A DNA stretch of 64,000 bases from Chloroflexaceae bacterium. Lineage in GTDB: Bacteria; Chloroflexota; Chloroflexia; Chloroflexales; Chloroflexaceae. Of this stretch, positions 1-64,000 are shown piece by piece. How positions within the stretch are numbered: position 1 is the first letter of the stretch; the number at the start of each line of letters is the position of its first letter. The notes under the pieces were generated by a model. The model was not told the origin of the DNA. It searched no databases and saw only the letters and a program-made list of their open reading frames with translations. The stretch spans positions 55,107 through 119,106 of the forward strand of contig DAOTUI010000072.1 of NCBI GenBank assembly GCA_034437035.1, written 5' to 3'. The translations under genes were made by a program, and so were the position numbers.

Positions 1-482
1 TCTGGCTGGTACCGCTGCTGTTGAGTATGGTGGTCCTGGTACTGGACCAGGCCGGCAAATATTGGATTGTCCAGACACTCGGGCCGCAACCACTGACGGA
101 AGCTATTCCGCTGATCGGCAACTGGTTCCGCTTTATCTACTCGCATAACACGGGCGTGGCGTTTAGCCTGTTTCAGAATATACCGCAATTTCTGACGATT
201 GTCGCACTGGGCATTACAGTCGGCGTGATCTATGCCTATGCGCGGCATATGCCCAATCGCAGCCCGCTGATCCAGGTCAGCGTGGGACTGATCGTCGGTG
301 GGGCGCTGGGCAATGTGATCGACCGGCTGCGCCTGGGGTATGTGGTCGATTTTATCCAGGTGGGCTGGTGGCCGGTGTTCAATATTGCCGATAGCGCCAT
401 CTGTGTGGGCGCGGCGCTGCTGCTGCTGGGCATGTCCCGGATCGAGGCCGCCCAACGCCGCCGGGAACAGGTTACGGTTTAG
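1..482 (+). CDS. lspA: Lipoprotein signal peptidase (signal peptidase II), 5' end cut by window edge
   Basis: Frame is open from nt 3 (WLVPLLLS... aligns with QRWLVPGLVA of the downstream paralog). Motifs NTGVAFS, GGALGNVIDR and FNIADSAI are typical of peptidase A8. Confidence 0.85.
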   Translation, partial: WLVPLLLSMVVLVLDQAGKYWIVQTLGPQPLTEAIPLIGNWFRFIYSHNTGVAFSLFQNIPQFLTIVALGITVGVIYAYARHMPNRSPLIQVSVGLIVGGALGNVIDRLRLGYVVDFIQVGWWPVFNIADSAICVGAALLLLGMSRIEAAQRRREQVTV

Positions 483-506
483 TGATGTCAGGGGGAATTG
501 TGTAGC

Positions 507-1076
507 ATGCCTTCATTGCCCATGCTTAAACAGCGCTGGCTGGTACCGGGACTGGTGGCCGCACTGCTGCTCATGCTTGACCAACTGAGTAAGCGCTGGG
601 TGGTGCAGGAACTTGGGCCAACGCCGGGGAACCGCCAGATCTTTCTGGTGGAGGACTGGTTCAGCCTGATCTATGTGCAAAACACTGGGATTGCGTTTGG
701 CTTCTTCAAAGGCATGTCCACCGTTTTTACAGTGGTGGCGCTGCTGGTAGCGGCGGGCATCATCTATGCCTATCTCTTCTATCTGCCGAATCGCAACCGC
801 TGGGTGCAGGTCAGTACCGGCCTGATCCTGGGCGGGGCGCTGGGCAATGTGATCGACCGGCTGTTGTTGCAGCATGTGGTGGACTTTATCCAGGTGGGTT
901 GGTGGCCGACCTTTAACCTGGCCGACAGCGGCATTAGTGTCGGTGTGGTGTTGCTGGCGTTTTATCTGCTGCCGGCACCGGATCTGGACGCGGCTCCGGC
1001 CCCGCCGCGCGATGATGCGCTGTTGAGCGAACTGCTTAGCCGCGAGGTCGGATCGCGCGAGTCGGGACCGCAGTAA
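507..1076 (+). CDS. lspA: Second lipoprotein signal peptidase paralog with a Pro/Ala/Asp-rich C-terminal tail
   Basis: ATG at 507 follows AGGGGGA at 489-495. Motifs NTGIAFG, GGALGNVIDR and FNLADSGI are present. By eye roughly half the residues are identical to the upstream copy. Confidence 0.85.
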   Translation: MPSLPMLKQRWLVPGLVAALLLMLDQLSKRWVVQELGPTPGNRQIFLVEDWFSLIYVQNTGIAFGFFKGMSTVFTVVALLVAAGIIYAYLFYLPNRNRWVQVSTGLILGGALGNVIDRLLLQHVVDFIQVGWWPTFNLADSGISVGVVLLAFYLLPAPDLDAAPAPPRDDALLSELLSREVGSRESGPQ

Positions 1077-1187
1077 CATGGGCGGCAATCGGCGGGCTGA
1101 GACATCCGGATGCCGGCGCGCAACGTAAAAGGTAAAGGGCTACTGTCCCCATCATCATAATCACCATACAAATTGGGGGAGATCATC

Positions 1188-2141
1188 GTGAAGGATGCAG
1201 AATATAGTGTGGGGGAGGAGGTTGTGCGGTTGCAGGTCGCACCCGACCAGGCGGGCGAACGCCTTGACCGCTATGTAACCCGAACAATTGACACAATATC
1301 GCGCTCCTATGCCCGCCAACTGATCGAAGATGGGCATATTCAGCTTAATAAACGTTTTACCAAACCCAGCCAACCCGTGCGCAGCGGCGATGTGATCCTG
1401 GTGCGCCGTCCCGTAGCGCAGCCGACCGACATCGAACCGGAGGTTATTCCACTCAATATTGTATACGAGGACGACGATATTGTCGTCGTGGATAAGGCCG
1501 CCGGCATGGTGGTGCATCCCGCACCCGGGCATACGCGGGGAACGCTGGTCAACGCGCTACTGGCACGCTACCCGAATATGCAGGTCAGCGGCAATCTGCG
1601 GCCCGGCATTGTCCACCGACTGGATCAGGATACCTCCGGGTTGCTGGTGGTGGCGCGCAATGATCAGGCGATGCGCATGATTACCGAGCAGCAGAAGGCG
1701 CGCACCATGCACAAAGCTTATCTGGCGGTTATCGACGGGCGCATGAAGGAACTGGCCGGGGTGATTGATGCACCGATCGGGCGGCACCCGGTTGATCGCA
1801 AACGGCAGACCATCAGCGCCACGGGCCGACCCGCGCGGACGCACTATCAGGTGCTGGAGGAACTGGGCGACTACACGTTGATTGAGGCGCGGCTGGAAAC
1901 CGGGCGCACCCATCAGATCCGCGTCCATTTTGCCTCGCGGAGTCGTCCGGTACTGGGTGATCAAATGTATGGGCCGCGTAAGCCGCGCGCCACCTTTGGC
2001 CTGAAACGCCAGTTCTTGCATGCCTACAAGCTGGGATTTACCCTCCCCTCCAGCAGCACATGGCGCGAGTTTACCTCGCCGCTGCCGGAAGATCTGCAGA
2101 CGGCGCTGGCAAAACTACGCACCGTTGCTCACACTCGCTGA
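1188..2141 (+). CDS. rluD: RluA/RluD-family 23S rRNA pseudouridine synthase (S4 domain plus catalytic HRLDQDTSG motif)
   Basis: HRLDQDTSGLLVVA catalytic motif and an N-terminal S4-like region. The GTG at 1188 follows GGGGGAG at 1175-1181; the ORF track starts at TTG 1173. Confidence 0.85.
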   Translation: MKDAEYSVGEEVVRLQVAPDQAGERLDRYVTRTIDTISRSYARQLIEDGHIQLNKRFTKPSQPVRSGDVILVRRPVAQPTDIEPEVIPLNIVYEDDDIVVVDKAAGMVVHPAPGHTRGTLVNALLARYPNMQVSGNLRPGIVHRLDQDTSGLLVVARNDQAMRMITEQQKARTMHKAYLAVIDGRMKELAGVIDAPIGRHPVDRKRQTISATGRPARTHYQVLEELGDYTLIEARLETGRTHQIRVHFASRSRPVLGDQMYGPRKPRATFGLKRQFLHAYKLGFTLPSSSTWREFTSPLPEDLQTALAKLRTVAHTR

Positions 2142-2147
2142 GGTTTA

Positions 2148-2156
2148 TGCTACAAT
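2148..2156 (+). promoter_or_regulatory. Extended -10 like element TGCTACAAT upstream of mdh
   Basis: TGnTACAAT lies 46 nt upstream of the mdh ATG. No clear -35. Confidence 0.3.
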
Positions 2157-2192
2157 GGGCTTCTGTGTACTGGTCTAGCTACAAGGAGGTAG

Positions 2193-3131
<939 letters not shown>

Positions 3132-3153
3132 ACCGGACGGTTGCGTCGGTTTA

Positions 3154-3196
3154 TTCTCCGCACGGTGCATAGCCATCATATGCACCGTGCGGAGAA
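3154..3196 (+). terminator. 18-bp perfect stem hairpin downstream of mdh
   Basis: TTCTCCGCACGGTGCATA / TATGCACCGTGCGGAGAA with a 7-nt loop. It is followed only by TT, so this is not a canonical U-tract. Confidence 0.45.
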
Positions 3197-3659
3197 TTGC
3201 GTACAAAACAGGCTCCCCCGCCGCCTTTCCGAATACTCCCGATTTATGCTGAGACAACCTGCATGGAATGCGGTAGCAGAGTTCGCTAACAAATGGAATG
3301 ATGAAACTGCCAACACCAGGAGAAGAGCGAAAATAATTATTGTATAATAGTCCAGGATATACATAGTCGTCAGACAACCGGATGAGGTTTAATTCCAGCA
3401 GAGTGGAAGAGATTACCATCTTTTGGAAAAACAGAAAAAAAGGAACAGGTTGCCGCAGACAAACGGTGTGGTACATACACTCATCTCCCGATTTGTGTCC
3501 CCACCGTGTATATCCTGTACCGCTTCGATTGCTGTTCTATCACTGTAACTTCAACTTCTGTACCTTCGTATGCGTACCACTCATCAACACCACCGCACGC
3601 TGGGGTCTTCCGCGCGCCATGAAGCACACCTGGCACACAACGAGATAGAGAGGGGCATT

Positions 3660-5447
3660 GTGGAAGCCACAACCACCAGCACATCAACTTTTACCAACCA
3701 AGATCGCTGGCAAATGCTCGGAGGCGAGCGGTTCTATGCTATTGCGCGCTGGTTGATGCTGCTGCTGCTGTTTGCTATCAGCCCGCTGCTGACACCTATT
3801 CCGGTCTGGCCGATCACCTCGGGTGATCTGACGGTCATGCTATTGTGGGCCTATGCCGGATTTGCCGTCCTGACTACCGTATCGCTGTTTATTCCTCCGC
3901 TTAGCCCACTGCTCAAACTGGCCTATCTGATAGATATTGCGTTTATTTCGTTTCTGGCGCTGTTTAGCGGGGAGACGATGATGCTCTTCTTCCCGCTCTA
4001 TCTGCTGCCGCTGATCAGTGCCGCCATTCGCCAGCAACCCGCAGTCAGCCTGCTGTCCGGCATTGTGGCCTCGTTTTTCTACATTATGGCCATCGTCGGC
4101 GGGAGTATGGATGCGGAGCAGACCACCCTGGCGCTGGCTCCGCTGGATTATATCTCCCTGGGATTGCAGGTGCTCACGCTGAGCTTTATTCCCTGGCTCA
4201 CCAGTGGCCTGGCCGAACGCTGGACTGCCAGCAACCGGCGCAGTGTTGCCGCCGCACAGCAGCAGACGGATGAAGCCTTACGCGCGGCCCAATCCTTCCG
4301 TGATCAGATGCGCTCGCTTTACGAGGTCGCCTATGCGCTCTCAACCACGATGAACTACCAGCATGTGCTGGAGTCAACACTCGAGGAGAGCCAGAAGCTG
4401 GTGCCCTACACCGCCGGACTCGTACTGCTATCCAGTGGAGTGGCCGATGAACTCTATGTTGCCGCCGGTCACGGTATCCAGACAAGTGACATGGGTCGCC
4501 GCATTCAGGTAATGAAGGGAAATATTGCCAATGCGCTGCGCTCACCCGATCCCCGGCTGGCAAATGATATCAGCCATGAGCCGGATCTGCGGCATATCGA
4601 GACGGTGCAAACCTGTAAGGCTGCCTGTATTATTCCGCTCCGCGCCCAGTTACGCACCTACGGCATTATGCTGATTGCCGGCGACCGGAACAATGCGTTT
4701 AGCGCCGAACAACTCGATATGGTGAATGCGCTGGCACAGTATGCGATTATCGCGCTACACAACGCGCAATTGCTGATCGATCTAAAGGAAGAGCGCAACA
4801 AGCTGATCTCCAAAGAAGAAGAAGTCCGCCGCCAACTGGCGCGTGACCTGCACGATGGACCGGCGCAGGCGCTGGCGGCGATTACGATGAATATCGAGTT
4901 TATCAAGCGACTGCTTGAACGTGACCCGCAGCGCGTGATCGAAGAGCTGGACAAGCTGAGTACCCTGTCCAAACGCACAACCTACGAGGTGCGCACGATG
5001 CTGTTTGAACTACGCCCGCTGGTGCTGGAAACTCAGGGGCTGCGGGTGACGCTGGAGCAGTACCTGGAGCGCTTCCAGAACAGCGAGAACAACAACGGCA
5101 CCGAGATTATCCTCGAGACGGAAGATGTCGATGATGTCTCGCTCGATACCAAGACCGAGGGAACACTCTTCAATATTATTCAGGAAGCGATCAACAATGC
5201 GCTCAAGCATGCGCAGGCCCAGCATATCTGGGTGCGACTCCAGAGCGACGGTATCAATCTCACGACGATTGTGCAGGACGATGGGAAAGGCTTCGACAAG
5301 GCCAAGGTGCTGCGCTCGTACGAGAAACGAGGCTCGTTCGGTCTGCTCAATATTGATGAGCGGGCCCGCCTGGTCGGTGGCAACGCCGATATGGAGTCGG
5401 CTCCCGGCGAAGGTACAAAGGTGAGCATTGTTGTCCCCCTCGAATAG
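3660..5447 (+). CDS. Membrane sensor histidine kinase (multi-TM N-terminus, GAF, HisKA_3 H-box, HATPase_c)
   Basis: H-box LARDLHDGPAQAL (NarX/DegS-type HisKA_3) and a C-terminal N/G boxes region (NNALKHA, DDGKGF, GLLNIDERA). Start is uncertain: GTG 3660 after GAGAGGGG, ATG 3570 and ATG 3714 are all possible. Confidence 0.8.
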   Translation: MEATTTSTSTFTNQDRWQMLGGERFYAIARWLMLLLLFAISPLLTPIPVWPITSGDLTVMLLWAYAGFAVLTTVSLFIPPLSPLLKLAYLIDIAFISFLALFSGETMMLFFPLYLLPLISAAIRQQPAVSLLSGIVASFFYIMAIVGGSMDAEQTTLALAPLDYISLGLQVLTLSFIPWLTSGLAERWTASNRRSVAAAQQQTDEALRAAQSFRDQMRSLYEVAYALSTTMNYQHVLESTLEESQKLVPYTAGLVLLSSGVADELYVAAGHGIQTSDMGRRIQVMKGNIANALRSPDPRLANDISHEPDLRHIETVQTCKAACIIPLRAQLRTYGIMLIAGDRNNAFSAEQLDMVNALAQYAIIALHNAQLLIDLKEERNKLISKEEEVRRQLARDLHDGPAQALAAITMNIEFIKRLLERDPQRVIEELDKLSTLSKRTTYEVRTMLFELRPLVLETQGLRVTLEQYLERFQNSENNNGTEIILETEDVDDVSLDTKTEGTLFNIIQEAINNALKHAQAQHIWVRLQSDGINLTTIVQDDGKGFDKAKVLRSYEKRGSFGLLNIDERARLVGGNADMESAPGEGTKVSIVVPLE

Positions 5448-5453
5448 TGCGCT

Positions 5454-6326
5454 ATGAATCCTTACCTTTCGCCCCAGCGGGTCCGGGCCGCCTTGCGTGC
5501 GCTGGGATTGCGCCCCACTCGGGGTATGGGCCAGAACTTCCTCATTGATCATGAGGTTCTGCAAACGATTGTCGCTACCGCCGAACTGACCGCTACCGAC
5601 CGGGTGATTGAGGTTGGTCCCGGCCTGGGGGTGCTGACCTGGGAACTATTACAGCAGGCCGGGCAGGTACTGGCGGTTGAACTGGACAAACGGCTGGCGG
5701 CGCGTCTACGCGAGGAGTTCGCAGCCGCGCCACAGCTTCAGGTAATCCAGGGCGATATCCTCAAGTTGCCTCCCGAGGCGATTTTGCAGCAGGCGGGCCT
5801 CAACGCGGATGCGCCCTACAACGTGGTAGCGAACCTGCCCTACGCGATTACCTCGCCCGTGCTGCGCCACTTCCTGGAAGCTACCCACAAGCCGGGCCTG
5901 CTGGTGATCCTGATCCAGTGGGAGGTTGCCCAGCGCATCACGGCTACTGCCGGCAACCTCAGCGTGCTGGCTCACTCCGTCCAGATCTATGCGCAGCCGG
6001 AGATTGTTGCGCGCGTTCCGGCCGGCAGCTTTTTCCCCCAACCCGCCGTAGACTCGGCCATCCTGCGTTTGCAGGTCTACTCCACTCCCGCCGCTGCAGT
6101 TGATTCGATTAACGCGCTGTTCCGCGTGATTAAGGCGGGATTTCTTCAGCCACGCAAAAAGCTCTCCAACGCCCTCCCCGGCGGGCTGGCCGCGATGGGG
6201 CAGCGTATCCCCCGCGAGACGGCTGTCGCCGCGCTGGAGGCCGCCGGTGTTGCTCCAGAGCGCCGCGCCGAAACGGTGACACTGGAAGAGTGGACCCGCA
6301 TGTACACAGCGCTACGTGATATGTAA
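5454..6326 (+). CDS. rsmA: 16S rRNA (adenine1518/1519-N6)-dimethyltransferase
   Basis: GQNFLID, VIEVGPGLGVLT SAM motif and NLPYAITSP motif. Confidence 0.9.
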   Translation: MNPYLSPQRVRAALRALGLRPTRGMGQNFLIDHEVLQTIVATAELTATDRVIEVGPGLGVLTWELLQQAGQVLAVELDKRLAARLREEFAAAPQLQVIQGDILKLPPEAILQQAGLNADAPYNVVANLPYAITSPVLRHFLEATHKPGLLVILIQWEVAQRITATAGNLSVLAHSVQIYAQPEIVARVPAGSFFPQPAVDSAILRLQVYSTPAAAVDSINALFRVIKAGFLQPRKKLSNALPGGLAAMGQRIPRETAVAALEAAGVAPERRAETVTLEEWTRMYTALRDM

Positions 6327-6327
6327 A

Positions 6328-6420
6328 GTTCTCAGGTCTCAGGTCTCAGGTCTCGGTTCTTTGTTCTCGCTCGGTTCTTTGTTCTTTGTTCTCAGTTCTT
6401 CCTCGGTTCTTTCTACTTTC
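6328..6420. repeat. Degenerate heptamer microsatellite (CTCAGGT x3, then CTCGGTT/CTTTGTT variants)
   Basis: Direct reading: gtt ctcaggt ctcaggt ctcaggt ctcggtt ctttgtt ... immediately after the rsmA stop. Confidence 0.75.
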
Positions 6421-6592
6421 TATACCTCCTGTTAACCTTTTGTAACACTACGAGCTACAGTCGGCCCCGTATACTTGCTCCGTGTACACACTACGTCGCG
6501 CCGGTACGCCGGCCGACGACGCGCGTTTGCTCCCACATATGTCGCGACATGCGTTGAACCTGGACAGGCATTGAAGCTCACAAGGAGAACGT

Positions 6593-7648
6593 ATGCGTCA
6601 CGCCGGATATGGCCTGGGGCTGTTGTTGCTGGTGCTGTTCACCCTGGTTGTTCGTGGCAGTTTTGCCAATCCTCCCGCGCAGGTCTTCACCGAGACCGGC
6701 TATACCGTCCGAGAGCCCTTTCTCTCCTTCTGGCAGCAGGGTGGAGTCACGCGCTTTGGCTACCCCATCTCGCCGGAATTCCCGGAGCAGAACCCCGACG
6801 ATGGGCAGGTTTACACGGTGCAATATTTTGAGCGGGTGCGGCTGGAGTATCATCCCGGCACTGCAATGCCGATTCAGCCGGGGCGGCTGGGGGCGCAACG
6901 CCTGGCCCAACTGCCGGCGGAAGCAGTGGATGTGCTGCTTCCGGCCGTGGGAACGCCGGCAGCCCCCTTCCTGCCCGCTGCGGATAACACCTGTCACACC
7001 TTTGTCGAAACCGATCAGGCGCTCTGCGGACCCTTTGCCGCATACTGGCAGGCCGGTGGTGGCCTGCCAATGTTGGGCTACCCGCTTACACCGCCGCTGG
7101 TTCATCGCACGGCCGCTGGTCAAACACTGATAGCCCAGTACACCGAGCGTGCTCGACTGGAGTTTGACCCTGCCAGCCGGCAGGTTACGCTGGGACTGCT
7201 GGGGCGGGAGCTGTATGTGCCGCAGCCGGGGATGGAGCCGCAGCCGCCGATCATGGCGAACGAGCGGGTAGTGGTACAGCTTATCGTGCTGATCAACCAG
7301 GAGCGGGCCGTGGCCGGACTGCCGGCGCTGACGCCTGCGCCGGAGTTGATGGCAGCGGCGCAGGGACATAGCCAGGATATGGCGACGACCGGCGTTATCA
7401 GCCATACCAGCGCGGATGGGCGCACCGCACCACAGCGCATGCAGGCGACCGGATATAACTGGTCTCGCTGTGGTGAAAATATCGCGGTCGGGTTTACCAC
7501 CCCGGCGGCGGCGATGCAATTCTGGATGAACAGTCCACCGCATCGCGGGAATATCCTCGACCCGGGCATGCGCGAAGTGGGCGTGGGCTATGTGCAGCAA
7601 CCCGGCGGCTATGGACACTACTGGACGATCAACTTCGGCGAGCGGTGA
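6593..7648 (+). CDS. Secreted protein: duplicated GYP..QYFERxRLE modules plus a C-terminal CAP/SCP (PR-1-like, YkwD-type) domain
   Basis: Signal-like N-terminus and AAGGAG SD. C-terminal region reads GHSQDM...SHTSADG...GENIA...MNSPPHRGNIL...VGVGY. Confidence 0.75.
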   Translation: MRHAGYGLGLLLLVLFTLVVRGSFANPPAQVFTETGYTVREPFLSFWQQGGVTRFGYPISPEFPEQNPDDGQVYTVQYFERVRLEYHPGTAMPIQPGRLGAQRLAQLPAEAVDVLLPAVGTPAAPFLPAADNTCHTFVETDQALCGPFAAYWQAGGGLPMLGYPLTPPLVHRTAAGQTLIAQYTERARLEFDPASRQVTLGLLGRELYVPQPGMEPQPPIMANERVVVQLIVLINQERAVAGLPALTPAPELMAAAQGHSQDMATTGVISHTSADGRTAPQRMQATGYNWSRCGENIAVGFTTPAAAMQFWMNSPPHRGNILDPGMREVGVGYVQQPGGYGHYWTINFGER

Positions 7649-7661
7649 GGCAACCCATCTC

Positions 7662-7689
7662 GTAGGGACGCGCTTCCGCGCGTCCCTAC
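7662..7689. terminator. REP-like 12-bp stem hairpin GTAGGGACGCGC-TTCC-GCGCGTCCCTAC between convergent genes
   Basis: Perfect inverted repeat. It overlaps the stop codon of the WD40 gene (7686-7688). The same core recurs at 43.2 kb and 62.3 kb. Confidence 0.6.
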
Positions 7690-8816
7690 ACACCATCACC
7701 CATATGCCAGAGCTTCACCAGCCCATTGCCCAGCGCGGCTGCCAGCGTCTGCCCATCGGGGCTAAACGCGACCCAGGCCGCCGATGAGCCGGGCTCCAGC
7801 GTGAGAAGTGCCTCACCCGTGGCGATCCGCCAGAGCCACAACGTCTCATCCTCCGCGCCGCTCGCCAGTAGCGCACCATCCGGGCTGAAGGCGACCGAGC
7901 GCACCTCGTCCAGATGGCCGGTTAATACCTGCTGCTCCTGGCCGGTTGCCACATCCCAGAGCCGCACCGTGGCATCCTTGGAACCGCTTGCCAGCAGCGA
8001 ACCGTCCGGACTGAAGGTGGTCGGCAGCACCCAGTGCGTATGCCCCTCCAGAATATGTTCCGGCGCACCCTGGACTACATCCCAGAGCCGCACGGTGTAG
8101 TCCAGCGAGCCACTGGAGATCAGCGCCCCGTCCGGGCTCCAGTCCACGCTCTCGACCCAGTTGCTATGGCCGGTGAAGGTCTGGAGTAACGCGGCCTGTG
8201 CGACATCCCAGGTACGGACGGTGTAGTCCTTGGAGCCGCTTGCCAGTTGCGTCCCGTCCGGGTTAAACACCACCCCGGCAACCTCGTCGGTATGGCCGGT
8301 CAGGGTGGCAAGCTCTGCGCCGTCGGGCAGGCTCCAGAGTTTGATCGTTGTGTCAACCGAGCCGGTCGCCAGCATTCGCCCATCCGGGTGAAAGACCACG
8401 GAGCGCACCGCATCGGTGTGGCCCACCAGGGTCATGATCTCCTGGCGGGTTGCCATATCCCACAGTTTCACCGTTGCATCCGCCGAGGCCGAGGCCAGCG
8501 TGTCACCATCGGGGCTGAAGGCCACAGCCCAGAGTCCGCCGGTGTGCCCGCGTAGCGTCGCCAATTCTTCACCGAAGGCATAGGCCGGGGTGGGCGTGGC
8601 GACGGGTGAAGGCGTTGCAGTTGGCGGCAGCGGCGTGGAAGTGACTGCCGGGGTTGGTGTGGCGGCCGGCAGCGGAGTTGCAATGACGGTCGGCGTGGCG
8701 GTAGCCGGTTGGGTAGCCGCGGGCGCTCCGGTGCAACCACTCAGCAGGCTGCTCACGCTGAAGAACAGACCGAGCCGGAGCAACAGGCGGGCCAGACGAG
8801 TGGTTGCGGTCGGCAT
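7686..8816 (-). CDS. WD40-repeat lipoprotein with Pro/Thr/Ala-rich linker
   Basis: ATG at 8816 preceded by GGAGGAGGAG. Lipobox LLSGC. Six to seven GH..V.SV.FSPDG...SGS.D.T..LWD repeats. The ORF-track start at 9017 adds an implausible 67-aa extension. Confidence 0.85.
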   Translation of the reverse strand: MPTATTRLARLLLRLGLFFSVSSLLSGCTGAPAATQPATATPTVIATPLPAATPTPAVTSTPLPPTATPSPVATPTPAYAFGEELATLRGHTGGLWAVAFSPDGDTLASASADATVKLWDMATRQEIMTLVGHTDAVRSVVFHPDGRMLATGSVDTTIKLWSLPDGAELATLTGHTDEVAGVVFNPDGTQLASGSKDYTVRTWDVAQAALLQTFTGHSNWVESVDWSPDGALISSGSLDYTVRLWDVVQGAPEHILEGHTHWVLPTTFSPDGSLLASGSKDATVRLWDVATGQEQQVLTGHLDEVRSVAFSPDGALLASGAEDETLWLWRIATGEALLTLEPGSSAAWVAFSPDGQTLAAALGNGLVKLWHMGDGV

Positions 8817-8994
8817 GGTAGCTCCTCCTCCTGATACCGATTTGTTGTCGTAGCCACAGCGAACACCGAGGACGCAGCGATGATCCACGGGAATGTGCCG
8901 GCGCTGCGCCCGTTGCGCCCATTCCGGCTGATTGCCGGTTTGCCGGCACATTGGTATGAGATGGGTTAGCGCTGTATCAGGATACCATAATAAA

Positions 8995-9088
8995 AAGAAC
9001 AGACAAACATCGAACAAAGAACAAACACAATGTCCAGTAGCGCGTCCCCAGTGCGCTTTGTTTTATGTTTCTTTGTTCTGTGTTCTCG
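8995..9088. repeat. Imperfect low-complexity palindrome (GAACAAAGAAC / GTTCTTTGTTC arms) around a GCGCGTCC-like centre
   Basis: Left arm is aagaacagacaaacatcgaacaaagaacaaacac. Right arm is gttttatgtttctttgttctgtgttctcg. Confidence 0.5.
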
Positions 9089-9530
9089 TCAATCGACCCG
9101 AGCTATTTGACAATCTCTGGCGAGATATGCTATAAAACTTTCAATATACCCAGTGATAGTGATAACAAACAGTTATACCTGCCAGGAAATGAACCCATAT
9201 CTTGCAGGAATATGTATTCCACACGAACGTTCAGCGTAGAACGTTGGCGAACTCCGCAGTGATGCGACGGCAGATGTGCCCTAACCCACCGGCTCCGCAT
9301 TGTGGGTCTTTTTTTTACTCCGCAACGATGCGATAGTACATGTAGATACGCTGTATTTGCTGCTCCATAATGCATGCGATTTCGCCCACAGGAGCATATA
9401 CATCCGGTCTATGCAGGCTTCAGCGAGCATACTGAGGTCTGTCTTGTGATACTTTCTTTTTAGCGGGGAGCCCTTCTCTCATTGAAACAATAGCAGTGTC
9501 AATGTGGGGTACTGCGGAGGCAAAAGCTAC

Positions 9531-12500
9531 ATGAACAAAAATGGACAGCATGCAGACCAGGTGAACCGGGGCCTGCGGGGTGCCCGGCCTGAACATGCAA
9601 ATTGTGGCGTTGGTATTTTGATGGATTTGTCGGGACACAAGAGCCATCAGATTGTCCGGGATAGCTTGCAGATCCTCAAAAACCTGGACCATCGCGGCGC
9701 GCGCGGGGCCGAAGAAAATACCGGGGATGGTGCCGGTATCCTGCTTCAAAAACCCCACACCTTCTTTCAGGCGCTGATCCCGGCCCTGGGTGACTTCGAC
9801 AGCTATGGCGTAGGCCAGTTCTTCTTTCCCTATGAGGAAGAGGACGGCACAGCGCTGACCCGTTTGATCGAGGCAGTCGTCGCGGAAGAGGGGTTTACGC
9901 TGACGGCCTGGCGCGATGTGCCCACCGATAACAGCGATCTGGGCCGCACCGCGCTGATGTCGGAGCCATGCATACGCCAGCTTTTTGTGCAACCGGCGCA
10001 GCCTATCAGTCCGCAGGAACTGGATACGCGGCTCTATCTGCTCCGCCGCAGTATTGAGAATGCGGTCACCGTGCAAGATCCACCGGGCAGCGATATGTTC
10101 TACATCTGCTCGCTTGACCGCCGCCGCATCGTCTATAAAGGCCTGCTGACCAATGCGCAAGTTGAAACCTACTATCCCGATCTGCTGGACCCGCGTGTTG
10201 AGTCGAGCCTGGCGCTGGTGCATGCGCGCTTCTCCACCAATACGCTCGGTTCCTGGAAGCTGGCCCACCCCTACCGCTGCATTGTCCACAATGGCGAAAT
10301 CAATACCTTCCGGGGCAACTACAACTGGATGCGTACCCGCGAAGCCGACCTGGAGCATCCCCGTTTTGGCAGCGCAATCGACAAGCTGAAGCCGATTACG
10401 CACCCCAGCCAGAGCGATACGGCCATGCTGGACAATGTGCTGGAACTGCTGATCGAGAGTGGCCGTTCGCTGCCGCATACGCTGCGGATGGTCATCCCAG
10501 AAGCCTGGAATAAAGATCCGGTGATGGACTCGGCCAAGCGTGACTGGTACGAATATCACTCGACGCTGATGGAGCCCTGGGATGGACCGGCGCTGGTAGC
10601 GGCCACCGACGGCTACAGCATCGGCGCAATGCTGGACCGGAACGGCTTTCGCCCCTGCCGCTACCTGATCACCCGCGATAACCGGCTGGTGATGGCGAGT
10701 GAAGCCGGGGTGCTGCCAATCGATCCTGCCGATATCCGGGAAAAGGGCCGGCTCAAGCCCGGTCAGATGTTCCTGGCCGATGCCGGCGAGGGCCGCGTGC
10801 TCTCCGATGAAGAGGTCTTCACCCGATTGACCGATCCGAAATATAGCGAGTGGCTGGCACACAATCGCATCCGCCTGAGCGATCTCGTAGCAGCGCAGAC
10901 CGAGCCGGCTCCCGCGCCGGCGATTGCCGACATCACCGCGCTGCAGTGCGCCTTTGGCTATACCCAGGAGTCGCTCACCCGGTTGATCCGGCCGATGGCC
11001 GAGGACGGCAAAGATCCCGTGGGCGCGATGGGCGATGATACGCCGCCCTCGGTGCTCTCAAACCGCACGCGGACGCTCTTTACCTACTTTAAACAATCCT
11101 TTGCGCAGGTTTCTAACCCACCGATTGACTATATTCGTGAGGATTTGATCACGACGCTGGAGAGCTACATCGGCCGCCAGCGCAACCTGCTGGCCGAAAC
11201 GCCGGAGCATTGTCGGCAGCTCTTCCTGCGCTCGCCCATCCTGCGCAATCAGGAACTTGCCATCATCCAGACGATCCAGGCGAAGGGTATTCGGGCGCAG
11301 ACACTGGATATCACCTATGCGCCCGAGACCAGCCTGCAGGAAGCGCTGGCGGAGTTGTGCCGGCAGGCGGTCCAGGCAATCCAGGCGGGCTTCGAGATCG
11401 TGGTGCTGAGTGACCGCGCAACCGGCCCAACACGGCTGCCCATGCCGGCGTTGCTGGCAGTGGCGGGCCTGCACCATCACCTGGTGCGGCAGGGGTTGCG
11501 TACCCACGCCGCGCTGATACTGGAGAGTGGACAACCATGTGCTGTGCATCACTTCTGCACGCTGGTGGGCTATGGCGCGGACGCGATCAATCCCTACCTG
11601 GCCTTTGAGAGCATTAAGCCGATGCTCAACGGGAATACCGACGCCTGGCCCGCCGCGGTTGAGCGCTATATTGCCGCCGTCGAGGATGGCATGTTCAAGG
11701 TGATGTCGAAGATGGGCATTTCGACGCTGGACAGCTACAAGGGCGCGCAGATCTTTGAGGCTATCGGCCTCGATCCCGATTTTATCGCCGAATACTTCAC
11801 CGGCACGGTCTCACAGATCAGCGGGGTGGGGATTGCCGAGATTGAAGCGGATATGCGCGAGAACCATCACCTGGCCTTTGGTGAGCGACTGGACGGCAAT
11901 CTGCGACTGGCGCAGGGTGGCGATTTCTACTGGCGACGCAACGGCGAGTTTCACCAGTGGAACCCGGATACCATCGGCTTTCTGCAACATGCCGGCCGCA
12001 CGGGTGACGCGCGCTTCTACCAGCGCTTTGCCCAGTTGATCAACGAGCAGGAAGAGCAGTTGCAGACCATTCGCGGTCTGGTCGAGTTCCGGATCGATCC
12101 GGACCAGCGCATTCCAATCGAGGAAGTTGAGCCGGTTGAGGCAATCTTCAAGCGCTTCTTCACCGGGGCGATGTCGTTTGGCTCACTGAGTAAGGAGACG
12201 CACGAGTCGCTGGCAATTGCGATGAACCGCATCGGCGGAACCGCCTGCAGCGGCGAGGGGGGCGAGCAGGTTGAGCGCTTCGGCACCGAGCGCGAGTGTC
12301 GCAACAAGCAGGTTGCCAGTGGGCGCTTTGGTGTCACCAGTAACTATCTGGTCAACGCCAAGCATCTGGAGATCAAGGTGGCCCAGGGCGCGAAGCCGGG
12401 CGAAGGCGGGCAGTTGCCGGGCACCAAGGTTAACGAGATTATCGCCGAAGTGCGCTTTACTATCCCCGGCGTGGGGCTGATCTCGCCGCCGCCGCACCAT

Positions 12501-14099
12501 GACATCTACTCGATTGAAGACCTGGCGCAGTTGATCCACGACCTGAAATGTGCCAACCCGGAGGCGGATATCCACGTCAAGCTGGTCTCGGAGGCCGGGG
12601 TGGGCACGATTGCCGCCGGCGTCGCCAAGGCCCGCGCCGATGCCATCCTGATTGCCGGGGACTCCGGGGGCACGGGCGCGGCCGCCAAGACCTCGATCAA
12701 GAATGTCGGGACGCCCTGGGAGCTGGGGCTGGCCGAGACCAACCAGGTGCTGCTGGAAAACCGTCTGCGTTCGCGCGTGCGGCTGCGGGTTGACGGCGGT
12801 ATCAAGACGGGGCGCGATGTGGTGATTGCCGCGCTGCTGGGGGCCGAGGAGTATGGTTTTGGTACCTCCGCGCTGGTGACGCTGGGCTGCATTATGCTGC
12901 GGAAGTGCCACTGCAACACCTGCTCTGTGGGCGTGGCGACGCAAGATCCGGAACTGCGCAAGAAGTTTCCCGGCAAGCCGGAGTATGTGATCAACTACAT
13001 GCACTTTGTGGCCCAGGAGATCCGCGAGTTGATGGCCGAGCTAGGTTTTCGGACCATGGCTGAGATGATCGGGCGGGTGGACAAACTACGGCAGCGCCGG
13101 GTAGCGCACTCGCGCGCCAGTCGGCTGGATCTGTCGGCCATGCTCTACCAACCCGAGGCGGAGGATTGCTGCGGCAATACGCGCCGACAAAATCATCGGT
13201 TAGAACAGAAACGCGATCATGAACTGATTGAGCGAGCACGATCTGCTATCGACAACGGAACGCCGGTTGAGGTTGAGATGCCGATCTCCAGCCGTGACCT
13301 GACCTTCGGTACGCTGCTCAGTTCACAGGTAGCGCAAAAGTATGGACAGGATGGCCTGCCCGAGGATACGATCCAGGTGAATCTGGTTGGCACCGCCGGG
13401 CAGAGCTTTGGCGCGTTTCTGTCGCGGGGCATTTCGCTGCACCTGGAGGGCGAGGCTAATGACTATGTCGGTAAGGGGCTCTCCGGGGGCAAGCTCTCGG
13501 TTCGCATCCCGGCCAACGCGGGGTATCCTGCCGACTGCAATACGATTATTGGGAATGTGGCGCTGTATGGCGCAACCGGCGGGCAGCTCTACGCCAACGG
13601 TATCGCCGGGGAGCGCTTCGCCGTGCGCAACTCGGGCGCGATGGCGGTAGTGGAAGGCGTCGGCAACCATGGCTGCGAGTATATGACCGGCGGCGCGGTG
13701 GTGGTGCTGGGTGGTATCGGCAAGAACTTTGGGGCCGGGATGAGTGGTGGCGAAGCCTACATCCTGGCGGGCGACCATGAAGCCGCCAACCTGGAAGTCA
13801 ATGTCAACCCGGCCATGGTTCACCTGGAGCCGGTGCTTGATCCCCGCGATCAGGCACTGGTCCGCCGCCTGATCGAGAACCATTATGCCTACACCGGCAG
13901 CGGCAAGGCGCAGGACATCCTGGAGAACTGGGAAAGCTGGATCAGCCGCTGCGTCAAAGTGGTGCCGGAGGCGTATGCGCAGATTGTCCAGCGGAATCTC
14001 CAGCAGGGAATGGATATCCGACCGCTGCCACCGGAGTCGGCCTCGGTGCCCATCCGGGATAAAACGACAGCGGTCTTGCTGGAAGGAGTGAAGCAATGA
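9531..14099 (+). CDS. gltB: Glutamate synthase large subunit
   Basis: About 1520 aa. Ntn amidotransferase Cys in HANCGVGIL, plus FMN-binding and GXGXG C-terminal domains. The ATG at 9531 follows GGAGG at 9516-9520. Confidence 0.95.
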   Translation: MNKNGQHADQVNRGLRGARPEHANCGVGILMDLSGHKSHQIVRDSLQILKNLDHRGARGAEENTGDGAGILLQKPHTFFQALIPALGDFDSYGVGQFFFPYEEEDGTALTRLIEAVVAEEGFTLTAWRDVPTDNSDLGRTALMSEPCIRQLFVQPAQPISPQELDTRLYLLRRSIENAVTVQDPPGSDMFYICSLDRRRIVYKGLLTNAQVETYYPDLLDPRVESSLALVHARFSTNTLGSWKLAHPYRCIVHNGEINTFRGNYNWMRTREADLEHPRFGSAIDKLKPITHPSQSDTAMLDNVLELLIESGRSLPHTLRMVIPEAWNKDPVMDSAKRDWYEYHSTLMEPWDGPALVAATDGYSIGAMLDRNGFRPCRYLITRDNRLVMASEAGVLPIDPADIREKGRLKPGQMFLADAGEGRVLSDEEVFTRLTDPKYSEWLAHNRIRLSDLVAAQTEPAPAPAIADITALQCAFGYTQESLTRLIRPMAEDGKDPVGAMGDDTPPSVLSNRTRTLFTYFKQSFAQVSNPPIDYIREDLITTLESYIGRQRNLLAETPEHCRQLFLRSPILRNQELAIIQTIQAKGIRAQTLDITYAPETSLQEALAELCRQAVQAIQAGFEIVVLSDRATGPTRLPMPALLAVAGLHHHLVRQGLRTHAALILESGQPCAVHHFCTLVGYGADAINPYLAFESIKPMLNGNTDAWPAAVERYIAAVEDGMFKVMSKMGISTLDSYKGAQIFEAIGLDPDFIAEYFTGTVSQISGVGIAEIEADMRENHHLAFGERLDGNLRLAQGGDFYWRRNGEFHQWNPDTIGFLQHAGRTGDARFYQRFAQLINEQEEQLQTIRGLVEFRIDPDQRIPIEEVEPVEAIFKRFFTGAMSFGSLSKETHESLAIAMNRIGGTACSGEGGEQVERFGTERECRNKQVASGRFGVTSNYLVNAKHLEIKVAQGAKPGEGGQLPGTKVNEIIAEVRFTIPGVGLISPPPHHDIYSIEDLAQLIHDLKCANPEADIHVKLVSEAGVGTIAAGVAKARADAILIAGDSGGTGAAAKTSIKNVGTPWELGLAETNQVLLENRLRSRVRLRVDGGIKTGRDVVIAALLGAEEYGFGTSALVTLGCIMLRKCHCNTCSVGVATQDPELRKKFPGKPEYVINYMHFVAQEIRELMAELGFRTMAEMIGRVDKLRQRRVAHSRASRLDLSAMLYQPEAEDCCGNTRRQNHRLEQKRDHELIERARSAIDNGTPVEVEMPISSRDLTFGTLLSSQVAQKYGQDGLPEDTIQVNLVGTAGQSFGAFLSRGISLHLEGEANDYVGKGLSGGKLSVRIPANAGYPADCNTIIGNVALYGATGGQLYANGIAGERFAVRNSGAMAVVEGVGNHGCEYMTGGAVVVLGGIGKNFGAGMSGGEAYILAGDHEAANLEVNVNPAMVHLEPVLDPRDQALVRRLIENHYAYTGSGKAQDILENWESWISRCVKVVPEAYAQIVQRNLQQGMDIRPLPPESASVPIRDKTTAVLLEGVKQ

Positions 14100-15577
14100 G
14101 TCACGAACGCCATCCCGACGGGTTTCGCAAATTTCAGCGTGCGACGATTGGCAAGCGTTCCGCCAGAGAGCGAATTGGCGACTATGGCGAGATTTATCAG
14201 CCGGCCTGGTCGGAGGAACAACTGCGCGAGCAGGGCCGGCGCTGTATGGACTGCGGCGTGCCGACATGCATGGGCGGCTGCCCAATCGGCAATATCATCC
14301 CGGAGTGGAATGACCTGGTGAGTAAGGCCGACTGGAAAGAGGCGCTGGACACACTGCATGCCACTAACAATTTTCCGGAGTTTACCGGCTACACCTGCCC
14401 GGCGCCCTGCGAGGATGCCTGTGTGCTGGCCTACAACGACGACCCGGTGACGATCAAGGATATCGAGCGGGCGATCTATGACCGCGCCTGGGAGGAGGGC
14501 TGGATCAAGCCCAATCCGCCGACCCGGCGCACCGGGCGCAAGGTGGCGATTGTCGGCAGTGGCCCGGCGGGACTGGCGGCGGCGCAGCAACTGAACCGCG
14601 CCGGGCATCAGGTGACGGTCTTTGAGCGCGACGATGAGATCGGCGGGCTGATGATCTATGGTATCCCCGATTTCAAGTTTGCCAAGGATAAGGTGGCGCG
14701 ACGGGTGGATCTGTTGGCGCAGGAGGGCATCGAGTTTCGCACCAATGCCGAGGTCGGCACGACCATCCCATTCGCAACATTGCGCGAGAACTTCGACGCG
14801 GTCTGTCTGGCGATTGGAGCACAAGCGCACCGCGATGTGCCTATGCCCGGACGCCGGCTCAAGGGCGTGGCCTTTGGGATGGAGTATCTGACGCGGGCCA
14901 ACCGGCAGCAGGCGGGCAAGCCGGTTGATGATGAACTGGATGCGCGCGGCAAGCGGGTGATCGTCCTGGGTGGCGGCGATACCGGCGCGGACTGTGTGGC
15001 TACAGCGCATCGCCAGGGCGCTAAGGAAATAATCCAGATCAGTATCCGCGAACAGCCGCCGCTGCTGCGTCCGGACTACAACCCCTGGCCCCAGCCGGCC
15101 AAGACGTATCACAAGAGCTATGCCCAGGAGGAAGGCGGCGAAGAGAGCTACTCCCTGGAGACGATGGAGTTCCGCGACGAGAATGGCGACGGGCATGTGG
15201 ACTGCCTGATCACCGAGCGGGTGGCCTGGACCTACGACGAAAATGGGCGGCGCAAGGAGCGCACCGTCGTGGAGCAGGATATCTGTCTGCCGGCGGATCT
15301 GGTACTGATTGCGGTGGGCTTTAGCGGGGCGGAGATCCACCCCTTTGCCGCACTCGGCCTGGAGATGACCGGCTATGGCACGATCAAGACCAACAAGACG
15401 ATGATGACCAGCATGCCGGGGGTGTTTGCCGCCGGTGACGCGGCCATGGGCGCATCGCTGGTAGTCTGGGCCATCGGCGAGGGGCGCGATGTTGCCCGCC
15501 AGATCGATCTCTACCTGATGGGCAAGTCGGATCTCCCGGCCAGTCTGCGCAGCCACAACCCGCCGGTGTTGCCGTGA
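14096..15577 (+). CDS. gltD: Glutamate synthase small subunit (NADPH), FAD/NAD-binding with N-terminal Fe-S Cys cluster
   Basis: ATGA overlap with gltB. CMDCGVPTC...GCP motifs and the VAIVGSGPAGLAAA dinucleotide fold. Confidence 0.93.
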   Translation: MSHERHPDGFRKFQRATIGKRSARERIGDYGEIYQPAWSEEQLREQGRRCMDCGVPTCMGGCPIGNIIPEWNDLVSKADWKEALDTLHATNNFPEFTGYTCPAPCEDACVLAYNDDPVTIKDIERAIYDRAWEEGWIKPNPPTRRTGRKVAIVGSGPAGLAAAQQLNRAGHQVTVFERDDEIGGLMIYGIPDFKFAKDKVARRVDLLAQEGIEFRTNAEVGTTIPFATLRENFDAVCLAIGAQAHRDVPMPGRRLKGVAFGMEYLTRANRQQAGKPVDDELDARGKRVIVLGGGDTGADCVATAHRQGAKEIIQISIREQPPLLRPDYNPWPQPAKTYHKSYAQEEGGEESYSLETMEFRDENGDGHVDCLITERVAWTYDENGRRKERTVVEQDICLPADLVLIAVGFSGAEIHPFAALGLEMTGYGTIKTNKTMMTSMPGVFAAGDAAMGASLVVWAIGEGRDVARQIDLYLMGKSDLPASLRSHNPPVLP

Positions 15578-15589
15578 CGGGTCAGGAGA

Positions 15590-15816
15590 AATACCTTTCA
15601 AATAACCGGATCTACGCGGTAGGCGATCAAACCGGACGTTTGACCAGATGTGAGCCAGACTCGCCTGCGGCAGCATGGTACTGTTTTATCTTTTCCACAA
15701 AACATTTTCACAAAGTGAAAATGTTTTGTGGAAAAGGATGGTTTCTTCCGCCCTGCCGGAGGCGCTATCTCCTTCCAGGGGAGTGACCGTGTACCTCGTC
15801 TTATTTGAAAGGTATT
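15590..15816 (-). mobile_element. MITE-like repeat, long form, copy A (reverse core orientation)
   Basis: Outer perfect 16-bp IR AATACCTTTCAAATAA/TTATTTGAAAGGTATT. Core arms are TCGCCTGCGGCAGCATGGTAC and TTCCGCCCTGCCGGAGGCG. Central 22-bp perfect palindrome lies at 15690-15736. Confidence 0.8.
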
Positions 15817-15861
15817 GGGATTAAGGGTTTACGGTTATGAATTAACTGTAGACGATGCCAA

Positions 15862-15899
15862 AACCGCCCGCAGGTTTGTTCAACAACCTACGGGCGGTT
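15862..15899 (-). terminator. 15-bp stem hairpin (1 mismatch) followed by a short T-run on the minus strand, downstream of the substrate-binding (SBP) fusion gene
   Basis: AACCGCCCGCAGGTT...AACCTACGGGCGGTT. The minus strand continues TTTTGG if the stem is trimmed. Confidence 0.5.
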
Positions 15900-15946
15900 G
15901 GGTTGGCAGGTAGAATTGAACCTGAAAGCAGCCGGTATGGAACCGT

Positions 15947-17389
15947 TTACCGGCGCTGGAACCCCTGATCCGCCAGTACCTGCCGGCCGGCATCACTCAA
16001 AATGTAATCCAAAAAGGTCTGGGCAGCATTTACCGCAGCAGCATCGTCCGTGCCGGCGCGGTCAAGCGGGTACATGTAGAGAGGCCGCTGCAGCGCCTCG
16101 GGATAGGCGTCCGGGTCGAAATCCGGCGCACCCGGGTCAACGCTGGTTCCGTCGGCAGTGAGGATGGGAATAACCCGCAGATCATACCCCGCGATCAACG
16201 CCTTGCTTGACCAGTAGAGCGCGCCGGGAGTAGTTTGCGCCTGCTCCAGACATGCGGCATTGCCGCCATCTTCGCCACACGCGATAAAATCCGGATCGGG
16301 CGGGAACGGCTCGCCGGGTACGGTTACAAATGGCTCAAAGTCGGCAATCACAATAAATACCTCATTGGTGGTGCCACTGCCGGTGCGCAGAAACACCTGT
16401 ATCGGCTGGTCCGCGCCGCCAACTGCTTCCCAGTTTGTGATGCTGCCCAGCAGGATCTCCGCCAGTTGCGCAACAGTCACTCCCGCAACCGAGTTGCCAG
16501 GGTTGGTGACAAAAACAATAACATCCCGACCAATGATAGTCTGGTCGCCAACGCGAATATCCGCCGCGGCCAGTTGGTTGATCTGATCCTCGGTCAGCGC
16601 CTCGGACGCGGCCAGCAGATTGACACACTCACCTGCAAGCGTTGCTTCAACCGCTGCCTGTGTTCCTGTATCATCGATCTGTATGTCGATATTCTGCTCC
16701 TGGGCAAACGTTTCGCGCCAGGTTCCAGCCATCTCGGTTCCCAGGATGGTATTGCTGCCCCGCAGGCAGAGCGCGGTAGCCGGCGCAGTGGCGCTGTCGG
16801 ATGCCGGCGTGGTTGTGCGCTGCTCCGTTGATGTGATGGTCGTTGCTCCGGTGATTGTGGCGCATACCTCGGGGTCGGGCACACGATCAAACCAGTCCGT
16901 GAAGATCTCGGCGTAGGTACCATCCGCGCAGACCTGGGCCAGACCACTATTCACACACGCCAGCAACTCGGAACGATCCGAGCGCACCGCGATGCCATAC
17001 TCTTCATTTGTCAACGGCGTGTCAACAATTTTCAGTCCCAGATCGGGCTGCTCGTTGATATACGACCGGGCCGCCGGTGCATCGTAGATAGCTGCATCAA
17101 TCGCACCTTGCGCAACTGCTTGAAACATCTCAACCGGATCAGTGTAGGACTGAATCGCAGCCACCGGCTGCTGCTCAACCCAGTCGGCCCCCGTACTGCC
17201 GGCCAGTACACGCACCCGTTGCCCGCTCAGATCATCCGGTCCGACAATAGTGCCGGCTTCCGGGATAACAATCGTCTGCTGGGCGTTGAAGTAGGGCGCG
17301 CTAAAATCCACCAGTTCTTCCCGCTCTTCCGTGATTGTCGCCGCCGAGATAACGATATCGAAATCACCTGGATGGACGACTGCATACAT
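15947..17389 (-). CDS. Fusion of a family-3 solute-binding domain (N-terminally truncated) and a PstS-like PBP domain; possibly a gene remnant
   Basis: The ORF begins inside the SBP_bac_3 fold (GDFDIVISAATITEEREELVDFSAPYF) with no signal peptide. An in-frame TAA lies 7 codons upstream and no SD is visible. A Thr/Ser linker follows, then a second domain with GSGTTNEVF. Confidence 0.6.
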   Translation of the reverse strand: MYAVVHPGDFDIVISAATITEEREELVDFSAPYFNAQQTIVIPEAGTIVGPDDLSGQRVRVLAGSTGADWVEQQPVAAIQSYTDPVEMFQAVAQGAIDAAIYDAPAARSYINEQPDLGLKIVDTPLTNEEYGIAVRSDRSELLACVNSGLAQVCADGTYAEIFTDWFDRVPDPEVCATITGATTITSTEQRTTTPASDSATAPATALCLRGSNTILGTEMAGTWRETFAQEQNIDIQIDDTGTQAAVEATLAGECVNLLAASEALTEDQINQLAAADIRVGDQTIIGRDVIVFVTNPGNSVAGVTVAQLAEILLGSITNWEAVGGADQPIQVFLRTGSGTTNEVFIVIADFEPFVTVPGEPFPPDPDFIACGEDGGNAACLEQAQTTPGALYWSSKALIAGYDLRVIPILTADGTSVDPGAPDFDPDAYPEALQRPLYMYPLDRAGTDDAAAVNAAQTFLDYILSDAGRQVLADQGFQRR

Positions 17390-17393
17390 CCCG

Positions 17394-17409
17394 TTATTTG
17401 AAATGAATT
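17394..17409. repeat. Solo copy of the MITE long-form outer end (TTATTTGAAATGAATT, 14/16 to TTATTTGAAAGGTATT)
   Basis: Sits in the 24-bp gap between the cyclase stop and the truncated SBP start. The extended match reads cgttatttgaaatgaattac. Confidence 0.45.
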
Positions 17410-17413
17410 ACAC

Positions 17414-20380
17414 TTAATACAACGCCTCGAAGATCAGGTGCGGATCTTGCTTACCTTTGAGGGGCACCGCGCCAAGGGGACGCAACTGGCGGGGTCCATT
17501 CCAGTTGGGCGGCAGGGCACTATGCAGGTTGTGGGAGACAATAATCTGCCCGGGGCGGGCAATGTTGGAGAGCCGGCTGGCCGTATTGACGACATCACCG
17601 ATCAGGGTGTAGTCCAAACGCTGCTCGGAGCCAACATTGCCCACAACCGCGCGCCCAAAGCTGATACCGATGCCCATGCCGATATCCAGGCTCAATTCCT
17701 GACACCAGTCGGTACTCAACCGTGCCAGCGCCTGCTGCATATCAATGGCGGCCCGCAAGGCTCGCTGGGGATCATCCGGTCGGCTGATGGGTGTACCAAA
17801 CACACCGATAATGCCATCGCCCAGAAATTTGTCGATGGTTCCGTCATACTCGTAGAGCACCTCAGTCATGGCATTAAAGTAGCGATTGAGGATCTGCTCA
17901 ATCAGGATATTCGGCTCAAGCCGCTCCGTCATTGAGGTAAAGCCGCGCAGGTCGGCAAAAAGCACAGCAACCTGGCGCTCGGTGGGACGGCCCCACTCCT
18001 GGCCGGCGCTGAGTAACTGCTCGGCAACCGGCGGCGAGACATAGCGGCGAAACACGCTACGCACCCGGTCGCGTTCCTGCCGTTCCAGGGCTTTAATGGC
18101 GCTAATATCCTGGAGCACGGCAACCCGGCCAATCGGCTGGCCGTCGGTGCTGCGTACCGGGGCGACACTCACGCTATAGGTAGTTTCCTGATCGGGCAGC
18201 ACCAGCTCGCTCGGCTTGCCGATGGTATCCCGATTGAGATTCACTGAGAGGAGCGGGAGTAACTCACTCAGCACCAGATCGCCATACCCGTTGACTTCGA
18301 GTTGTCCCAGTGATTTGCCTCGGTTCTGCTTCAGATCAAAATGAAAGCGTTCCTCGGCGGCACGGTTGGCGAGCAGCAACTCATCTTCCGGGCCAATCAG
18401 CAGGATCGGGTCGGCGGCACCGCGCAGGACGGCATTCAGCGTACTGCGCTCATCCTCCACAGCGCGATAGAGGCGCGCATTGTCAATCACCTGGATGATG
18501 AGGCTGGCGATCGTCGTTGCCAGTTCCAGATCGGCATTCCCAATACGATCTTCCCAGCCGGTTGCATCAATGCCGATCAAGCCCATAACATGGGTACCAG
18601 TCAGGAGCGGCACAACAATCAGCGCTTTAACATCGCGTTCCCGGAAAAAGCGATGCAGTGCCTGTAATGCCGGCCTGGTCTGCACATCGGTGACAATACG
18701 CGGCGCGCGCAGATCATGCAGACGAGCCTGCACATCCGACCGAGCAAAATGGTGGCGGATAAACAGTTCACCTTCCACCGTTGCCCCGCCATGCAGCGCT
18801 ACCAGAATATGCTCTGCACCTTCTCCATTATCCAGCAGCACCAAACCGGCCTGCTCAACGCCAAACGCCCGGGCCACCGACTCAGCCGCCAGATGCAGAT
18901 TCTGAATAGCATCAAGCTGTTCGGTAATCGCAACCGAGAGTTTGTTGACCTGATTAAGCTGGCGAATGCGCCACTGTTCATTCTCCAGCAGGCGCGCATT
19001 CCCCAGGGCAATTCCCAACTGGCTGACGATCGCGCTCAGGACGGCTTCTTCATTCGGGCCAAAGGCTGCCGGTATGGGACTCTGCACATTCAGTGTACCC
19101 AGCACCTCGCTACGCAGAACAATCGGCAGCACAATCTCCGACCGGATCGTGGCATCATCGGGCAGCAGGCTGATAAACCGCTCGTCCAGGCGTACATCAT
19201 CCACGCGGGTAATTTGTTGATGCCGGATCGCCCAACCCGTGATGCCCTGTGACATGGGGAAGCGCAACAACGACGGTAGTTCACTGCGCATCATTCCGGC
19301 ACTGGAATGCAGCACCAGATCCCCGCCCTCGCACATCAACACATGCACCTGGGGATAGCCAAACTGCTGATGGACCATATAGGCCACAAGGCGCAGGAGT
19401 TGCTCCGGTTGCATCAGTTCGGACATTAGCGCGCTAATCTCATTGATCCGCCGCAGTTCATCCGCACGCCGCTCCAGCAACTCCTTCTGACGCTGCGTCA
19501 GGCTAAAAAGCTGCGCGCTCTCGAGAGCGACCGCGCTCTGTGCGGCAACCGAACTGAGCAGTTCGATATGCTGCTCGCTAAAATACCCCGGTGTGTGATG
19601 TACCAGGGTAATCACGGCCAGCACGCGCCCCTCACGCACCACCGGCATTGCCGCCACGCTACGCACATTAAAGTGATAGCCGGCATTCCCGATCCAGCGG
19701 GGATCATCGCGCGTGTCGTCAACGATCAGTGACACCCGTTTCTGGAGCACCCAACCGGCCACACCCTGACGCAAAATATCGCTGAGCAGGGGCGTTGCCG
19801 GGTTACGACTGCTGGAATAGCAGACCGTCTGTTCATCTTCGTCGAGCAGAATAATGCTGGCACGCACAGCACCGACGGCATCGGCCAGATGATCGAGGAA
19901 GCGGGTGAGCAGGGTATCCAGTTCAATCGAAGCGCCAAGTTCGCGCGTCAGGTGCAGGAGCAGTTCCGTCTTGCGTTGCTCATTCTGCAGGCCCCGTTGC
20001 GCTCGCTGGAGCCGCAACATCGCGCGCACACGCGCCAGTAGTTCATCAACGGCCAGCGGTTTGACCAGAAAATCATCCGCACCCGCATCCAGGCTCATCA
20101 CACTGGCTTCGAGATCAGTGCGCTCGGTAATAATAATGATCGGGATAAACGGCTTGGATGTATCAGCCTTAAGCCGGCGGGTCAGTTCCAGGCCATTTTT
20201 ATCCGGCAAAAGCAGATTAAACAGGACAAGATCCGGTGTAATCAGGTGCAGATAGGCAAGGGCTTCTTCACCGCCGGCAGCCAGGGAAACTCGATAGCCG
20301 GCCCCACCAAAGGTTTCCTGTAGGAGGGAACGTGTATCCGCATCTTGATCAACAACCAGAATGTGAGATGGTTCTATCAT
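17414..20380 (-). CDS. Response-regulator receiver, multiple GAF (and PAS-like) domains, and a class III adenylate/guanylate cyclase
   Basis: N-terminal ILVVDQDADTRS...DLVLFNLLLPD receiver. C-terminal VAVLFADLRGFTSMTE...KFLGDGIIGVFG cyclase motifs. The likely ATG at 20380 gives MIEPSHILVVD. Confidence 0.85.
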   Translation of the reverse strand: MIEPSHILVVDQDADTRSLLQETFGGAGYRVSLAAGGEEALAYLHLITPDLVLFNLLLPDKNGLELTRRLKADTSKPFIPIIIITERTDLEASVMSLDAGADDFLVKPLAVDELLARVRAMLRLQRAQRGLQNEQRKTELLLHLTRELGASIELDTLLTRFLDHLADAVGAVRASIILLDEDEQTVCYSSSRNPATPLLSDILRQGVAGWVLQKRVSLIVDDTRDDPRWIGNAGYHFNVRSVAAMPVVREGRVLAVITLVHHTPGYFSEQHIELLSSVAAQSAVALESAQLFSLTQRQKELLERRADELRRINEISALMSELMQPEQLLRLVAYMVHQQFGYPQVHVLMCEGGDLVLHSSAGMMRSELPSLLRFPMSQGITGWAIRHQQITRVDDVRLDERFISLLPDDATIRSEIVLPIVLRSEVLGTLNVQSPIPAAFGPNEEAVLSAIVSQLGIALGNARLLENEQWRIRQLNQVNKLSVAITEQLDAIQNLHLAAESVARAFGVEQAGLVLLDNGEGAEHILVALHGGATVEGELFIRHHFARSDVQARLHDLRAPRIVTDVQTRPALQALHRFFRERDVKALIVVPLLTGTHVMGLIGIDATGWEDRIGNADLELATTIASLIIQVIDNARLYRAVEDERSTLNAVLRGAADPILLIGPEDELLLANRAAEERFHFDLKQNRGKSLGQLEVNGYGDLVLSELLPLLSVNLNRDTIGKPSELVLPDQETTYSVSVAPVRSTDGQPIGRVAVLQDISAIKALERQERDRVRSVFRRYVSPPVAEQLLSAGQEWGRPTERQVAVLFADLRGFTSMTERLEPNILIEQILNRYFNAMTEVLYEYDGTIDKFLGDGIIGVFGTPISRPDDPQRALRAAIDMQQALARLSTDWCQELSLDIGMGIGISFGRAVVGNVGSEQRLDYTLIGDVVNTASRLSNIARPGQIIVSHNLHSALPPNWNGPRQLRPLGAVPLKGKQDPHLIFEALY

Positions 20381-20732
20381 ACAACCAACCAGGTTTTCAC
20401 AAATATCTGTCGCGTGAGTATCGGGCAGTAAGGCATGGTCATCGCAATGCATCGATCTGAATACCCGGCTATGTTCTCCTCTAATGTACCATCACGGAAC
20501 CATAGCATACTCTATCCATGATCCGGTACGAAAGCGCGACTAGTGATGCATCAGCAAGAAACGGAGACATGTTCCGCCAGAATAGTATAGCATATCTCTG
20601 AAACGACCTGTGAAACCGTGAACCGGAGTCGCTCAAAAGCGGAAGCACCACATGCTGCTGCCGGCAGGTAGGGCTGTGGTATCATGCTGGTACGCTATCA
20701 TTACTTAAACAAAACAGAGTTGAGAGAAATCC

Positions 20733-21827
20733 ATGCAGAGTGAGTCATATGAGGCCCAGTCTTTAAGCCGTATCGCCGCTGAAGTGATGGATGTCGAGGT
20801 AATCCGGCCGGCCACTTCCGGCCCCAGCGGTGGAATATCCATCCAGGGCCAGTTGCGTATGGAACCGGACGCAGCATACGCGCACCTGGCCCCCCAGTTT
20901 CATATTCTGGGATACACTCCCATGCTCCGGCAGGAACGCAATGGTGTGGCGCTGCTGGCGTTCCCCGGCACAATCACGGTCAGCGAGTCGCGGTTGTGGC
21001 TGGCGCTGCTGCTGTTCGCGCTGACGGTGGTCTCAACGGTTTTTGTGGGTGGCTGGAGTGAAAGTGATGCTGGGGTTGTACGCTACAGTCTGGGGTTGGG
21101 CCTGGCATACAGCGCGGCGCTGCTCTCGATCTTGCTGGCCCACGAGATGGGGCATTTCCTGGTAGCACGGCGACTGGGAGTGGGGGTCAGCTATCCCTTT
21201 TTTATTCCCATGCCGCTGCTCTTTCTGGGAACGATGGGGGCCTTTATCGCCATGAAACAGCCACCACCCGACCGGCGCGCACTGCTCTCAATCGGCATTG
21301 CCGGGCCGCTGGCCGGTCTGCTCGTTGCCGTCCCGGTACTCTTTCTGGGGTTGCATCTCTCGGAAGTAAAGCCCCTGGTGCTTGAACCCAACACCATTCT
21401 TGAGGGTAATTCGTTGCTCTACTCGGCGATGAAAATTATGGTGTTCGGGCGTTTTCTCCCCAGTGGCGGGGAAGATGTGCTGCTGCATCCGGTCGCCCTG
21501 GCAGGCTGGGCCGGATTGCTCGTTACCGGGCTTAATCTGCTCCCCGCCGGGCAGTTGGATGGCGGGCATATTCTCTTTGCGTTGTTTGGTCCCCAGGTGG
21601 CCCGGATTGTCACCTGGATTATTGCCGCCGGTCTGCTGGCAATGGGCTTCCTCTGGCCGGGTTGGTTCATCTGGGCAATCCTGATTACGCTGCTTGGACA
21701 ACAGCGCGCTCCGTTGCTCAACGAGGTGACGCCGCTGGATCGCCGCATGCAACTGCTGGCTATTCTTGGGTTGATCGTCTTCATGCTGGTTTTCGTACCC
21801 CGACCGATTACGCTCATCGGTGGCTGA
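20733..21827 (+). CDS. Site-2 protease family (peptidase M50) membrane metalloprotease
   Basis: HEMGHFLVARR zinc motif, multiple TM segments and the NLLPAGQLDGGH motif. Confidence 0.8.
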   Translation: MQSESYEAQSLSRIAAEVMDVEVIRPATSGPSGGISIQGQLRMEPDAAYAHLAPQFHILGYTPMLRQERNGVALLAFPGTITVSESRLWLALLLFALTVVSTVFVGGWSESDAGVVRYSLGLGLAYSAALLSILLAHEMGHFLVARRLGVGVSYPFFIPMPLLFLGTMGAFIAMKQPPPDRRALLSIGIAGPLAGLLVAVPVLFLGLHLSEVKPLVLEPNTILEGNSLLYSAMKIMVFGRFLPSGGEDVLLHPVALAGWAGLLVTGLNLLPAGQLDGGHILFALFGPQVARIVTWIIAAGLLAMGFLWPGWFIWAILITLLGQQRAPLLNEVTPLDRRMQLLAILGLIVFMLVFVPRPITLIGG

Positions 21828-21932
21828 TCTATGCCGGTGGGGATGCCGGCAAACGTCGGCTAACGACTACCAGTGGTATAATTGGCCCGGCAGGTACCAG
21901 GCGATTTGAAGTAAACAGGACATGGGCAACCT

Positions 21933-22778
21933 ATGGAAGTGACAGAGAGTATTGCACAGGCAGCCGCGGCCATCGCCAATGCCGATGCGCTGCTGATTAC
22001 GGCGGGCGCAGGAGTTGGGATCGACTCCGGGTTGCCGGATTTTCGGGGCAACCAGGGCTTCTGGCAGGCCTATCCGCCAATTGCCCGGCTAGGTTTGTCG
22101 TTTACCGATATGGCAAATCCCAGTTGGTTTGAACAGAAACCCCGGCTGGCCTGGGCGTTCTACGGGCATCGGTTGAACCTCTATCGCCGCACCACGCCCC
22201 ACGCGGGCTTTACCCAACTGCTCGAGCTGGCCCGGTCAAAACGTGGTGGGTATTTTGTCTTTACCTCAAATGTTGATGGGCAGTTCCAGAAAGCCGGATT
22301 TGATGTCGAGCAAATCGAGGAGTGCCATGGCTCGATCCACCATTTTCAGTGTTGCCGTCCCTGTAATAACACCATCTGGGATGCCCATCATATCAAAGTC
22401 GATGTCGATGAAGAGACCTTCGAGGCACGCGACCCGCTGCCCCGTTGTATCCGCTGCAACACGGTTGCCCGCCCGAATATCCTGATGTTTGGCGACTGGG
22501 CCTGGATTGCCGACCGTACCGATCAGCAGAGTCGCCGACTGCGTGACTGGCTCAAACAACTGAGCCGCGAACGGCTGCATCTTGCGGTTGTCGAAGTGGG
22601 CGCAGGTCAGGCGGTTCCCACGGTACGCATGAAATCCGAGGCCGTTGCGGATATGCATAATGCGAAGCTGATCCGCATCAATCCACGCGACTATAGTGTG
22701 CCACGCGGGCAGATTGCGCTCCCTATGGGTGGTGCCGAGGGTGTGGGGCAGGTGTATTCACAGATCTATGGCAAGTGA
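21933..22778 (+). CDS. Sir2-family NAD-dependent protein deacylase
   Basis: GAGVGIDSGLPDFRG, catalytic HG, and Zn ribbon cysteines (CCRPC ... CIRC). Confidence 0.85.
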   Translation: MEVTESIAQAAAAIANADALLITAGAGVGIDSGLPDFRGNQGFWQAYPPIARLGLSFTDMANPSWFEQKPRLAWAFYGHRLNLYRRTTPHAGFTQLLELARSKRGGYFVFTSNVDGQFQKAGFDVEQIEECHGSIHHFQCCRPCNNTIWDAHHIKVDVDEETFEARDPLPRCIRCNTVARPNILMFGDWAWIADRTDQQSRRLRDWLKQLSRERLHLAVVEVGAGQAVPTVRMKSEAVADMHNAKLIRINPRDYSVPRGQIALPMGGAEGVGQVYSQIYGK

Positions 22779-23022
22779 TTACTAAAACCTTCATCTCCTG
22801 GCCCATATATCGCTGTCCCGCTGAGCCACGCTTCCCGTAAGGCCGGGTTCAACCCAGGAACGGTGACGCGACTCAACCAGCGTTGGCATGTGATGCTGCG
22901 CACCGCCGTTTCTGCCGGCATCTGTGGACAGGCCGCGCACTGATGATACAATAGGGTCTGCCCGCCGAACAAAAGTCACGATAGAATAGCGCTTGCAGAA
23001 ATATCACTGTATGGTCAATGCT

Positions 23023-24180
23023 ATGAACTTCGTCTTCCTGTCACCCGACTTTCCGCCCAACTACTATCTCTTCTGCGCCCACCTGCACACCATGGGCGCA
23101 CATGTCCTGGGAATATCCGACCAGCCGCGCACCAGCCTGCATCCGAATCTGGTAGCCGTTCTGACTGAGTATCACCGCGTCTCCGACCTGCACAACTATG
23201 ATGAAGTGTTGCGCGCCCTCGGTTACTTTACCTATCACTACGGCAAAATTGATCGGGTCGACTCGCTCAACGAGCACTGGCTGGGGATCGAAGCCCGGCT
23301 ACGCACTGACTTCAACATTGACGGCTACAAATTGGCCGATCTGCCCCGGATCAAACGCAAGTCGGAGATGAAACGTTTGTTTGTTGCCGCCGGTCTGGAT
23401 GTCGCGCGCGGGGAATTAGTACAATCTGCCGAGCAGGCCTACACCTTCGTCGAGGAGGTAGGCTATCCGGTCGTCGCCAAGCCGGATATCGGCGTCGGTG
23501 CCGCCCGCACCTACAAAATCACCAATCGTCAGGAGTTGGAAACATTTCTGCGTGAACGGGATACCGAGTATCTCCTGGAAGAGTTTATCGAAGGCGTGAT
23601 CCAGACCTTCGATGGCCTGACCGACCAGCAGGGCATTCCGGTGTTCTACACTTCAATGCAGTACAGCCACGGGGTAATGGAGGTGGTCAACGCCGACGGC
23701 GATGTCTACTACTTTACCCAGCGGCGGGTTCCGCAGGATCTGGAGCGGGCCGGACGTACGCTGGTGCAAAGGTTTGCCGTGCGCGAACGCTTCTTTCATT
23801 TTGAGTTCTTCCGCACCCCGGCGGGCCGGCTGGTGGTGCTGGAAATAAATGTACGTCCACCGGGTGGCCTGAGCATCGACATGTTTAACTATGCGAATAA
23901 TATTGATCTCTACTACCAGTGGGCCGGCGTGATTACGCAGAATCGCTTTTCGGCCCGGTTTTCCTGGCCGTACCATATCTGTTATGCCGGACGCAAGCAT
24001 AACAAGCCTTATCTGCATACCCATGACCAGATTATGCATACTTACGGCGCTCTGGTTATCCATCATCAGCCAATGAGCCGCATATTTCGGGATGCGATGG
24101 GCGACTATGGCTACCTGGTGCGTTCATCCGATTGTGATGAGGCAATCGCAATTGCGCAGTTTATTCAGGCTAAAGTCTAA
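23023..24180 (+). CDS. ATP-grasp domain protein (carboxylate-amine ligase-like)
   Basis: GYPVVAKPDIGVGAARTYKI and LLEEFIEG motifs fit an ATP-grasp fold. The ATG at 23023 (MNFVFLSPDF) is preferred over TTG 22993. Confidence 0.65.
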   Translation: MNFVFLSPDFPPNYYLFCAHLHTMGAHVLGISDQPRTSLHPNLVAVLTEYHRVSDLHNYDEVLRALGYFTYHYGKIDRVDSLNEHWLGIEARLRTDFNIDGYKLADLPRIKRKSEMKRLFVAAGLDVARGELVQSAEQAYTFVEEVGYPVVAKPDIGVGAARTYKITNRQELETFLRERDTEYLLEEFIEGVIQTFDGLTDQQGIPVFYTSMQYSHGVMEVVNADGDVYYFTQRRVPQDLERAGRTLVQRFAVRERFFHFEFFRTPAGRLVVLEINVRPPGGLSIDMFNYANNIDLYYQWAGVITQNRFSARFSWPYHICYAGRKHNKPYLHTHDQIMHTYGALVIHHQPMSRIFRDAMGDYGYLVRSSDCDEAIAIAQFIQAKV

Positions 24181-24198
24181 AAAGGCAAACCATACCGT

Positions 24199-24660
24199 AT
24201 GCTCAAGTTTATTCTTATCACCATCACCGCCCTGGTTATCCTCGGCTTTGCCGGTATCTTCATCTGGGCACGTACCGCATCCCGTCCCGAGAATCTGGGC
24301 GTAACTAATGGGCAACTCGCGCCCTGCCCCGATACACCCAACTGCGTCACCACACAACAGGGCAATCCCGACCAGCAGATGGAACCACTACGCTATACGA
24401 CCTCCCAGGAGGAAGCACAGGCACGCCTGCTCCAGATTGTCGAGACGATGCCACGCTCACGGATCATTACCAACCAGCCGGGCTACATTGCCGTGGAGTA
24501 TCGCTCCCCAACCTTCGGCTTCCCGGATGATACGGAGTTTCTGTTTGATGCGGAGAACAATGTAATTCATTTTCGCTCGGCTGCGCGGCTGGGGCGCTCG
24601 GATCTGGGGGTCAACCGGGAACGCATGGAGGAGATCCGGCAGAAGTTTCACGCATCATAA
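24199..24660 (+). CDS. DUF1499-family membrane-anchored protein
   Basis: N-terminal TM helix, PDTPNCVTT motif and FPDDTEF motif typical of DUF1499. Confidence 0.6.
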   Translation: MLKFILITITALVILGFAGIFIWARTASRPENLGVTNGQLAPCPDTPNCVTTQQGNPDQQMEPLRYTTSQEEAQARLLQIVETMPRSRIITNQPGYIAVEYRSPTFGFPDDTEFLFDAENNVIHFRSAARLGRSDLGVNRERMEEIRQKFHAS

Positions 24661-24662
24661 TA

Positions 24663-25976
24663 TCACTCCGCGTCTTGTAACTCCTGCCGGCGCTGCATTG
24701 CCCAGGCTTCCTCATCCGCGCGGGTGGCAATCAGACCATCAAGCCGGGCAGCGCGTAGCTCACGCAGGATCTGCCCAAGCTGCGGCCCCGGCAGAATACC
24801 CAACCGCCGTAACGCATGCCCGTCGAGCAGTTGCATCGCCGGTTGTAGATGCACCAGGTAGTGCGTAATCACTTCGGGAATGGGCGACGGCTCCGCCACG
24901 CGTACCACCTCCAGCGTCACCACACCAAAAGGTCGCAGCAGATGATCCAGTTCGCTGTTGCGCAGGTTGTGTGTAAGCTGATCGCGGATTGCCTGCAGCG
25001 CATTCAATTCGCGTAGGAGCCGCGCGGCATCACCCGGCAGGCGGTAGCGCACCGCTAGATCGTTCCGCTCCTCCGCCGTGAGATCATATGTCAAGAGACC
25101 AGCGTAGTGCAACGGATTGAGGCTGGTAGCTTCAGCAGCGCGGGCGCGGACGCAACGTGCAGCCAGGGCTGCACTCCAGTGCAGCGGCGCGAAGATATGC
25201 GGCGTCACCCTCCACGCATCCGCCAGACGCAATACTTCTTCCGGTTGGGGCTCCGCAAGCGCAAGACAAAGCTCTGTGCGAATACGATCCGGACTGGTTG
25301 CTTCCAGCCGACCCCGCGTTAAGGCTCCCGCAAGCAACGTCTGCGTGTGCGGCTCCAGATGGAACCCTAGCCGAGCCGCCAGGCGCAACCCCCGCAGTAT
25401 GCGCGTCGGATCATCGTCAAAACTCACGTCGTGCAGCACGCGCAGGCGGCCTGCGGCCAGATCCTGCCGACCCTCGAACGGGTCCAGCAGCGTGGTGGGG
25501 GCCAGATGTCCATCAACGGTTCGCACCGGCAGCGCTATCGCATTGATGCTAAAATCGCGCCGCCGCAAGTCCTGGTCAATGCCGGCAGGCTGCACCACCG
25601 GCAGCGCCGCCGGCTGAGGATACTGCTCAACCCGGGTGCGCGCCAGGTCAAGCGCAAGCGGATGGGCCATTGCCTCGGCGTGGAACTTCTCCAGGATGAC
25701 CGTCGCCGTACCAAAAGCGCGATGCGCGGCACTGACCGTGCCCTCCAGATCTGCCGCCAGCATGCGCCCAAACGCCACCGCATCACCCTCGACCATCAGA
25801 TCCAGGTCACGCTCAATCGGTTGCTCCAGCAGCAGGTCGCGGACAACACCACCTACCAACCAGAGCGTCACCTGCTGCACCTGTGCCAGCGCAGCAGCCC
25901 GCACCAGCAACGCCTGAAGCGGTTGGCTCAACCCTGATAGCAATGCAGAGTCGGCACGATGAGTAAGTTCAGGCAT
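24663..25976 (-). CDS. tRNA nucleotidyltransferase / poly(A) polymerase family (CCA-adding enzyme-like)
   Basis: LVGGVVRDLLL...DLDL head-domain motif and RDFSINA motif. AAGGAAG SD. Confidence 0.8.
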   Translation of the reverse strand: MPELTHRADSALLSGLSQPLQALLVRAAALAQVQQVTLWLVGGVVRDLLLEQPIERDLDLMVEGDAVAFGRMLAADLEGTVSAAHRAFGTATVILEKFHAEAMAHPLALDLARTRVEQYPQPAALPVVQPAGIDQDLRRRDFSINAIALPVRTVDGHLAPTTLLDPFEGRQDLAAGRLRVLHDVSFDDDPTRILRGLRLAARLGFHLEPHTQTLLAGALTRGRLEATSPDRIRTELCLALAEPQPEEVLRLADAWRVTPHIFAPLHWSAALAARCVRARAAEATSLNPLHYAGLLTYDLTAEERNDLAVRYRLPGDAARLLRELNALQAIRDQLTHNLRNSELDHLLRPFGVVTLEVVRVAEPSPIPEVITHYLVHLQPAMQLLDGHALRRLGILPGPQLGQILRELRAARLDGLIATRADEEAWAMQRRQELQDAE

Positions 25977-25983
25977 AACTTCC

Positions 25984-26012
25984 TTGACAGTCAGGCTGTT
26001 CAGTGTTAAGAT
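25984..26012 (+). promoter_or_regulatory. Sigma70-type promoter for tRNA-Val (TTGACA-17 nt-TAAGAT)
   Basis: -35 TTGACA at 25984-25989, a 17-nt spacer, and -10 TAAGAT at 26007-26012. The tRNA 5' end is at 26025. Confidence 0.6.
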
Positions 26013-26019
26013 CTAGCAT

Positions 26020-26101
<82 letters not shown>

Positions 26102-26161
26102 GACCATTGTAACGCAACTCAGCCGAAATCGAAGCAGCAGTCCTGCAAACCAACATCCGCT

Positions 26162-26189
26162 AACCACCTCGATTACAACCGGGGTGGTT
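26162..26189 (+). terminator. Possible terminator hairpin after tRNA-Val
   Basis: AACCACC...GGTGGTT stem followed by GTTTGTGT. Confidence 0.35.
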
Positions 26190-26543
26190 GTTTGTGTAAT
26201 CTCAATCCGGCAGCAACCCCCGTCGAACAGGCGTTCCGGGAAGGCATCGGTGAGCTACACAACATCATTTTTCGCCGGAATACTAATTCTCCTGGTATGT
26301 ATCTTGCTAGGAGACCTGCTATGAGGGTATCAGGCATTCATCACTTGTTCATCATAGACATTATCAAATTTTTATCAAAATCAGTACTCTGGTCCCTTTC
26401 ATACGTAGCTATTTCATACTATGATGTAATAGTACCTAAGCGTCTACCATGGTGACTCGTAAAATGGTAAACGGAGCAGTATACTCATAGAGATAAAGAC
26501 ACATAACTATGTTGGTTCCGCTTAGCAGCAGGAGAAGACAAAA

Positions 26544-29531
26544 ATGAATACCCCAATACCATTTCAACGTCTCACCCAGGGTATGTGCCTCCTCCTCGGC
26601 CTGGCATTTGCCTGGCTCGTTTTGCATCCTGGTGTCGCGCTGACCGCTCCACCGGCACCCTATCTGGTTAAGGATATTGGTACGACCGCCAGTAACCCAT
26701 CCTGGCTGGTGACAATGAATGGACGGTTGTTCTTCAGCGCCACCGACAATCAGACCGGCATGGAAATCTGGACGAGTGATGGTACCCCGGAGGGAACGTT
26801 CCTCCTGAAGGATATTTCCCCGGGAAGCAGTAGTTCATATCCAACCTCATTAACGGTTATGAACGGACAACTCTTCTTTGCCGCCAGTGATGGGAATAGT
26901 GGGCAGGAGCTATGGGTCAGCGATGGTACCGCAGCCGGAACCCGCCTGCTCAAGGATATCCGTACCGGGGCGGAGAGTTCCTCACCGTATAACCTGACTG
27001 CTGTTGGGAAGCAATTATTTTTTGTAGCATATGAGCCGGTCGCCGGGAAAGAACTCTGGGCTAGTGACGGTACTGCGGCCGGAACTCGCCTGGTTAAGGA
27101 TATTCAACCGGGTGACGGCTGGTCATCCCCGGTATACCTGACTGCGCTCAATAGTGGCCTCTTCTTTAGCGCCGATGATGGTGCCAACGGACGTGAGCTC
27201 TGGTTTAGTAATGGTACACCGGCAGGAACATATCTGGTCCAGGATATCGAACCGGGTACCGGTGGCTCGTTCCCTGATAATCTCGTAGCCGGTGCTGATC
27301 GCCTGTTTTTTGTCGCTACGACGAGTGAAACCGGACGCGAGGTATGGAACAGCGGCGGTTCTACGGTGAACACCCGGCTTATTCGTGACATTAATCCAGG
27401 CAGCAGTAGCTCGCTGGCTAACGATCTGGCAGTTGTCAATAAAGAGCTATTTTTTGGTGCTACCAATGGCAGCACCGGGCGTGAACTCTGGAGAAGTGAC
27501 GGGACATTGGCAGGAACGGCTCTGGTGGGGGATTTGAACCCCGGTGCCGCCGAAGGCAAACCAGACCACCTGACCAACGTCAATGGGCAATTATTTTTCA
27601 CCGCAACAAATGGTCAAACGGGGGAAGAACTCTGGACATTGTCCGGCGGAGAAAAATTTGTTCTAATGAAAGATATTGTACCGGGATCAGACGGTTCGTC
27701 TCCCCGGTATTTAACTGCATTTAACGATACAGTTTTCTTCGCTGCAACTGAACCTACATATGGCACTGAACTTTATCAGAGCAACGGCATGGCAAGTGGC
27801 ACATCCATGGTTGCCGACATCGCCCCCGGCTCACTCTCTTCCAACCCGCGATCACTGACTGTCACCGGGACAACGCTCTTCTTTACTGCCGATAACGGAA
27901 CTACCGGCCGCGAATTGTGGGCCTTGCCGCTATCTGCATATGTACCAACACCGACCAACACGGCAACCAACACGCCAGTACCACCGACGCCAACCAACAC
28001 GGCAACTAATACGCCGACCAATACACCCGTGCCGCCCACACCAACCAATACGGCAACCAACACGCCGGTGCCGCCAACGGCAACGAGCACGCCGAAGATA
28101 GTGCCTACCATAACCGGAAATGTTATTTTCGATAACACCGAGGTACCGCTCTGTCTATATGATCCATCCATCATTCGTGTCGATGGACAGGTCAGTCTCC
28201 AGCCGGTTGATGCAGTGGCACGCCTGCAGGTCTCCTGGGAGATTGTGCATCCTCAGGATCTGCTCACCGGGCCTGTATTTGAGAATTACGGGCTTGTGCG
28301 GGATGGTGACCAGTTTAGTGTGGAAGTCGAGTGGCCGGGAATACGACCAGATGATAAAGTTGTCGAGTTGCATGTAAATGCTTTGCTGCTCGATGCTACA
28401 ACTGGCGATCCCCTCATGTCCGAAGAAACGTCTGTGGCATACTACTGGTATGATTGGTACTGTCCACCGCCAACACCGCGACCGGCAACTGACACGCCAA
28501 CGGATATGCCAACTGAGACCAGCACGCTGACGGCGACCGGTACGCCAACGGATGTGCCGACCATAACCAGTACGCCGACCAGTACGCCAACGGATGTGCC
28601 GACCATAACCAGTACGCCGACCAGTACGCCAACGGATGTGCCGACCATAACCAGTACGCCGACCAGTACATTAACGCCGACCAGTACGCCGACCAGTACA
28701 TTAACGCCGACCAGTACATCAACGCCGACTAATACGCCGACACCAACCAGTACGCCGGATCTCTCGCGTGAACCTGAATTCGCCGCATGCCCGGCTGGTA
28801 TGGATGAAATTGGTACGTTCGACAACTATGTGCGACGGGATAAAGAGCCACGTTCGCATACCTACGATCTGGATCTATCTGAAGATGCCCGTTTGACCGT
28901 TCTGGGATATGCTGAGGAAGGGCATCCCGATGCCTGCCCGGATGGACGGCTTTGTGGGCAGGGACAGATGCATGAAGAATTCCGGGTTAGCATCAATGAT
29001 GCAACGATTGGAGTACATCATGATCGTGGGGCCGTTAATACCTGGATTCCGGTAGGCCCCTGGCAAACATCGTCTGTGGTTTCTGCCGATGATAACGTAG
29101 TTATGGAAGTCTCGCATCTGCTTGGTGGGAGAACGGCCGAGTCGGTTTCCTTCAAGCTAACGGTATGCGCGGAACCGGTTACACCGGGAGACGACGACGA
29201 TGATGACGATGACGGCGGCAATGACGATGACGACCCAACAGTCGTAGCCGAGAAGAAGGTAAGTCCTGTTCTGGAGTGTGTTGTCCACGAGGATGACGGC
29301 ACATACACGGCCTATTTTGGGTATTACAACCCGAATGATATTACGGTCGAGATTGATCGCGGCCGGCATAACCGGTTCACACCCAGACCGCAGGAGCGTG
29401 ATCAACCTGATGTCTTCCAACCAGGGCGTAAGCGGGCTGTCTTCAGTGTGCCCTTTAACGGCAATCACCTGGTCTGGACGCTGAATGGAAAAACGTCAAC
29501 AGCGTCACGCGACTCGCAACGTTGCCGTTGA
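26544..29531 (+). CDS. Large secreted ELWxxDGT-repeat protein with Pro/Thr linkers, uncharacterised C-terminal domains and a poly-Asp tract
   Basis: Signal-like N-terminus. About 13 repeats of G.ELW.SDGT.AGT.L.KDI.PG. PTNTATNTPVPPT and TPTDVPTITSTPTS linkers. DDDDDDDDGGNDDDD tract. GGAG SD. Confidence 0.8.
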   Translation: MNTPIPFQRLTQGMCLLLGLAFAWLVLHPGVALTAPPAPYLVKDIGTTASNPSWLVTMNGRLFFSATDNQTGMEIWTSDGTPEGTFLLKDISPGSSSSYPTSLTVMNGQLFFAASDGNSGQELWVSDGTAAGTRLLKDIRTGAESSSPYNLTAVGKQLFFVAYEPVAGKELWASDGTAAGTRLVKDIQPGDGWSSPVYLTALNSGLFFSADDGANGRELWFSNGTPAGTYLVQDIEPGTGGSFPDNLVAGADRLFFVATTSETGREVWNSGGSTVNTRLIRDINPGSSSSLANDLAVVNKELFFGATNGSTGRELWRSDGTLAGTALVGDLNPGAAEGKPDHLTNVNGQLFFTATNGQTGEELWTLSGGEKFVLMKDIVPGSDGSSPRYLTAFNDTVFFAATEPTYGTELYQSNGMASGTSMVADIAPGSLSSNPRSLTVTGTTLFFTADNGTTGRELWALPLSAYVPTPTNTATNTPVPPTPTNTATNTPTNTPVPPTPTNTATNTPVPPTATSTPKIVPTITGNVIFDNTEVPLCLYDPSIIRVDGQVSLQPVDAVARLQVSWEIVHPQDLLTGPVFENYGLVRDGDQFSVEVEWPGIRPDDKVVELHVNALLLDATTGDPLMSEETSVAYYWYDWYCPPPTPRPATDTPTDMPTETSTLTATGTPTDVPTITSTPTSTPTDVPTITSTPTSTPTDVPTITSTPTSTLTPTSTPTSTLTPTSTSTPTNTPTPTSTPDLSREPEFAACPAGMDEIGTFDNYVRRDKEPRSHTYDLDLSEDARLTVLGYAEEGHPDACPDGRLCGQGQMHEEFRVSINDATIGVHHDRGAVNTWIPVGPWQTSSVVSADDNVVMEVSHLLGGRTAESVSFKLTVCAEPVTPGDDDDDDDDGGNDDDDPTVVAEKKVSPVLECVVHEDDGTYTAYFGYYNPNDITVEIDRGRHNRFTPRPQERDQPDVFQPGRKRAVFSVPFNGNHLVWTLNGKTSTASRDSQRCR
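28542..28727 (+). repeat. In-frame perfect tandem repeats inside the ELW gene (3 x 42 bp, then 2 x 30 bp)
   Basis: acgccaacggatgtgccgaccataaccagtacgccgaccagt x3 (TPTDVPTITSTPTS). Then acattaacgccgaccagtacgccgaccagt x2. Confidence 0.8.
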
Positions 29532-29563
29532 CCTTTAACATCACGCCCCCCGATACAATTTCA

Positions 29564-29597
29564 CGACCACCACGCAACTCTGCGTGGTGGTCGTTTT
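29564..29597 (+). terminator. Rho-independent terminator of the ELW gene
   Basis: 12-bp stem CGACCACCACGC/GCGTGGTGGTCG, 6-nt loop, then TTTT. Confidence 0.75.
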
Positions 29598-29699
29598 AGC
29601 GATGCTGCGAAGGCTACCTGGAGATATGGTATCATACAGAGTTGAAGATGCTCTTTGCAGAGATCCGCAGTCTGGTCACTGCTGCGTGTGGGAGGCAAT

Positions 29700-30668
29700 G
29701 TGCGCGTTTTTATTACCGGCATTACCGGGCCGGTCGGCAGTTTTCTGGCAGATTATCTGCTTACGCTCCCGGAAGTTGAGGTGCATGCGTTCAAACGCTG
29801 GCGGAGTGATATCCGCCCGATTGAACATCTGCGCGGACGGATTGTGCTGCACGAGGGCGACATTGAAGACCCCTTCTCAGTCCAGCGCGCCTTGGAGCAG
29901 GCCGCGCCACACCGGGTCTATCACCTGGCAGCCCAGAGCTACCCCAGTGAGTCCTGGGATGCACCAATCACCACTATGCGCACGAATGTCGAAGGAACAA
30001 TCAATCTGCTGGAGGCGGTACGGCGGCATGCACCGCAGGCCCGTGTCCATATCGCCGGTAGCAGCGCCGAATATGGCCGGGTTCAACCCGAAGATATACC
30101 CATTGTCGAAACCCATCCACTACGCCCCCTCAGTCCGTATGGCGTCAGCAAAGCTGCTGCGGAACTCACCGGCCTGCAGTATCACGACAGTTACGGACTG
30201 GCAGTTATTGTCACGCGCTCGTTTAACCATGTTGGCCCGCGCCAGGGCGACCGCTGCTCCATCCAGACATTTTGCCGGCAAATGGCCGCGATTGAAGCAG
30301 GACAGCAGGAACCGGTAATGTTTGTCGGCAACCTGGAGCCGCGCCGTGACTTCACCCATATGTCTGATGTAGCCCGCGCGCTCTGGATGTTGCTCGAACA
30401 TGGGCAACCCGGTCAGGTCTACAATCTCGGCTCAGGTCAGGCGATCCGTATTGGCGATATCGTTACGCTGGTGCATGAGCAGGGGCGCGTTCCTATCAAA
30501 GTAGAGGTCGATCCCGCCCGCTTACGCCCCGTCGATGAGCCGATATTGCTTGGCGACACCCACAAACTGCGCGCCGCCACGGGTTGGGAGCCACGCATTG
30601 ATATGATCAGTATCGTGGCCGAACTTCTAGAATACTGGCGCGCCCGAATAACCAGCGATCACCAGTAG
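29700..30668 (+). CDS. NAD-dependent epimerase/dehydratase (GDP-mannose 4,6-dehydratase / GDP-sugar reductase-like)
   Basis: VFITGITGPVGSFLADYLL Rossmann motif and YGVSKAAAE (YxxxK). GTG 29700 follows GGAGG. The ORF-track start at 29655 is upstream. Confidence 0.8.
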   Translation: MRVFITGITGPVGSFLADYLLTLPEVEVHAFKRWRSDIRPIEHLRGRIVLHEGDIEDPFSVQRALEQAAPHRVYHLAAQSYPSESWDAPITTMRTNVEGTINLLEAVRRHAPQARVHIAGSSAEYGRVQPEDIPIVETHPLRPLSPYGVSKAAAELTGLQYHDSYGLAVIVTRSFNHVGPRQGDRCSIQTFCRQMAAIEAGQQEPVMFVGNLEPRRDFTHMSDVARALWMLLEHGQPGQVYNLGSGQAIRIGDIVTLVHEQGRVPIKVEVDPARLRPVDEPILLGDTHKLRAATGWEPRIDMISIVAELLEYWRARITSDHQ

Positions 30669-30719
30669 TCACCAGTTGCAGTTGCGAAATATGACTGCAA
30701 ACTGCTGACCCACAAAACC

Positions 30720-31601
30720 ATGGGCACACTTTATCTGGTCAGTACCCCCATCGGCAACCTGGAAGACATAACCCTGCGCGGGGTACGCATCCTGCGCGAG
30801 GTCACCCTGATTGCCGCCGAGGATACGCGCCACACGCAGCGCCTCCTGAAGCGCTACGAGATTCAAACGCCCTGCATTTCGTACCACGAACATAACAAAC
30901 TGACCCGACTCAATCGGGTACTGGACACATTGGCCGAGGGAGATGTTGCGCTCGTCTCCGATGCCGGCACTCCGGCCATCTCCGATCCCGGGTTTGAACT
31001 GGTCAACGCATGCATTGCCGGCGGCTTTCCGGTGCTGCCGATCCCCGGTCCCAGTGCCCCGGTGAGCGCGCTGGTCGTCTCCGGATTACCAACTGACCGT
31101 TTTCTCTATGTTGGCTTTCTGCCGCGCCGAAGCAGCGAGCGCCGCGCCCTGCTAACCGAACTTGCGCCCCTGAGCGTCACGCTGATCTGCTTTGAGGCTC
31201 CCCATCGCCTGGTCGAAACCCTAACCGATGCCCTGGAGATCCTGGGCGATCGGCGGATTGCCGTCACCAAAGATCTAACCAAATTGCATGAAATGGTGCT
31301 GCGGACGGATATCAGTCAAGCGCAGGCCCATTTCACGACCACCCCCCCCCGGGGGGAGTTTACCCTGGTTATTGCGGGGCGGGAACACCCCGAACCGGAG
31401 CGGCAGCGCCGGCAGTCCGTCACAACCATCACCGCTGCGGAAACAGCTCCCGCAACCGACGAAACAGCCATTGCGGAGCGTCTGCACGCACTACGTGATC
31501 AGGGACAGAGCGGCAGTGCCGCCGCACGGACGGTTGCCCGGGAGTTGGGACTGCAAAAAAGCGACGTGTATCAGATATGGCTAAAGCTATTTGCCAATTA
31601 A
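30720..31601 (+). CDS. rsmI: 16S rRNA 2'-O-ribose C1402 methyltransferase (tetrapyrrole-methylase fold) with C-terminal extension
   Basis: GTLYLVSTPIGNLEDITLRG and SDAGTPAISDPG motifs. Confidence 0.85.
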   Translation: MGTLYLVSTPIGNLEDITLRGVRILREVTLIAAEDTRHTQRLLKRYEIQTPCISYHEHNKLTRLNRVLDTLAEGDVALVSDAGTPAISDPGFELVNACIAGGFPVLPIPGPSAPVSALVVSGLPTDRFLYVGFLPRRSSERRALLTELAPLSVTLICFEAPHRLVETLTDALEILGDRRIAVTKDLTKLHEMVLRTDISQAQAHFTTTPPRGEFTLVIAGREHPEPERQRRQSVTTITAAETAPATDETAIAERLHALRDQGQSGSAAARTVARELGLQKSDVYQIWLKLFAN

Positions 31602-31619
31602 CACGAGGAGGAAGGCTAC

Positions 31620-32399
31620 GTGGATCTGAATGAGAGCGTTGTCGTTATTACCGGAGCATCAAGTGGCATCGGCGAAGCAGTCGCCCTTCGGTGTGCTGCC
31701 AAAGGTGCGCAGTTAGTGCTGGCTGCCCGTAGTGCGGACAAATTAGCCGCCCTCGAACAGCAGATTGCGCAGGCGGGTGGGCAAGTGATGGCTGTCACCA
31801 CCGATGTCACCGATACTGCACAGGTGCAGCACCTGGCCGACACCACCCTGCAGCAACACGGTCGGGTGGATGTGCTGATCAACAATGCCGGATTTGGTAT
31901 TTTTGATCCATTTATCAATGCGCAGTTTGACGACCTGGAGCGGATGATGCGGGTCAACTTCTACGGCATGGTTCACTGCACACGCACATTTGTGCCGCAG
32001 ATGATCGAACGCCGGCGGGGCCAGATCATTAATATTGCCTCAATTGCCGGTATCATTGCTATGCGCAACATGGCGTTCTACACCGCAACCAAATTTGCCG
32101 TAATCGGGTTCAGTCACTCACTCCAGCACGAACTGCGCAGCACCGGGGTTAACTGTGTCGTTATCAGTCCCGGCCCGGTGCGCACAAATTTCTTCGAGCA
32201 GGCACAGGTGCAGAAGATGGCCCGCCTGAGCAGACTGTCGCCCTGGCTTAAGGCCGAGGATGTCACGCGCACAATTATCCGAGCCATTGAGCATAACCAG
32301 TCCGGCGAGATTATTCTCCCGGCGATCACGCGTCCGCTGGTGGTATTGGGACGCGCTTTTCCAGGACTGGTAAAACTGGTAGCCCGCATAACCGGATAA
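31620..32399 (+). CDS. Short-chain dehydrogenase/reductase
   Basis: VVITGASSGIGEA, NNAG and YTATKFAV (YxxxK) motifs. GTG start follows AGGAGGAAGG. Confidence 0.85.
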   Translation: MDLNESVVVITGASSGIGEAVALRCAAKGAQLVLAARSADKLAALEQQIAQAGGQVMAVTTDVTDTAQVQHLADTTLQQHGRVDVLINNAGFGIFDPFINAQFDDLERMMRVNFYGMVHCTRTFVPQMIERRRGQIINIASIAGIIAMRNMAFYTATKFAVIGFSHSLQHELRSTGVNCVVISPGPVRTNFFEQAQVQKMARLSRLSPWLKAEDVTRTIIRAIEHNQSGEIILPAITRPLVVLGRAFPGLVKLVARITG

Positions 32400-32407
32400 T
32401 CCGCTCC

Positions 32408-33295
32408 TCAAAGCACATCAATAACTTCCAACGCTATCCGTAACTGCGCCGCCTCATCGTCCGTAAGATTGGTCAGCGGCACCCGCACACTGGTACGCGG
32501 CAGATCGCTACGCCAGGGAAGCACCGCTTTGAGTGGCGGTGGGGTAGGGTTGGGAAGCAGGGCACGTACCGCTGCGAGGCGGGCCTGCGGGGTGGCAACA
32601 TCTCTGCCATGCTGATGGGCATCAAACACGGCACGCACCAGATCCGGCCAGACATTGGAGAGCGCCGAGATAACCCCCGCTGCGTTTGCGGCCAGGGCAT
32701 TGGCAACCTGAGTATCACTCCCGCTAAAGATCCGTAGTTGGGGATACCGCTGGATCAGATCTGTCGTATGCTGAATATCTCCACTGCTATCTTTAATCCC
32801 ATAAAACTGATGCGCGTGGCTTGCCAGCAACCCCTCAATCACCAGCGGCGTGATCGGTACGGCCGTTACCGCCGGGATATGGTAGAGCAGCAACCGCGCA
32901 GCCTCGGGTAGCGCATCACACAGCGCCCGGTAGTAGTTCAGCATGCCTTCCGGACGCCCATTTTTGAAGTAGAAGGGTGGCATAACCAGGATTGCGTCGG
33001 CTCCGTGATCCAGCGCATACTGGCTCAATGTCACCGTTTCGGCAAGTGCCGCACAACCGGTCCCGACAATAACTGCCAACCCACCCCGATGACTCAGTAC
33101 CAGGTCAAGGACCCTTTGGCGTTCGCTCAATCCGAGCGACGGCCCCTCGCCGGTTGTGCCCAGTGCCAGCACACCATGGATACCATGACTTTCCAGAAAG
33201 CGTAAATGTGCCGGAATCCACTCATAATCGACTGATCCAATATCACTGATGAAGGGCGTCAGCGTCGCACAGATAACCCCACTTAAATTTTGCAT
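32408..33295 (-). CDS. DapA/NAL-family class I aldolase (dihydrodipicolinate synthase-like)
   Basis: TPF...GVLALGTTGEGPSL motif and a YHIP..T pattern. Function beyond the family is not assignable. Confidence 0.8.
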   Translation of the reverse strand: MQNLSGVICATLTPFISDIGSVDYEWIPAHLRFLESHGIHGVLALGTTGEGPSLGLSERQRVLDLVLSHRGGLAVIVGTGCAALAETVTLSQYALDHGADAILVMPPFYFKNGRPEGMLNYYRALCDALPEAARLLLYHIPAVTAVPITPLVIEGLLASHAHQFYGIKDSSGDIQHTTDLIQRYPQLRIFSGSDTQVANALAANAAGVISALSNVWPDLVRAVFDAHQHGRDVATPQARLAAVRALLPNPTPPPLKAVLPWRSDLPRTSVRVPLTNLTDDEAAQLRIALEVIDVL

Positions 33296-33356
33296 AATTT
33301 CCCTTATTCCTGATCAGCAGATCCGGCATTGCCTGCTATTCCCCGACGACATAGCT

Positions 33357-34154
33357 CTATCCACGCTCCGCGCTATAGGCCGCAACTGCCGCAACTTCCA
33401 GACGGGCCAGTTCCAGCCGAAACGCCCAGTTCTGCGGGTCAGCATCCATCCGGGCAATCCATGCCGCTGCTCCCCCCAATGTTTCAAGCTCATCAGCATA
33501 GCGATCCAGCGTCTCAAACTCCAGTCCTTCGGTTTCACAGTAGCCCATCCGCAGATCGGATATGCGCTGCAAAAAGAGTGGCCACGAGCAGTCACTGCCG
33601 ACGGTATCGTCCCGGCACTCAGCCACGATATGCTGTGCTGCGCGACGCGCGAGCCCCCGCGAGGCGGCCGTTACATCCCAGGGCAGACCACTCACGGTGG
33701 CAAAGACATGGTTTACAATGCCTTCGGTGTCACGCTGGATTCGGGGGTGCGAGTCAAAGGCGCGGCGCGTTCGCCCCAGCACAGTAAAATCATACTGCAA
33801 GAGTGTATCAAGTATCAGCCGCAGTTCATCGGGATAGTATTCCGCCCAGTGCAATACCCGGTCAAAGTCACAGAAGTGGATATGGGTGGCCTGCGGTACA
33901 TTCACCAGAGCCTGCTCAACGGCAAGCCGCCGCCACAACCCCAGATGCAAATGGCCCTGGGGTAAATCGGCCCCGCCACTACTAACATATGCACCGGTTG
34001 CCTGAAGCAACGAACGTGACGCCGGTAGCGTTGCCGGTGTCACCAGAATAACAATAGAGCTATAGATTTCGTGCAGCAGTGGTACTATGCGCGCAGTCTG
34101 ATCATAGAGGCGTCCATCAGCGTCATGGTGTGTTGCGGCGAGTGCAACCGTCAT
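33357..34154 (-). CDS. Hypothetical protein, no motif recognised
   Basis: 265-aa ORF with coding-like codon usage, in the same orientation as and 61 bp upstream of the DapA-like gene. The antisense ORF 33249-33965 is rejected. Confidence 0.5.
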   Translation of the reverse strand: MTVALAATHHDADGRLYDQTARIVPLLHEIYSSIVILVTPATLPASRSLLQATGAYVSSGGADLPQGHLHLGLWRRLAVEQALVNVPQATHIHFCDFDRVLHWAEYYPDELRLILDTLLQYDFTVLGRTRRAFDSHPRIQRDTEGIVNHVFATVSGLPWDVTAASRGLARRAAQHIVAECRDDTVGSDCSWPLFLQRISDLRMGYCETEGLEFETLDRYADELETLGGAAAWIARMDADPQNWAFRLELARLEVAAVAAYSAERG

Positions 34155-34282
34155 GCCACCACCCTTTCGAGGTAGTTCAGATTTGAGGAATAGCAGGACA
34201 CGGAGACTCCGTTGTGGAACGATGGATCAAATATTGATCGTCTACCAGGATAATGCGGCTATTATAGCATACACCGAGATAC

Positions 34283-34318
34283 CACAAATGGCCTCGGCAA
34301 TTGCCGAGGCCATTTGTG
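34283..34318. repeat. Perfect 34-36 nt palindrome (CACAAATGGCCTCGGCAA|TTGCCGAGGCCATTTGTG)
   Basis: Read directly. It has no flanking T-run on either strand. It lies between the hypothetical gene start and the tandem array. Confidence 0.7.
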
Positions 34319-34433
34319 TACTGTCTTTGTCGCCAGCTAACGCATCGCGTAGCAACGTACTGGTCTTTTGACTAAAATTTGTGCGTTGGATTCTTTAAAG
34401 CATACCGTAGGTTTTGTGCTGTGACGATGACTG

Positions 34434-34889
34434 AATGTCGTGTTGTAACGCTAGTACGATGTCGTGTTGTAATGTCGTGTTGTAACGCTAGTACGATGTC
34501 GTGCTGTAATGTCGTGTTGTGCTGTTGTGCTGTGACGCTGGTACGATGTCGTGCTGTGCTGTTGTGCTGTGACGCTGATACGTTGTCGTGCTGTGCTGTT
34601 GTGCTGTGACGCTGATACGTTGTCATGCTGTGCTGTCGTGTTGTGACGTCGTGCTGTGATACTGGTACGATGTCGTGCTGTAATGTCGTGTTGTGATGTC
34701 GTGCTGTGATACTGGTACGATGTCGTGCTGTAATGTCGTGTTGTGATGTCGTGCTGTAATGTCGTGTTGTGATGTCGTGCTGTAATGTCGTGTTGTGATG
34801 TCGTGCTGTGATACTGGTACGATGTCGTGTTGTGACACTGGTACGATGTCGTGTTGTGATGCCTGCTGTGACGCTCCTACGACACGTTA
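34434..34889. repeat. Compound tandem array: about 24 units of 13 bp (ATGTCGTGYTGTR) punctuated by about 9 units of 11 bp (AYRCTRGTACG)
   Basis: Manual parsing of the run. The plus strand is G+T rich. All minus-strand frames are open, which produces spurious ORFs such as 34372-34899. Confidence 0.85.
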
Positions 34890-35177
34890 CAAGAACCAAA
34901 TACTTCTGGCGTTTGACAGTTCTCGCTCCGGGGAGAGTTCGTTATTGTTGTTGTGCGATGTCCCGTTGCATCTATAGGATAGCATGCCGGTCCTTCTGGT
35001 TCAATGAGGCATGGGTCTTGAGCGGAGTACACCACAGGTACCATGACCATGCTGACCATAAGTACCAGGGTAAAGTTACAGGTTGTTCATCGTTATAGCT
35101 CAACACTGAGGGCAATGCCCCCGGCGCAAGTGAACAGTTTATCACATTTATCCTGCAAGGCACGCCTGCAACCGGCG

Positions 35178-36041
35178 TTATCGGCCACCGGCCGCGCGTA
35201 CAAAACGGCGCACCCGTTCGACATCAACCGGGTTGGCAATTACCCCATCCGCTTTGATGCTGCTGCCGACAATCACCCCATCGGCGACCTCCATGAACGC
35301 GGCGATGTTCTGCTCATCGGTTCCGCTGCCCAGAAGAATGGGGCGATCGCCGGCCAGTGCGCGTGCCTGGCGCACCTTCGCCAGATCCGGAGCATCACCC
35401 GTCATCCGCCCGGAAATGATGAGCGCATCTGCACCAGAGAAGCGGGTCCACTCGATATGCGTTGCCAGGTCGATGCCGGGGAAGCGCACCGAATGCTTTT
35501 TATCGACATCGGCAAAGATTTTAACATGTTCGGCGTGCAGTTCCTTGCGCCGGCGGAGGAGATCCGCCGCGCAGCCTTCGTCCCAACTACCCGCATCCCA
35601 GACGCCCGCGCCGGTGAACATGCAGACGCGGATAAAACCGGCTCCAGATGCCACGGCAATTCCCAACAGCGCTGTGCCGCCATTATGGACCAGATTGATC
35701 CCCAGCGGCAGGTCAACCGCTGACTTCACGGCATGCGCGACGACTGCCTGTGCTGCAATACTCTCCGGCTGGATATGCGGACCGGCCCGGAACGGGATGT
35801 CCCACATATTCTCGACAATCACGCCATGACAGCCACCAGTTGCCAGCGCCTGCGCATCACGTACGGCATGCGCGATAATGGTATCCATGCCATAGCCGGT
35901 ATAACCTGGTGCGCCCGGCAAGGGCCAGCAGTGAACCATGCCGATAACTGGTTTGGGTGTGCCAAAAATCTCACCGAGATCCTGGATTTGCAGGCTGTCA
36001 AGATAGGTTTTCCATGGTGGTGTCATATATCTGATCCTCAT
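35178..36041 (-). CDS. BtpA/SgcQ-family TIM-barrel protein
   Basis: KPVIGMVHCWPLPGAPGY and the overall BtpA-like pattern. The start could be ATG 36041 or ATG 36026. Confidence 0.8.
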   Translation of the reverse strand: MRIRYMTPPWKTYLDSLQIQDLGEIFGTPKPVIGMVHCWPLPGAPGYTGYGMDTIIAHAVRDAQALATGGCHGVIVENMWDIPFRAGPHIQPESIAAQAVVAHAVKSAVDLPLGINLVHNGGTALLGIAVASGAGFIRVCMFTGAGVWDAGSWDEGCAADLLRRRKELHAEHVKIFADVDKKHSVRFPGIDLATHIEWTRFSGADALIISGRMTGDAPDLAKVRQARALAGDRPILLGSGTDEQNIAAFMEVADGVIVGSSIKADGVIANPVDVERVRRFVRAAGGR

Positions 36042-36051
36042 GTTTCAATAA

Positions 36052-36268
36052 CAGGACGTACGCGGTGTGCGTGCAAACGGACCGTTTGCTCTCGATAACG
36101 GCGTATTTCGCCTGCGGCAGCATGGTACGTTTTTGTCTTTTTCCGAAACATGTGGCTCTCCGAGCCACATGTTTCGGAAAAAGACTGTCCCATTCCACCC
36201 TGCCGGAGGCGCATCGGGCCAGTTGTCCAGGCAGACGCCTGGGTTGGGAACCAACCGCGTAACTCCTG
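36052..36268 (-). mobile_element. MITE-like repeat copy B1 with perfect 7-bp TSD TCAATAA
   Basis: TIRs CAGGACGTACGCGGT / ACCGCGTAACTCCTG. TSD at 36045-36051 and 36269-36275. Central 24-bp perfect palindrome at 36135-36185. Confidence 0.9.
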
Positions 36269-36276
36269 TCAATAAT

Positions 36277-36450
36277 ACACGTTACGGGGTCACTGACCCG
36301 ACAGGAGATTCCGCCTCCGACAGGGCAGAAGAAATCATCTTTTTTCACAAAAATTTTGTAAAAAAAGATCAAAAGTACCATGCTGCCGCAGGCGAATCGG
36401 GCTTTTGGTTGGTCAACAGACCGAAATAAGGCTGCACCGTGTAACGCGTG
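36277..36450 (+). mobile_element. MITE-like repeat copy B2 (shortened, degenerate central palindrome)
   Basis: Arms TTCCGCCTCCGACAGGGCAGAAG and GTACCATGCTGCCGCAGGCGAA. The central stem is reduced to about 14 bp with 1 mismatch. Confidence 0.7.
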
Positions 36451-36457
36451 GAAATAC

Positions 36458-36527
36458 CAGGACGTACGCGGTGGATGGTCAAACCGGACGTTTGACCAGA
36501 TGGAAGCCAGACTCGCCTGCGGCAGCA
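36458..36527 (-). mobile_element. Half MITE copy B3 (one TIR, CAAAC hairpin and one arm), abutting the pfkB-family stop codon
   Basis: CAGGACGTACGCGGTGGATGGTCAAACCGGACGTTTGACCAGATGGAAGCCAGACTCGCCTGCGGCAGCA is near-identical to the left part of copy A, then the match stops. Confidence 0.65.
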
Positions 36528-36537
36528 GAGATAGCGC

Positions 36538-37512
36538 CTAAAAATGCAGCAGATGCTGCAACGACGGCGCCAGCCGGCGGCGCAACTCGTCCCGACCGGG
36601 CAGGGCATCGGCCGCCCCCGGCCGGGTTGCCGTCAATGCCCCCAACATATTGCCGAGAAGCGCGCTCTCGTGTATACTCCCATGGTGAAGTAGCGCCCAG
36701 GCACACCCGGCAGCAAAGGCATCGCCGGAAGCGGTTGTGTCAATGGCCGTGACCGCCGGGGGACCGGCCTGCAGACGCTGGTCGCCGGTGGCAAGCGTAC
36801 ATCCCCGGCGCCCCTGCTTCAGGGCGAGATAGCGCCCCCCGTAACGCAACAGCGTGGTGACCGCCGTGACACGCTCCTGTCCCGGTAGCAGCAGGCACAG
36901 CTCATCTTCATTCAGACAGAGCAGCCACAGCCGGGGCAGAAGTTGGAAGATATCATCCGGGCACCGGCGAATCGCGGGAGTACTCAGGTCAAGCACGATG
37001 GGCACGCCCTGCGCGTCGGCAAGCTCAACTGCGCGGAGTGCGGCATCACGCTGGGCACCTTCGAGCAGCGCATGCGCGCTCAGGTAGAGAAGCTGAACGC
37101 GCATCAGCAAATCGGACGTAACCGCCGTGGCGTCAAAGGCAACATTCGCGCCACGAAAGCTAAACATGGTGCGCTGACCGCCGGGACTAATAATGGCGGC
37201 ACAGGTGCCGGTAGCAAGGTATTCATCTTCCTGAATCAGGCTGATGTCAATGCCCCGCTGATCTGCTACGCGCAACGCCACGCCGGCCGCCGGATCACGG
37301 CCAACCCGACCCAGTAGTCGGGGATGACCACCCAGCACGGCAAATGTGACAGCCGCATTCAGCGCGGAACCGCCACTGCCCCACCGCAGTGACCGGGCGG
37401 TGCAATCGTCACCCTCGACCGGGTAGGATGGGATAATCATGGTCATATCCGCGTTAATGTCACCAAGAACGGCGATGTTTGTTGTACGGCTGGTCAACAT
37501 AGGTTCAATCAT
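36538..37512 (-). CDS. PfkB-family carbohydrate kinase
   Basis: DTTASGDAFAAG (DTxGAGD) motif and N-terminal VLGDINAD. Start is uncertain: 37512, 37500 or TTG 37536. Confidence 0.8.
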   Translation of the reverse strand: MIEPMLTSRTTNIAVLGDINADMTMIIPSYPVEGDDCTARSLRWGSGGSALNAAVTFAVLGGHPRLLGRVGRDPAAGVALRVADQRGIDISLIQEDEYLATGTCAAIISPGGQRTMFSFRGANVAFDATAVTSDLLMRVQLLYLSAHALLEGAQRDAALRAVELADAQGVPIVLDLSTPAIRRCPDDIFQLLPRLWLLCLNEDELCLLLPGQERVTAVTTLLRYGGRYLALKQGRRGCTLATGDQRLQAGPPAVTAIDTTASGDAFAAGCAWALLHHGSIHESALLGNMLGALTATRPGAADALPGRDELRRRLAPSLQHLLHF

Positions 37513-37737
37513 AGCACCTGGGATAAACAGACGCAACAGGATGTTAACAGGGACTGGTATTTACGACGTTGTATGAGTATAATTGTAATGTATCCTGCTT
37601 GTCAGGGCTCTTCCTTCGTTGTACAATGCAAAGCCCAGGATGAAAAAGTTGTGCGCTCTCCAGACGAGCGTACAGGTTCTCATGTGCCATACGTAGTGTT
37701 CGTCCTCCACGTGTTCCATGCAACAAGCGCAGGTGGT

Positions 37738-40185
37738 ATGGAAGAAATCCTCATAATCGATGATAGCGAGCAAATCTGCCGGTTACTGGCAGAAATTGTC
37801 TTGCCGGACCTGGGCTATCGCCCAATTATAGCTCATACCGGAAAGCAGGGCCTTCGTCGCCTACGCCAGCAACTACCCGACCTTATTTTGCTCGACCTGC
37901 AGCTTCCCGACATTAGTGGACTTGATCTGCTCCGCCTGATTGCGCAGGAGGGGTACGATGTGCCGGTTATTCTGATGACGGCGCATGGGTCGGAAAATAT
38001 CGCGGTTGATGCGTTTCGGCTCGGTGCGCGGAACTATCTGATCAAGCCGTTTAGCGATACCGAAGCGCAGGCCGTGATTAACCAGGCGCTCCGGGAACGG
38101 CGCTTGCAGCGTGAGCGCGACCGGCTGACCCGCAATTTGCAGCAGCGGGTGCAGGAGTTGACGGTGCTCTACAGCATCGGCAAGTCGGTCAGCACGCTGA
38201 TGGACCTGGAGGAACTGCTGGAGCGGATTGTCGAAGCCGGGGTGTATATCACCCGCGCCGAAGAAGGCTTCCTGTTGCTACGTGATGAGAGTACGAATGA
38301 ACTCTATTTGCGTGCCGCGAAGAACCTGGGTGAGCAGCGCGCCCAACGGCTGCGCATGCCGATTGACGACAGCCTCGCCGGGCAGGTGGTACGTACCGGC
38401 AAACCGATCCGCATCAATCAGGGCCAGGTCGGTACGGCGCTGAAAGTGAAGACCGGCTTCCTGGTTCGCTCAATTATCCAGGTGCCGCTGACGATGGGCC
38501 AGCAGGTGATCGGTGTGCTGGCCGTGGATAATCAGCAGGCCGACCGGGTCTTCAGCGAGAATGACCAGTATCTACTCTCCGCGCTGGCGGGGTATGCGGC
38601 CATTGCGATTGAGAATGCCCGACTGTATCAGCATATCAAGCAGAGCGAAGAGCGCTACCGGGATCTCTTTGCCAACGCCTACGATCTGATCTTTACGCTG
38701 GATCGCAATCTCTGCATTACGACGATTAACAAGGCCGGGCAGCAACTGACCGGCTATTCGCTGGAGGAGTTACAGGGCCGCTCCCTCTCATCGCTCTGCC
38801 CAACGTCTTCCTGGGAAAGCGTCAAGTCGCTGTTTGTCGATCTCTTGCGTGGCGAAACGGTGCCGCCGTTTGAGCTTGAGATGATCCGGATCGACAACGA
38901 AACAATCTATCTCGAGGTCAGCGCCCGGCGCACCCGCGATGGGCAGCACAACGGCGGTCTGCACTGTATCGCCCGTAACCTGACCGAGCGGCGACGACTG
39001 GAGGAGCAACTGATCCAGGCCGAGAAACTCTCGGCAATTGGGCAACTGGTTGCCGGAGTTGCACATGAACTGAACAACCCGCTGACCAGCATCAGCGGCT
39101 ACTCCCAACTCCTGCTACGTGATACATCGCTCCCCGAACGCGTTACCCAGGATGTTGAGCATATTCATACCCAGGCGGAACGGGCCGGGCGTATTGTACA
39201 GAATCTGCTGATCTTTGCCCGCGAACATAAGCCCGAACGCGTCACGGTAAATCTGAATGATGTGCTGCATAGTACGCTGAGTCTGCGGGCATACCAACTG
39301 CGCGTGGATAATATCAAAGTTGTCACCGATTACAACAAGAAGCTACCGCCGACGATTGCCGACCCCTATCAACTCCAACAGGTGTTCCTCAACCTGATTA
39401 ATAATGCGCATCAGGCAATGGCATCACGGGGCGGTCCCGGTACGCTGACCCTGCGCACACAACTGGTTGCACCGGCACGTGAAACCGGCGAGGGGGGTAC
39501 ACCCGGCCCGCAGATGCTTCGGGTGACCGTGAATGACACCGGGGTAGGTATTCCGGATCGGGAGTTGAACCGTATCTTCGATCCCTTTTTCACAACGAAG
39601 CCGGTTGGGCAGGGAACCGGGTTAGGACTCTCGATCTGCTTTGGCATTGTGCAGGAGCATAATGGACGGATCTGGGCCGAGAGTACGGTGGGTGTGGGAA
39701 CTACGGTCTATGTTGATCTGCCGGTATTGACCCTGGAACCGGAGCCGGATGTGACGTTGCCGGTTGATGATACCACCGAAGAAGAACTCGATCTGGCCTA
39801 CACGGTGCTGGTTGTGGACGATGAAGAACCGGTTGGCACGTTGCTGGCCCGGTTGTTGCATGACCTGGGACATCAGTCACGTGTGGTGACGAGCGGTGAA
39901 GCTGCGTTAAAAGCATTGGCAGAGGAACAGTTTGATCTCATCCTGAGCGATGTTAAAATGCCGGGCATGAGCGGGTTTGATCTCTATCAGGTTATTCAAC
40001 AGCGGTATCCGGAACTGGCACAGCGGCTGGTGTTCATCACGGGCGATACACTGAGCCCGGCAACGCGCACCACCATTGCCCAGTTTGGAACCCCCTATCT
40101 GGCAAAACCGTTTGCCATTGATCGCCTGGAAGCGCTTGTGCGGAGTTTTCAGGGACAGCAGTCAGTACAACTAGGAAATGAGTAG
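37738..40185 (+). CDS. Hybrid sensor kinase: receiver, GAF, PAS, HisKA, HATPase_c, receiver
   Basis: ILIIDDSEQ...DLILLDLQLPD receiver. H-box VAHELNNPLT. G-boxes DTGVGI and GTGLGLS. C-terminal VLVVDDEE...DLILSDVKMPG receiver. ATG 37738 is preferred to the ORF-track start at 37573. Confidence 0.85.
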   Translation: MEEILIIDDSEQICRLLAEIVLPDLGYRPIIAHTGKQGLRRLRQQLPDLILLDLQLPDISGLDLLRLIAQEGYDVPVILMTAHGSENIAVDAFRLGARNYLIKPFSDTEAQAVINQALRERRLQRERDRLTRNLQQRVQELTVLYSIGKSVSTLMDLEELLERIVEAGVYITRAEEGFLLLRDESTNELYLRAAKNLGEQRAQRLRMPIDDSLAGQVVRTGKPIRINQGQVGTALKVKTGFLVRSIIQVPLTMGQQVIGVLAVDNQQADRVFSENDQYLLSALAGYAAIAIENARLYQHIKQSEERYRDLFANAYDLIFTLDRNLCITTINKAGQQLTGYSLEELQGRSLSSLCPTSSWESVKSLFVDLLRGETVPPFELEMIRIDNETIYLEVSARRTRDGQHNGGLHCIARNLTERRRLEEQLIQAEKLSAIGQLVAGVAHELNNPLTSISGYSQLLLRDTSLPERVTQDVEHIHTQAERAGRIVQNLLIFAREHKPERVTVNLNDVLHSTLSLRAYQLRVDNIKVVTDYNKKLPPTIADPYQLQQVFLNLINNAHQAMASRGGPGTLTLRTQLVAPARETGEGGTPGPQMLRVTVNDTGVGIPDRELNRIFDPFFTTKPVGQGTGLGLSICFGIVQEHNGRIWAESTVGVGTTVYVDLPVLTLEPEPDVTLPVDDTTEEELDLAYTVLVVDDEEPVGTLLARLLHDLGHQSRVVTSGEAALKALAEEQFDLILSDVKMPGMSGFDLYQVIQQRYPELAQRLVFITGDTLSPATRTTIAQFGTPYLAKPFAIDRLEALVRSFQGQQSVQLGNE

Positions 40186-40250
40186 CAATTGAGTAAACAG
40201 GAACAGGATAGGATGATCGCAGCACGCAAAACCGCACCACGGAGGGGCAT

Positions 40251-41198
40251 GTGGATAAAGTGACAGCACAGGCGATTGCCGATATTGCTGCCAACAACTA
40301 TGCCGGTGCAGCCGAGATAGCCGAACAGGGTGCGGAGGTCTTGCTGCGATGCGCACGAACCGGGGACGCGCCATCCCTGGAGGTTTTCCGTCAAGAGTTA
40401 TTGATGACAATCTGGGGGCTGATTCACGCCCAACCCTCCATGGCGCCCCTGGTTAATCTGGTCAACGAGGTGTTGTGGAAGATTGAGTCGCGCGACTCAC
40501 TCCGCACTCTGCGCCAGACCGTGGTCGATATTACTAGCGATTTTAAGCGCCAGTTGCATGTACATGAGGCCGCCATTGCCGAGTCGGTGCTGCCCCTCAT
40601 TCCCGAAGGGGCGCAGGTGCTGACGAACAGCCGCAGTACGACGGTGCGGGCCGCGTTGCGCCATGCTCAACGGGCCGGACGCCGGTTTAGCGTAACCTGC
40701 GCGGAGGGCCGGCCGGGGTACGAGGGGCGGAAAATGGCAACCGAACTGGCCGAAGACGGCATTCCGGTTACATTGATGATCGATGCGCTGGCAGGTTCGT
40801 ATGTGCCCCGTATGAGTCTGGTGCTGGTGGGAGCCGACCATCTGACCAGTCGGGGTTTGATGAATAAAGCGGGCACCTACAGTCTGGCACTGGCGGCGCA
40901 TGCAAACAATGTGCCGATCTATGCGCTCTGCAGCAGCAACAAATTCCTGCCCCCCGGCTATACGCCACCGATACAGACCCACTGGCCCGCCGATCAGGTC
41001 TGGGAAGCCCCCCCGGCTGGGATTACGATCAAGAATCTCTATTTTGATTGCACGCCGTTGACGGAGCTTGCCGGATTGGTGACGGAGCAGGGCGTGCTTC
41101 CAACTGCCGGAATCGAGGGCTGGCTGGCCTCGATCCAGTTGCACCCGGCGCTGATGCGCACACCCGAGTCCGTTGAACAGCAGACGGTCGGGAATTAG
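40251..41198 (+). CDS. eIF-2B alpha/beta/delta-like family protein (sugar-phosphate isomerase fold)
   Basis: VLTNSRSTTV...CAEGRPGYEG...LVLVGADHL...NKAGTY pattern of the IF-2B family. Confidence 0.75.
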   Translation: MDKVTAQAIADIAANNYAGAAEIAEQGAEVLLRCARTGDAPSLEVFRQELLMTIWGLIHAQPSMAPLVNLVNEVLWKIESRDSLRTLRQTVVDITSDFKRQLHVHEAAIAESVLPLIPEGAQVLTNSRSTTVRAALRHAQRAGRRFSVTCAEGRPGYEGRKMATELAEDGIPVTLMIDALAGSYVPRMSLVLVGADHLTSRGLMNKAGTYSLALAAHANNVPIYALCSSNKFLPPGYTPPIQTHWPADQVWEAPPAGITIKNLYFDCTPLTELAGLVTEQGVLPTAGIEGWLASIQLHPALMRTPESVEQQTVGN

Positions 41199-41204
41199 GC
41201 CGGT

Positions 41205-42332
41205 TTACCGCGCAACCGGCCTGTGCCCAACCCGCTGGTAGATCGCCAGGGTTTCGCGGGCGGTGCGTTCCCAGGAGAAACGTGCCGCCTGTGCCGGCCC
41301 CCCCTCCGCCAGTCTGTGGCGGAGCGCAGCATCGTTCCAGACATGCTCAAGCGCATCAGCCCAGGCCGCCACATCGCGCGGTGGCAGGCGTAGCGCCGCT
41401 TCCCCCACAATTTCCGGCAGACTGCCGACATCCGACACGAGCGTTGGCGCAGCACAGGCCAGCGCCTCAAGCACGGGCAATCCGAACCCCTCGTAGAGTG
41501 ACGGATTGGCGTAGAGCAGGCAGGCATTGTAGAGCCAGAGCAGATCCTGCTGGTCCACTCCTCCCAGAAAGATCACCGCTTCCTCCAGCCGCAGATCGCG
41601 CACGGTCGTAAAAATCTCCTCATCGCGCCAGCCGCGTGTGCCGACCACCACCAGCAGATAGCGAATATTCCGCCGACGCTCCCGGCAGATATGCAACGCC
41701 CGGAGCAGCGTCGGCAGGTTCTTGCGCGGCTCCAGCGTGCTGACAAACAGCGCAAAGGTACCGGCCGCGATCACCTGCTCATCAAACCGGCGCGCCTCCC
41801 GCTCGCGCAGCAGTTGTGGCGCGAAGATCGGCGCGGCGGCTTCATACACCAGATCGACCCGCGCGGGCGGCAGATCCAGCAGTTCGCTGATATCCCGGCG
41901 CGTGGCGGCGGAGACGGCAATCACCGCGTCGGCATGCCAGACCGAGGTGCGCACCTGGCTGTAGTAGCGGCGGGCCTGATCATCGAGAATTTCGGGATAA
42001 TGCAGAAATGCCAGATCGTGGATCGTGACAACCGCCGGACATGGGCGCAACCGGGGCACGATAAAATCGGGGCAGTGCAGCAGATCAAGGCGCTGCCGCA
42101 GCAGTTCAACCGGGAGCGACCACTGTTCCAGCCGGTGGTGCGGCGGCGTCCTGAGTGTGGCGCGCTGCACATTGGAGGAAACAACCAGCGGGCGCAGATG
42201 TTCCGGATGCTGCAGCGTCACAAAGGTATCGTGGGCCGGCAGTGCCGCCAGCGCGGTCAAAAGCCGGCGCGTATATTCGGGAATGCCCCCGCGCCGGTAC
42301 GCATTGAGCCGGGCATCGATCCCTATGCGCAT
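41205..42332 (-). CDS. Glycosyltransferase family 4 (GT-B)
   Basis: C-terminal YEGFGLPVLEALA motif. 1-nt overlap with the upstream MBL gene stop. Confidence 0.8.
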   Translation of the reverse strand: MRIGIDARLNAYRRGGIPEYTRRLLTALAALPAHDTFVTLQHPEHLRPLVVSSNVQRATLRTPPHHRLEQWSLPVELLRQRLDLLHCPDFIVPRLRPCPAVVTIHDLAFLHYPEILDDQARRYYSQVRTSVWHADAVIAVSAATRRDISELLDLPPARVDLVYEAAAPIFAPQLLREREARRFDEQVIAAGTFALFVSTLEPRKNLPTLLRALHICRERRRNIRYLLVVVGTRGWRDEEIFTTVRDLRLEEAVIFLGGVDQQDLLWLYNACLLYANPSLYEGFGLPVLEALACAAPTLVSDVGSLPEIVGEAALRLPPRDVAAWADALEHVWNDAALRHRLAEGGPAQAARFSWERTARETLAIYQRVGHRPVAR

Positions 42333-43105
42333 CAGTCGGTCTCCATCACCGCAACCTCCAGCCCATCGTAGGCCAGTTCCACGCCGGGCGGTAACTGCGC
42401 ACTGACTGTAGCATGGTCAACCGAGTGGGTCATATGCACCAGGAACGCCCGCCGGGGACGCAGATCGGCAATCACCGCCAGCGCCTGATCCAGGCTGAGA
42501 TGGGTCGGATGTGGATCAACCCGCAGGGCATTCAGAACCAGGACATCAAGGTTGCGCAACAACGCCCGTGCCGCATCGGGTACGGCGCCGGCATCGGTGA
42601 CATAGCCCAGGTTGCCGATCCGGTAGCCGTTGATCATCCAGGTGCCGTGCGGAATATCGAAAGGGATGATCTGCGTCGGGCCAATTGCAAACGGCCCGGT
42701 AATCGGAAAGAGTTCCAGGGCCGGGCGGGACGAGCCCCCGGAGGAGTCGGCAAAGGCATAATCGAACCGGCGGCGCACATCGGCCAGCGTGTCGGGACGG
42801 CCAAAGATAGGTATGGGCCGCGCGCCGGTGTACATGGTCAGCGGGCGCAGATCATCAAGCCCGGCGACATGGTCAAAGTGGGCATGCGTCAGCAGCACCG
42901 CGTCCAGGGCGTCAATGCGAGCGGCTAACGCCTGCATCCGCAGATCCGGCCCGGCATCTATCAGCAGCGACTGCCCGGCGCAGCGTACGAGTGCCGCCGT
43001 GCGCATACGGCGGTTGCGCGGATCGGTTGAGCTACAGACCGGGCAGTGACAGCCGACAATCGGTATCCCCATCGACGTGCCGGTCCCAAGAAAAGTCAGG
43101 CGCAT
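42332..43105 (-). CDS. MBL-fold metallo-hydrolase (PhnP/RNase Z-like)
   Basis: LLTHAHFDHVAGL motif and N-terminal MRLTFLGTGTSMG. ATG 43105 is preferred to 43150. Confidence 0.8.
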   Translation of the reverse strand: MRLTFLGTGTSMGIPIVGCHCPVCSSTDPRNRRMRTAALVRCAGQSLLIDAGPDLRMQALAARIDALDAVLLTHAHFDHVAGLDDLRPLTMYTGARPIPIFGRPDTLADVRRRFDYAFADSSGGSSRPALELFPITGPFAIGPTQIIPFDIPHGTWMINGYRIGNLGYVTDAGAVPDAARALLRNLDVLVLNALRVDPHPTHLSLDQALAVIADLRPRRAFLVHMTHSVDHATVSAQLPPGVELAYDGLEVAVMETD

Positions 43106-43197
43106 AGTGGTGTTGGTTTGCTTCAATCTTCCAGAGTAGACCTGACGCATTATAGCACAGTGCCGCCGGCAGGCCGGATTGTTCCCCGCGAATGACG

Positions 43198-43269
43198 GCG
43201 TGCGGACGCGCTTCTGCGCGTCCCTGCCGACGAACCGCGTGCGGACGCGCTTCTGCGCGTCCCTACCGA
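43198..43269. repeat. Two tandem REP-like units (GCGTGCGGACGCGC-TTCT-GCGCGTCCCTRCCGA)
   Basis: Hairpin cores at 43204-43223 and 43242-43261, in a divergent promoter region. The 64-aa ORF 43192-43386 is their translation. Confidence 0.7.
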
Positions 43270-43403
43270 AACCGGAATAATCCGACAGAGCGCAAGATTC
43301 TTCCGTCCCTTATGAAACTCTCATGCACTGGCCTTGCCGACAGTGTTATACTGGAGAATGTTAAACTGGTTTTACTCACACTATAAGTTTTTCAGGAAAC
43401 AGT

Positions 43404-44675
43404 ATGCGTTCAGAATACAATCTGCTACGAATGCGACTACCCCTCTGGCTGACGGCCATGCTGATGGCGCTCACGCTCTTCTTTGGCGTTGGCGGTGGGC
43501 TGATCGTTGGAACTTCCCTGACGCCCACCACCAACTGCCCGGAGTCGGAAGAGATCTGCGAGGAGTTTGGCGTCTTCTGGCAGGCATGGGAGCTAACACG
43601 GGAAAATTTTGTCGAACCCGAAGTGGTTGATCCGCAGGAGATGACCGAGGGCGCAATCAGCGGGATGCTCGACAGCCTGGGCGACCAGGGTCACACGCGA
43701 TTCCTCTCCGCCGAGGATGCGCGGCGCTGGCAGGAGTCGCTTTCCGGAGAGTTTGAGGGTATCGGGGCTTACCTGAATGTGCGCGAGGATGGGCAGGCGA
43801 TCATTGTCCGGCCGATCGAAGGCTCGCCCGCCGAGGCAGCCGGCCTGCGGGCAGGGGATTTTATTCTCGAAGTTGATGGCGAGAGTACACAGGGCATGAC
43901 GGTTGATGAACTGGCAGCAACTATCCGGGGTCCCCGGGGCACCGAGGTGGCGCTGACCGTAATCCACCCCGGCACCGAACTGCCGGTCGATATCACCATC
44001 GAGCGCAACCGCATCGAGGTGCCCAGCGTTACCTGGCGCATGCTGCCCAACGATGTGGCGCTGGTACAGCTTACCTCCTTCGCCGAGCGTTCAAGCGAGG
44101 AGATGCAGCAGGCGCTGACCGAGGCGCAGGAGCAGGGAGCCGAGGCGGTGATCCTGGATCTGCGCAATAACCCCGGCGGGTTGCTGAATGAGGCGGTCGG
44201 GATTGCCGGCCAGTTCCTGGAGGAAGGCACGCCGGTCCTGATCGAAGAAAACCGGGCGGATGAGCGCACGACCACCGAGGCGCGGGCAGGTGGTGTGGCC
44301 CTGGATATTCCGTTGACCGTCATGGTCAATCTTAACACCGCCAGTTCCGCCGAGATTGTCTCCGGGGCGATGCAGGATGCCGGCCGCGCCCAGGTGCTGG
44401 GTGTGCCGACAATTGGCACCGGCACGGTGCTAACGACCTTTCAACTGGAAGATGGCGCGCGGCTGCTGCTGGGCACCAGCCAGTGGCGCACCCCCAGCGG
44501 CCGCCTGATCCGCGAAACCGGCATTGAGCCGGATATCGAAGTTGTGCTGCCGGCGGGCGCACTGCCGCTCTCCCCCAGTGATGCGGCAGAACTCTCGGCC
44601 GAGGCGCTACGCGATAGCGAAGATACGCAACTGGCCGCGGCGTTTGAACTTGTGCAGGAGGCCGCCCAGCGCTGA
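43404..44675 (+). CDS. ctpA: Carboxyl-terminal processing protease (peptidase S41) with PDZ domain
   Basis: GSPAEAAGLRAGD (PDZ), DLRNNPGGLL, and SSAEIVSGA with the Ser/Lys dyad context. Confidence 0.88.
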   Translation: MRSEYNLLRMRLPLWLTAMLMALTLFFGVGGGLIVGTSLTPTTNCPESEEICEEFGVFWQAWELTRENFVEPEVVDPQEMTEGAISGMLDSLGDQGHTRFLSAEDARRWQESLSGEFEGIGAYLNVREDGQAIIVRPIEGSPAEAAGLRAGDFILEVDGESTQGMTVDELAATIRGPRGTEVALTVIHPGTELPVDITIERNRIEVPSVTWRMLPNDVALVQLTSFAERSSEEMQQALTEAQEQGAEAVILDLRNNPGGLLNEAVGIAGQFLEEGTPVLIEENRADERTTTEARAGGVALDIPLTVMVNLNTASSAEIVSGAMQDAGRAQVLGVPTIGTGTVLTTFQLEDGARLLLGTSQWRTPSGRLIRETGIEPDIEVVLPAGALPLSPSDAAELSAEALRDSEDTQLAAAFELVQEAAQR

Positions 44676-44691
44676 GGTGCCTGCGCAGAGA

Positions 44692-44723
44692 GACCAGACA
44701 GGTCTTCGGCGACCTGTCTGGTC
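44692..44723 (+). terminator. 13-bp perfect stem hairpin after ctpA
   Basis: GACCAGACAGGTC-TTCGGC-GACCTGTCTGGTC. No U-tract. Confidence 0.5.
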
Positions 44724-44777
44724 CGGCATTCCCTACTGATTTCTCCTCCTGTTCCACGCATCCCGCCATGGGACGCT

Positions 44778-45125
44778 GGACCACGAACGACGCGAAACGA
44801 ACGAAACCCACGAAACGACAAGTGCCGACCGGAGCGCTGCCCTGCGTCTCGCGTCATTCGCGGGTTTTCGTGCCGTTCGTGGTCCAAAACTCTCCCCAGT
44901 CATCACTCCCTCGTTGCCAGCCCCCATCATAGCAGCGTAGTCCCAGTGAAAGCAGCGCAGCACAACGGGCCATTCGTGTATTCGTGGTCAGCATTCGTGG
45001 ACGGTTCTCCCACCGCACCGGTTCCCAATCGCCAATCCCCCCGCGCCAGCCTCATTCGTGCATTCGTGGTCCGCATTCGTGGACGGTTCTCCCACCACCC
45101 CAGTCCCCAATCCCCACTCCCTAGC
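44778..45125. repeat. Cluster built from TTCGTGG/CCACGAA motifs: imperfect palindrome of about 110 bp plus an 82-bp tandem duplication
   Basis: Palindrome arms at 44778-44819 and 44853-44885. Direct repeats CATTCGTGYATTCGTGGTCMGCATTCGTGGACGGTTCTCCCACC at 44971 and 45053. Confidence 0.65.
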
Positions 45126-45270
45126 CCAAAATAGTAGCTATCCATGGTATACTTATGCCGTATTCCACCCAACCCACCCGGTGTGGAAATGATGCATGCT
45201 TTGGATAATCCTGCCTCTTTATAATAGCTCACAGCAGAACCAGCGATGATAGTGACACACACCAGACCGT

Positions 45271-45582
45271 TTAATCCCTACATCGCCGGACGGGCGTTGC
45301 ACCAGCGCGCGGCATCTTCAAGGTTTCCCCCCAGAGTTCAAAGGACGACTGTAGACCCCGCCCTAACGCCTCCTCATAGATCTTACATGTCTGCTCGTCA
45401 CTCAAACCCTGACCTGGTATGAATATACTACCGTTACCGACCTCGAATGCATTCTCCTGCTGAAGCATCTGCCCAAGCTTCGAGGCAAGCATCACCCCCG
45501 GCTTGTTGGCAAAACCTGCGAAGCGGTCACCGACGATCAAAATGACGTTGTTATCCATCCCTTGTGTCTCCTGATACTGCAT
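45271..45582 (-). CDS. Hypothetical protein (103 aa)
   Basis: AAGGAG SD upstream of the ATG. No recognisable motif. Confidence 0.5.
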   Translation of the reverse strand: MQYQETQGMDNNVILIVGDRFAGFANKPGVMLASKLGQMLQQENAFEVGNGSIFIPGQGLSDEQTCKIYEEALGRGLQSSFELWGETLKMPRAGATPVRRCRD

Positions 45583-45674
45583 CTCTAAGTACTCCTTACT
45601 GGATTAGTGAGATTAGTGAGGGTGAAACGACTCACCTCCACATACGTGTCTTCTTATACGGGAAACAATATTCG

Positions 45675-46310
45675 TTACTCAGCCAGTCGAACGAACCGCC
45701 CATTGAAACCGTGCGCCCGGTGAACCAGCCAGAGGTCATGCAACCACATTTCCGTCTGGCGCATACCATTTGCCGAACTCCACACAATGTCGCGCTCGAA
45801 GGTGACGACCTGCTCCCCCGGACCAACGATGACCCAGAACCAGCGCCCGTCGGCCATATTGCGGCACTTGACCTTCATTCCCATAATCGTCACGGCGAGT
45901 CCCCCGGCCACCTCATCACAGGTGATCAGAATCTTCTCAACGTGAGGTGCCACCCAGTGAACTTTGATAGATGCAGCCAGATCTGGTGCATGCTCCTCCA
46001 GATAGCGGAGGGCCACTGCGCGGGCTGCATCTTCTGCCGGCAACGTTGCCGATGAGAGCTCTTCGGACAGACTGGCGTCCATGCGCATCTCGCCTTTGAG
46101 CATGCCTTCCGGAGTGACAAGGGCGCTGTAGTGCTCGCCGCACAATGCCGGAGCTTCCGTACCGGTGGGCTCAAACCGCAGGTGGTAGACCGATTCGCCA
46201 TCTACCGTGACCTCCTGAACCCAGAGCGATCCAAAACTATCGGGTGGCTGGACCTGTGCAATAACCGCCTCCGGTACGCCCTGAACATCCTGAAATACCC
46301 GTGTTTCCAT
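45675..46310 (-). CDS. Hypothetical protein (211 aa), possibly a PepSY-like segment
   Basis: AAGGAAGG SD. LPAEDAARAVALRYLEEH loosely resembles PepSY. No firm family call. Confidence 0.55.
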   Translation of the reverse strand: METRVFQDVQGVPEAVIAQVQPPDSFGSLWVQEVTVDGESVYHLRFEPTGTEAPALCGEHYSALVTPEGMLKGEMRMDASLSEELSSATLPAEDAARAVALRYLEEHAPDLAASIKVHWVAPHVEKILITCDEVAGGLAVTIMGMKVKCRNMADGRWFWVIVGPGEQVVTFERDIVWSSANGMRQTEMWLHDLWLVHRAHGFNGRFVRLAE

Positions 46311-46343
46311 AACAAGTTTTCCTTCCTTCTCGATAATGGTCCT

Positions 46344-46391
46344 AAACCTACACTGGTCCGAAAAACCTACACTGGTTTAAACCTACACTGG
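46344..46391. promoter_or_regulatory. Three direct repeats of AAACCTACACTGG upstream of the hypothetical two-gene cassette
   Basis: Copies at 46344-46356, 46363-46375 and 46379-46391. Confidence 0.4.
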
Positions 46392-46441
46392 CCCTAAACT
46401 CTTGGATTACACCAGCTATAGCCTGGCTCTGCGTCATCAGA

Positions 46442-47626
46442 CTACTCGGCAAACCTGGGGTGCGGGCGGGTGACATGGCCTGGAGCAACATTGATCATCG
46501 CAGCCAGGGCAAACAGGCTGCCGAGTATCAGGCAAAGCCCCCCAAACCCGAGGGATGCAACCAGCGGTGGGAGTTGCGGTCCCAGGCTGGCACCCACAAA
46601 CAACACAAACGTGTAGAGCGCAATGGCAAGCCCACGTTGCCTGGGTGCCAGGGAGCCGATAAGCGCGATGAGGCTGGGCACCGTAATGCTCACACCCGCC
46701 ACGAAGACAATGCTTGCAGCGACCAGGAACCAGACGGTCGCGCCGACATTCGCTACTGCTGCGGCGGTGAAGAGGCCCACCGCACCGATGCCAAACCCCC
46801 AGCAGACCACTGCGCGCGGCCCATAGGAACGAATGAACTGGGCAGCGATCAGTGGCAGCAGCATGGCGGGCACCGCAGCCGCCCTGACCATTGTCAGATC
46901 CAGCCCGGCTTGCGTGATAGCATCACCGGCAAACAGCGCCAGGGCGGTATAGAATGATACAAAGGCAAAGAGCAGCACCAGTGCCGCCGCGTACCCCCGC
47001 ACCAGGGCACCGTTCTTCAGCAGCCCGGGCAACCCGCTATAGGCTCCGAAGAGACCCTTAAGGTTGCGATGACCAGGCTTGCGCTCCTCCGGCAGCAGCC
47101 AGATAAGCCCGGCCCCCACCGCATAGACACCAGCCAGCGGCAACACTGCCGCCGATAGAGCGCCTGACGCGCCACCGTAGAGCTGCCCCAGCAGGCCGGC
47201 AAGCAGGAACGCCGTGCTCAGGCATGCGATGCCGAAGGTGCCGCGTCGCGCGGGCAGAACCTCGGGGAGGTAGGCCAGGGCCACGGGTGGCAAGGCCGCC
47301 GCCACAAATCCCTGCAGAATTCGCGCACCAACCACCGTCTCGAACGTCGGCGCGAGAGCGACCAGCACACTCGCCAGCGCCAGCGCCAGTAGTCCTGGTG
47401 CCATCACCACCTTGCGCCCTAACCGATCCGACAGCGGTCCAAACACCAGGAACCCTGTCGCGTAGGCGATGCCGAACAGCGTCAGCACCAACCCAGCAGC
47501 AGTCACCGGAACTCCATACTGCCCGGCTACCTGTTCAAGGAGTGGGACTGGTATGTACAGTTGCGAGACAACCGCCAGCGCACAGGCAGCCAGAACACCG
47601 ATAATGGTTGCGGGCGAGCTTTTCAC
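46442..47626 (-). CDS. MFS transporter (12 TM)
   Basis: GPLSDRLGRK loop motif and hydrophobic repeats. GTG 47626 follows GAAGGAG. Confidence 0.85.
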   Translation of the reverse strand: MKSSPATIIGVLAACALAVVSQLYIPVPLLEQVAGQYGVPVTAAGLVLTLFGIAYATGFLVFGPLSDRLGRKVVMAPGLLALALASVLVALAPTFETVVGARILQGFVAAALPPVALAYLPEVLPARRGTFGIACLSTAFLLAGLLGQLYGGASGALSAAVLPLAGVYAVGAGLIWLLPEERKPGHRNLKGLFGAYSGLPGLLKNGALVRGYAAALVLLFAFVSFYTALALFAGDAITQAGLDLTMVRAAAVPAMLLPLIAAQFIRSYGPRAVVCWGFGIGAVGLFTAAAVANVGATVWFLVAASIVFVAGVSITVPSLIALIGSLAPRQRGLAIALYTFVLFVGASLGPQLPPLVASLGFGGLCLILGSLFALAAMINVAPGHVTRPHPRFAE

Positions 47627-48512
47627 GTTACATCTCCTTCCGTTTTCCCCCTTCCCTGACCATACCAGGTGCAACTGAAGCAGTCAGAGAAGATCGATAT
47701 AACCACACCTTACGTTTACTGTAATTTATGAACCGCATTGTAGCACAGACAGAAATAATGTCAACCCAACGTCAGGTGTAGTTTTGTAAAGGTTGTGTTA
47801 AGCGTCGTTTCATAGAAGGTGGGCATTTCTGAACACCGGCAACCGGAACGCCGATCAGGGCTGCGGGAACAAGGTTCACTGTGAGGCACGAGATAGCAGG
47901 GTGAAGCATACAGTCAACTCATCGGGAGTAACTGCACGACATGACGTACGGCTGCAAAGGATTTGATCCGGCATAGCTAAAGGTTCAGGACCGAGGAGCA
48001 TACAATATTATGCACTACCTCTCTGATCCGGCAGTCAGGATCAGTACAAAAGAATGCACGGTCACAGGCAATCGGACGGCAAACTGGAACATTCCGCAGA
48101 ACAGTGTCTACTGATCTCCGGGTATTTCCAGGGAGTACTCGCAGGAATCACTTTCTTCACAAATAGTTTATTTACCTGGTTTTTACCACAATGTTACATT
48201 TTTCACAACGCTGGTTACGATAGGTTTTTTTACCGAACCAAAACGAGTTAAACCTGGCACTTCAGCAGGATTATCCCACATTCAGGACAGTGTACACCTG
48301 CTATGTGCGGCGTCATACGGGTACAACCAGAGGGTCAGGCTATTAACCATAATTAGATGGCAATATGGATTTGCCTGTTACTCCAGGAGGTATCCGGGTT
48401 AACTGGTACCGGGAACCCTGTCTTTCCGGCCGTTGAAAAATGTATTTTTACCTGATACAGTAATGTAGAGAGAAGACGTTTCTAGAAGAATTTTCTCGCG
48501 TTTTGCGGATCA

Positions 48513-48547
48513 CTGCTACAATTTCACAAGGCGGGAAATTGTAGCAG
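48513..48547. other. 13-bp perfect stem hairpin in the ORF-free gap
   Basis: CTGCTACAATTTC-ACAAGGCGG-GAAATTGTAGCAG. A TTGAAA-17 nt-TACAGT promoter-like pair lies about 50-80 nt upstream on the plus strand. Confidence 0.5.
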
Positions 48548-48644
48548 TAGTGGTCAAGAGGTTATTTGGATCGCCGGCCGGCTCATAGCGCATCTGCACC
48601 TGAGTCATGCCGGCGTAAGAGGTAGTTGTACACAAACAAATGGG

Positions 48645-49100
48645 TTAAGCTCTGGTGAGCGGTGTTGCTGGGCGCTCTCGGGCTTTCCGTATGGCCTGTT
48701 CAAGCATACCCTCAATCCGGGAGATATTCGTTTGTAGATCATCACGGAAGCGCTCGAGTTCGGCAAGTTTATGCTCCGTCTCGGCAAGTTGTTCGCGGAG
48801 AATTTTCAGCACCTGCTGCTTGCCCATGACACCGGATGGCTCATCAAAGTAGAGATCGATGACTCCTCGGATCTCTTCCAGCGAGAGACCGAGTTGTTGG
48901 AGTTGCTTGATCTTATGCAGTCGGGCAAGCGCTTCCTGATTATAGTAGCGATGACCACCGGTCGCCCGTTCAGTAGGTGCGAGTAACCCCTCCTCCTCAT
49001 AGTAGTGGATCGTGCGATGGCTGATATCCGCCCGCCGGGCCAGTTCGCCTATCCGCATCCGCTCTGGTGCTTCCGAGATGCTGATTTCTTTATCCGGCAT
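48645..49100 (-). CDS. MerR-family transcriptional regulator
   Basis: IGELARRADISHRTIHYYEEEGLL HTH and a coiled-coil C-terminus. Confidence 0.85.
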   Translation of the reverse strand: MPDKEISISEAPERMRIGELARRADISHRTIHYYEEEGLLAPTERATGGHRYYNQEALARLHKIKQLQQLGLSLEEIRGVIDLYFDEPSGVMGKQQVLKILREQLAETEHKLAELERFRDDLQTNISRIEGMLEQAIRKARERPATPLTRA

Positions 49101-49418
49101 ATTTCACCACCTGACGTAAATTTCCGATTCCTATGCAATAGTTTACCTCAATCCCGGCCCTACGGCAAGTGTTACCGGTGTCGGGATAAAAATCCGCAGA
49201 TCTGCCGGGCAATTACGCCGGCGTGAGAATAAGCCAGAGGAGTGCGCGTAGTTGGAGAAGATAACGCCCGGCCATGCGAGATAAGTTCGCACGGCCAGGC
49301 AATCGTGGTATTGCCGGGGGTGGGCTTTCAGCAGAACAACCTGAAAGTTCACGGAAAGCAGCACCATAACCGGGGTACAGCGGTACGCCGCACATCGAAC
49401 CAGCTTCAGTTACATCGG

Positions 49419-50732
49419 TTATAGCCCCGGCTGCGCCAGCAATGTCGCCACCAGATCAGCCCGGGCCACATTGCGCTGCTCACCGCTGCCCAGATCTTTC
49501 AGGACAACCTCGCCCCGCGCCAGATCATCGGGGCCCAGCACCAGCACATAGCGCACGCCCTTGCGGTCGGCCTCCTTGAACTGCTTGCCCAGGCTGGTAT
49601 CCGGCTCCAGCGCGGTTATCACATTCAACCCCGCCGCGCGCAGTTCCCGCGTCAGATGCAGGCTGGCGGCAAGCTGATCGGCGCTAAAGATAGTCATAAA
49701 AACCTGCGCGGTAGTCTGGGGACGCGGACCAATATTCAGCTCCTCCATCACATCGTGCAGGCGATCAATGCCGAAGGCCAGGCCAACGGTTGGCACGGCG
49801 CGGTTGGCAAAGAGGCCAACCAGTTCGTCATAGCGCCCGCCCCCCAGCAGTGAGCCCTCGGGCCAGTGCGACGAGATTGACTCGAACACCGCGCCGGTGT
49901 AGTAGGAGAGCCCGCGCGCCAGGCGCGGCGCAACGGCGTAACATTCGGCGGGCACACCCATATTTTCCAGATAGGTGACAATGGCTCGCAGATTCTCAAC
50001 AGCGGCCAGGGCGCGTTCATCACCCGCCAGCCGTTGGGCCAGTTCGGTCAGGATCGCGTCCGACGCGCCCTCCAGCATGACCATCTCCAGAATATGCTCT
50101 ACCGCCGCGCGCGCCACACCGCTCCGCAGCAGTTCTTCCCGCACCCCATCCGCGCCGATCTTGTCAAGTTTGTCAATGGCGCGGTAGACCCCACCGGCAG
50201 CTTCTTCATCCAGGCCACTGGCACGCGCAATGCCACCCAGCACCTGGCGATGGTTCAGCAGCGTCACAAAGCTCGGAAACTCGAGCGCGCCGAGCGCATC
50301 GGTGACAACCGCGACAATCTCGGCGTCGGCCAGCGGGGAGGAACTACCCACAATATCAACATCGGCCTGCCAGAACTCACGATAGCGCCCGCGTGCCGGC
50401 CGCTCACCGCGATAGCTGGGACCAATCGCGTAGCGCCGCCAGGGCAGATTAATCTGGCCGGCATACTGCGCCACCACCCGTGCCAGGGGTACCGTCTGAT
50501 CATAGCGCAGGGCCAGCCGCCGCCCGCCATGATCCTCAAAGCGGTAGATCAACTTCTCCTCGTCGCCCAGCTTGCCCTCAAGCGTTTCGGCATACTCCAC
50601 CACCGACGTTGAGAGCGGCTCAAAGCCATAACGCTCAAACACCGCCGTCAGGGTTGAGATAATATGCTGCCGCAGCAACATTGCCTGCGGCAGATGATCG
50701 CGCATTCCTTTGATATTCTGAACCTTTGTCAT
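49419..50732 (-). CDS. hisS: Histidine--tRNA ligase
   Basis: Class II motifs: GMRD, RYDQTVPLAR, FWQADVD, GGGRYD. C-terminal anticodon-binding domain. Confidence 0.95.
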   Translation of the reverse strand: MTKVQNIKGMRDHLPQAMLLRQHIISTLTAVFERYGFEPLSTSVVEYAETLEGKLGDEEKLIYRFEDHGGRRLALRYDQTVPLARVVAQYAGQINLPWRRYAIGPSYRGERPARGRYREFWQADVDIVGSSSPLADAEIVAVVTDALGALEFPSFVTLLNHRQVLGGIARASGLDEEAAGGVYRAIDKLDKIGADGVREELLRSGVARAAVEHILEMVMLEGASDAILTELAQRLAGDERALAAVENLRAIVTYLENMGVPAECYAVAPRLARGLSYYTGAVFESISSHWPEGSLLGGGRYDELVGLFANRAVPTVGLAFGIDRLHDVMEELNIGPRPQTTAQVFMTIFSADQLAASLHLTRELRAAGLNVITALEPDTSLGKQFKEADRKGVRYVLVLGPDDLARGEVVLKDLGSGEQRNVARADLVATLLAQPGL

Positions 50733-50800
50733 GTTTTTTCTCTGGTAGTGTTATACTTAACTATACGAGGTACGCGATAGATACACGAAACGGCTGTTTG

Positions 50801-50954
50801 CTAAGACATGGTTCAGAATCAGCGTTTCTTACTTGACAGTCTGAACGATCTCGGGTTGTCAGAAAAAACCTTCTGGCGCATCAGGAAGGGATTAGTAAGC
50901 ATTTTCATTATGTTAACTGTCAAGTAGGATTGAACCATGTCTTAGGGGCAATAC
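50801..50954. repeat. IR-bounded 154-bp module (15-bp perfect ends CTAAGACATGGTTCA/TGAACCATGTCTTAG plus inner IR TACTTGACAGT/ACTGTCAAGTA)
   Basis: Read directly. It abuts MITE copy C1 and has no coding capacity. Confidence 0.65.
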
Positions 50955-50958
50955 CTTT

Positions 50959-51165
50959 CAAATAACCGGGCTTCCGTGGTTCCTTACCTGGAAGAGGATA
51001 TCGCCTCCGGCAGGATGGAAGAAACCATCCTTTTTTCACAAAGTGGAAATTTTTTGTGAAAAAAGATAAAAATGTACCATGCTGCCGCAGGCGAAACCGT
51101 TCTGTAGCGGAGCAAACGTCCGGTTTGCACTGCTACTACGCAGGTTCTGCTCTTTGAAAGGTATT
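50959..51165 (+). mobile_element. MITE-like repeat, long form, copy C1 (forward core)
   Basis: Outer ends AATACCTTTCAAATAA / CTCTTTGAAAGGTATT. Arms ATCGCCTCCGGCAGGATGGAAG and GTACCATGCTGCCGCAGGCGAA. The central stem is 13 bp. Confidence 0.85.
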
Positions 51166-51227
51166 GGGATTAGGGGTTATTGCCGGTTAACCGTTAACAA
51201 TTCGTCCGCGTGCTTCCTATGATTTCA

Positions 51228-51424
51228 CACAAGTTACGCTGTCACGAACCTGAAAGGACATTTTGCCTCCGGCAGGGCGGAAGGCTCCTGTCTTTGTTCA
51301 CAAAACATTTGCACTCTGTGCAAATGTTTTGTGAACAAAGATACAAAAGTACCATGCTGCCGCAGGCGAATCTGACTTCCATCTGATCAAACATCCGATT
51401 TGTCCACCCACCGCGTAACGCGTG
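51228..51424 (+). mobile_element. MITE-like repeat copy C2
   Basis: TIRs CACAAGTTACGCTGT / ACCGCGTAACGCGTG. Central 24-bp perfect palindrome at 51291-51341. Both conserved arms are present. Confidence 0.85.
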
Positions 51425-51486
51425 TTATTTGATAAGATATTAGGGTCAGGGTCTAATTCGTATCCGTTAAAGAGGATCTATCAACT

Positions 51487-52413
51487 GTGCAGATTGTCCA
51501 CTCACTTGAATCGCGGCTCACCGACCGGCCGACGGTGCTGACAATCGGGAAGTTTGACGGCGTTCACTTGGGACATCAGCGCCTGGTGCGCACGGCTGTC
51601 ACGCGCGCGCGGGAACTCGGTTGCCTCAGCGCAGTACTGACCTTTGAGCCGCATCCCGATGTCGTCATTCGCCCGGAGCGAGAGCTCTACCTGCTGACCA
51701 GCCTGGACGAGCGGAGCGAACTGCTGGGGCAACTCGGCCCTGATCTGCTGGTTGTGGCCCCTTTCTCTCACGAAACCATGAGCACACCCGCCGCTGAGTA
51801 TATGCGCCGGATCTGCACGGCCCTGCCACTGCGCGAACTCTGGGTGGGGAGCGACTTTGCGCTGGGCCGGGGGCGCGAAGGCGATGTCCCGCGTCTGCGG
51901 GAGATCGGGCAGGATCTGGGCTACACTGTCGGCTCGGTCGATGCAGTCGAACTGGATGGCGCGCCGGTCAGTGCCTCGCGCGCGCGCCAGAGCCTCTACG
52001 CGGGCGATGTGCAGGGCGTGATTCCGCTGCTGGGGCGGCCCTTCTGGATTCGTGGCCCGGTGGAGGAGGGCGACCGGCGCGGGCAGACGATCGGCTACCC
52101 GACCGCCAATATCGCCGTTGCGCCGGTGCATGCCCTGCCCGCCGATGGCGTCTATGCCTGCCAGGTCTATCTTGATACGGAGCCGCTGCCCGCCGTGACC
52201 AATGTGGGGACGCGCCCGACCTTTGCGGGCACCCGCCGCACGGTGGAAGCGCATCTGCTGGACTGGCAGGGCAATCTCTATGGGCAGACGGTGCGGCTGG
52301 AGTTTCTGCATCACCTGCGTGGCGAGCAGAAGTTTAGCGGGATCGACGAACTGGTTGCGCAGATCGGGCGTGATGCGGCGCGCGCACGCGAGTTGCTCCG
52401 TGGAGGAGCATAA
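51487..52413 (+). CDS. ribF: Bifunctional riboflavin kinase / FMN adenylyltransferase
   Basis: GKFDGVHLGHQ, GYPTANI, and LEFLHHLRGEQKF with the conserved C-terminal kinase domain. GTG start. Confidence 0.9.
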   Translation: MQIVHSLESRLTDRPTVLTIGKFDGVHLGHQRLVRTAVTRARELGCLSAVLTFEPHPDVVIRPERELYLLTSLDERSELLGQLGPDLLVVAPFSHETMSTPAAEYMRRICTALPLRELWVGSDFALGRGREGDVPRLREIGQDLGYTVGSVDAVELDGAPVSASRARQSLYAGDVQGVIPLLGRPFWIRGPVEEGDRRGQTIGYPTANIAVAPVHALPADGVYACQVYLDTEPLPAVTNVGTRPTFAGTRRTVEAHLLDWQGNLYGQTVRLEFLHHLRGEQKFSGIDELVAQIGRDAARARELLRGGA

Positions 52414-52415
52414 TC

Positions 52416-52949
52416 ATGGAGCCGGACTACGCTATCGTGCCGGCTCAACCGGAGCATCTGCCCTACCTGGATGCGATCGAACTGGCGGCAGTTCAGCAGT
52501 TTGCGCCCTGGGGTATCCCTGAGCATATTCTGAATACCACCATGGGTCTGGAGGATCTGCAGCATGCGCATGCTGCCGGACTGCTCTGGGTGGCACTTTT
52601 ACCCGGTGGTGAGCCGGTAGGCTTTGCCCTGGTGAAGCTGCTGACCACAGGGCCATATCTGGCGGAAGTCGATGTTCACCCGGCCCATGGCCGGCGCGGT
52701 CTGGGCCGTCGGTTGGTCACCACCGTCTGTGATTGGGCCGCAGCCGCCGGGCATTCCGCCGTGACGCTGATTACCTTCCGTGACATTCCCTGGAATGCGC
52801 CCTTCTATGCCCGCCTGGGATTTCGCGCGCTGGACCCGGCGGAACTCGCGCCCGAACTGACCGAGCGGGTGCGCCGGGAGGCTGCCCACGGTCTTGACCC
52901 GGCACAGCGCGTGGTCATGCGCTACGACATCCATCCAGACGCGGTGTAG
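52416..52949 (+). CDS. GNAT-family N-acetyltransferase
   Basis: VHPAHGRRGLGRRL (R/QxxGxG/A) motif. GGAGGAG SD. Confidence 0.8.
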   Translation: MEPDYAIVPAQPEHLPYLDAIELAAVQQFAPWGIPEHILNTTMGLEDLQHAHAAGLLWVALLPGGEPVGFALVKLLTTGPYLAEVDVHPAHGRRGLGRRLVTTVCDWAAAAGHSAVTLITFRDIPWNAPFYARLGFRALDPAELAPELTERVRREAAHGLDPAQRVVMRYDIHPDAV

Positions 52950-53007
52950 CTCCGGCTTCCAGCCGGATAAGTCAATCTTTACCCGCCAGAACACCAGGGG
53001 AGAGCAG

Positions 53008-54198
53008 ATGTTTCCCATTTTAAAGCTAACCGGCGACCCGCATGCGCGCGGCGTGCAGTATGGCTCGCAGGCTGCCGACCAGATCCGCCACAGCATCGCC
53101 AGTTATGCGCGGCTGTTTGCCTATCGCCACGGGCGCGACTGGAATGCCGTGCAGACGGTGGCGCCGGACTATGTGCCACTGCTGGAAGCCCATACCCCCG
53201 ACCTGCTGACGGAGATCCGCGGCATCGCGGAGGGTTCCGGGCGTACGCTGTCCGAGATTGTGGCCCTCAATGCCCGCACCGAACTGCTGGCCGGTCCCCG
53301 CCGGGCGGGAGCGCATCCCGACTATCGCGGCGCTATGGCGCGCAACCAGGCCATCGGTGTGCCGCAGCATGCCGACACGCCGGATCTGACGGCTGACGAT
53401 ACGACCATCTTTGATATGCCGCCGCCCGATCAGGGCGAGTGTACGACGGTGGCGGCCCTGCCCGAGGCAACGGCGAACGGTACAACGCTGCCGGCCCAGA
53501 CCTGGGACTGGACCGGCGATCAGCGGGCAGCCTGTGTGCTGCTGCACATCACCGCCCCCGACCATCCCACCATCCTGACGCTGACTGAGGCGGGGATCAT
53601 CGCCAAGATCGGTCTGAACGATGCGGGCGTGGGTGTCTGCCTCAACATCCTTAGCTCAAATGCCGATGGCACCACCCCCGGCCTGCCGATTCATGTGCTC
53701 TTGCGCTACCTGCTGCAACTGCCCGACAGCAACGCGGTGCGTGCCGCCGTTGCGCGGGTGCCGCTCGCGGCTTCCTCCTGCATTTCCGTGGCCGACGCGG
53801 GCGGGCAGGCAGTCAGCCTGGAGGTAACACCGAACGGGGTGGGCGAACTGGAACCGCAGGATGGCTTGCTGGCACACACCAACCACTGCCTGGCCGAAGC
53901 AACCTGCGCCGGGGAGCGCGCGCTTGACCCGGCATCGAGCAGTGTGCCGCGCTTTGACCGCGCCAGCGAGCTACTGACCCGTCAGCGTGGCACGCTTGAC
54001 CCGGCGGCGCTGATGGAACTGCTACGCGACCGGGAGGGTGCGCCCAACTGCATCTGCCGCCGCCCCGATATGCAACTGCACCCGAGCGAACGCCCCGAAA
54101 GCGTTGCCGGCGTTGTGCTGGACCTGCCGGGCCGGGTGATGCATGTGGCTCCAGGGGTGCCGTGTGATGTGGAGTTTGAAGCAATTAAAGTGTGCTAA
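53008..54198 (+). CDS. Peptidase C45 / acyl-CoA:6-aminopenicillanic-acid acyltransferase-family Ntn hydrolase
   Basis: MFPILKLTGDPHARGVQYG start and a candidate autoprocessing site GEC|TTVAA. ATG 53008 is preferred to 52894. Confidence 0.75.
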   Translation: MFPILKLTGDPHARGVQYGSQAADQIRHSIASYARLFAYRHGRDWNAVQTVAPDYVPLLEAHTPDLLTEIRGIAEGSGRTLSEIVALNARTELLAGPRRAGAHPDYRGAMARNQAIGVPQHADTPDLTADDTTIFDMPPPDQGECTTVAALPEATANGTTLPAQTWDWTGDQRAACVLLHITAPDHPTILTLTEAGIIAKIGLNDAGVGVCLNILSSNADGTTPGLPIHVLLRYLLQLPDSNAVRAAVARVPLAASSCISVADAGGQAVSLEVTPNGVGELEPQDGLLAHTNHCLAEATCAGERALDPASSSVPRFDRASELLTRQRGTLDPAALMELLRDREGAPNCICRRPDMQLHPSERPESVAGVVLDLPGRVMHVAPGVPCDVEFEAIKVC

Positions 54199-54231
54199 AC
54201 GAAATGCAAGAATGAAACGTATAGCACGAGC

Positions 54232-54852
54232 ATGACTACCTACACCGAACAACAGGCGTGTACTCCAATCGCCCTGAATGTGAAGAACCTCAACCAGAAC
54301 GCGGTACTCCCCTATGGCATGCAAGTTGACCATGTCTTTTCGGCAATGACCGATTTCCTTGACTTCCTGGGATTTGTGAATAACCAGTTGCACAGCAAAG
54401 GGCTAACGCGCCTGGAGTCAATGCTCATGCCTGCAAATTTTAGCAGTATTGTCGGCGAGTTTATGACAGTGACAATTCCCAAACACTGCGCCAGTATTAC
54501 GCGAAACAAATACCATAACGGCCATCCTGATCTGATACCGGCAGGAATGTTTCCCAACAACGAGGTACAACATTCGACTACTGGCATAGAGGTCAAAGCG
54601 TCGCGTTATTCACGCGGCTGGCAAGGACATAATCCGGAGGATATCTGGTTGATGGTCTTTGTGTTCGATAGTAACCGCGCCCGGGATACGCAACCCAGAC
54701 CATTCAAGTTTGTGAAGGTGGTAGGTGCGCAACTGGCAAAAAGCGACTGGCTTTTCTCAGGTAGGTCGGCACAGAGTCGCCGTACCATTACCGCCAGTGT
54801 TACCAATACCGGCTATCAAAAGATGATGGCGAACTGGCTCTACAAAGCCTGA
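54232..54852 (+). CDS. Candidate type II restriction endonuclease (PD-(D/E)xK)
   Basis: HPD-x20-IEVK fits PD...(D/E)xK. It is convergent with, and 13 bp 3'-overlapping, a DNA methyltransferase gene. No other family motif recognised. Confidence 0.55.
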   Translation: MTTYTEQQACTPIALNVKNLNQNAVLPYGMQVDHVFSAMTDFLDFLGFVNNQLHSKGLTRLESMLMPANFSSIVGEFMTVTIPKHCASITRNKYHNGHPDLIPAGMFPNNEVQHSTTGIEVKASRYSRGWQGHNPEDIWLMVFVFDSNRARDTQPRPFKFVKVVGAQLAKSDWLFSGRSAQSRRTITASVTNTGYQKMMANWLYKA

Positions 54853-55805
54853 ACTTCTACCAGATCCAGCAGATTCAACTGCCCAACCTCCGCTTCCGGC
54901 CGTAGATCGGCCAGCCGTGGTATGGCCTGCTGACTCAATTCAAAATAATCCCGGAACCGCTCGATGCCGATGCAGGCCAGACCCTGCGCTTCGGCGGCAG
55001 CAACAGTTGAGCCGGAACCCATAAACGGATCGAGGATCAGCCCCGTCCCCAACGGCAGTGCGGCCCGAACAACCTGACGCAGGAAGGATTGTGGTTTCAA
55101 ACTGGGATGATCAGCAATATCCCGCTCTCGCCGGGGCGTCCGCTCGCTAACAATAACATCGCTGAAGGGCTGCTCCGCACTGATCCGCCGCAGGCCACCC
55201 GTGCCATAGGTGCGCAGACAATCGCTGACCTTCATCCCCGGTGGTAGCGGCTTGCGGAAGATTCCCCAGGGCTCATAACAGCCGCGTGGCAACGAGCAGA
55301 CCTCGGAGAATTCATCTTCGGCGTTTTTGGGCCGGTCGCCGCCCCGCAGTGTCCGCACCAGGCGGATCAACTCGCCCCGAAACTCTAACCCACCCTCAAC
55401 CAGTGCTGCGAACAGCAGTTGCGACAGGAAGGCATTACTGGCAATACACACATGACCGCCGGGAAGCAGTGCCCGCACCGCTAACCTGCTCCACTCATAA
55501 AAAAACCGCTGGAGCAGTGCCCGCTCTTTCAGTGTGAGTGCCGTAAAGCGTGGAAGCGGTGCCCGGTTGCTCCCATCAAAGGAAGGTGGAATGCGCCAGA
55601 TGCCGCCCTGACCACTGGCCCGCTTCGCCATCTGCTCAAAGTCATACTCCTTCACGCCATAGGGCGGATCGGTGACAATGGCGTGAAGACTATCTCCCGG
55701 AATACGGCTCATCCACTCAAAACAGTCAGCATGTAGCACCAGCGAAGTACGGAACTGCACTGACTGATAATCCAGTGCCAAAGCAGCAGGTTCGGTAGCA
55801 GACAT
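54840..55805 (-). CDS. Beta-class DNA methyltransferase (DPPY, probably N6-adenine; N4-cytosine not excluded)
   Basis: Motif IV TDPPYGV lies near the N-terminus and motif I LDPFMGSGST near the C-terminus (beta permutation). Confidence 0.85.
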   Translation of the reverse strand: MSATEPAALALDYQSVQFRTSLVLHADCFEWMSRIPGDSLHAIVTDPPYGVKEYDFEQMAKRASGQGGIWRIPPSFDGSNRAPLPRFTALTLKERALLQRFFYEWSRLAVRALLPGGHVCIASNAFLSQLLFAALVEGGLEFRGELIRLVRTLRGGDRPKNAEDEFSEVCSLPRGCYEPWGIFRKPLPPGMKVSDCLRTYGTGGLRRISAEQPFSDVIVSERTPRRERDIADHPSLKPQSFLRQVVRAALPLGTGLILDPFMGSGSTVAAAEAQGLACIGIERFRDYFELSQQAIPRLADLRPEAEVGQLNLLDLVEVQAL

Positions 55806-55807
55806 GG

Positions 55808-56053
55808 CTAGATTTCCTCAATTGACTCACCCAGCGCATAGACCGGGCTTAACTCGCGCAAGATCTTTTCCAACTTCTGCCGATCAGCCGCATCACCCGC
55901 CAGGATGTTCTCGAAGTCAGCCACGCTGAGGATTATAGCCTGAGGGGTATTCCGGCGGCGAACAATATAACGCGTGTTGTTCTGAACCACATCATCAAGC
56001 ACCCGCCCAAAGTTATTCTGGGCCTCGGTTGAAGCAATCAGTTTGGTTCCCAT
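55808..56053 (-). CDS. Phd/YefM-family antitoxin-like protein, translationally coupled to the methyltransferase
   Basis: STEAQNNFGRVLDDV...YIVRRRNTPQAIILSVADFENI matches the Phd/YefM N-terminal fold pattern. Stop TAG at 55808-55810 lies 2 nt from the methyltransferase ATG, with a GAGGAAA SD inside its 3' end. Confidence 0.8.
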   Translation of the reverse strand: MGTKLIASTEAQNNFGRVLDDVVQNNTRYIVRRRNTPQAIILSVADFENILAGDAADRQKLEKILRELSPVYALGESIEEI

Positions 56054-56074
56054 AGTTACCCGAAATGACTATAG

Positions 56075-56111
56075 TAGCTAATTTGAATAAGTGGATTGTA
56101 TAGCTAATTTG
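56075..56111. promoter_or_regulatory. Two direct TAGCTAATTTG repeats (26-bp spacing) upstream of the phd-like gene
   Basis: Copies at 56075-56085 and 56101-56111. TAGCTA is itself palindromic. Confidence 0.35.
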
Positions 56112-56166
56112 TGTGACTGTCAAGCGAGAAAAAGTAGCCTGGGGCTAAGAGGGAATTACGCTTTAA

Positions 56167-56361
56167 CAGGACTTACGCAGTTCTCCATCTGGAGATGTAT
56201 TTCGCCTCCGGCAGGGCGGAACAGACCACCTTTTTCACAACATTTTTGCACAATGTGCAAAAATGTTGTGAAAAAAGATCAAAACGTACCACGCTGCCGC
56301 AGGCGAATCGGGCTTTCATCCGGTCAAACGTCCCGTTTGCATGTCAACTGCATAAGTCCTG
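56167..56361 (+). mobile_element. MITE-like repeat copy D with perfect 7-bp TSD GCTTTAA
   Basis: TIRs CAGGACTTACGCAGT / ACTGCATAAGTCCTG. TSD at 56160-56166 and 56362-56368. The central perfect palindrome lies within 56230-56276. Confidence 0.92.
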
Positions 56362-56487
56362 GCTTTAAGGTGTGATCCGGATGGGGAGGGCAGTTCTCAA
56401 GCTGTACACCCCCAAATCTCGGTGCTCTCGGTGTTCTCGGTGGCGCAAAAGACCGCAGACGGCGGTGCTCTCCGTAACCCTCTGTCG

Positions 56488-57195
56488 CTAAACCGAACCA
56501 ACTTTGCGCGCCCGCACAACGAGAAACCAGGGGTTGCGCATGACGCGCTCGTACAGGTCGGGCGCTACCCGCTGAAAATCGGCGGTAGGCTGCGGCTCCA
56601 GCAGGCGCTCGATCACAAAGCCGGCCGCAGCCGGCGCCTCACTGATAGCCGTTAACGGTCGCCGGTAGAACTGCACCGTTCCAATAGCCTCCCAGGTATC
56701 CTCCAGCAGGGTCAGGGCGAAGTAATCGCCGGTCTGAAACATCTGCCAGTCCATGCAGGGGTGATGGGTGGAGAAAACCAGCACGCCCTGGGGCCGCAGC
56801 ACACGCGCGAACTCGCACAACGTCGGTTGCCAGTCTTGCAGGTAGTGCAGCACCAGGGAGCAGACAATCGTATCGAACGCGCCGGCGGCGGCAAAGTCCA
56901 GCGGGCGGGTCAGGTCGGCCTGCCGCACCGTCGCGCGCCCCCCCACATGCTGCCGGGTCAACGCCACAAATTCGGCGTTCAGATCGCAGGCCGTGACCGT
57001 CGCTCCCTGATCGAGCAGATACTCCGCATACCAACCGGACCCGCAACCGACATCCAGCACCCGGTTCTGCGCCAGGGAGGGGAGCAGCGACAGAACGGCG
57101 GGCCGTTCATAAAAGGCATTCATCGGGTTGGTATCAACCTGTCGGGCATACTGCCCGGCGATCCCCTGGTAGCTTGCGCCGGTATGCTCAGGCAT
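56488..57195 (-). CDS. Class I SAM-dependent methyltransferase
   Basis: VLDVGCGSGWYAEYL motif I and DTIVCSLVLHY motif. Confidence 0.8.
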   Translation of the reverse strand: MPEHTGASYQGIAGQYARQVDTNPMNAFYERPAVLSLLPSLAQNRVLDVGCGSGWYAEYLLDQGATVTACDLNAEFVALTRQHVGGRATVRQADLTRPLDFAAAGAFDTIVCSLVLHYLQDWQPTLCEFARVLRPQGVLVFSTHHPCMDWQMFQTGDYFALTLLEDTWEAIGTVQFYRRPLTAISEAPAAAGFVIERLLEPQPTADFQRVAPDLYERVMRNPWFLVVRARKVGSV

Positions 57196-57207
57196 CAATG
57201 GGAGTTT

Positions 57208-57280
57208 CTGTGCTGTCGCAGGCGATTCTGCCGTTCACCGGGTAAAATGCCCGGTTTGATGAACGACCGCGTAAGTCGTG
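57208..57280 (+). mobile_element. Half MITE copy (3' arm, CAAAC-type hairpin, right TIR only)
   Basis: GCTGTCGCAGGCGATT...ACCGGGTAAAATGCCCGGT...ACCGCGTAAGTCGTG lies between the two methyltransferase genes. Confidence 0.6.
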
Positions 57281-57288
57281 TCTTTGAG

Positions 57289-58041
57289 TCAATGACTGTC
57301 TTCAGTATAGCATAATCGGTAGTCGTCTCGTTCTTGTTGTTTGTCCGCCGGGCCACCGTAGCTTTCTGGTTTGCGCCCCACATAGACCCGGCTCATATAC
57401 GCGGCCCGCAACGGTTGCGTCAGTGTGGACACAGCGACCGTCGGAATGCCGGCGTCATCGAGATAGTGCCGCATGGTTCGCTCAGGGAGGGCCGCAAAGT
57501 TCCAGCGCAAACTGAGCAGGCGCGTCATCGGGCAGGGCCAGGTAACCAGCAGCAGGAAGGGCCGTCCGGGCTTCAGGACACGGAGCAGTTCGGCAATACC
57601 CTCCAGCGCATCCGGCAGATGTTCCAGCACATGCGCCGTCATCACAAAGTCGAAATGCGCATCGGGAAAGGGTAAGCGGGTAATGCCGACCTGGTGCAGG
57701 TCAACCAGCGCGGCAACCCGCTGGTGTGCCAGTGCCAGCATCTCCGTAGAAAGATCAACGCCCACAATGCGCATCGTGGGTGCATGTGCGGCGAGAGCGG
57801 CACTCAGCGCCCCCGTCCCAATACCGGCATCCAGCACCAGTCCGTCATGCGGCAGCGTTGTCAGTATCCCGCTTGCAGTCAGGCGGGCAAACAGGCGTTC
57901 ATAGGCAGCCGGGTAGCCCATCCGGGTAATGGCGGCATCCCAGCGAGCGGCGGCCCGGTTATACATCCCGGACAGCGTATGCTCGGCGTAAAAGACCCGT
58001 TCAACCGAAAGCTGCCAGTTCAAAACGCGCAGTCGCATCAC
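57289..58041 (-). CDS. Class I SAM-dependent methyltransferase
   Basis: VLDAGIGTGALSAAL motif I and FDFVMTAHVLEHL motif. Confidence 0.75.
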   Translation of the reverse strand: MMRLRVLNWQLSVERVFYAEHTLSGMYNRAAARWDAAITRMGYPAAYERLFARLTASGILTTLPHDGLVLDAGIGTGALSAALAAHAPTMRIVGVDLSTEMLALAHQRVAALVDLHQVGITRLPFPDAHFDFVMTAHVLEHLPDALEGIAELLRVLKPGRPFLLLVTWPCPMTRLLSLRWNFAALPERTMRHYLDDAGIPTVAVSTLTQPLRAAYMSRVYVGRKPESYGGPADKQQERDDYRLCYTEDSH

Positions 58042-58107
58042 ACGCTCCTTCCGTCTGCTTATAGTTGTCCGAGCAACAATTATGTAGGCAAGTAATGGAC
58101 AAAAAAA

Positions 58108-58566
58108 TTAATCTGCCAGCAGATTGCGCTCAATCGTGTGCAGTAGCGTTACCAGAGTCTCCAACTCGGTGGCCGAGAGTCCCCGAAAGATCCGCTTGCG
58201 TTCAGCCACCACCTGCGGCAGCAAGCTCTCCATCAACTGTCGGCCCGCTGTGGTCAGGGAGACCAGACTGCGCCGCCGGTCGTCCGGGTCGGGTGTGCGT
58301 TCTACCAGGGCACGCTGTTCCAACGCGTCCACCAGCCGGGTGATATTCGGATGGTCCTGTAGATCGCGGTCGGCCAGGTCACTCTGGGCCTGCCCCGGGC
58401 GCTCATAGAGCCGAAACAGCAAAAACCACTGCTCCGGGCTGATCGGCGCGCCCACCCGCTGAAAGAACTTCGCCAGATGAAAGCGCAAGAGTCGGCTGTT
58501 CCGCTGGATAACATAGGCGACAGCGGTATCCAGACTGCTGGTGTCGTTGATATAATCAGTGCCCAT
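58108..58566 (-). CDS. MarR-family transcriptional regulator
   Basis: ISPEQWFLLFRL...QSDLADR...DHPNITRLVDALEQRALVER winged helix. ATG 58566 is preferred to 58644. Confidence 0.85.
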   Translation of the reverse strand: MGTDYINDTSSLDTAVAYVIQRNSRLLRFHLAKFFQRVGAPISPEQWFLLFRLYERPGQAQSDLADRDLQDHPNITRLVDALEQRALVERTPDPDDRRRSLVSLTTAGRQLMESLLPQVVAERKRIFRGLSATELETLVTLLHTIERNLLAD

Positions 58567-58709
58567 AAAATACTTGCCTGAGCAAACATTACTAAGGCAA
58601 GTATAGCGGGTGAGACTTCGGTTGTCAAGTGTTCTGCGTGTCATTCAGCTCAACTCTAGAACATGTTCATCCTCATACTTTTCGATCAACACGCTGATAA
58701 CTTCAATCA

Positions 58710-58905
58710 CAGGAGTTACGCGGTCACGAACCCAAAAGGACATTTCGCCTCCGGCAGGGCGGAAGAAACCACTCTTTTTCACAAGATTTTTGCACTTAGT
58801 GCAAAAATCTTGTGAAAAAGAAGGAAAAGTACCACGCTGCCGCAGGCGAAATCCGCCGTTATCGGGAACAAAGGACCCGTTTGAACGCGCACTGCGTAAG
58901 TCCTG
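58710..58905 (+). mobile_element. MITE-like repeat copy E with perfect 7-bp TSD TCAATCA
   Basis: TIRs CAGGAGTTACGCGGT / ACTGCGTAAGTCCTG. TSD at 58703-58709 and 58906-58912. Central 22-bp perfect palindrome at 58774-58820. Confidence 0.92.
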
Positions 58906-59419
58906 TCAATCAGTGATGCCAACGGGTGGGTGAAGATGAAACCCACCCAGATCAATCAGGGTGTCAAGCATGGCAACCAGATTGGTTGTACTCATACTCA
59001 GTATGGGGAACAAACAGGAGCGGCGCAAGGGTCGGTCATACCTGTGCAACGGTTTCCATTTCGCTGCTCGTCATTGCGTTATTCTTTCCGTTTTTCAGGA
59101 TCAAAAAGGTATATCATCGAGTTTGTCGTTCGCTGATAAATCTGCGCGTTTTAACTCTACCGGGATTGCTATAGTATAGCCGGTTTTCAGTTTCGCAAAG
59201 AGGAGAATGGTTCGGCTATGGAGTGCAGGAGCATAGCTCCCGGCAACTGCTTACCGCGAACATCTTAGACGGCAGCATGGCTGCCGCACGCCAAAATGAG
59301 CCGCGTTGGACAAACGTTAGAATGGCCCGGCGGTGGCTCCGACTGCCGACACGCCTGCCGGATCTGTGCTATACTTACACTTGTACCGCATTACAGACGT
59401 ATCCGAGTGAGAGCAACTG

Positions 59420-59444
59420 CCCTGCCGGGTGTGGCAGGGTTTTT
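59420..59444 (+). promoter_or_regulatory. Terminator-like hairpin plus T5 inside the helicase 5' leader
   Basis: CCCTGCC-GGGTGT-GGCAGGG-TTTTT ends 31 nt before the ATG at 59476. Confidence 0.4.
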
Positions 59445-59475
59445 AGCTGTTATAGAGTGGAGTATCGCTATTTCC

Positions 59476-61131
59476 ATGACCATATCTTTTGAAACGCTGG
59501 GGTTACGGCCTGAACTGCTTCAGGCGATTAGCGAGTCGGGCTATACCCAGCCAACACTTATTCAGGAAAAGACCATTCCGATCCTGCTGGAGGGCGGCGA
59601 TGTGCTGGGGCAGGCCCAGACCGGCACCGGCAAGACGGCCGCGTTTGCGCTGCCTCTGCTGCACACGCTTGATCTGGAAACGCCCGGTGTGCAGGGGTTG
59701 GTGCTGACGCCAACGCGTGAACTGGCGCTCCAGGTGTCCAACGCGGTCTATCGCTACGGCCAGCATCGCAAGGTCCAGGTGCTGCCGATCTATGGGGGGC
59801 AGTCCTACAGCCGCCAGACCCGCCGCCTGGAACGGGGCGTGCATATCGTGGTCGGGACGCCGGGGCGTACCCTGGACCTGATCCGCCAGGGGTTGCTCGA
59901 TCTGCACAGTGTGCGCTACCTGGTGCTGGACGAGGCCGATGAGATGCTCAAAATGGGCTTTATCGACGATGTCGAGGCAATTATGAGCGAGACACCCGAG
60001 AACCGCCAGACGGCGCTCTTCTCGGCCACGCTGCCGCCGCCCATTCGCCGCCTGGCCGATGGCTATATGCGCGAGCCGCAGTATATCACCACGGGCGAGA
60101 GCACCCGCACTGTTGCGCAGACCGAGCAGCGCTACTACCTGCTGGACGAGTCCTCCAAGATCGGGGCAGTGACCCGCCTGCTCGAAGTGGAGGATATCAA
60201 GAGTGCGCTGATTTTTACTCGCACCAAGGTCGGCGCGGCGGAACTGTCCGAGACGCTGCTGGCGCGGGGCTACTCTGCCGAGGCGCTGCATGGCGATCTC
60301 ACACAGATGGCGCGTGAGATTGTGCTGCGCCGTTTTCGCCAGGGTCAGGTATCCATTCTGGTGGCAACCGACGTGGTTGCGCGCGGGTTGGATATTCAGG
60401 ATGTCTCGCATGTGATCAACTTTGATATGCCTTTCGACGCTGAGGATTATGTGCATCGCATCGGACGCACGGGACGGGCCGGACGTTCCGGCGTGGCGGT
60501 TACGCTGGTGACGGCACGTGAGGTACGGCGGCTACGCTCGATAGAGACCTTTACCCGGCAGTCGGTGATACGCGCGACGCTGCCCAGTGCCGCCGAAGTG
60601 CAGGCGCGGCGCGAGGAGCGTTTCCGGCAGGATCTTGACCAACTGTTGACCCAGACGGATCTGGATGATGCGCGTAGCCTGGTGGCGGATCTGACTGCTG
60701 TCGGGTACGATCTGACTGAGGTTGCCGCCGCCGCCATTCATCTGGCGCGTTCGGAGGAAGCCCAGCGGCCGATTGACGAGGTGCGGGAGTTGTCGGAGCG
60801 GCATGAACGCGCCGAGTCGGGGCGTAAGCGCCGGGCCAGCCGATCCGCTGATGGAACCCGCCAGCCGCGCCGGTCGCGCCAGGGTGTACAGGAACCGGGC
60901 ATGGTGCGGCTGACGCTGGATCTGGGCCGGGCCCACGGTATCCGTCCCGGTGATGTTGTCGGGGCAATTGCGAGCGAGGCCGGGATACCGGGGCGCGGGA
61001 TTGGCGCTATTGATATTCGCCAGAACCAGACCTTTGTCGATGTTAACGAACGGCATGCCGATAAAGTGCTGCGCCAGATGCGCCGCAGCCGACTGCGGGG
61101 ACAGGCCATGAACCTGGTCCGCGCCGAGTAG
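59476..61131 (+). CDS. deaD: DEAD-box ATP-dependent RNA helicase (DeaD/CsdA-like with DbpA-type C-terminal RNA-binding domain)
   Basis: AQTGTGKT, PTRELA, DEAD, SAT and HRIGRTGRAG motifs. Basic C-terminal region. ATG 59476 (MTISFETLGL) is preferred. Confidence 0.9.
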   Translation: MTISFETLGLRPELLQAISESGYTQPTLIQEKTIPILLEGGDVLGQAQTGTGKTAAFALPLLHTLDLETPGVQGLVLTPTRELALQVSNAVYRYGQHRKVQVLPIYGGQSYSRQTRRLERGVHIVVGTPGRTLDLIRQGLLDLHSVRYLVLDEADEMLKMGFIDDVEAIMSETPENRQTALFSATLPPPIRRLADGYMREPQYITTGESTRTVAQTEQRYYLLDESSKIGAVTRLLEVEDIKSALIFTRTKVGAAELSETLLARGYSAEALHGDLTQMAREIVLRRFRQGQVSILVATDVVARGLDIQDVSHVINFDMPFDAEDYVHRIGRTGRAGRSGVAVTLVTAREVRRLRSIETFTRQSVIRATLPSAAEVQARREERFRQDLDQLLTQTDLDDARSLVADLTAVGYDLTEVAAAAIHLARSEEAQRPIDEVRELSERHERAESGRKRRASRSADGTRQPRRSRQGVQEPGMVRLTLDLGRAHGIRPGDVVGAIASEAGIPGRGIGAIDIRQNQTFVDVNERHADKVLRQMRRSRLRGQAMNLVRAE

Positions 61132-61165
61132 GAACGTTCAGGGAGCGGGCGCAGGTCCGGTGGAG

Positions 61166-61846
61166 TTATGCGGGTAGTATCACCAGAACTGCGCCCAGTA
61201 GTGTCGCAATCGTAATCACCGTCAGCATCCCCGTCGGTGTATCCAGCGGGTGGGGCGAAGCCGGGTAGCGCAACGCTACCGCCAGGCCCACCAGGATCGT
61301 CGGCAGCGCCAGCACCCCGGCAAACAACGTCAGCGAGACGACCACCGCGCCTGTGCAGAGACTGCGAAGACGTGCCCGCGCCGCCCGGGCGGCATGCACA
61401 AACAGCGGGTCAAGCCAGACCATCACCCCGATGGGGACGGCAAAGGTCGCCACGATGTACGCCCCGGCATAGAGTGCCGGCTGCGCCACGGGTGATCCGC
61501 CCACTGCCCAGATCTGTTCAGCCGGTAGCGCCAACCCCAGGAACAGGCTAATCGTCCCCACATGAATGACCTGATCCAGCAAGAAGCTCACAATTGACGG
61601 GCCGGGAACCATCCGCCCGTAATGCACCTTCCACCAGTCAGCAGCAATATGCACCGCCGTAATCCCCAGCATCAGCGGCCAGAGCGCCAGGGTTGCCGGG
61701 TCGAGCAGCGGCAAGAGCAGCATACAGAGCAGCACAATGCCCCCATGCAGCAGCAACCCGTACCAGTGCTGCTTCCGCACCACCAGCCAGTAGGGTTGCA
61801 ACACAAAGTCGGCCACCAGATGCGCCAGCAGAAAGAGATAAAACAT
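61166..61846 (-). CDS. DUF3307-family membrane protein
   Basis: MFYLFLLAHLVADFVLQP N-terminus typical of DUF3307. Multiple TM helices. Confidence 0.65.
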   Translation of the reverse strand: MFYLFLLAHLVADFVLQPYWLVVRKQHWYGLLLHGGIVLLCMLLLPLLDPATLALWPLMLGITAVHIAADWWKVHYGRMVPGPSIVSFLLDQVIHVGTISLFLGLALPAEQIWAVGGSPVAQPALYAGAYIVATFAVPIGVMVWLDPLFVHAARAARARLRSLCTGAVVVSLTLFAGVLALPTILVGLAVALRYPASPHPLDTPTGMLTVITIATLLGAVLVILPA

Positions 61847-61917
61847 GATATACCTCACAAACACTGTTCTTCTATGATCAGAAAAACAATGCACGAATAG
61901 CTTCTTACCTTTATGTA

Positions 61918-62107
61918 CACGACGTACGCAGTGGGTGCTCAAACCAGAGGTTTTATCCCGGTAGCACAATGCATTCTGCCTGCGGCAGCATGGTACTCTT
62001 TTTCACAAAAATTTGCTCACGGAGCAAATTTTTGTGAAAAAGATCTGGGTTCTTCCGCCCTGCCGGAGGCGAGATCCGCTTTCAAACGCGTGACTGCGTA
62101 ACGCCTG
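61918..62107 (-). mobile_element. MITE-like repeat copy F (reverse core)
   Basis: TIRs CACGACGTACGCAGT / ACTGCGTAACGCCTG. Central 21-bp perfect palindrome at 61998-62042. Flanks TTATGTA/TTTTTTA may be a decayed TSD. Confidence 0.85.
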
Positions 62108-62126
62108 TTTTTTAGACAATAGAGTC

Positions 62127-62227
62127 TATGCACAATAAGCGGATGTGGCTTCCCAATGGGCTAAAAAGACAACCTTACCTGGTGGTGTTTAGCGCATTCT
62201 GATGCGGTTTCGTGCTTATTGTGCATA
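62127..62227. repeat. IR-bounded module of about 100 bp (TATGCACAATAAGC ... GCTTATTGTGCATA)
   Basis: 14-bp perfect inverted repeat with about 73 bp between the arms, directly after MITE copy F. Confidence 0.55.
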
Positions 62228-62313
62228 AGCTCTAATCATTTGCTTCTGGTGTAAAGACCAGGCAGGCTCATACCGGGGTGACAACACCGGAAGGACAGAC
62301 GGCTTTTTGCCGA

Positions 62314-62350
62314 TAGGGACGCGCAGAAGTATGTCCGCAATGCGCGTCTT
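62314..62350. repeat. Degenerate REP-like unit (TAGGGACGCGCAGAAG ... GCGCGTC)
   Basis: Reverse complement of the CTTCTGCGCGTCCCTA core seen at 43.2 kb. It lies downstream of the Crp-family gene. Confidence 0.45.
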
Positions 62351-62392
62351 TACCATTGCATTCCATCCAAAAACCCTGCCGCCTGCACAACA

Positions 62393-63079
62393 TCAATATT
62401 CAGGCAGGGCGTGCTGAAGCTGCCCCAGATCGAGAATGCGCACGCACGCCCGCTCCACTTGAATCAACCCCTGATCGCGCAGATTGGCAAGCACCCGGTT
62501 AACCGTCTCGCGCGTCGTTCCCGACAGGCTGGCAAGATCATCCTGGGTCAGATGCAACTCGATACTGGTTGCGCCGCCGTTTGTGACGCCATAGCGGGCC
62601 GCCAGGTTGAGCAGTTGATGCACTACCCGCTGTGGGGCGGTGTAGTTTGCCAGATGCCCGGCGTAGGTGTTGCTACTGCGCAGGCGGGCTGCCAGCGTCT
62701 CCAGAATGGCGATGGCAATCGCGGGATGCTCCGTGACGATTGGCACAAAATCGGTGCGGTGCAGCGTCAGCGTTCGGGTTGGCACCATCGCCTCGGCACT
62801 GGCCGAACGTGGCTGGTTATCCAGCAGCGCCAACTCACCGAAGAAATCCCCGGTGCGAAAAATTGTCACCGACAACTCCTGCCCGGTTTCACCGCTGGTG
62901 TAGATGCGCACCTGACCATTTGCAATAATGTAGAGCACACTGCCAGGACTCCCCTGGTGAAAAATCGTTTCGCCCCGCTTGAAGGTCGCATTTCCCAGGC
63001 GTGCAGCCAGCAGATCAAGCTGATCATCGCTGAGACGCGAGAAGGGAGCGACACTCCGCAGCAGTTTTTGTTTATTCAT
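62393..63079 (-). CDS. Crp/Fnr-family transcriptional regulator (cNMP-binding plus HTH)
   Basis: GDFFGELALL cNMP-binding motif and C-terminal TRETVNRVLANLRDQGLI HTH. Confidence 0.85.
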   Translation of the reverse strand: MNKQKLLRSVAPFSRLSDDQLDLLAARLGNATFKRGETIFHQGSPGSVLYIIANGQVRIYTSGETGQELSVTIFRTGDFFGELALLDNQPRSASAEAMVPTRTLTLHRTDFVPIVTEHPAIAIAILETLAARLRSSNTYAGHLANYTAPQRVVHQLLNLAARYGVTNGGATSIELHLTQDDLASLSGTTRETVNRVLANLRDQGLIQVERACVRILDLGQLQHALPEY

Positions 63080-63301
63080 TGCGCGCCTCCTGGCTGACCA
63101 CTGAGATATTTCTAGTATAGAACGCTTTTGCGCAGCGCACTATGATCGCTGTCACGCATTGTGATAATCGGCTCAGGAAATACAACCAGCGACGGTTGGC
63201 GGGCAGCCCGACCGTCGCAACCGATGCGTTGCGCACTACCCGCAGAACTATCATACCAGGGAAGGCTTACCAAAATGATGCATGCGGTTACGATCAGGTG
63301 A

Positions 63302-63318
63302 TACGACGTACGCGGTGG
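63302..63318. repeat. Solo MITE terminal repeat (TACGACGTACGCGGTGG)
   Basis: Matches the TIR of copies B1/B3. It is followed by CGAA-rich simple sequence, not by the element core. Confidence 0.4.
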
Positions 63319-63374
63319 GATCCGGATCACGAATAACGCGAAATAAGCGAAAAGCGCGAAACTGCTGGTGCTGA

Positions 63375-63569
63375 CATGCGTTACACGAGCCTATGTTCAA
63401 TGGGGAATGGCGCCTCTAGCCGGACCGAAGAAACCCGCTTTTTCACAAAAATGTTGCACTTTATGCAACATTTTTGTGAAAAAAGATCAAAATGTACCAC
63501 GCTGCCGCAGGCCAAGACTGCCTTTGTGGATGTACATGTCTGATTTGTATGCCCATTGCGTAACTCGTA
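63375..63569 (+). mobile_element. MITE-like repeat copy G (5' arm decayed)
   Basis: Central 20-bp perfect palindrome at 63439-63483. The 3' arm GTACCACGCTGCCGCAGGCCAA is present. TIRs are degenerate (CATGCGTTACACGAG / ATTGCGTAACTCGTA). Confidence 0.75.
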
Positions 63570-63660
63570 TATGTGAAACAGCAGAGCGCGTTGAAGAGGG
63601 AAAATTCTCCAGGGGATGTTGCCGGTAAGGACGTGCGGCTGCGCGTCCGCCTCATTTTGG

Positions 63661-63711
63661 CAGGAGTTACCTGGTACGGTCTGTTCCGTCCTGATGACCG
63701 CGTAACTCCGG
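63661..63711. mobile_element. Mini-derivative consisting of the two TIRs only (internal deletion)
   Basis: CAGGAGTTACCTGGT ... ACCGCGTAACTCCGG are separated by 21 bp. A further TIR fragment GTAACTTGTGTGA follows. Confidence 0.45.
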
Positions 63712-63812
63712 TAACTTGTGTGACAGTAAAATGGATAAAGAAAAGAAATACAACCAGGAAAAACCTGCACAGAGCACGAGCAAGGTCTTCCTGGTTGTAG
63801 AGGTGCAGACTG

Positions 63813-64000
63813 CTAGAGCGGGCTTTCGGCGACCCGGCCGCTGTGGTTGCGTGGTGCAGAGTAGACCGCTTCGCCGTCGCCTTCCGGTTCGCTGTAGGTG
63901 TTGGCAACCAGATCTTCGCCCAGGGCAATCTGGTTTGAGGTGGCAACGGACCAGGCCATTGTCGCATCAAGCAGATTTTCGATCAGGGGCACCCAGGCTT
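63813..64000 (-). CDS. 3' end of an unidentified gene running off the window
   Basis: Minus-strand frame is open from the window edge to TAG (63813-63815). Translation reads ...AWVPLIENLLDATMAWSVATSNQIALGEDLVANTYSEPEGDGEAVYSAPRNHSGRVAESPL. Codon usage matches neighbouring genes. It is absent from the ORF track because the start lies outside the window. Confidence 0.5.
   Translation of the reverse strand, partial: AWVPLIENLLDATMAWSVATSNQIALGEDLVANTYSEPEGDGEAVYSAPRNHSGRVAESPL

Follow-up and report, generated by a model that had tools for sequence, protein, structure and literature searches.

A hypervariable tandem-repeat array in Chloroflexales lies within a predicted non-coding RNA gene and may act as a multivalent decoy

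Results

Organization of the locus

The window analyzed here, a stretch of 64,000 nucleotides from a Chloroflexaceae bacterium, carries on its minus strand a gene of the btpA family (35178-36041; Pfam BtpA, E = 1.1e-71) and, downstream from it, a gene for an orphan protein of 265 aa (33357-34154), with a tandem-repeat array lying between the two at 34435-34881. The array is thus directly 3' of btpA, as the initial annotation had placed it, and the neighbors at the locus include PfkB, BtpA, DapA-like and SDR genes. Read along the minus strand, the intergenic region presents in order GTAC boxes, a promoter, a 5' hairpin, the array, a 3' box and a GC-rich terminator hairpin, and the predicted unit extends for about 690 nt, from about 34971 to about 34280.

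In RNA sense, the array comprises 25 units of YACARCACGACAU, 10 units of CGUACYAGYRU and a single 12-mer (34859-34870), with the 13-mers and 11-mers tiling the interval 34435-34881 without gaps against a chance expectation of about 0.3. Searched as ATGTCGTGYTGTR, the 13-mer has 18 exact copies and 21 with at most one mismatch, all on the plus strand between 34435 and 34858 (0.28 expected from 100 shuffles), and 25 with at most two mismatches, while the 11-mer AYRCTRGTACG occurs seven times exactly within the array (0.19 expected) and 10 times with at most two mismatches. This tiling confirms the array that the initial annotation had located at 34434-34889, its estimates of about 24 and about 9 units becoming 25 and 10 at the two-mismatch threshold. 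The arrangement described there, two or three 13-mers followed by one 11-mer, is mostly right: the 13-mers form runs of 1, 2, 3, 2, 2, 3, 3, 7, 1 and 1, each ended by an 11-mer, and the run of seven departs from the rule. TRF detected periods of 13, 37 (13+13+11), 50 (3x13+11) and 87, and the 26-bp super-unit claimed from alternating C/T and A/G variants was seen at 34720-34810. The units abut directly, with no spacers, so that the identical repeats and unique spacers that define a CRISPR are not found here, again as had been stated. A search of the 7.39-Mb genome for the full 13-mer, one of the checks proposed beforehand, revealed no second site, and an array 25-mer compared with genome contigs gave only one match, in an unrelated Paraburkholderia. 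The sense strand of the array is CA-rich, G-poor and U-poor (C 31-44%, G 17-20%), a base skew that is strongly strand-asymmetric. Homologous arrays are present at all related loci and, though these arrays turn over, a core, CAUCGCAGCAC, is common to 9-12 of 14 genus groups; the 24-nt unit (13+11) is ancestral.

Elements flanking the array

Upstream of the array, GTAC direct repeats (35008-35066, minus strand) consist of box A, GGTACTT (35066-35060), box B, GGTACCT (35042-35036), and a third box, GACCCATGCC (35017-35008). Across about 14 genus groups, 28 loci keep them in position and sequence, as do the Roseiflexus-like loci L087/L088, and this box architecture occurs only once in the genome under study, where no further promoter carrying it was found. 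The boxes probably form an activator or operator site, and they suggest control by a dedicated regulator. They are followed by a sigma70-like promoter (34976-35004, minus strand) with a -35 element, TTGAAC (35004-34999), a 17-nt spacer and an extended -10 element, TGCTATCCT (34984-34976), for which the transcription start is predicted at about 34971-34969. Only 8 of 12 consensus positions plus the TG match, and a simple consensus scanner did not call this promoter; its support therefore comes from conservation and not from its score, the pattern TTGnnn-N14/15-TGnTAnnnT recurring ahead of the 3' box, at a distance of 185-640 nt, in about 28 loci that represent about 14 genus groups.

The predicted transcript opens with a hairpin, P1 (34929-34965, minus strand; CGGGA...UCCCG, with a CA-rich loop), which is also present in the minimum-free-energy fold of this genome's RNA, and whose homologous stem in most genera (GUGAGCGA...UCGCUCA) is 83% paired, with 5 of 7 pairs compensatory by RNAalifold. 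The array itself is enclosed by the two strands of a closing helix, the 5' strand at 34883-34920 (minus strand; ACUGUC, CGCCAG and UAACGUGUC) and the 3' strand at 34320-34346 (minus strand; GAUGCGUUA, CUGGCG and GACAGU). Between the array and the latter lies a 3' box of about 16-18 nt, ACCAGUACGUUGCUACGC (34347-34364, minus strand), whose columns are invariant in alignment A3. Abutting the 3' strand of the closing helix, a GC-rich perfect palindrome (34283-34318, minus strand) is read as the intrinsic terminator of the RNA. Its sense U-tail is weak in this genome (AUUUGUGGUAU) and the scanner called a terminator on the plus strand only; other genera show clear sense-strand T-runs at this position. 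The unit ends there, and an extended -10 element, TGCTATAAT (34261-34269, minus strand), is read from sequence as a separate promoter of the 265-aa gene, the same TGnTATAAT motif following the terminator in lineages g1, g2 and g9. A promoter of its own and an intrinsic terminator, both conserved across species, are what is generally looked for in a gene for a trans-acting sRNA, and this locus has them.

The flanks covary as RNA

The closing helix, in which 34883-34920 pairs with 34320-34346 at -24.9 kcal/mol in this genome, has a counterpart in every lineage, with duplex energies from -22 to -43 kcal/mol. When 3' strands were exchanged between lineages, the partner from the same lineage ranked first of 15 in 9 of 15 cases, and matched strands averaged -29.1 kcal/mol vs. 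-21.5 +/- 4.5 for cross-genus combinations. In alignment A4 this helix is 92.7% paired, vs. 24-47% with a slid partner, and 9 of its 15 pairs are compensatory, values reached by none of 500 shuffles. Across 27 sequences, the terminator hairpin is 99% paired and 9 of its 11 pairs are compensatory, which none of 500 shuffles matched. Two further pairings were less well supported, a helix in A1 that joins columns 55-62 with 101-108, which is weak at 68% paired, and a local hairpin, P2 (YYRGA-CUGAnnn-UCYRR), which is 77% paired. As P2 uses bases of the better supported long-range helix, it is at most an alternative pairing.

The sense array is predicted to remain unfolded

The sense array of this genome (447 nt) folds at only -50.2 kcal/mol (z = +2.28), whereas the antisense strand folds at -151.5 kcal/mol (z = -4.1). 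Family-wide, the folding energy of sense arrays lies between -0.03 and -0.22 kcal/mol per nt, 15 of the 22 arrays have z > 0, and folding of the antisense arrays is two to three times stronger. According to these models, the repeats are almost unstructured, and hence single-stranded, on the sense strand. Retention of the core together with avoidance of sense structure points to selection on both the motif and its single-strandedness.

Array length varies between near-identical strains

A hypervariable VNTR had been among the proposals of the initial annotation, and a comparison of array lengths among related assemblies, which it had recommended, bears this out; contigs encoding relatives were retrieved with the 265-aa protein as query. 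Two assemblies carry arrays of 433 and 383 nt with no mismatch across 1200 flanking bases, and a second lineage has arrays of 98, 148, 198 and at least 219 nt with 0-2 flank mismatches per 700 bases, so that alleles with identical flanks differ in steps of 50 nt, lengths that may include repeats collapsed in short-read assemblies. The number of repeats ranges from about 3-4 in L087/L088 to 35 in this genome and is at least three in every lineage. The array is thus a VNTR that is hypervariable between strains and species. A range of about 3 to 35 repeats implies that no fixed stoichiometry is required, and some of the growth of the array in this genome may be neutral. Because assemblies often break within the array, metagenome-assembled genomes can easily lack the gene or contain only part of it.

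Distribution and genomic context

The 3' box pattern CAGYACGTTGYTACGC is single-copy in 40 of 78 family genomes, with no match for the reversed control pattern, and a covariance model built on the 3' domain of the RNA (R1) detected it in 52 of the 78, representing 15 of 22 genera and nearly always as one copy. Order-wide, R1 found 42 of 61 genomes in f1, 15 of 61 in f4, 0 of 15 in f2 and 0 of 13 in f3. The RNA thus extends to a second family, where two of the carriers are complete genomes with only 3-4 repeats, which we take to be cultured strains of Roseiflexus, presumably Roseiflexus sp. RS-1 and R. castenholzii. In these two the predicted RNA is on the plus strand, at about 3,087,174-3,087,444 and about 3,693,600-3,693,835, respectively. 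Two g15 genomes contain two paralogous copies. In most genera the RNA follows btpA, within a conserved PfkB-BtpA-x-DHDPS cluster that is syntenic across genera and vertically inherited. A convergent or unrelated gene comes next in g6, g12 and g24, so that the RNA stands alone there, and g7 likewise has no co-oriented gene downstream.

The RNA has no obligatory partner in the downstream 265-aa gene. The distribution of this gene across the 78 genomes does not follow that of the RNA: g6, g5, g7, g12 and g2 carry the RNA but no copy of the gene, whereas g11, g20, g14 and g18 possess the gene but gave no detection of the RNA. The product of the gene has no match in Pfam, NCBIfam, PADLOC or PDB. 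We thus rejected it as a toxin or partner.

Database and partner searches

A search of Rfam 15 (E <= 1) with the interval 33800-36700 and with L087/L088 gave no meaningful match, and in the literature on sRNAs and ncRNAs of Chloroflexi, Roseiflexus and Kouleothrix we found no description matching this RNA. Chloroflexi-1 (RF01698), for which Chloroflexus aggregans is the only reported source, is another motif. The array is very probably the middle portion of a minus-strand gene for a non-coding RNA, which the initial annotation had not recognized and against which stand the promoter score and the weak sense U-tail in this genome; this gene is previously undescribed, and many Chloroflexales carry a predicted copy.

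Among known RNA-binding regulators, neither Hfq (PF17209), CsrA (PF02599) nor ProQ was found in this genome, which is 97% complete, the CsrA search being positive in control genomes. RRM_1 proteins (four in this genome, and present in 61 of 61 f1 genomes) were considered and rejected as an obligatory partner, because g24 carries the RNA without them (0 of 10 genomes) and g29 has them without the RNA. KhpA/B and Rho are encoded in this genome and are uninformative as partner candidates. Neither the 3' box nor the repeat unit was more complementary to 16S rRNA than shuffles were, and a search of the rest of this genome for sequences identical or complementary to the 3' box found none.

Discussion

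A multivalent decoy RNA as the preferred reading

The reading that we favor, with about an even chance of being right as a whole, is that of an RNA gene whose array acts as a multivalent decoy, or sponge. The mechanism at its core, titration by the repeats of a factor that binds single-stranded RNA, is one that we hold with not quite even confidence. According to this model, transcription would start at the conserved sigma70-type promoter, probably with a contribution of read-in from btpA, and would end at the intrinsic terminator. The RNA would fold the 5' hairpin, and a long-range helix of 15-25 bp would then clamp the array and the invariant box within one large loop, in which the CA-rich, G-poor repeats would stay single-stranded and display many copies of the motif (the family core, here as YACARCACGACAU and CGUACYAGYRU). 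These could titrate a sequence-specific factor binding single-stranded RNA, much as CsrB and RsmZ do for CsrA or CrcZ for Hfq, and slippage or unequal exchange would shift the number of repeats in 50-nt steps, setting the decoy capacity. We infer transcription, the binding factor and the link to the neighboring sugar-metabolism genes. More tentatively, the clamped giant loop with its minisatellite-like array might represent a new class of bacterial decoy RNA that titrates an RNA-binding regulator, or Rho, in hosts without Hfq and CsrA, with repeat number tuning the free regulator and, through it, carbon metabolism. Paralogous copies in two g15 genomes and a stand-alone RNA in g6, g12 and g24 are typical of decoys; the failure to find Hfq, CsrA or ProQ, the lack of co-occurrence with RRM proteins and the wide range of repeat numbers count against one.

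Alternative explanations

The same architecture could serve in cis. In a leader or attenuator comparable to TRAP and the trp leader, a protein wrapping the repeats would alter the closing helix and terminator and thereby set read-through into the 265-aa and DapA-like genes. The closing helix abutting the terminator, the location within the PfkB-BtpA-x-DHDPS cluster, and the situation in g13, g15 and g5, where about 25-40 nt separate the terminator from the next same-strand gene, which has a Shine-Dalgarno but no room for its own promoter, are all in its favor. It is nonetheless unlikely, as no co-oriented downstream gene exists in g6, g12, g24 and g7, a separate TGnTATAAT promoter follows the terminator in g1, g2 and g9, including this genome, and no alternative antiterminator pairing was found.

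Rather unlikely, too, is that the RNA gene is real and its repeats a largely neutral minisatellite in a dispensable loop, function residing in the 5' domain, the 3' box and the closing helix. Copy numbers from about 3-4 (L087/L088) to 35, the 50-nt steps between near-identical strains, and the fact that conservation is strongest in the 3' box and not in the repeats would be expected from such a loop. What it leaves unaccounted for is the presence of at least three repeats in every lineage, the core shared by 9-12 of 14 genus groups, and the family-wide avoidance of sense structure.

Titration could also proceed by base pairing, as SroC soaks up GcvB, with the CA-rich repeats taking up a GU-rich sRNA or transcripts of dispersed repeats, for which a single-stranded display would be suitable. 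An array stretch of 11-12 nt, ACAACACGACAU, is perfectly complementary to about 21 dispersed copies of a MITE-like repeat in this genome, once in each, against about 3.5 matches expected for one 11-mer. The repeat variant complementary to the MITE is genus-specific, however, and the family core differs from it; no other complementary site is enriched, 16S rRNA shows no excess, and the match could be due to chance, at roughly 1% when several repeat families are allowed for. We regard a base-pairing sponge as quite unlikely.

Since the sense tract is C-rich (31-44%), poor in G (17-20%) and unstructured, and Rho is encoded in this genome, the array could be a rut-like tract that recruits or traps Rho downstream of btpA, an improbable explanation because such a tract neither needs nor explains the conserved motif, the RNA's own promoter, the closing helix and the intrinsic terminator.

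Much less probable are readings in which the array does not act through a regulatory RNA of this kind. The analogy to iterons and centromere sites raised in the initial annotation, which we extend to operator repeats, draws on the resemblance of short tandem repeats with higher-order structure to iteron/parC arrays, and it gained no support: the locus is syntenic and chromosomal, with metabolic neighbors and no rep/par genes nearby, the base skew is strand-asymmetric and only one of the strands avoids structure, RNA-level covariation is seen in the flanks, and the unit sequence is confined to a single site, so that a DNA-level binding array is very improbable. Still more so is a type III toxin-antitoxin system of the ToxIN, CptIN or TenpIN kind, although promoter, tandem repeats, terminator and gene follow one another here as in ToxIN, given that the 265-aa protein matches nothing in PADLOC, Pfam, NCBIfam or PDB, is not distributed with the RNA among the 78 genomes, and belongs to a vertically inherited locus syntenic with metabolic genes. 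Finally, a repeat protein encoded by the stop-free 175-aa minus-strand frame at 34372-34899 is barely credible: the frame does exist, as a trivial outcome of the U-poor sense composition, but unit lengths of 11, 13, 37 and 50 and allele steps of 50 nt, not a multiple of three, would shift it, no family matches it, and its flanks evolve as RNA helices, in line with the doubt that the initial annotation had already cast on a conserved protein repeat.

Comparison with known systems

To our knowledge, no global RNA regulators have been described in Chloroflexales, and an RNA conserved across two families therefore offers a handle on post-transcriptional control in the phylum. Its repeated motif could be used as bait for the partner, and its presence in two genomes that are presumably those of cultured Roseiflexus strains makes the idea testable at the bench.

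Eukaryotic lncRNAs of the NORAD type carry repeated units with a protein-binding motif and sequester their target multivalently, which resembles the proposed decoy as a cross-domain analogy only, with no sequence relationship. Among bacterial systems, ToxI antitoxin RNAs share with the RNA described here tandem direct repeats followed by a terminator and a same-strand gene; here, on the other hand, there is no ToxN/AbiQ-like toxin, the downstream gene does not co-occur, and conserved non-repeat 5' and 3' domains are found at a vertically inherited chromosomal locus. The (G/U)AG repeats bound by TRAP in the Bacillus trp leader are likewise short, single-stranded and located upstream of a terminator, but there the triplets number 11, recur about every 5 nt and sit in a leader whose length is fixed, whereas the units here are of 11-13 nt, in 3-35 copies, on an RNA that stands alone in several genera.

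Closer parallels are found in CrcZ, CrcY and CrcX of Pseudomonas, which act on Hfq/Crc in carbon catabolite control. These RNAs also carry repeated single-stranded motifs low in G and, like the RNA predicted here, CrcZ-type RNAs lie directly downstream of a protein gene in a carbon-metabolism context, with their own promoter and read-through. CrcZ has about six A-rich AAnAAnAA motifs, a sigma54 promoter and a dependence on Hfq, while in the present case no Hfq was detected, the motif is C/A-rich rather than ARN, and there are up to 35 tandem units. CsrB/CsrC and RsmX/Y/Z resemble the predicted RNA in being stand-alone genes that combine a sigma70 promoter, preceded by an activator site, with an intrinsic terminator, and in containing many copies of a short motif, in species-variable numbers and occasionally on paralogues. 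They differ in their motif, GGA/ANGGA instead of CAUCGCAGCAC, with no GGA units in the sense array, and in presenting it in hairpin loops and not in one long unstructured tandem array; here, moreover, no CsrA was detected and the repeats are arranged head-to-tail and vary between strains. Should the repeats described here prove functional, they would provide an uncommon example, among bacterial regulatory RNAs, of a dose set by minisatellite dynamics.

Composition of the array and the conserved unit around it

The array occupies 34435-34881 (+ strand), where it is tiled without gaps by 13-mers, 11-mers and a single 12-mer. The 13-mer ATGTCGTGYTGTR is present in 25 copies (18 exact, three with one mismatch and four with two) and the 11-mer AYRCTRGTACG in ten, with 0.28 and 0.19 matches expected by chance, respectively, so the compound 13/11 organization described in the initial annotation was borne out. 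TRF detected periods of 13, 37 (13+13+11), 50 (3x13+11) and 87 nt, and this is the longest repeat domain among the complete loci measured. No full 13-mer was found outside the array in a search of the whole 7.39-Mb assembly. One isolated, exact match to a 25-mer of two array units, probably coincidental, was found in a contig of a Paraburkholderia MAG (L013, 2270-2294). The array lies in a ~1020-bp gap separating two minus-strand genes, one of the BtpA family (35178-36041) and an orphan encoding 265 aa (33357-34154), and is strongly skewed, its + strand being GT-rich and its minus strand therefore CA-rich and G-poor.

Reading the btpA strand in the genome of the window (G000) and in its relatives defined a conserved minus-strand unit of which the array is the variable middle. 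In G000 the unit starts with three direct GTAC boxes (35066-35060, 35042-35036 and 35017-35008), followed by a predicted promoter with a -35 TTGAAC (35004-34999) and an extended -10 TGCTATCCT (34984-34976), and by a 5' hairpin, P1 (34965-34929), between the -10 and the array. After the array come an invariant 3' box ACCAGUACGUUGCUACGC (34364-34347) and, as last element, a GC hairpin predicted to be a terminator (34318-34283), beyond which the next gene has a separate predicted promoter, TGCTATAAT (34269-34261, minus strand). We conclude that the array is the repeat domain of a predicted non-coding RNA (the RNA; ~34971 to ~34280, ~690 nt), new and widely conserved in Chloroflexales.

Both the promoter and the transcription start site are predictions from sequence. 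With 8 of 12 consensus positions and the TG matched, the promoter escaped a simple consensus scanner, and G000 has so weak a U-tail on the sense strand that the scanner called the terminator on the + strand only. Both elements are therefore supported by conservation rather than by scanner calls: in about 28 loci the promoter pattern lies 185-640 nt before the 3' box, and in the other genera the hairpin is followed by clear sense-strand T-runs. The word (C)CAGTAC / GGTAC is common to the GTAC boxes that precede the promoter in the DNA (35036-35066) and the 3' box of the RNA (34347-34364) and, in the window's genus only, also occurs inside the 11-mer repeat unit CGTACCAGTAT.

Distribution of the RNA

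The 16-nt pattern CAGYACGTTGYTACGC was present in 40 of the 78 family genomes, once and rarely twice, and its reversed control gave no matches in the same 78 genomes. R1, a covariance model of the 3' domain, detected the RNA in 52 of the 78 genomes and 15 of the 22 genera; across the order, detections amounted to 42/61 in family f1, 15/61 in f4, 0/15 in f2 and 0/13 in f3. Genus g24 of family f4 contributed 8 of its 10 genomes, two of them complete (5,801,598 and 5,723,298 bp) and presumably those of Roseiflexus sp. RS-1 and R. castenholzii, whose loci have the same boxes, promoter, P1, 3' box and terminator with only about 3-4 repeats. In genus g15, an additional, diverged copy in another context was found in two genomes (G041, contigs C605 and C768; G044, C20 and C59), its 3' box being CAGCACGTTGCTACGCAyTGTGCGCGCTGG. 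The RNA had no match in Rfam 15, and literature searches found no description of it.

RNA structure and proposed function

At the RNA level, the terminator hairpin is 99% paired, with compensatory changes in 9 of 11 pairs and none of 500 shuffles reaching the observed values, and P1 is 83% paired, with 5 of 7 pairs compensatory. The most telling feature is a long-range helix formed in every lineage (-22 to -43 kcal/mol) between the stretch just after P1 and that just after the 3' box. Its pairings are CGCCAG/CUGGCG, ACUGUC/GACAGU and UAACGUGUC/GAUGCGUUA in G000, GGUUAGA/UCUAACC in genus g5, GCUCAGGCUCC/GGAGCCUGAGC in g24 and a perfect 15 bp in g13. The own 3' strand was the best partner in 9 of 15 genus representatives and among the top four in 14, matched pairs averaging -29.1 kcal/mol compared to -21.5 +/- 4.5 for cross-genus pairs. 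RNAalifold, run on array-deleted constructs, predicted the helix with 92.7% pairing, against 24-47% when the partner was slid; 9 of 15 pairs are compensatory, and 0/500 shuffles reached the observed values. The helix thus acts as a 15-25-bp clamp that encloses both the array and the invariant box in a single giant loop.

Within this loop the sense array of G000 is almost unpaired (-50.2 kcal/mol over 447 nt, z=+2.28), 99 of 100 dinucleotide shuffles folding better, whereas the antisense array has a predicted fold of -151.5 kcal/mol (z=-4.1). Across the family, the sense arrays have fold energies between -0.03 and -0.22 kcal/mol per nt, and 15 of the 22 have z>0. Most genera have 24-nt units composed of CAGCACGACAUCG plus CAGCACCGUCC and the remaining ones have 11-mer runs or super-units of 23, 37, 50 or 70 nt, with the stretch CAUCGCAGCAC common to 9-12 of the 14 genus groups; the 13+11 compound arrangement is ancestral.

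A protected 5' hairpin, a clamp, an unstructured loop with a conserved motif, a terminator, a dedicated and probably regulated promoter and occasional paralogues together suggest a stable RNA presenting many identical single-stranded sites, its loop apparently kept unstructured by selection. Because of this anatomy we favor, tentatively, a multivalent decoy for a sequence-specific single-stranded-RNA-binding factor, to which the clamped repeats would offer many copies of one site, with the invariant 3' box as a second, perhaps nucleating, recognition site. RRM proteins failed a co-occurrence test with the RNA: G000 encodes four proteins with RRM_1 domains (C146:16974, C75:27735, C128:38643 and C186:535), and such proteins occur in 61/61 sampled f1 genomes but in 0/10 g24 genomes, a distribution unusual for bacteria. 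KhpA/B, cold-shock proteins and Rho are possible partners.

Genomic context

Most genera share one arrangement, in which the genes for a PfkB kinase and BtpA are followed by the RNA and then by the 265-aa gene and that for a DapA-like aldolase, all on one strand. Genera g6 and g12 lack the downstream genes, and there the RNA still follows BtpA; BtpA is elsewhere in g5 and g2, where the RNA still precedes the aldolase; and g7 and g24 have other neighbors, several of them sugar-related. A TRAP-like cis attenuator acting on the downstream genes would fit the arrangement in g13, g15 and g5 but not that in g6, g12 and g24, and we consider it unlikely. In some genera the btpA stop codon lies only a few bases from the first GTAC box, so read-through from the btpA operon into the RNA is also likely, besides transcription from its own predicted promoter. 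In the lineage of G004 a ~376-bp insertion, whose ends resemble a dispersed MITE-like repeat, separates the btpA stop codon from the GTAC boxes and leaves the RNA promoter intact (L003, about 2400-2790; L091). The 265-aa protein, found in 33 of the 78 family genomes at 47-97% identity and usually encoded between the RNA and the aldolase, gave no sequence match in Pfam, NCBIfam, PADLOC or PDB; its CDFDR motif may point to a glycosyltransferase of GT-A-like type.

Repeat-number variation

Array lengths between identical anchor sequences, all from short-read assemblies, were 433 nt in G000, 383 nt in GCA_964638505.1 (L098; 0 mismatches to G000 in 1200 flank bases) and 157 nt in G002, a congener of a different species. 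In the G004 lineage they were 148 nt in G004 and L093, 98 nt in L094, 198 nt in L091 (2 mismatches to G004 in 1400 flank bases) and at least 219 nt in L092 (0 mismatches in 700 flank bases on the 3' side), with the same 265-aa protein encoded in L091, L093 and L094. Alleles differ by steps of 50 nt (3x13+11). These differences between identical or nearly identical flanks support the initial suggestion of a hypervariable VNTR, some of them possibly reflecting assembly collapse. Many contigs and unitigs in the genome and run collections stop inside or beside the array or within the palindrome of the terminator (L095-L097, L101-L103, G075:C364, G092:C62, G005:C32, G042:C1135 and G086:C297); assembled lengths and repeat counts are therefore lower bounds, and the RNA gene is often truncated in metagenome-assembled genomes. 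A neutral minisatellite as the repeat domain of an otherwise functional RNA is, in our view, unlikely.

Other interpretations

A dispersed repeat of G000 (...ttcgctcaTGTCGTGTTGTtcgtggtccaaac...cgcgtaac...), probably the MITE family of window 36045-36537, shares 11-12 identical nt with the array unit as read on the + strand, a stretch therefore complementary to the predicted RNA, and is present in 21 copies compared to about 3.5 expected for one 11-mer (C5:9153, C33:56771, C34:10503, C41:6819 and about 17 more). The match could reflect chance or a target relationship; perfect complementarity to about 21 copies would suit a sponge for GU-rich RNAs, a role that we regard as quite improbable. Very improbable, too, is that the array serves as a tract for loading Rho. 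Scarcely credible, each of them, are DNA iterons, an analogy drawn initially and contradicted by the chromosomal metabolic context, the strand-specific selection and the flanks covarying as RNA; a type III toxin-antitoxin module that includes the 265-aa gene, which lacks a match in the four databases searched, is missing in the RNA carriers g6, g5, g7, g12 and g2 and is present without a detected RNA in g11, g20, g14 and g18; and an ORF, since no frame is kept across units of 11, 13, 37 and 50 nt and alleles that differ by 50 nt, and since the 175-aa ORF had no family match. The initial annotation was thus right to doubt a conserved protein repeat, and also to set CRISPR aside, as spacers are absent. 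A homolog of the Csr/Rsm RNAs or CrcZ was rejected as well, the array having no GGA or ARN motifs and searches for CsrA, Hfq and ProQ detecting none. As a multivalent decoy, the RNA would belong with the known repeat-motif decoy RNAs.

Follow-up and report, generated by a model that had tools for sequence, protein, structure and literature searches.

Families of small, non-coding mobile elements (MITEs) are known from Bacteria, such as Correia/CREE of Neisseria, ERIC, RUP, Nezha and Chunjie. Among eukaryotic transposons, the P-element and hAT-type superfamilies have ends that start with CA, an 8-bp duplication at a palindromic target and conserved subterminal sites. In the table of the IS4 family, the ISPepr1 subgroup is the only one listed with 7–8-bp direct repeats together with AT-rich targets, and its ends start with 5'-CT and follow the consensus YT-AA-YTT---A (De Palmenaer et al. 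2008, PMC2266710). In addition, a related Chloroflexales lineage has been reported with rayT genes (PMC7486959).

The repeat analysed here lies in a 64-kb stretch of DNA, referred to in its entirety as the window, which is ordinary chromosome with 58% G+C and contains, among others, the genes for HisRS, RibF, DeaD, GltB/D, BtpA and PfkB. The repeat constitutes a family of MITEs, i.e. small mobile elements without coding capacity, that had not been described before and that belongs to a Kouleothrix-related group of Chloroflexales. The best account of this family is that of non-autonomous cut-and-paste transposons, for which we estimate a probability of roughly 0.85. As in other MITEs, the elements are small and non-coding, they possess terminal inverted repeats and target-site duplications (TSDs), and they occur as dispersed copies with insertion polymorphism. 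A keyword search of the literature found no MITEs from Chloroflexi, and an exact-sequence search found no match to the end or box sequences; the family adds a well-supported MITE family to a phylum for which none was found described in the literature searched.

Copies and anatomy of the family

The copies and remnants in the window, with B1 as the reference copy, are the following:

3400–3517 (approx.), + strand: decayed relic with a recognisable end, both boxes eroded and the hairpin lost (nhmmer E = 9.7e-6)
15606–15800, − strand: full copy with degenerate ends and an extra outer inverted repeat (15590–15605, 15801–15816); 19-mer, nhmmer
36045–36051: left TSD of B1, TCAATAA, read directly and the same as 36269–36275
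36052–36268, − strand: B1, reference copy of 217 bp with ends CAGGACGTACGCGGT and ACCGCGTAACTCCTG
36052–36066 and 36254–36268: ends of B1
36074–36088: CAAAC/GTTTG hairpin of B1
36110–36128: right box of B1 (19-mer)
36135–36185: perfect palindrome of B1, 24-bp stem
36192–36212: left box of B1
36269–36275: right TSD of B1, TCAATAA, which doubles as the spacer to B2
36276–36450, + strand: B2, an older copy with degenerate ends and a shortened central hairpin (nhmmer E = 1.2e-35)
36375–36393: exact 19-mer of B2
36451–36457: 7-bp spacer GAAATAC between B2 and the half copy, a decayed TSD copy (TCAATAC here in the relative)
36458–36528, − strand: half copy with an end, the CAAAC hairpin and a right-box remnant (nhmmer E = 4.4e-15)
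50764–50778, + strand: solo end remnant upstream of hisS
50966–51149, + strand: full copy of the outer-repeat subfamily (outer repeat 50950–50965, 51150–51165); 19-mer, nhmmer
51228–51424, + strand: full copy (nhmmer E = 7.9e-53, 19-mer)
56167–56361, + strand: full copy with the exact 7-bp TSD GCTTTAA (56160–56166, 56362–56368); 19-mer
57211–57280, + strand: half copy, being the right half with a perfect end (nhmmer E = 5.7e-13)
58710–58905, + strand: full copy nearest to the family consensus, with the exact TSD TCAATCA (58703–58709, 58906–58912)
61918–62107, − strand: full copy with the decayed TSD TTATGTA/TTTTTTA (5/7); 19-mer
63302–63569, + strand: long variant with an extra module of ~70 nt between left end and left box; 19-mer
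63661–63711, + strand: mini copy of 51 bp, two ends with the interior deleted

All nine full copies contain the exact 19-mer GTACCAYGCTGCCGCAGGC, for which nine matches did not occur in any of 100 shuffles and the chance expectation is 0.06, and all nine are recovered by an nhmmer profile built from 30 copies (E = 1e-34 to 1e-54). The original count of at least nine full copies is thereby confirmed, as is its description of B1 as an element with inverted ends and TCAATAA on both sides. Beyond the full copies, the window has two half copies, the mini copy, the decayed relic and the solo end, which amounts to at least 13 copies and fragments in 64 kb. The repeat finder splits pieces of the element among families D5–D7, D9 and D12–D15. 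Some of the original positions need correction. The copies given as starting at 15590 and 50959 are real, but the family ends lie at 15606–15800 and 50966–51149. Among the supposed partial copies, those at 36458 and 57208 (57211–57280) stand as half copies and that at 63661 is a 51-bp pair of ends; the one at 63302 is not a separate partial but the left end of the long variant 63302–63569, which includes the copy placed at 63375, and that at 17394 is only a short stretch of the outer flanking repeat. The relic at ~3400–3517 and the solo end at 50764–50778 had been overlooked.

Copies have a length of 145–275 bp, within the limit of ~600 bp for a MITE, with most being 190–220 bp and the longer variant ~270 bp, and no conserved ORF was found inside them. 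The additional module of the long variant was considered as a coding remnant and rejected, its translations containing stops and frame shifts. Each element is bounded by 15-bp ends, CAsGAsTTACGCrGT and the same sequence inverted at the opposite end, and both ends are recognised with at most four mismatches in 67 of 95 cores from the window and the loci listed. In the 30-copy alignment of ~195 nt, the left end is followed by a short variable hairpin, the left box (arm1) GCCTCCGGCAGGGCGGAAG and a T-rich linker; the middle is formed by a perfect AT-rich hairpin, an A-rich linker and the right box (arm2) GTACCAYGCTGCCGCAGGC; and a variable stretch, a CAAAC-N-GTTTG hairpin and the right end complete the element. 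In the consensus fold, the left and right boxes form a helix of 11 bp in which nearly all copies retain a single C.C mismatch. Single strands are predicted to fold as a rod with a z of about −10 (B1, z = −10.6; RNA fold of the copy 58710–58905, z = −10.2).

Around some copies whose own ends are degenerate lies an additional outer inverted repeat of 16 nt, AATACCTTTCAAATAA/TTATTTGAAAGGTATT, after which GGGATTAGGGG is frequently found. The 16-nt repeat also occurs to the right of 51424 and at ~17390–17415 in the window, and in two of the related loci (L027 near 423, L065 near 1366); it may represent either a second element in nested position or a subfamily whose ends are longer. Since it wraps the copies listed at 15590 and 50959, their flanking TCAAATAA is inverted and forms no direct duplication. 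Furthermore, other small elements carry the same 15-bp ends around different GC-rich hairpins and have no boxes (L012 2493–2645, L015 7303–7477, L027 3816–3963, L028 near 4301). Several cargo types seem to be moved by the same transposase or a related one.

Target-site duplications and insertion polymorphism

Duplications were scored for 67 two-ended elements, taken from the window and from the 74 loci listed for 7 MAGs of Chloroflexales. Of the 67, 32 have exact direct repeats at their flanks (22 of 7 bp, 10 of 8 bp), compared to 0.54% exact matches when the left flank was paired with the right flanks of other elements. With one mismatch allowed, 48 of 67 copies qualify, against 4.3% in the mismatched-flank controls. 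The recurrence of duplications at other copies is therefore beyond chance. The three clean 7-bp duplications read originally, TCAATAA, GCTTTAA and TCAATCA, are all exact; what has to be given up is a fixed length of 7 bp, the duplication being of either 7 or 8 bp. The targets match the palindromic consensus TNANTNA or TNANNTNA, which reads identically on both strands. A symmetric target of this kind is expected where a symmetric transposase complex recognises the DNA. Among the 7-mer duplications, T is found at position 1 in 21 of 22, A at position 3 in 20 of 22, T at position 5 in 20 of 22 and A at position 7 in all 22. At 27 of 134 element ends, exactly one 7–8-bp spacer separates the element from the next one, an arrangement that would be produced by repeated insertion into a duplicated preferred target. 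Upstream of BtpA, such an array is formed by B1, B2 and the half copy.

This array is also a site at which related genomes differ. Relatives were found by a protein-guided scan of metagenome contigs with BtpA, and two of them, L118 and L119, are 96% identical to the window in BtpA at the amino acid level and ~90% identical in the flanks at the nucleotide level. Their PfkB–BtpA spacer aligns to that of the window except for a single gap of 405 bp spanning B2 and B1. At this site the window reads TCAATAA–B1–TCAATAA–B2–GAAATAC–half copy; L118 and L119 lack both B1 and B2 and retain one 7-mer, reading half copy–GTATTGA–AACATGAGG, in which GTATTGA corresponds to TCAATAC on the + strand of the window. 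The half copy itself (36458–36528), which begins 10 nt past the PfkB stop codon, has an ortholog in L118. Immediately downstream of BtpA the situation is reversed: L118 and L119 have two copies, flanked by the TSD TCAATGA, that the window lacks. This filled/empty polymorphism, the recurrent duplications and the occurrence outside this region support the MITE reading proposed originally. L199, which is syntenic with the window but more diverged, is without any copies; the copy at 61918–62107 is missing from its syntenic DUF3307–Crp spacer, in a genome too diverged for empty sites to be read at the base level. No empty sites were found in contigs of the same population, all of which are identical to the window; these come from a JGI metagenome, the MAG GCA_964638505.1 and Andean microbial-mat assemblies.

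Two further contigs, L075 and L076, from other assemblies of this population, are 100% identical to the window over 46419–50942 and then diverge at the outer edge of a copy (their position 2791). Past this point they have RlmN and a standard copy, and the window has two copies and RibF. At 50942, an element coincides with a rearrangement or with the boundary between haplotypes. The elements mark places where the genomes of these MAGs are rearranged and their contigs break, in this one case with the haplotype break exactly at the copy edge.

The family extends beyond this region. A scan of 185,579 species genomes for the 19-mer yielded at least 74 loci in at least 7 MAGs, and all matches listed are from Chloroflexales: Kouleothrix sp. 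STL-CHL26, Chloroflexaceae F7_114, bin.95, SZAS-1, Roseiflexaceae SMAG_U9509, N1_Bin_185 and L.E.CH.5. A search for the 19-mer in viral contigs and a search for a full copy in plasmids gave no match.

The central hairpin and the inner boxes

The central hairpin of 18–25 bp is perfect irrespective of the age of a copy, for which decay of the TSD served as proxy. Of 93 copies, 87 possess a stem of at least 12 bp (mean 21.5 bp), and the loop is mostly 3 nt long. Perfect stems are found in 65 copies and only 1.8% of stem pairs are mismatched, though the sequence identity of the stems between copies is ~70%. With increasing TSD decay, the ends rise from 4.8% to 13% mismatch per site, while the stem stays at 1.0–1.5% per pair. 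An orthologous copy with a double hairpin in two MAGs (L057 1830–2150 and L073 1578–1898) has 6 point differences in 321 nt and an AAA/TTT swap in both 3-nt hairpin loops, which, in MAG assemblies, may also be an assembler or library artefact at the palindromes. Complementary loop pairs (ACA/TGT, TCC/GGA and AAA/TTT) recur throughout the family. The perfection of the hairpin and the loop flips point to template switching and not to selection. The explanation that fits best, which we hold at about even odds, is template switching or recombination within the palindrome, by which one arm is copied from the other and the loop is flipped. On this reading, in which one arm would frequently be copied from the other, 'compensatory' changes in the stem are on their own no evidence of function. 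The ~90 palindromes, whose arms stay identical while the sequence drifts and the loops flip, form a data set for the study of palindrome template switching.

The boxes behave differently from the other parts of the element. In the 30 aligned copies, the mean pairwise identity is 0.80–0.81 for the ends, 0.885 for the left box, 0.70 for the hairpin and ~0.5 for the subterminal stretches. For the right box it is 0.99, a value that is inflated because the 74 listed loci were retrieved by this exact 19-mer; among secondary copies in the loci listed, roughly half have the exact 19-mer and 22 have it with 1–3 mismatches. The original observation that conservation is higher in the inner arms than in the ends is borne out by the left box, and by the right box subject to this bias. 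The hint of a constraint beyond mobility that was attached to it fares less clearly: the arms do exceed the ends and the right box persists across lineages, whereas the left box decays, the relic is boxless and the copies have no bias with respect to genes.

A plausible, if tentative, reading of the inner region is that of a cis-acting module maintained through selection between lineages of the element; it might, for instance, bind the transposase internally or assist synapsis. A more far-reaching reading, which we regard as unlikely, makes the inner unit a functional module of its own, made up of the perfect hairpin, the A-rich linker and the 19-nt box GTACCAYGCTGCCGCAGGC, the box being paired with the left box across the conserved pyrimidine-pyrimidine mismatch. 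Different transposon shells would have borne this module through at least 7 Chloroflexales lineages, and a protein would recognise it either in folded form, as DNA or RNA, or as a binding site inside the element. Such a module would explain why the box persists longer than the ends, the left box and the sequence of the hairpin. The conserved 19-nt box offers a concrete candidate site for protein binding.

Quite improbable is a MITE shell with cargo useful to the host, in which the hairpin and 19-nt box would act as a DNA site bound by protein or as a structured RNA with a regulatory, processing or terminator-like role, spread by transposition and subsequently kept by selection on the host. The right box is exact in nine of nine full window copies and persists in lineages in which ends, left box and hairpin sequence all are different, or which have no left box, as a site selected by the host would; by contrast, the left box is more diverged in older copies (8.6% per site, compared to 2.5% in young ones), both boxes are lost in the relic 3400–3517, and hairpin-less copies exist. 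The pyrimidine-pyrimidine mismatch conserved in the helix of the boxes is also in line with such a site. The immobile half copy, compared between the window and L118, has an identical box remnant and CAAAC hairpin and 5 of 15 end positions changed, in a single orthologous comparison (n = 1). Since MITEs with the same ends can be boxless, the boxes are no universal requirement of that transposase, and the right box is not simply needed for mobility. Against a role for the host, the copies are randomly oriented relative to neighbouring genes (14 same, 13 opposite), their distribution over divergent, tandem and convergent spacers is 18:27:9 with no enrichment at 3' ends, and Rfam gives generic hairpin noise only. 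The balance favours selection among element lineages, i.e. a cis role in propagation, over a host function.

All copies lie between predicted genes, as originally stated. It is very improbable that they are genes for small RNAs or intrinsic terminators acting in both directions, multiplied by duplication and flanked by coincidental repeats. The palindrome is laid out as A-tract, stem and T-tract, with a few copies flagged by a simple terminator scan; the stems, however, are AT-rich and mostly without a U-run outside the stem, and the copies are common between divergent promoters and not enriched between convergent genes. The reading as intrinsic terminators was rejected on gene context, orientation and the AT-rich stems. 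The strong predicted folding would be expected of an RNA gene, but no Rfam family corresponds to the copies: at the gathering threshold only a tRNA is found in the window, and E-value searches of the copies return sub-threshold miRNA-hairpin matches only. Furthermore, the TSDs and the empty site indicate insertion, not local duplication.

Transposase search, mechanism and known systems

In accordance with the original claim that the window contains no transposase, none of the 40 ORFs of at least 200 aa scanned against Pfam belongs to a transposase family, and five have no match at all. Likewise, no autonomous partner with these ends was found in the window or in ~560 kb of related loci, in MAGs whose contigs tend to break at IS copies. 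Pairs of ends 350–6000 bp apart with matching TSDs, screened over the ~560 kb of loci, proved to be tandem MITEs only, and apparent 'orphan' ends are those of other MITE types or truncated copies. A general screen of the loci for inverted-repeat-bounded units of 0.7–4 kb with TSDs gave nothing credible. ORFs beside 19-mers in the most divergent lineage are not bounded by ends and by eye not transposase-like, the places considered as candidates proved to be ordinary genes, and the end motif in viral contigs gave 35 single matches, with apparent 2-kb pairs being phage structural genes, and is attributed to chance.

Some other features of the window were recorded in the course of the analysis. 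The ORF at 6578–7699 (− strand) encodes 373 aa, has a high third-position G+C and no Pfam match, and adjoins a WD40 protein at 7686–9017 (− strand). A 995-aa ORF at 26544–29531, also without Pfam match, follows a tRNA at 26025–26098 and contains long runs of repeats of 12, 18 and 42 nt (27945–28757) that would encode a Thr/Pro-rich protein. Other ORFs of at least 200 aa without a Pfam match are at 33357–34154, 45675–46310 and 54232–54852. The spacer downstream of BtpA (34421–34861) is dense in short imperfect tandem units with periods of 8, 13, 21 and 37 nt that resemble GTCGTG(C/T)TGT(A/G)A, and the intergenic stretch 44971–45121 has two 69-nt direct repeats, 82 nt apart and 88% identical, with CATTCGTG units.

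The sequences show what the ends and their duplications are, which target consensus is used, that arrays exist, that related genomes differ in the presence of copies and that the window has no transposase; a mechanism can be proposed on this basis. A transposase encoded elsewhere would recognise the 15-bp ends, 5'-CAsGAsTTACGCrGT and its inverse, and would cut AT-rich targets that match TNANTNA or TNANNTNA with a stagger of 7 or 8 bp, the target being duplicated upon repair. Each insertion would duplicate a good target, and later copies would therefore often enter the duplicate, building head-to-tail arrays. The enzyme, probably of the DDE type, would act in trans; its class is one that we infer only from the 7–8-bp duplications and the palindromic target because no autonomous element was found. 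The defined ends and the target rule of 7–8 bp at TNA(N)NTNA should lead directly to this transposase.

It is extremely improbable that the copies, instead of being DDE-type MITEs, are palindromes of the REP/REPIN type that a RAYT (HUH) transposase mobilises in the form of single-stranded hairpins. They do resemble these in their high copy number, intergenic position and long imperfect palindrome, the stem of which retains a mismatch, and rayT genes are reported from a related Chloroflexales lineage (PMC7486959). REPs, however, are 20–40 nt long, have GTAG or CGTC heads and no such terminal inverted repeats, and insert without target duplication, whereas the present elements (most 190–270 bp) are 5–10 times as long, lack a GTAG or CGTC head motif, and have 7–8-bp TSDs in about half of the copies and a single 7-mer at the empty site.

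With ISPepr1 of the IS4 family, the elements share the 7–8-bp direct repeats and the AT-rich targets. They are unlike it in their ends, which start with 5'-CA(G/C)GA(G/C)TTACGC. A derivation from IS4/ISPepr1 is disfavoured by the ends 5'-CAGGAGTTACGCGGT, which have A and not T at position 2 and depart from the consensus at positions 4, 9 and 13 as well. The family is further defined by a DDE transposase with a YREK motif, and no transposase that could be compared with it was found in the window or the ~560 kb of loci. The P-element and hAT-type transposons offer an analogy in their CA-starting ends, the palindromic target and the conserved sites tens of bp inside the ends; these superfamilies are, however, eukaryotic, and there is no evidence of relatedness.

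The closest likeness is to the bacterial MITEs, which are also small, non-coding, high-copy and intergenic elements with terminal inverted repeats and TSDs, fold into long hairpins, have a modular interior and, as is proposed for the present family, rely on a transposase encoded elsewhere. The present family has no sequence relation to them and differs in its 7–8-bp duplication at TNA(N)NTNA, instead of TA, and in its Kouleothrix-related Chloroflexales host. Furthermore, it is set apart from these MITEs by an inner 19-nt box that is more conserved than the ends and by frequent head-to-tail arrays in which neighbouring elements share one duplication.

Follow-up and report, generated by a model that had tools for sequence, protein, structure and literature searches.

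When a restriction–modification (R-M) system enters a new cell, the methylase is needed before the nuclease. The known modes of R-M regulation comprise promoter methylation, helix-turn-helix (HTH) domains fused to the methyltransferase, antisense RNA and HTH-type C proteins (PMC12707154). C proteins act on a promoter of their cassette and are thought to set the order of methyltransferase before endonuclease on cell entry (PMC12707154), and the repressor domain of a fused methyltransferase limits transcription of the methyltransferase gene and thereby indirectly favours the endonuclease (PMC12707154, PMC3874152). In the toxin–antitoxin field, YefM is an autorepressor acting on adjacent palindromes with a 6-bp TGTACA core (PMC1802561). 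Our literature search found no Phd/YefM-type regulator of an R-M system, which does not prove its absence there or from REBASE. Here we describe a Type II cassette in which a gene for a Phd/YefM-domain protein directly precedes the methyltransferase gene and probably encodes the autorepressor of their shared operon.

The cassette lies in a 64-kb window, the whole stretch of DNA analysed here, and comprises the following features.

54232–54852, plus strand: putative Type II restriction endonuclease of 206 aa (R), from the ORF list
54840–55805, minus strand: predicted beta-class DPPY methyltransferase of 321 aa (M), from the ORF list and profile matches
55808–56053, minus strand: phd, an ORF for an 81-aa Phd/YefM-domain protein (PF02604, TIGR01552), putative autorepressor of the phd–M operon
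54840–54852, no strand: R and M overlapping by 13 bp at their 3' ends, from the ORF coordinates
55814–55819, minus strand: Shine-Dalgarno-like GAGGAA of M, read off the sequence, within the final phd codons and 8 nt ahead of the M ATG
56095–56123, minus strand: predicted sigma-70-type phd–M promoter, TTGACA (56123–56118), 17-nt spacer and TACAAT (56100–56095), matching 11 of 12 consensus positions
56101–56111, minus strand: putative operator box 1, CAAATTAGCTA on the coding strand, its TAGCTA core abutting the −10 hexamer within the spacer
56075–56085, minus strand: putative operator box 2, CAAATTAGCTA, its core beginning 14 nt past the −10 hexamer, shortly after the point where transcription is expected to start
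56135–56147, minus strand: terminator-like hairpin and T-run just upstream of the −35 hexamer, by consensus match
56199–56361, no strand: copy of a dispersed intergenic repeat of about 140–165 bp with an internal palindrome at 56231–56275, by self-BLAST

The coordinates agree with a preliminary description of this locus both in the 13-bp convergent overlap between R and a beta-class DPPY methylase gene and in the tight coupling of phd to M: the phd stop codon (TAG, 55810–55808) and the M ATG (55805–55803) are separated by 2 nt. Purine-rich stretches akin to the GAGGAA of the window also occur ahead of M in relatives. That description had further placed phd where a controller would sit, which does not hold in the classical sense, as a classical controller gene lies upstream of R whereas the gene in the window lies upstream of M. 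The overlap leaves no room for an intergenic terminator between R and M, and no terminator-like site was found between the genes of the window. Overlapping 3' ends of R and M recur in 115 of 127 related loci, with or without phd; the overlap was considered as a trait specific to Phd-positive loci and rejected, as it is family-wide.

The 206-aa protein is a putative Type II restriction endonuclease with a predicted PD-(D/E)XK core. Its catalytic motif, P99-D100 ... E120-V121-K122, is invariant among 25 family members; the PD/ExK signature had been recognised before, but with a spacing of x20, where we find PD-x19-ExK. All of its homologues, which form 3489 clusters, are labelled 'hypothetical'. 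Searches against Pfam and NCBIfam returned no family match, the sole family match being a weak one to PADLOC REase_II (E 0.0034), and a sequence search of the PDB gave nothing meaningful, which left the fold search as the only informative one. Structure prediction, proposed in the preliminary description as a check on this protein and on the 81-aa protein, yielded an AF2 model of R with a pLDDT of 91 and a pTM of 0.89. The best 30 Foldseek matches of this model in the PDB are all Type II restriction endonucleases, with NaeI ranking first (E 1.5e-4), followed by EcoRV, NlaIV, BglI and SfiI, at TM-scores of just 0.35–0.44. The nuclease family, with its 3489 clusters in 478 species, thus has neither a Pfam nor an NCBIfam model.

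M matches the Pfam N6_N4_Mtase family (E 1.9e-17) and the PADLOC model MTase_II PDLC03215 (E 2.8e-103), and its sequence relatives in the PDB are CcrM, RsrI, MboIIA and DpnA. The DPPY motif occupies residues 46–49 and DPFMGSGST lies near residue 270, close to the C-terminus. Since DPPY is thus N-terminal to the FxGxG motif (FMGSGS), the motifs follow the beta-class order, and M is by these motifs a beta-class N6-adenine/N4-cytosine DNA methyltransferase. Together with the fold match of R, the conserved pairing of R and M supports the Type II R-M identity proposed earlier.

The R-M pair occurs in 478 species from many phyla, as well as on plasmids and viral contigs, and of 80 genome loci, 77 have M and R in convergent orientation. 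R and M are 60–79% identical throughout the compared loci, Phd-positive and Phd-negative alike. An identical Phd protein accompanies M and R in two distinct genomic neighbourhoods, and the three genes therefore travel as a unit. In the window, third-position G+C (GC3) is 0.58 for R, as low as had been judged by eye, and 0.62 for both M and Phd, versus 0.67–0.78 in neighbouring genes. The flanking element previously called a MITE is the dispersed repeat at 56199–56361, of which self-BLAST detected at least nine further copies in the 64-kb window at 70–93% identity; the low GC3 and the flanking repeat both agree with the suggested horizontal acquisition. The R-M pair represents a Type II family that is mobile, widely distributed and lacking annotation. 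The GNAT gene at 52416–52949 and the other neighbours of the cassette are ordinary genes, syntenic with locus L001. A search for the recognition site by pooled palindrome avoidance in 1.2 Mb of host loci found many depleted 6-mers, none of which stands out, the lowest being CTCGAG with an observed/expected ratio of 0.28.

The 81-aa protein matches Pfam PhdYeFM_antitox (PF02604) over residues 7–58 with 39.3 bits against a cut-off of 29.8 (E 5.8e-10) and TIGR01552 with 29.9 bits against a cut-off of 20.8, and its predicted secondary structure is beta-alpha-beta-beta-alpha-alpha. Structure prediction was uninformative for this protein: the AF2 monomer is poor (pLDDT 58), the Foldseek search that used it was non-significant, with the YefM-family protein RelJ as best match (E 0.35), and a profile search of the PDB was likewise non-significant, with YefM at E 0.58. 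The assignment to the Phd/YefM fold thus rests on the Pfam and TIGRFAM matches. The same protein has no match to an HTH family in Pfam at E values up to 0.1. It belongs to a strongly conserved subfamily, 54–79% identical over about 90 loci, to which other Phd/YefM proteins align at positions 1–55 only. Full-length matches are confined to about 35 clusters among 1.84 billion representatives. The C-terminal third carries subfamily-specific conserved residues (R58, R66, E67, P70, Y72 and G75), with a mean top-residue frequency of 0.56 for the C-terminus versus 0.76 for the N-terminal domain.

We detected no toxin partner, in keeping with the preliminary description. The small ORFs in the gap at 56054–56487 fall in the dispersed repeat and have no significant Pfam match, and clustering of all neighbouring ORFs over 77 genome loci revealed R, M and Phd as the sole conserved genes, with no conserved toxin-like gene. 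Nor did long Phd-domain proteins include a fusion of Phd to a methylase, the single 414-aa match having a xylose-isomerase-like domain. The roughly 90 members of the subfamily annotated as 'type II toxin-antitoxin system Phd/YefM family antitoxin' are probably mislabelled, since their genes appear to be R-M regulators.

The association of phd with M is strict. Among the metagenome loci that encode Phd-like relatives (54–75% identity) and have enough contig remaining, M lies directly downstream of phd in 77 of 77, at a gap of 0–29 nt, and phd was never found without M in these 77 testable loci. The distance from phd stop to M start is at most 29 nt in all 64 distinct loci, with a median of 4.5 nt and some overlapping ATGA-type junctions. 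The reverse does not hold, as a Phd-like gene is missing from 61 of the 77 genome loci in which R and M are intact. On a neighbour-joining tree of M, the Phd-positive loci form two large blocks with isolated losses, and Fitch parsimony counts 5 state changes in Phd presence over 120 sequences. An intact R is present despite the absence of phd in L001, a relative of 97% identity from which the segment corresponding to window positions 55823–57270 is deleted, and in L023; phd and M are retained where R is lost or decayed in L104, L143 and others. Within the family, one large clade has the Phd-like gene as an accessory, tied to the methylase.

Sister clades carry other genes in the same slot upstream of M, namely MerR, HTH_17, XRE or zinc-ribbon genes, and L024 has a fusion of the zinc ribbon to M. 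The plasmid pACMV5 and locus L030, which belong to the same R-M family, have instead a classical XRE-type C gene that lies upstream of R and overlaps it; a genuine C protein from this family is thus available for comparison, and it does not resemble the 81-aa protein. In most Phd-less genome loci the slot holds no recognisable regulator gene. About three quarters of the R-M family being without Phd, and most of these without a regulator, such a regulator is not essential.

The upstream region of phd carries the two direct repeats noted in the preliminary description: TAGCTAATTTG occurs exactly twice in the 64 kb, at 56075–56085 and 56101–56111. Taken alone this is weak, as shuffling gives 0.36 matches on average, and a count of two was attained by 5 of 100 shuffled sequences. 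The TAGCTA core recurs in relatives, a TAGCTA box being present near the −10 hexamer in 65 of 72 distinct related upstream regions, where the consensus palindrome is TTAGCTAA and boxes recur in phase at +1/2, +10/11 and +19/20 downstream of the −10 hexamer. The putative operator of the window is atypical, its two boxes (at −12 and +14) being spaced by 26 bp, versus the usual tandem 10-bp phasing; boxes are located in the spacer also in L135, L141 and L146. Boxes are found in 14 of 16 Phd-positive versus 4 of 57 Phd-negative genome loci (Fisher p = 8.7e-10); the regions upstream of R have none, and the interior of the cassettes has almost none. In the window itself TAGCTA is seen 6 times, versus an estimated 10 or so expected from base composition, and is not notably avoided.

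The promoter follows phd in a similar manner. Among the 72 distinct relatives, TTGACA is exact in 61, the spacer is 17 nt in 54 and the promoter score reaches at least 10 of 12 in 64, versus 4 of 56 upstream regions of Phd-less M genes and 3 of 39 upstream regions of R. Near-consensus promoters thus occur almost only where the putative repressor gene is present. A search for a conserved R promoter found none; the regions upstream of R are unconserved and without good promoters. The terminator-like hairpin at 56135–56147 may insulate the phd–M promoter from upstream transcription.

These data suggest that an exapted Phd/YefM DNA-binding module autorepresses the phd–M operon of a mobile Type II cassette, a reading that we consider probable. 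The exclusive position of the Phd subfamily ahead of M and the co-occurrence of the promoter and phased boxes with phd favour the controller role suggested in the preliminary description. A Phd/YefM DNA-binding/dimerisation domain would have been recruited as transcription regulator of the cassette, with phd and M expressed as one operon from the near-consensus promoter. Presumably dimeric like other members of its family, the Phd-like protein would bind the TTAGCTAA-type boxes over the −10 region and transcription start and repress its own operon. In a naive cell containing no repressor, a burst of M would protect the genome, and M would drop to a maintenance level as the repressor builds up. 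Because R is convergent with and overlaps M, with neither a terminator nor a conserved promoter of its own, strong early transcription of phd–M probably dampens R too, via collision or antisense RNA, and later repression of phd–M would allow R to rise. Sequence comparison establishes the set of genes, the strict linkage of Phd to M, a conserved promoter and phased boxes accompanying Phd; from these we infer binding to DNA, repression and, most tentatively, the timing of R, which gene geometry suggests through convergent transcription.

Other readings of the same locus were weighed against autorepression. The Phd-like protein could have a dual function, repressing the operon and also binding M or R through its C-terminal segment, the bound enzyme acting as co-repressor or being itself modulated, so that the operon would sense the level of M or R in a manner comparable to the conditional cooperativity of Phd–Doc and YefM–YoeB. 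The conservation of R58, R66, E67, P70, Y72 and G75, for which a plain repressor has no obvious need, would be explained, as would the restriction of full-length matches to so few clusters; the canonical C-terminus is the toxin-binding segment, with the toxin enhancing repression (PMC1802561, PMC3874152), and M sits in the gene position of the toxin. The C-terminus is, however, less conserved than the N-terminal domain and could serve oligomerisation between adjacent boxes, and the slot is filled by ordinary small transcription factors in sister clades. We regard a dual function as unlikely. A fuller version, to which we likewise give only a minor share of probability, is that Phd keeps the complete type II antitoxin logic with the R-M enzymes as partners, in which the ratio of enzyme to regulator would tune the operon and proteolysis of a labile Phd would couple expression to stress or cassette loss. 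If true, the locus would be a molecular hybrid of toxin–antitoxin and restriction–modification addiction modules. Direct neutralisation of R by Phd, which the preliminary description had raised and which would make the cassette a three-component toxin–antitoxin-like module, would account for an antitoxin-family protein with a conserved C-terminal tail and no other toxin nearby. Yet R remains intact where phd is absent (L001, L023), phd was never present in 61 of the 77 genome loci where both R and M are intact, phd–M is kept in loci such as L104 and L143 that have lost R or carry it in decayed form, and the coupling of phd, which is never without M, is to M and not to R. The chance that Phd is a true antitoxin of R appears slim.

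The palindromic form of the TTAGCTAA boxes and their location within a promoter would also suit a Type II recognition site, and promoter methylation is a known mode of R-M control (PMC12707154), so the boxes might be, or contain, the site of the R-M system itself, with the promoter controlled by methylation as in CfrBI. We give this a very slim chance, for the boxes follow phd and not the R-M pair (14/16 versus 4/57) despite R/M identities of 60–79%, and TAGCTA is not notably avoided in the window (6 versus an estimated 10 or so expected). The last alternative is chance adjacency, in which phd would be the leftover of a toxin–antitoxin locus where the R-M pair inserted or near which it landed, functionally unconnected with the pair. 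Orphan antitoxin genes are common, and this mobile cassette has a dispersed repeat at its flank; against this, about 90 loci from varied organisms and contexts share the same spacing, promoter and boxes, the protein is strongly conserved, and identities of 54–79% exclude one recently spread clone. Its probability is practically negligible.

Autorepression by a Phd/YefM-type protein invites comparison with four groups of described systems. Like the C proteins C.PvuII, C.BamHI, C.Esp1396I, C.Csp231I and C.Kpn2I, the Phd-like protein is a small, dedicated protein encoded in the cassette, with DNA binding predicted in its case, and is proposed to act on a promoter within the cassette. C proteins are of the XRE-type HTH class, have genes that lie ahead of R in a shared transcript, and act through C-boxes, activating and then repressing. 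In contrast, the Phd-like protein has a predicted Phd/YefM fold and no HTH match, its gene lies ahead of M, on the strand that does not encode R, the TTAGCTAA palindromes lie over the transcription start, and repression alone is suggested.

A repressor tied to M and made in step with it would resemble M.SsoII, M.Ecl18kI, M.EcoRII and M.MspI, in which an N-terminal repressor domain is fused to the methyltransferase. Here, the regulator is a separate, non-HTH polypeptide encoded 2 nt from M, and R is convergent, whereas theirs is divergent with competing promoters; any effect on R would thus be exerted via convergent transcription.

With YefM–YoeB, Axe–Txe and Phd–Doc, the Phd-like protein shares its N-terminal family (PF02604, TIGR01552) and its position as the first gene product of a tightly coupled bicistronic operon. 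The predicted operator is also alike, for in both cases short palindromes lie side by side at the promoter and have a 6-bp core, which reads TGTACA in the YefM operator (PMC1802561) and TAGCTA here. The downstream gene, however, encodes a protective DNA methyltransferase and not a Doc, YoeB, RelE or PIN protein, the C-terminal segment is specific to the Phd-like subfamily, and the sole potentially harmful protein, R, has its gene on the other strand and is dispensable for the retention of phd. If our reading is correct, this would clearly exemplify the reuse of an antitoxin DNA-binding module beyond toxin–antitoxin systems.

As for EcoRI and Eco29kI, antisense RNA being a recognised mode of R-M control (PMC12707154), the window has overlapping convergent genes with no intervening terminator, an arrangement which implies that antisense transcripts span R and M. 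In EcoRI and Eco29kI, small antisense promoters lie inside the genes, whereas the source proposed here is the main M promoter, gated by the putative repressor. A single R-M family that carries Phd-like, MerR, XRE, zinc-ribbon, classical C or no regulator offers a natural comparison set, which could show which regulatory designs suit the establishment and maintenance of a mobile defence system. A repressor of the Phd/YefM fold coupled to M would, if true, join promoter methylation, fused HTH domains, antisense RNA and C proteins as a fifth solution to R-M control, built on a different fold.

The cassette comprises a convergent pair of genes, for the putative endonuclease R and the methyltransferase M, with a gene for a Phd/YefM-like protein (phd) preceding M. 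ORF coordinates and family matches confirm this arrangement, which the preliminary description had reported, and place the three ORFs where it had located them in the window:

54232-54852, plus strand, ORF of R (206 aa)
54840-55805, minus strand, ORF of M (321 aa)
55808-56053, minus strand, ORF of phd (81 aa)

R and M overlap by 13 bp. Such 3'-end overlap, shared by 115 of 127 loci, leaves no room between the two genes for either transcript to terminate. The phd stop codon TAG (55810-55808) lies 2 nt from the M ATG (55805-55803), and a Shine-Dalgarno-like GAGGAA for M sits within the final phd codons. A terminator-like hairpin at 55303-55321 (+), on the R-sense strand and ~450 nt into the M gene, is possibly the end of the R transcript; another, at 56135-56147 (-), is found directly upstream of the phd -35 element.

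M is a DNA amino-methyltransferase. It matches Pfam N6_N4_Mtase (1.9e-17) and PADLOC MTase_II (2.8e-103), its solved relatives include CcrM, RsrI and MboIIA, and its DPPY motif precedes FxGxG, which is the beta-class order. R is most likely a restriction endonuclease, as judged from its sequence and predicted fold. Searches of Pfam, NCBIfam models and PDB sequences returned zero matches, and each of the 3489 R homologue clusters is named 'hypothetical protein'. P99-D100 and E120-x-K122 are invariant in 25 family members sharing 64-74% identity with the window's R, and an AlphaFold2 model built on this 25-member alignment is confident (pLDDT 91, pTM 0.89). Against the PDB, the best 30 Foldseek matches of this model are without exception (30/30) Type II restriction enzymes from the EcoRV-like branch, among them NaeI (E 1.5e-4), EcoRV, NlaIV, BglI and SfiI, with modest TM-scores of 0.35-0.44. 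The M family convergently adjoins R in 77 of 80 loci, drawn from different species. A classical XRE-type controller gene overlaps the R start in the Acidiphilium multivorum plasmid pACMV5 (L172:742-963) and in locus L030, which is the textbook C-R arrangement within the same R-M family. A pooled palindrome-avoidance analysis for the recognition site did not single out one candidate.

The R-M pair occurs widely and is mobile. A one-genome-per-species scan detected relatives with 60-99% identity in 478 species of Chloroflexota, Cyanobacteria, Acidobacteriota, Planctomycetota, Verrucomicrobiota, Actinomycetota, Bacillota and Proteobacteria, and copies are carried by mobilizable plasmids and by ten IMG/VR viral contigs. 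The cassette has a GC3 of 0.58-0.62, versus 0.67-0.78 in neighbouring window genes, and its closest relative is L001, from a Chloroflexaceae MAG (92-97% DNA identity). A distant branch (R 33% and M 53% identical) occurs on Citrobacter freundii pCAV1321-4938 (L171) and on similar 4.9-kb Klebsiella plasmids; these are small, mobilizable ColE1-type plasmids of clinical Enterobacteriaceae whose R gene is labelled 'hypothetical protein'. In several unrelated contexts (L173:3426-3887, L174:2739-3633 and window 52416-52949) the cassette has a GNAT acetyltransferase gene nearby, and L173 additionally has a distinct PemK/MazF pair in the vicinity, probably by coincidence or defence-island clustering. 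The window cassette abuts a copy (56199-56361) of a dispersed intergenic repeat, which is ~140-165 bp long and contains a palindrome (56231-56275 in this copy). The repeat resembles a MITE or REP element and is present in at least 10 copies within the 64 kb at 70-93% identity.

Further copies of the dispersed repeat in the window
58742-58905
15628-15764
51260-51402
63411-63515
50963-51129
36052-36211
36348-36405
36457-36526
61973-62109

The 81-aa protein exceeds the curated cut-offs of PF02604 (PhdYeFM_antitox, residues 7-58) and TIGR01552, and gene order indicates that phd is part of the cassette and linked to M. Of 77 genome loci, 16 carry it, and there its end is always just ahead of M. In a tree of M, loci with phd fall into two large groups, interrupted by isolated losses. 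Conversely, when metagenomes were searched with the Phd-like alignment, M was directly downstream in 77/77 relatives (54-75% identity) whose contig extends far enough, three others with less than 160 nt of remaining contig being excluded. The phd stop and the M start are at most 29 nt apart in 64/64 distinct loci (median 4.5 nt), several junctions overlapping. Independent gene calls return the order PF02604, PF01555 and a convergent unannotated protein of ~210 aa, an arrangement in which one identical Phd protein recurs in two different neighbourhoods. Searched exhaustively with the profile, 1.84 billion representatives yielded only 144 matches; full-length ones are limited to ~35 clusters, and other Phd/YefM proteins align only over the N-terminal 55 residues. 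Two cluster representatives, P0252 (141 aa) and P0256 (151 aa), match the profile at full length (positions 2-79) and have 60-70 additional C-terminal residues without a Pfam match, either a real extension or a gene-calling error.

phd and M appear to form a single operon with a strong promoter, in which TAGCTA-core palindromes (boxes) at the transcription start co-occur with phd. The promoter elements in the window are:

56123-56095, minus strand, TTGACA, 17-nt spacer, TACAAT (11/12 consensus positions)
56101-56111, 11-mer noted in the preliminary description, core abutting the -10 hexamer
56075-56085, 11-mer noted in the preliminary description, just beyond the expected transcription start

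Among 72 non-identical loci with phd, 61 have an exact TTGACA, 64 reach a promoter score of at least 10/12, 54 have a 17-nt spacer and 65 carry TAGCTA boxes close to the -10 hexamer. The box consensus TTAGCTAA is an 8-bp palindrome, positioned at +1/2, +10/11 and +19/20 after that hexamer. Boxes are present in 14/16 genome loci with phd versus 4/57 without it (p = 8.7e-10), tracking the regulator rather than the enzymes; no box was found upstream of R, and the rest of the cassettes is almost free of them. A near-consensus promoter precedes M in only 4 of 56 Phd-less loci and R in only 3 of 39 loci with phd. Regions upstream of R showed no conservation at all, and R appears to lack a conserved promoter of its own.

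In Phd-less lineages, other genes occupy what comparison suggests is a regulator slot upstream of M.

Genes in the slot upstream of M
MerR gene (PF00376, 8e-13): L029, L040, L067, L070
HTH_17 gene: L061
XRE gene: L075
zinc-ribbon gene (CxxC...CPKCKSPYW): L019, L069

At L024:6623-7747 M and the zinc ribbon form an in-frame fusion of 374 aa, mirroring known MTase-repressor fusions. Given this likeness and the variety of slot genes, non-orthologous replacement of regulators would be the simplest account.

The Phd-like protein could act on M as a regulator or on R as an antitoxin, and natural variants argue for the former and against the latter. L001, 97% identical, lacks 1448 bp at junction 7591/7592 (window 55823-57270). 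The missing stretch comprises phd except its final 5 codons, together with its promoter and operator, the copy of the dispersed repeat and a class-I SAM methyltransferase gene (56488-57198), whereas R and M are intact; this is a phd knockout that arose naturally or, L001 being a MAG, an assembly artefact. L023 (Ca. Oscillochloris fontis), placed among relatives with phd in the M tree, lacks the gene and joins a TTGACA promoter directly to the M ribosome-binding site (7560-7650, minus strand), with a degenerate box-like stretch TATTAACCAAGG in the promoter region. Conversely, phd-M is kept without R in L143 (downstream of 5216), with only a C-terminal R remnant in L104 (5195-5437), and with R deleted or fragmentary in L101, L133, L139, L141 and L157; such loci appear to be orphan methylases retaining the Phd-like gene. 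phd without M was never found among the loci examined.

A toxin-antitoxin module was rejected for want of the defining toxin, though the N-terminal domain belongs to the Phd/YefM family. Comparison of genome loci revealed no other conserved genes around the cassette, and the small ORFs beside phd in the window lie within the dispersed repeat and have zero family matches; the toxin partner is therefore absent, as the preliminary description had held. The conserved, subfamily-specific C-terminal segment leaves room for a TA-like layer in which the protein would bind M or R as a partner, a possibility we consider unlikely. The controller role that description had put forward draws support from strong comparative evidence, namely M linkage, promoter, boxes and natural variants, and the Phd-like protein quite probably autorepresses phd-M. 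We propose that its dimer would bind the boxes and repress the operon, so that a naive cell would at first produce M in a burst and later keep it at a low level. Early, high phd-M transcription would interfere with R, which may rise only once repression sets in; this timing step is the weakest of the mechanism and we hold it with less confidence than autorepression.

Known modes of R-M regulation comprise promoter methylation, MTase-fused HTH repressors, antisense RNA and HTH C proteins (PMC3874152; PMC12707154), and full-text literature searches returned no Phd/YefM-type R-M regulator. The Phd-like protein was placed outside the C-protein family because both its fold and its position disagree with membership. 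The family archetype YefM represses its own operon as a dimer, binding neighbouring palindromes whose 6-bp core is TGTACA (PMC1802561); the boxes here are arranged in the same way around a different core. The Phd-like element would act like an SsoII-type M-linked autorepressor and like a YefM-type operator-repressor pair.

Follow-up and report, generated by a model that had tools for sequence, protein, structure and literature searches.

The 195-bp repeat with a central hairpin found in the DNA analysed here is a small non-coding MITE littering Chloroflexales genomes. The two arms of its hairpin vary from copy to copy as mirror images of each other, which is best explained (with a probability of roughly 0.65) by homogenisation at the DNA level, through template switching or arm-to-arm conversion, and not by selection for an RNA structure or a protein-binding site. 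Nine full copies and four fragments of the family are located in the window, i.e. the complete stretch of 64,000 nucleotides from a Chloroflexaceae contig. Twelve of these were detected by a search with the family model (nhmmer), while one relic consisting of terminal inverted repeats (TIRs) only was spotted by eye. Besides copy D, the following features were recorded:

3416..3517, plus strand: weak right-half relic (model matches E 2e-6 and 2e-5)
15606..15800, minus strand: copy A, of the subfamily with extended inverted ends; hairpin 15690-15736
15590-15602 and 15804-15816: extended inverted ends of copy A, AATACCTTTCAAATA
36052..36268, minus strand: copy B1, 217-bp class with a longer left arm; hairpin 36135-36185
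36276..36450, plus strand: copy B2, palindrome shortened and imperfect at ~36337-36369 (16 bp, 1 mismatch)
36458..36527, minus strand: right-half-only fragment, model positions 126-195
50966..51148, plus strand: copy C1, palindrome degenerate at ~51030-51065 (15 bp, 2 mismatches)
50950-50962 and 51153-51165: extended ends of copy C1
51228..51424, plus strand: copy C2, hairpin 51291-51341
57211..57282, plus strand: right-half-only fragment, missing from the related contig L075
58710..58905, plus strand: copy E, hairpin 58773-58821, target-site duplication (TSD) TCAATCA
61918..62107, minus strand: copy F, hairpin ~61998-62042
63302..63568, plus strand: copy G, 267-bp class with a long left arm; hairpin 63439-63483; missing from the syntenic contig L147
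63661..63711, unstranded: TIR-only relic of 51 bp, two inverted terminal repeats 20 nt apart; shared with the syntenic contig L147

All copies in the window are intergenic and flanked by housekeeping genes. They occur in either orientation between convergent, divergent or tandem genes, and between 51 and 64 kb of the window copies are present after almost every gene. The ORFs overlapping copies are low-GC3 artefacts only. The seven hairpins listed in a preliminary description of this DNA (those of copies A, B1, C2, D, E, F and G) exist where it had placed them, within 1-2 nt. Its statement that each full copy carries a perfect stem of 20-24 bp has to be qualified for the unlisted copies B2 and C1.

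Copy D displays the anatomy of the element around the hairpin:

56160..56166, unstranded: left TSD, GCTTTAA, 7 bp; the identical 7-mer lies past the element at 56362-56368
56167..56361, plus strand: copy D, whole element, 195 bp (nhmmer against the full model, E 9e-51)
56167..56181, plus strand: left TIR, CAGGACTTACGCAGT; family consensus CASGAGTTACGCGGT
56182..56195, plus strand: small left-arm hairpin, TCTCC ATC(T) GGAGA; variable and weakly structured among copies
56202..56222, plus strand: left outer arm, TCGCCTCCGGCAGGGCGGAAC; pairs imperfectly with the right outer arm, mismatches conserved
56231..56275, unstranded: central perfect palindrome, arms 56231-56252 and 56254-56275, centre A56253
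56286..56306, plus strand: right outer arm, GTACCACGCTGCCGCAGGCGA; includes the 19-mer used for family retrieval
56325..56339, plus strand: small right-arm hairpin from folding, CAAACG TCC CGTTTG
56347..56361, plus strand: right TIR, ACTGCATAAGTCCTG
56362..56368, unstranded: right TSD, GCTTTAA, 7 bp

In computed folding, copy D forms as DNA one long hairpin (-54.3 kcal/mol, z -10.4). The arms of its palindrome are 22 nt each and 100% complementary, with a single unpaired base between them; C56230 and A56276 are unpaired because the right side has six A and the left side five T. Variation is found in the inner part, whereas the outer 9-10 bp are conserved; the conserved boundary (CTTTTTCACAA...TTGTGAAAAAG) and the variable inner half of the stem are present as had been described. 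The single C/G change between copies D and E, mirrored on the other arm, was likewise confirmed. Folding z-scores of the side arms were only -0.5 to -1.1. Apparently compensated side-arm stems (CCAGG/CCTGG versus CGGG/CCCG) were not counted, since the register shifts among copies.

The elements fall into length classes of approximately 160, 190, 215 and 265 bp and have no coding capacity. They carry 15-bp TIRs (CASGAGTTACGCGGT ... ACCGCGTAACTCSTG), and their limits were taken from the consensus, where homology drops sharply at the CAS...STG ends. A 7-bp TSD was perfect in 23 of 72 copies and matched at 6/7 positions in 12 more. At least 6/7 positions thus agreed in 35/72 copies, compared to 5% in a control with flanks paired by shuffling (0.6% perfect, 4.7% at 6/7). 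The target consensus, TNANTNA, is AT-rich and palindromic. This pattern of 7-bp duplications of a palindromic target points to mobilisation in trans by a staggered-cutting transposase of the DDE type. The preliminary description makes no mention of a transposable element with TIRs and TSDs.

The family model gave 194 matches in 95 sequences. The elements abound in MAGs of Kouleothrix, Roseiflexaceae and Chloroflexaceae and in metagenome contigs with the same motif. Two sequences retrieved by the 19-mer from another Chloroflexota MAG (L058 and L060) contain no element and were set aside. Insertion polymorphism was seen between L110, in which a cluster of four copies is flanked by TCATTTCA, and L068, which has TCATTTCA and 10 nt of terminal repeat only and represents a deletion footprint instead of an empty site. 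At the locus of copy G, L147 lacks the element and has 115 unrelated bp instead. L075, 92-94% identical to the window, is without the fragment at 57211-57282, yet its spacer has diverged, and it was not accepted as an empty site; its synteny with the window stops at the stop codon adjoining copy D. A clean empty site was not recovered among the related contigs L075, L147 and L068, and an exact search of metagenomes with the junction of copy D and its flank gave no match. Within the approximately 1 Mb of fetched loci, no inverted pair of terminal repeats 700-3500 bp apart bounding a transposase was found, and the ORFs next to solitary ends were ordinary genes only; insertion sequences frequently drop out of assemblies of MAGs and metagenomes. 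An IS5-like ORF fragment in L008, judged by eye, lies between two copies without being bounded by their ends and was rejected as an autonomous partner.

The mirrored variation of the central stem was followed in a large sample comprising 259 copies, drawn from Chloroflexales MAGs, metagenomes and the window itself. In 227 of them (~88%), across lineages without a common stem sequence, the central stem reached 15 bp or more, and 179 of these stems were perfect. Only 72 of 4846 stem pairs (1.5%) were mismatched, while 220 distinct arm sequences were counted and the GC content of the stem ranged from 18% to 77%. Over the inner 12 positions, the two arms of the same copy differed at 0.25 positions and arms taken from different copies at 6.9. 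In an alignment of 36 copies, 13 of the 18 central pairs were altered on both sides (80 cells), and one-sided changes were nearly absent; none of 500 shuffles of this alignment reached the observed values, which places the mirroring far beyond chance. When the structure was slid by 1-3 columns, 36-50% of the cells were paired, compared to 98% for the real structure. The adjacent outer stem showed both-side changes in 0/14 pairs and no compensation. Conservation above the level predicted for pure drift was found for the loop-proximal C-N-C/G-N-G and the outer CTTTTTCAC.

The preliminary description had named many unpaired substitutions in a larger set as evidence against its claim. The claim survives, as 1.5-1.7% of the pairs were mismatched; the ~18.6% expected if the arms had drifted like the flank, derived from an outer-arm divergence of 9.3% from the consensus, is an upper estimate, since paralogous copies are non-independent and some of the flank decay is inherited by subfamilies. 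Mismatches rose from 1.0% to 4.1% with the decay of the flanking motifs, a measure confounded as an age clock by inherited flank variants such as CCTCTAG, common to copy G and L021. In 31 nearest-neighbour pairs, 189 mirrored differences were found versus 13 others, and in the nine pairs that were closest among the usable ones (flanks identical at 81% of positions or more) 13 versus 4. According to these counts, mirrored change proceeds roughly half as fast as change in the flank, which is much faster than two independent hits would allow. One indel is mirrored as well, with T5/A5 in two copies and T4/A4 in a third.

Further signs of a process acting on DNA were found in the loops, the mismatches and the deletions. 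Every loop class occurs in both directions at about 1:1, unrelated to the asymmetric flanks. One copy is orthologous between two MAGs, with 97% identity across 506 bp that include the gene beside it, and both of its tandem palindromes have their loops flipped (AAA/TTT and TTT/AAA); between two contigs of 99.5% identity a loop was flipped from ACA to TGT with one adjacent base changed. Altogether, loop flips were found in three of four orthologous hairpins, one of these with an unpaired change beside the loop, while a mirrored substitution in situ was not seen among these four. The stem mismatches comprised 23 G·T, 20 A·C and 29 others, without an excess of G·T. Where a copy lacks the palindrome, its junction lies at short direct repeats (GGAAGAT...GAAAAAGAT), and derivatives of this kind with the same junction were found at several unrelated loci (L008 and L042; L025 and L063). 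Template switching between short inverted repeats is described as homogenising the arms and inverting the spacer (PMC8604942), and a single template-switch event can yield compensatory changes and perfect stems (PMC8794818).

Under arm homogenisation, the central inverted repeat of 18-26 bp, with a loop of usually 3 nt, would allow the DNA to fold back while it is replicated or repaired. Once a mutation had hit one arm, it would be erased or copied to the other arm in a single step, either by polymerase template switching or by arm-to-arm recombination followed by mismatch correction. Substitutions and indels would be mirrored as an outcome, and the sequence could drift freely with the arms remaining perfect. 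Loop flipping would be a product of the same process, and replication slippage over the hairpin would occasionally delete it. We infer that the process flipping the loops also homogenises the arms. Since a simple inversion of the segment moves a mismatch to the other arm and does not remove it, asymmetric switching or mismatch repair is needed and would form a step of arm homogenisation. The retention of the hairpin despite demonstrable deletion argues that selection for it also operates, and atop homogenisation the DNA hairpin probably has a cis role in the propagation of the element.

A stricter form of such a role, compatible with arm homogenisation, holds that the DNA hairpin or cruciform is a required cis signal for transposition and that the mirrored changes are compensatory evolution among master copies with intact stems, not correction in situ. 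The hairpin might nucleate extrusion of the whole element so that the terminal repeats meet, or might be recognised by its shape. This is considered unlikely. It would account for a perfect or nearly perfect hairpin at a constant position immediately upstream of GTACCAYGCTGCCGCAGGC in 227/259 copies from lineages with unrelated stems, for the rise of mismatches with flank decay, which fits copies that start out perfect and deteriorate over time, for the folding of the whole element into one long hairpin and for the relative conservation of the outer 9 bp and the loop-closing C-N-C. A two-hit path via an impaired intermediate should, however, be far slower than half the flank substitution rate, and the mirrored indels and in-situ loop flips require a templated DNA event regardless. 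The palindrome-less derivatives with the same junction at unrelated loci suggest that elements may still move after losing the hairpin; alternatively, they may result from recurrent slippage at the same microhomology. If selection instead acted on the hairpin as RNA in a transcribed element, for instance as a terminator, small RNA or stabiliser of the transcript, classical compensatory substitution would explain the mirrored changes. The covariation is strong by the usual criteria, and ERIC, REP and other bacterial intergenic repeats act on mRNA stability, a role that by analogy might apply here. This explanation is nevertheless quite improbable, since G·T mismatches are no more common than A·C, one-sided wobble is nearly absent from the central stem, the sequence and orientation of the loop are random relative to the asymmetric flanks, and the copies occupy all gene contexts in both orientations. 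Rfam 15 contains no family matching the element, whether by gathering score or by E-value: at the gathering threshold, only a tRNA (26025-26098) was found in the whole window, and copy D gave only miRNA-precursor models with 17-31 bits compared to cut-offs of 60-100. A T-tract does not follow the stem on either strand, as the T and A runs belong to the stem. An intrinsic (Rho-independent) terminator was rejected because the stem is A+T-rich in the window copies and the T-run before it pairs with the A-run after it; the central palindrome was not called in a terminator and promoter scan of 55800-56700.

Binding of a dimeric sequence-specific protein, either a regulator or a transposase, to the palindrome would agree with its two-fold symmetry and with the outer half-sites TTTTTCACAAA / TTTGTGAAAAA conserved in the subfamily of the window. 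Such a site requires neither mirrored indels nor an unbroken perfect stem of at least 20 pairs, copies disagree at ~7/12 positions over the inner 10-12 bp, and the variants from Kouleothrix, Roseiflexaceae and soil, with GC contents of 18% to 77%, lack any common stem sequence, which makes this explanation very improbable. Even less credit is given to the elements being REPIN-like or attC-like substrates of single-strand recombination by RAYT/Y1 enzymes or an integron integrase, with selection on the stem as folded single-stranded DNA. REPINs, i.e. REP doublets mobilised by RAYT, are likewise miniature, hairpin-forming, intergenic and mobile with conserved flanks, and compensatory changes are reported to be common in the spacer hairpins (PMC3116915). 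Integron attC sites are imperfect palindromes between genes, in which the outer parts and the unpaired bases are conserved and the centre is variable but paired, and the presence of copies after almost every gene at 51-64 kb of the window would fit either system. REPINs differ, however, by tagged REP motifs and dependence on a Y1 transposase, and are without such TIRs or TSDs. To our knowledge, TIRs and 7-bp TSDs, both present in this family, are produced neither by REPINs nor by attC cassettes or relatives of IS200/IS605. GTAG/CGTC tags are absent from the stem bases. Cores in attC order (RYYYAAC...GTTRRRY) are lacking, as the ends GTTACGC...GCGTAAC have the opposite order and the wrong bases, the orientations are mixed, and a scan of 10 flanking genes detected neither an integrase nor a Y1 gene. 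Membership in both systems was rejected. Of the two alternatives offered by the preliminary description, selection on the hairpin or symmetric site and homogenisation of the arms, the latter is favoured because of the missing wobble excess, the random loop orientation, the in-situ loop inversion, the mirrored indels and the 189 versus 13 differences. The RNA structure and the dimeric protein site are disfavoured, while a DNA hairpin or cruciform acting in cis retains some weight within the former.

The elements resemble other bacterial MITEs in being short, non-coding and intergenic with many dispersed copies, in having TIRs and a fixed-length TSD and folding into a long hairpin, and in forming length subfamilies and tandem and nested insertions. 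Such MITEs, among them Correia/NEMIS, ERIC, RUP and the cyanobacterial Nezha, are non-autonomous derivatives of DDE insertion sequences. In contrast to these, the hallmark of the family is a perfect central palindrome of 18-26 bp with variable sequence and a flipping loop, and no parent insertion sequence was found. We know of no MITE family with such a variable perfect palindrome and flipping loop, and none was met in a literature search. Quasipalindrome template switching follows the Ripley model and has been studied in E. coli, in yeast and in RNA genes (by Mönttinen and Löytynoja). Template-switch mutation and inverted-repeat homogenisation predict both signatures, namely arms that become complementary in one step, giving mirrored indels and substitutions, and a spacer or loop that is inverted. 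The family shows loop inversions at 97% and 99.5% identity, a mirrored indel and 189 versus 13 differences. While the template-switch literature usually deals with single events or reporter genes, the process would have acted repeatedly here on hundreds of dispersed copies. Arm-to-arm gene conversion in the large palindromes of sex-chromosome ampliconic regions is similar in that the arms co-evolve and stay identical while lineages diverge. The arms considered here are 20 bp and not kilobases to megabases long, and the mechanism is likely template switching during replication instead of homologous recombination.

The family amounts to a natural experiment in which one short inverted repeat is replicated hundreds of times. 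Genome sequences directly reveal how its arms are homogenised, its loop inverted, its indels mirrored and its hairpin deleted by slippage, which makes the family well suited to measuring template-switch mutation in settings other than laboratory reporters. It also calls for caution with covariation tests: a stem in which 13 of 18 pairs covary would ordinarily pass as demonstrating a functional RNA, whereas the evidence here points to a mutational cause at the DNA level. A more tentative and rather doubtful extension is that the hairpin is an obligatory cis element, recognised by its shape, of a large undescribed MITE superfamily of Chloroflexota, and that template switching is exploited to preserve the structure during sequence drift. 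Cruciform extrusion could for example bring the terminal repeats together for the transposase, or the DNA hairpin itself could be bound. If true, the essential signal of a non-coding mobile element would be upheld by a mutational mechanism and not by ordinary purifying selection. The MITEs are abundant in Chloroflexales and appear to be undescribed, and annotating them would clear away spurious ORFs and account for breaks in the genome assemblies concerned.

Copy D, the copy under study among the nine full copies (A, B1, B2, C1, C2, D, E, F and G) of one MITE in the window, carries a palindrome (56231-56275) with 22-nt arms that are 100% complementary and a single unpaired central base. The preliminary description had listed seven such hairpins, and all of them were found, one in copy D and six at the positions assigned to other copies, the latter having 20-24 bp in the stem and 1-5 nt in the loop. 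All seven share the outer boundary CTTTTTCACAA...TTGTGAAAAAG and vary in the inner half, and each difference among them has its counterpart on the opposite arm, as does the one C/G change that sets D apart from E. That every full copy holds a perfect stem is true of these seven, but not of the two full copies absent from that list, B2 (16 bp, one mismatch) and C1 (15 bp, two mismatches). The repeat around the hairpin is about 195 bp long, with the hairpin at its centre.

Parts of copy D (56167-56361, plus strand), in order
Terminal inverted repeat, left: CAGGACTTACGCAGT
Small variable hairpin between left terminal repeat and outer arm
Outer arm, left: TCGCCTCCGGCAGGGCGGAAC, then about 8 unpaired nt
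Central palindrome, followed by about 10 unpaired nt
Outer arm, right (partner of the left): GTACCACGCTGCCGCAGGCGA
Second small hairpin between right outer arm and right terminal repeat
Terminal inverted repeat, right: ACTGCATAAGTCCTG

Homology between copies ends abruptly at CAS...STG termini, and in copy D GCTTTAA stands directly outside both ends. The 7-nt flanks are identical in 23 of 72 full-length copies and match at six of seven positions in 12 more, compared to 0.6% and 4.7%, respectively, for left and right flanks taken from different copies; the duplicated target sites fit T-N-A-N-T-N-A. A profile search found 12 copies or fragments within the 64-kb window, in both orientations. All window copies, fragments and a relic described below are intergenic according to the ORF map. 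The ten neighbour proteins scanned (HisRS, FAD synthetase, methyltransferases, MarR, DEAD-box helicase and DNA methylase among them) are all ordinary, and no transposase, integrase or Y1 gene was found among these neighbours. Folded as single-stranded DNA, the element is predicted to form a single long hairpin over its whole length (-54.3 kcal/mol, z -10.4). Given its small size, non-coding nature, terminal inverted repeats, target-site duplication of fixed length and copy number, the element is very probably a MITE. The family is new and occurs in Chloroflexales MAGs and in metagenome contigs with the same motif.

Several variants of the element were observed. The 51-bp relic (63661-63711) is reduced to the pair of terminal inverted repeats, separated by 20 nt; the same relic lies at the corresponding site (about 11075-11125) of L147, a contig 88-93% identical to the window, and is therefore an old internal deletion of a copy. 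Copies A and C1 form a subfamily whose ends are lengthened by an extra inverted AATACCTTTCAAATA (15590-15602 and 15804-15816 in A; 50950-50962 and 51153-51165 in C1). In three metagenome contigs (L110, 11565-11982; L141, 8439-8856; L191, 726-1144) the extended element lies within a repeat of about 420 bp with inverted ends of its own (AGAGACTGTCTGAAA...) and a GGTCATGGGGC repeat on both sides, and is a nested or composite element. The small hairpin of the right arm (e.g. 56313-56339 in the window; columns 163-187 of alignment A1) surrounds a conserved (C/G)AAACG; its stem seems to covary (CCAGG/CCTGG, CGGG/CCCG, TCGG/CCGA, CGGTC/GACCG), with register shifts and weak folding z-scores (-0.8).

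With regard to mobility, a four-copy cluster in L110 is bounded by a TCATTTCA duplication, while the same site of the related contig L068 holds only TCATTTCA and the terminal repeat up to its tenth nucleotide and is a deletion footprint. L147, syntenic with 62357-64000 of the window (88-93% identity), is devoid of copy G and has 115 unrelated bp in its place. No pristine empty site was found among the related contigs compared, nor did any of the retrieved loci show an autonomous element with these ends. A 7-bp duplication with CAG/CAC termini is not known to be a clean pointer to one insertion-sequence family, and none was therefore assigned. In L008, two MITE copies flank an ORF fragment (4030-4515, minus strand) whose N-terminus has a YPSDVTDEQWAAIEPLIP motif, but their ends do not delimit it; visual inspection suggests a resemblance to the N-termini of IS5-family transposases.

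Other features of the window
7825-8516, within ORF 7686-9017 (minus strand): 62-nt segment repeated five times at a spacing of exactly 126 nt (42 codons), which would correspond to a 42-residue protein-domain repeat
27945-28757, within ORF 26544-29531 (plus strand, 995 aa, low GC3): long coding repeats of 12/18/39/42 nt, ACGCCGACCAGT-type; the product is probably a repetitive, secreted or surface protein
34283-34318: spacerless 36-bp perfect palindrome (CACAAATGGCCTCGGCAA/TTGCCGAGGCCATTTGTG) with no relationship to the MITE family, just upstream of the following block
34421-34861: dense complex tandem-repeat block, units GATGTCGTG(C/T)TGT(A/G)A(T/C)G at spacings of 8, 13, 21 and 37 nt, underlying a low-GC3 ORF (34372-34899, minus strand) that is probably no gene
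44971-45121: two 69-nt direct repeats, 88% identical, 82 nt apart, CATTCGTG-rich, with short low-GC3 ORFs around
54232-55805, immediately upstream of copy D: DNA methylase (N6_N4_Mtase, 54840-55805, minus strand) adjoining a 206-aa ORF (54232-54852, plus strand) without Pfam match; the two may form a restriction-modification pair

The mirrored variation was confirmed and generalises strongly beyond the window. A conserved 19-mer, GTACCAYGCTGCCGCAGGC, scanned in one genome per species, was found in at least 74 loci, and the matches listed all stem from Chloroflexales or Chloroflexota MAGs (including Chloroflexaceae F7_114 and bin.95, Kouleothrix STL-CHL26, Roseiflexaceae SMAG_U9509, SZAS-1 and L.E.CH.5); a metagenome scan added at least 120 further stretches. 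Between the window and the listed MAG loci, the repeats alone match. In the window and the matches listed, 259 copies had enough upstream sequence to be scored. The central stem reaches 15 bp or more in 227 of them and is perfect in 179, with one mismatch in 31 and more in 17; of their 4846 stem pairs, 72 (1.5%) do not match. The scored copies have 220 distinct left arms, with a stem G+C content from 18% to 77%. Stems from Kouleothrix, Roseiflexaceae and many metagenomes are unlike those of the window in sequence (e.g. TGTGTTTCGTTTTTGCGCTC TAC GAGCGCAAAAACGAAACACA) and are placed identically with respect to the outer arms and terminal repeats, which are shared. Over the 12 positions nearest the loop, the two arms of one copy differ at 0.25 positions, the left and right arms of different copies at 6.9. 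Two different central palindromes stand in tandem in L057 (1830-2065) and L073 (reverse, 1660-1898), and also in L004 and L046.

When 36 copies were aligned with MAFFT, changes on both sides (80 cells) were seen in 13 of 18 pairs of the central stem, and one-sided changes were nearly nil; in the adjacent outer stem this held for none of 14 pairs, one-sided changes and conserved mismatches being the only ones seen there. None of 500 shuffles reached the observed values, and sliding the structure by 1-3 columns lowered the share of paired cells from 98% to 36-50%. Divergence of the left outer arm from the consensus is 9.3%; were the stem arms to drift independently at this rate, about 18.6% of stem pairs would be mismatched, an upper estimate because subfamilies inherit some flank variants, and 1.7% was observed. 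Unpaired substitutions at the rate of the flanks, as drift of the arms would leave them, were thus not found.

The preliminary description had offered selection on the hairpin or symmetric site and homogenisation of the arms as alternatives, of which hairpin-templated homogenisation is the better supported. An RNA selected on one strand is expected to tolerate G·U pairs. In the central stem of the alignment, one-sided wobble states hardly occur, many changes are transversions (e.g. A-T to T-A or C-G) without wobble intermediate, and among the 72 mismatches the G·T type (23) is no more frequent than the A·C type (20) or the others (29). RNA structure is further disfavoured by the lack of a T-tract after the stem, of strand bias in mismatches or loops and of an Rfam match for the MITE copies of the window, as well as by their occurrence in every gene context; at the gathering threshold, Rfam recognised nothing in the window but a tRNA gene (26025-26098). 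A dimeric protein site is likewise disfavoured, as the inner stem is unconserved within the family and no stem conservation at all exists between genera. REPIN/RAYT and integron attC elements are similar in architecture, and compensatory changes were reported to be common in REPIN hairpins (PMC3116915); both are disfavoured by the terminal inverted repeats, the 7-bp duplications, the mixed orientation, their missing defining motifs and the lack of integrase or Y1 genes among the ten neighbours scanned.

Homogenisation at the DNA level is favoured by the behaviour of the loops. Loop classes are few, and each occurs in both orientations near 1:1 (AAA/TTT 13:9, GGA/TCC 7:12, GTA/TAC 9:10, ACA/TGT 10:8, AAC/GTT 8:9, GCA/TGC 8:8), a balance that is informative because the asymmetric flanks give the element an orientation. 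Loop inversion in situ was shown: in the copy common to two MAGs (L057 and L073, about 97% identity over 506 bp including the neighbouring gene), both loops of the tandem palindromes are inverted (AAA/TTT, TTT/AAA) with the same stems, and between L021 and L192 (99.5% identity over 2957 bp) one copy differs only by an ACA-to-TGT loop flip and one adjacent base. Assembly artefacts are unlikely to have produced such flips since the arms of 20-24 bp are shorter than assembler k-mers. In 31 non-overlapping nearest-neighbour pairs picked by flank identity, 189 mirrored differences were counted against 13 others, the mirrored count being partly due to register-shifting mirrored indels. When pairs are limited to the nine closest usable ones (flank identity of 81% or more), mirrored differences number 13 and unpaired ones 4, about 6.6% per stem position versus roughly 12% flank divergence; mirrored change at about half the single-site rate is possible for a one-step mirrored event, not for two independent complementary point mutations. 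Three related copies differ by a mirrored indel (T5/A5 versus T4/A4), and stem length varies from 15 to 34 bp, with unequal arms in merely a handful of copies. The palindrome is absent in about 7% of copies, with junctions between short direct repeats (GGAAGAT...GAAAAAGAT), as is characteristic of slippage across a hairpin.

One study (PMC8604942) describes polymerase template switching between short imperfect inverted repeats, by which arms are homogenised and the spacer inverted, and compensatory changes and perfect stems may arise from one such event (PMC8794818); both signatures, as published there, are present in the MITE hairpins. Hairpin-templated homogenisation would act at the DNA level on the central inverted repeat, and the process that flips the loops would also mirror the substitutions. 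The mirrored variation is best explained by this known mutational process, to which we assign a probability of roughly two in three as the main cause.

Homogenisation alone leaves unexplained why about 88% of copies, in lineages without shared stem sequence, retain a deletion-prone palindrome in one and the same place, and why there is relative conservation of the loop-closing C-N-C/G-N-G and, in the subfamily of the window, of the outer CTTTTTCAC, which argues for an added functional role. The mismatch frequency climbs from 1.0% to 4.1% with the decay of flanking motifs, suggesting that copies are born perfect. A putative cis role of the DNA hairpin in element propagation, e.g. in nucleating a cruciform in which the two ends would meet, is plausible and compatible with all evidence for homogenisation. 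Palindrome-less derivatives with identical junctions at unrelated loci (L008 and L042; L025 and L063) hint that the hairpin may be dispensable, while repeated slippage at the same microhomology would look identical. With DNA-templated homogenisation as the preferred reading, the family cautions against equating strong covariation with a functional RNA, and it is of interest as an unusually clean natural example, in many replicates, of a known mutational process.
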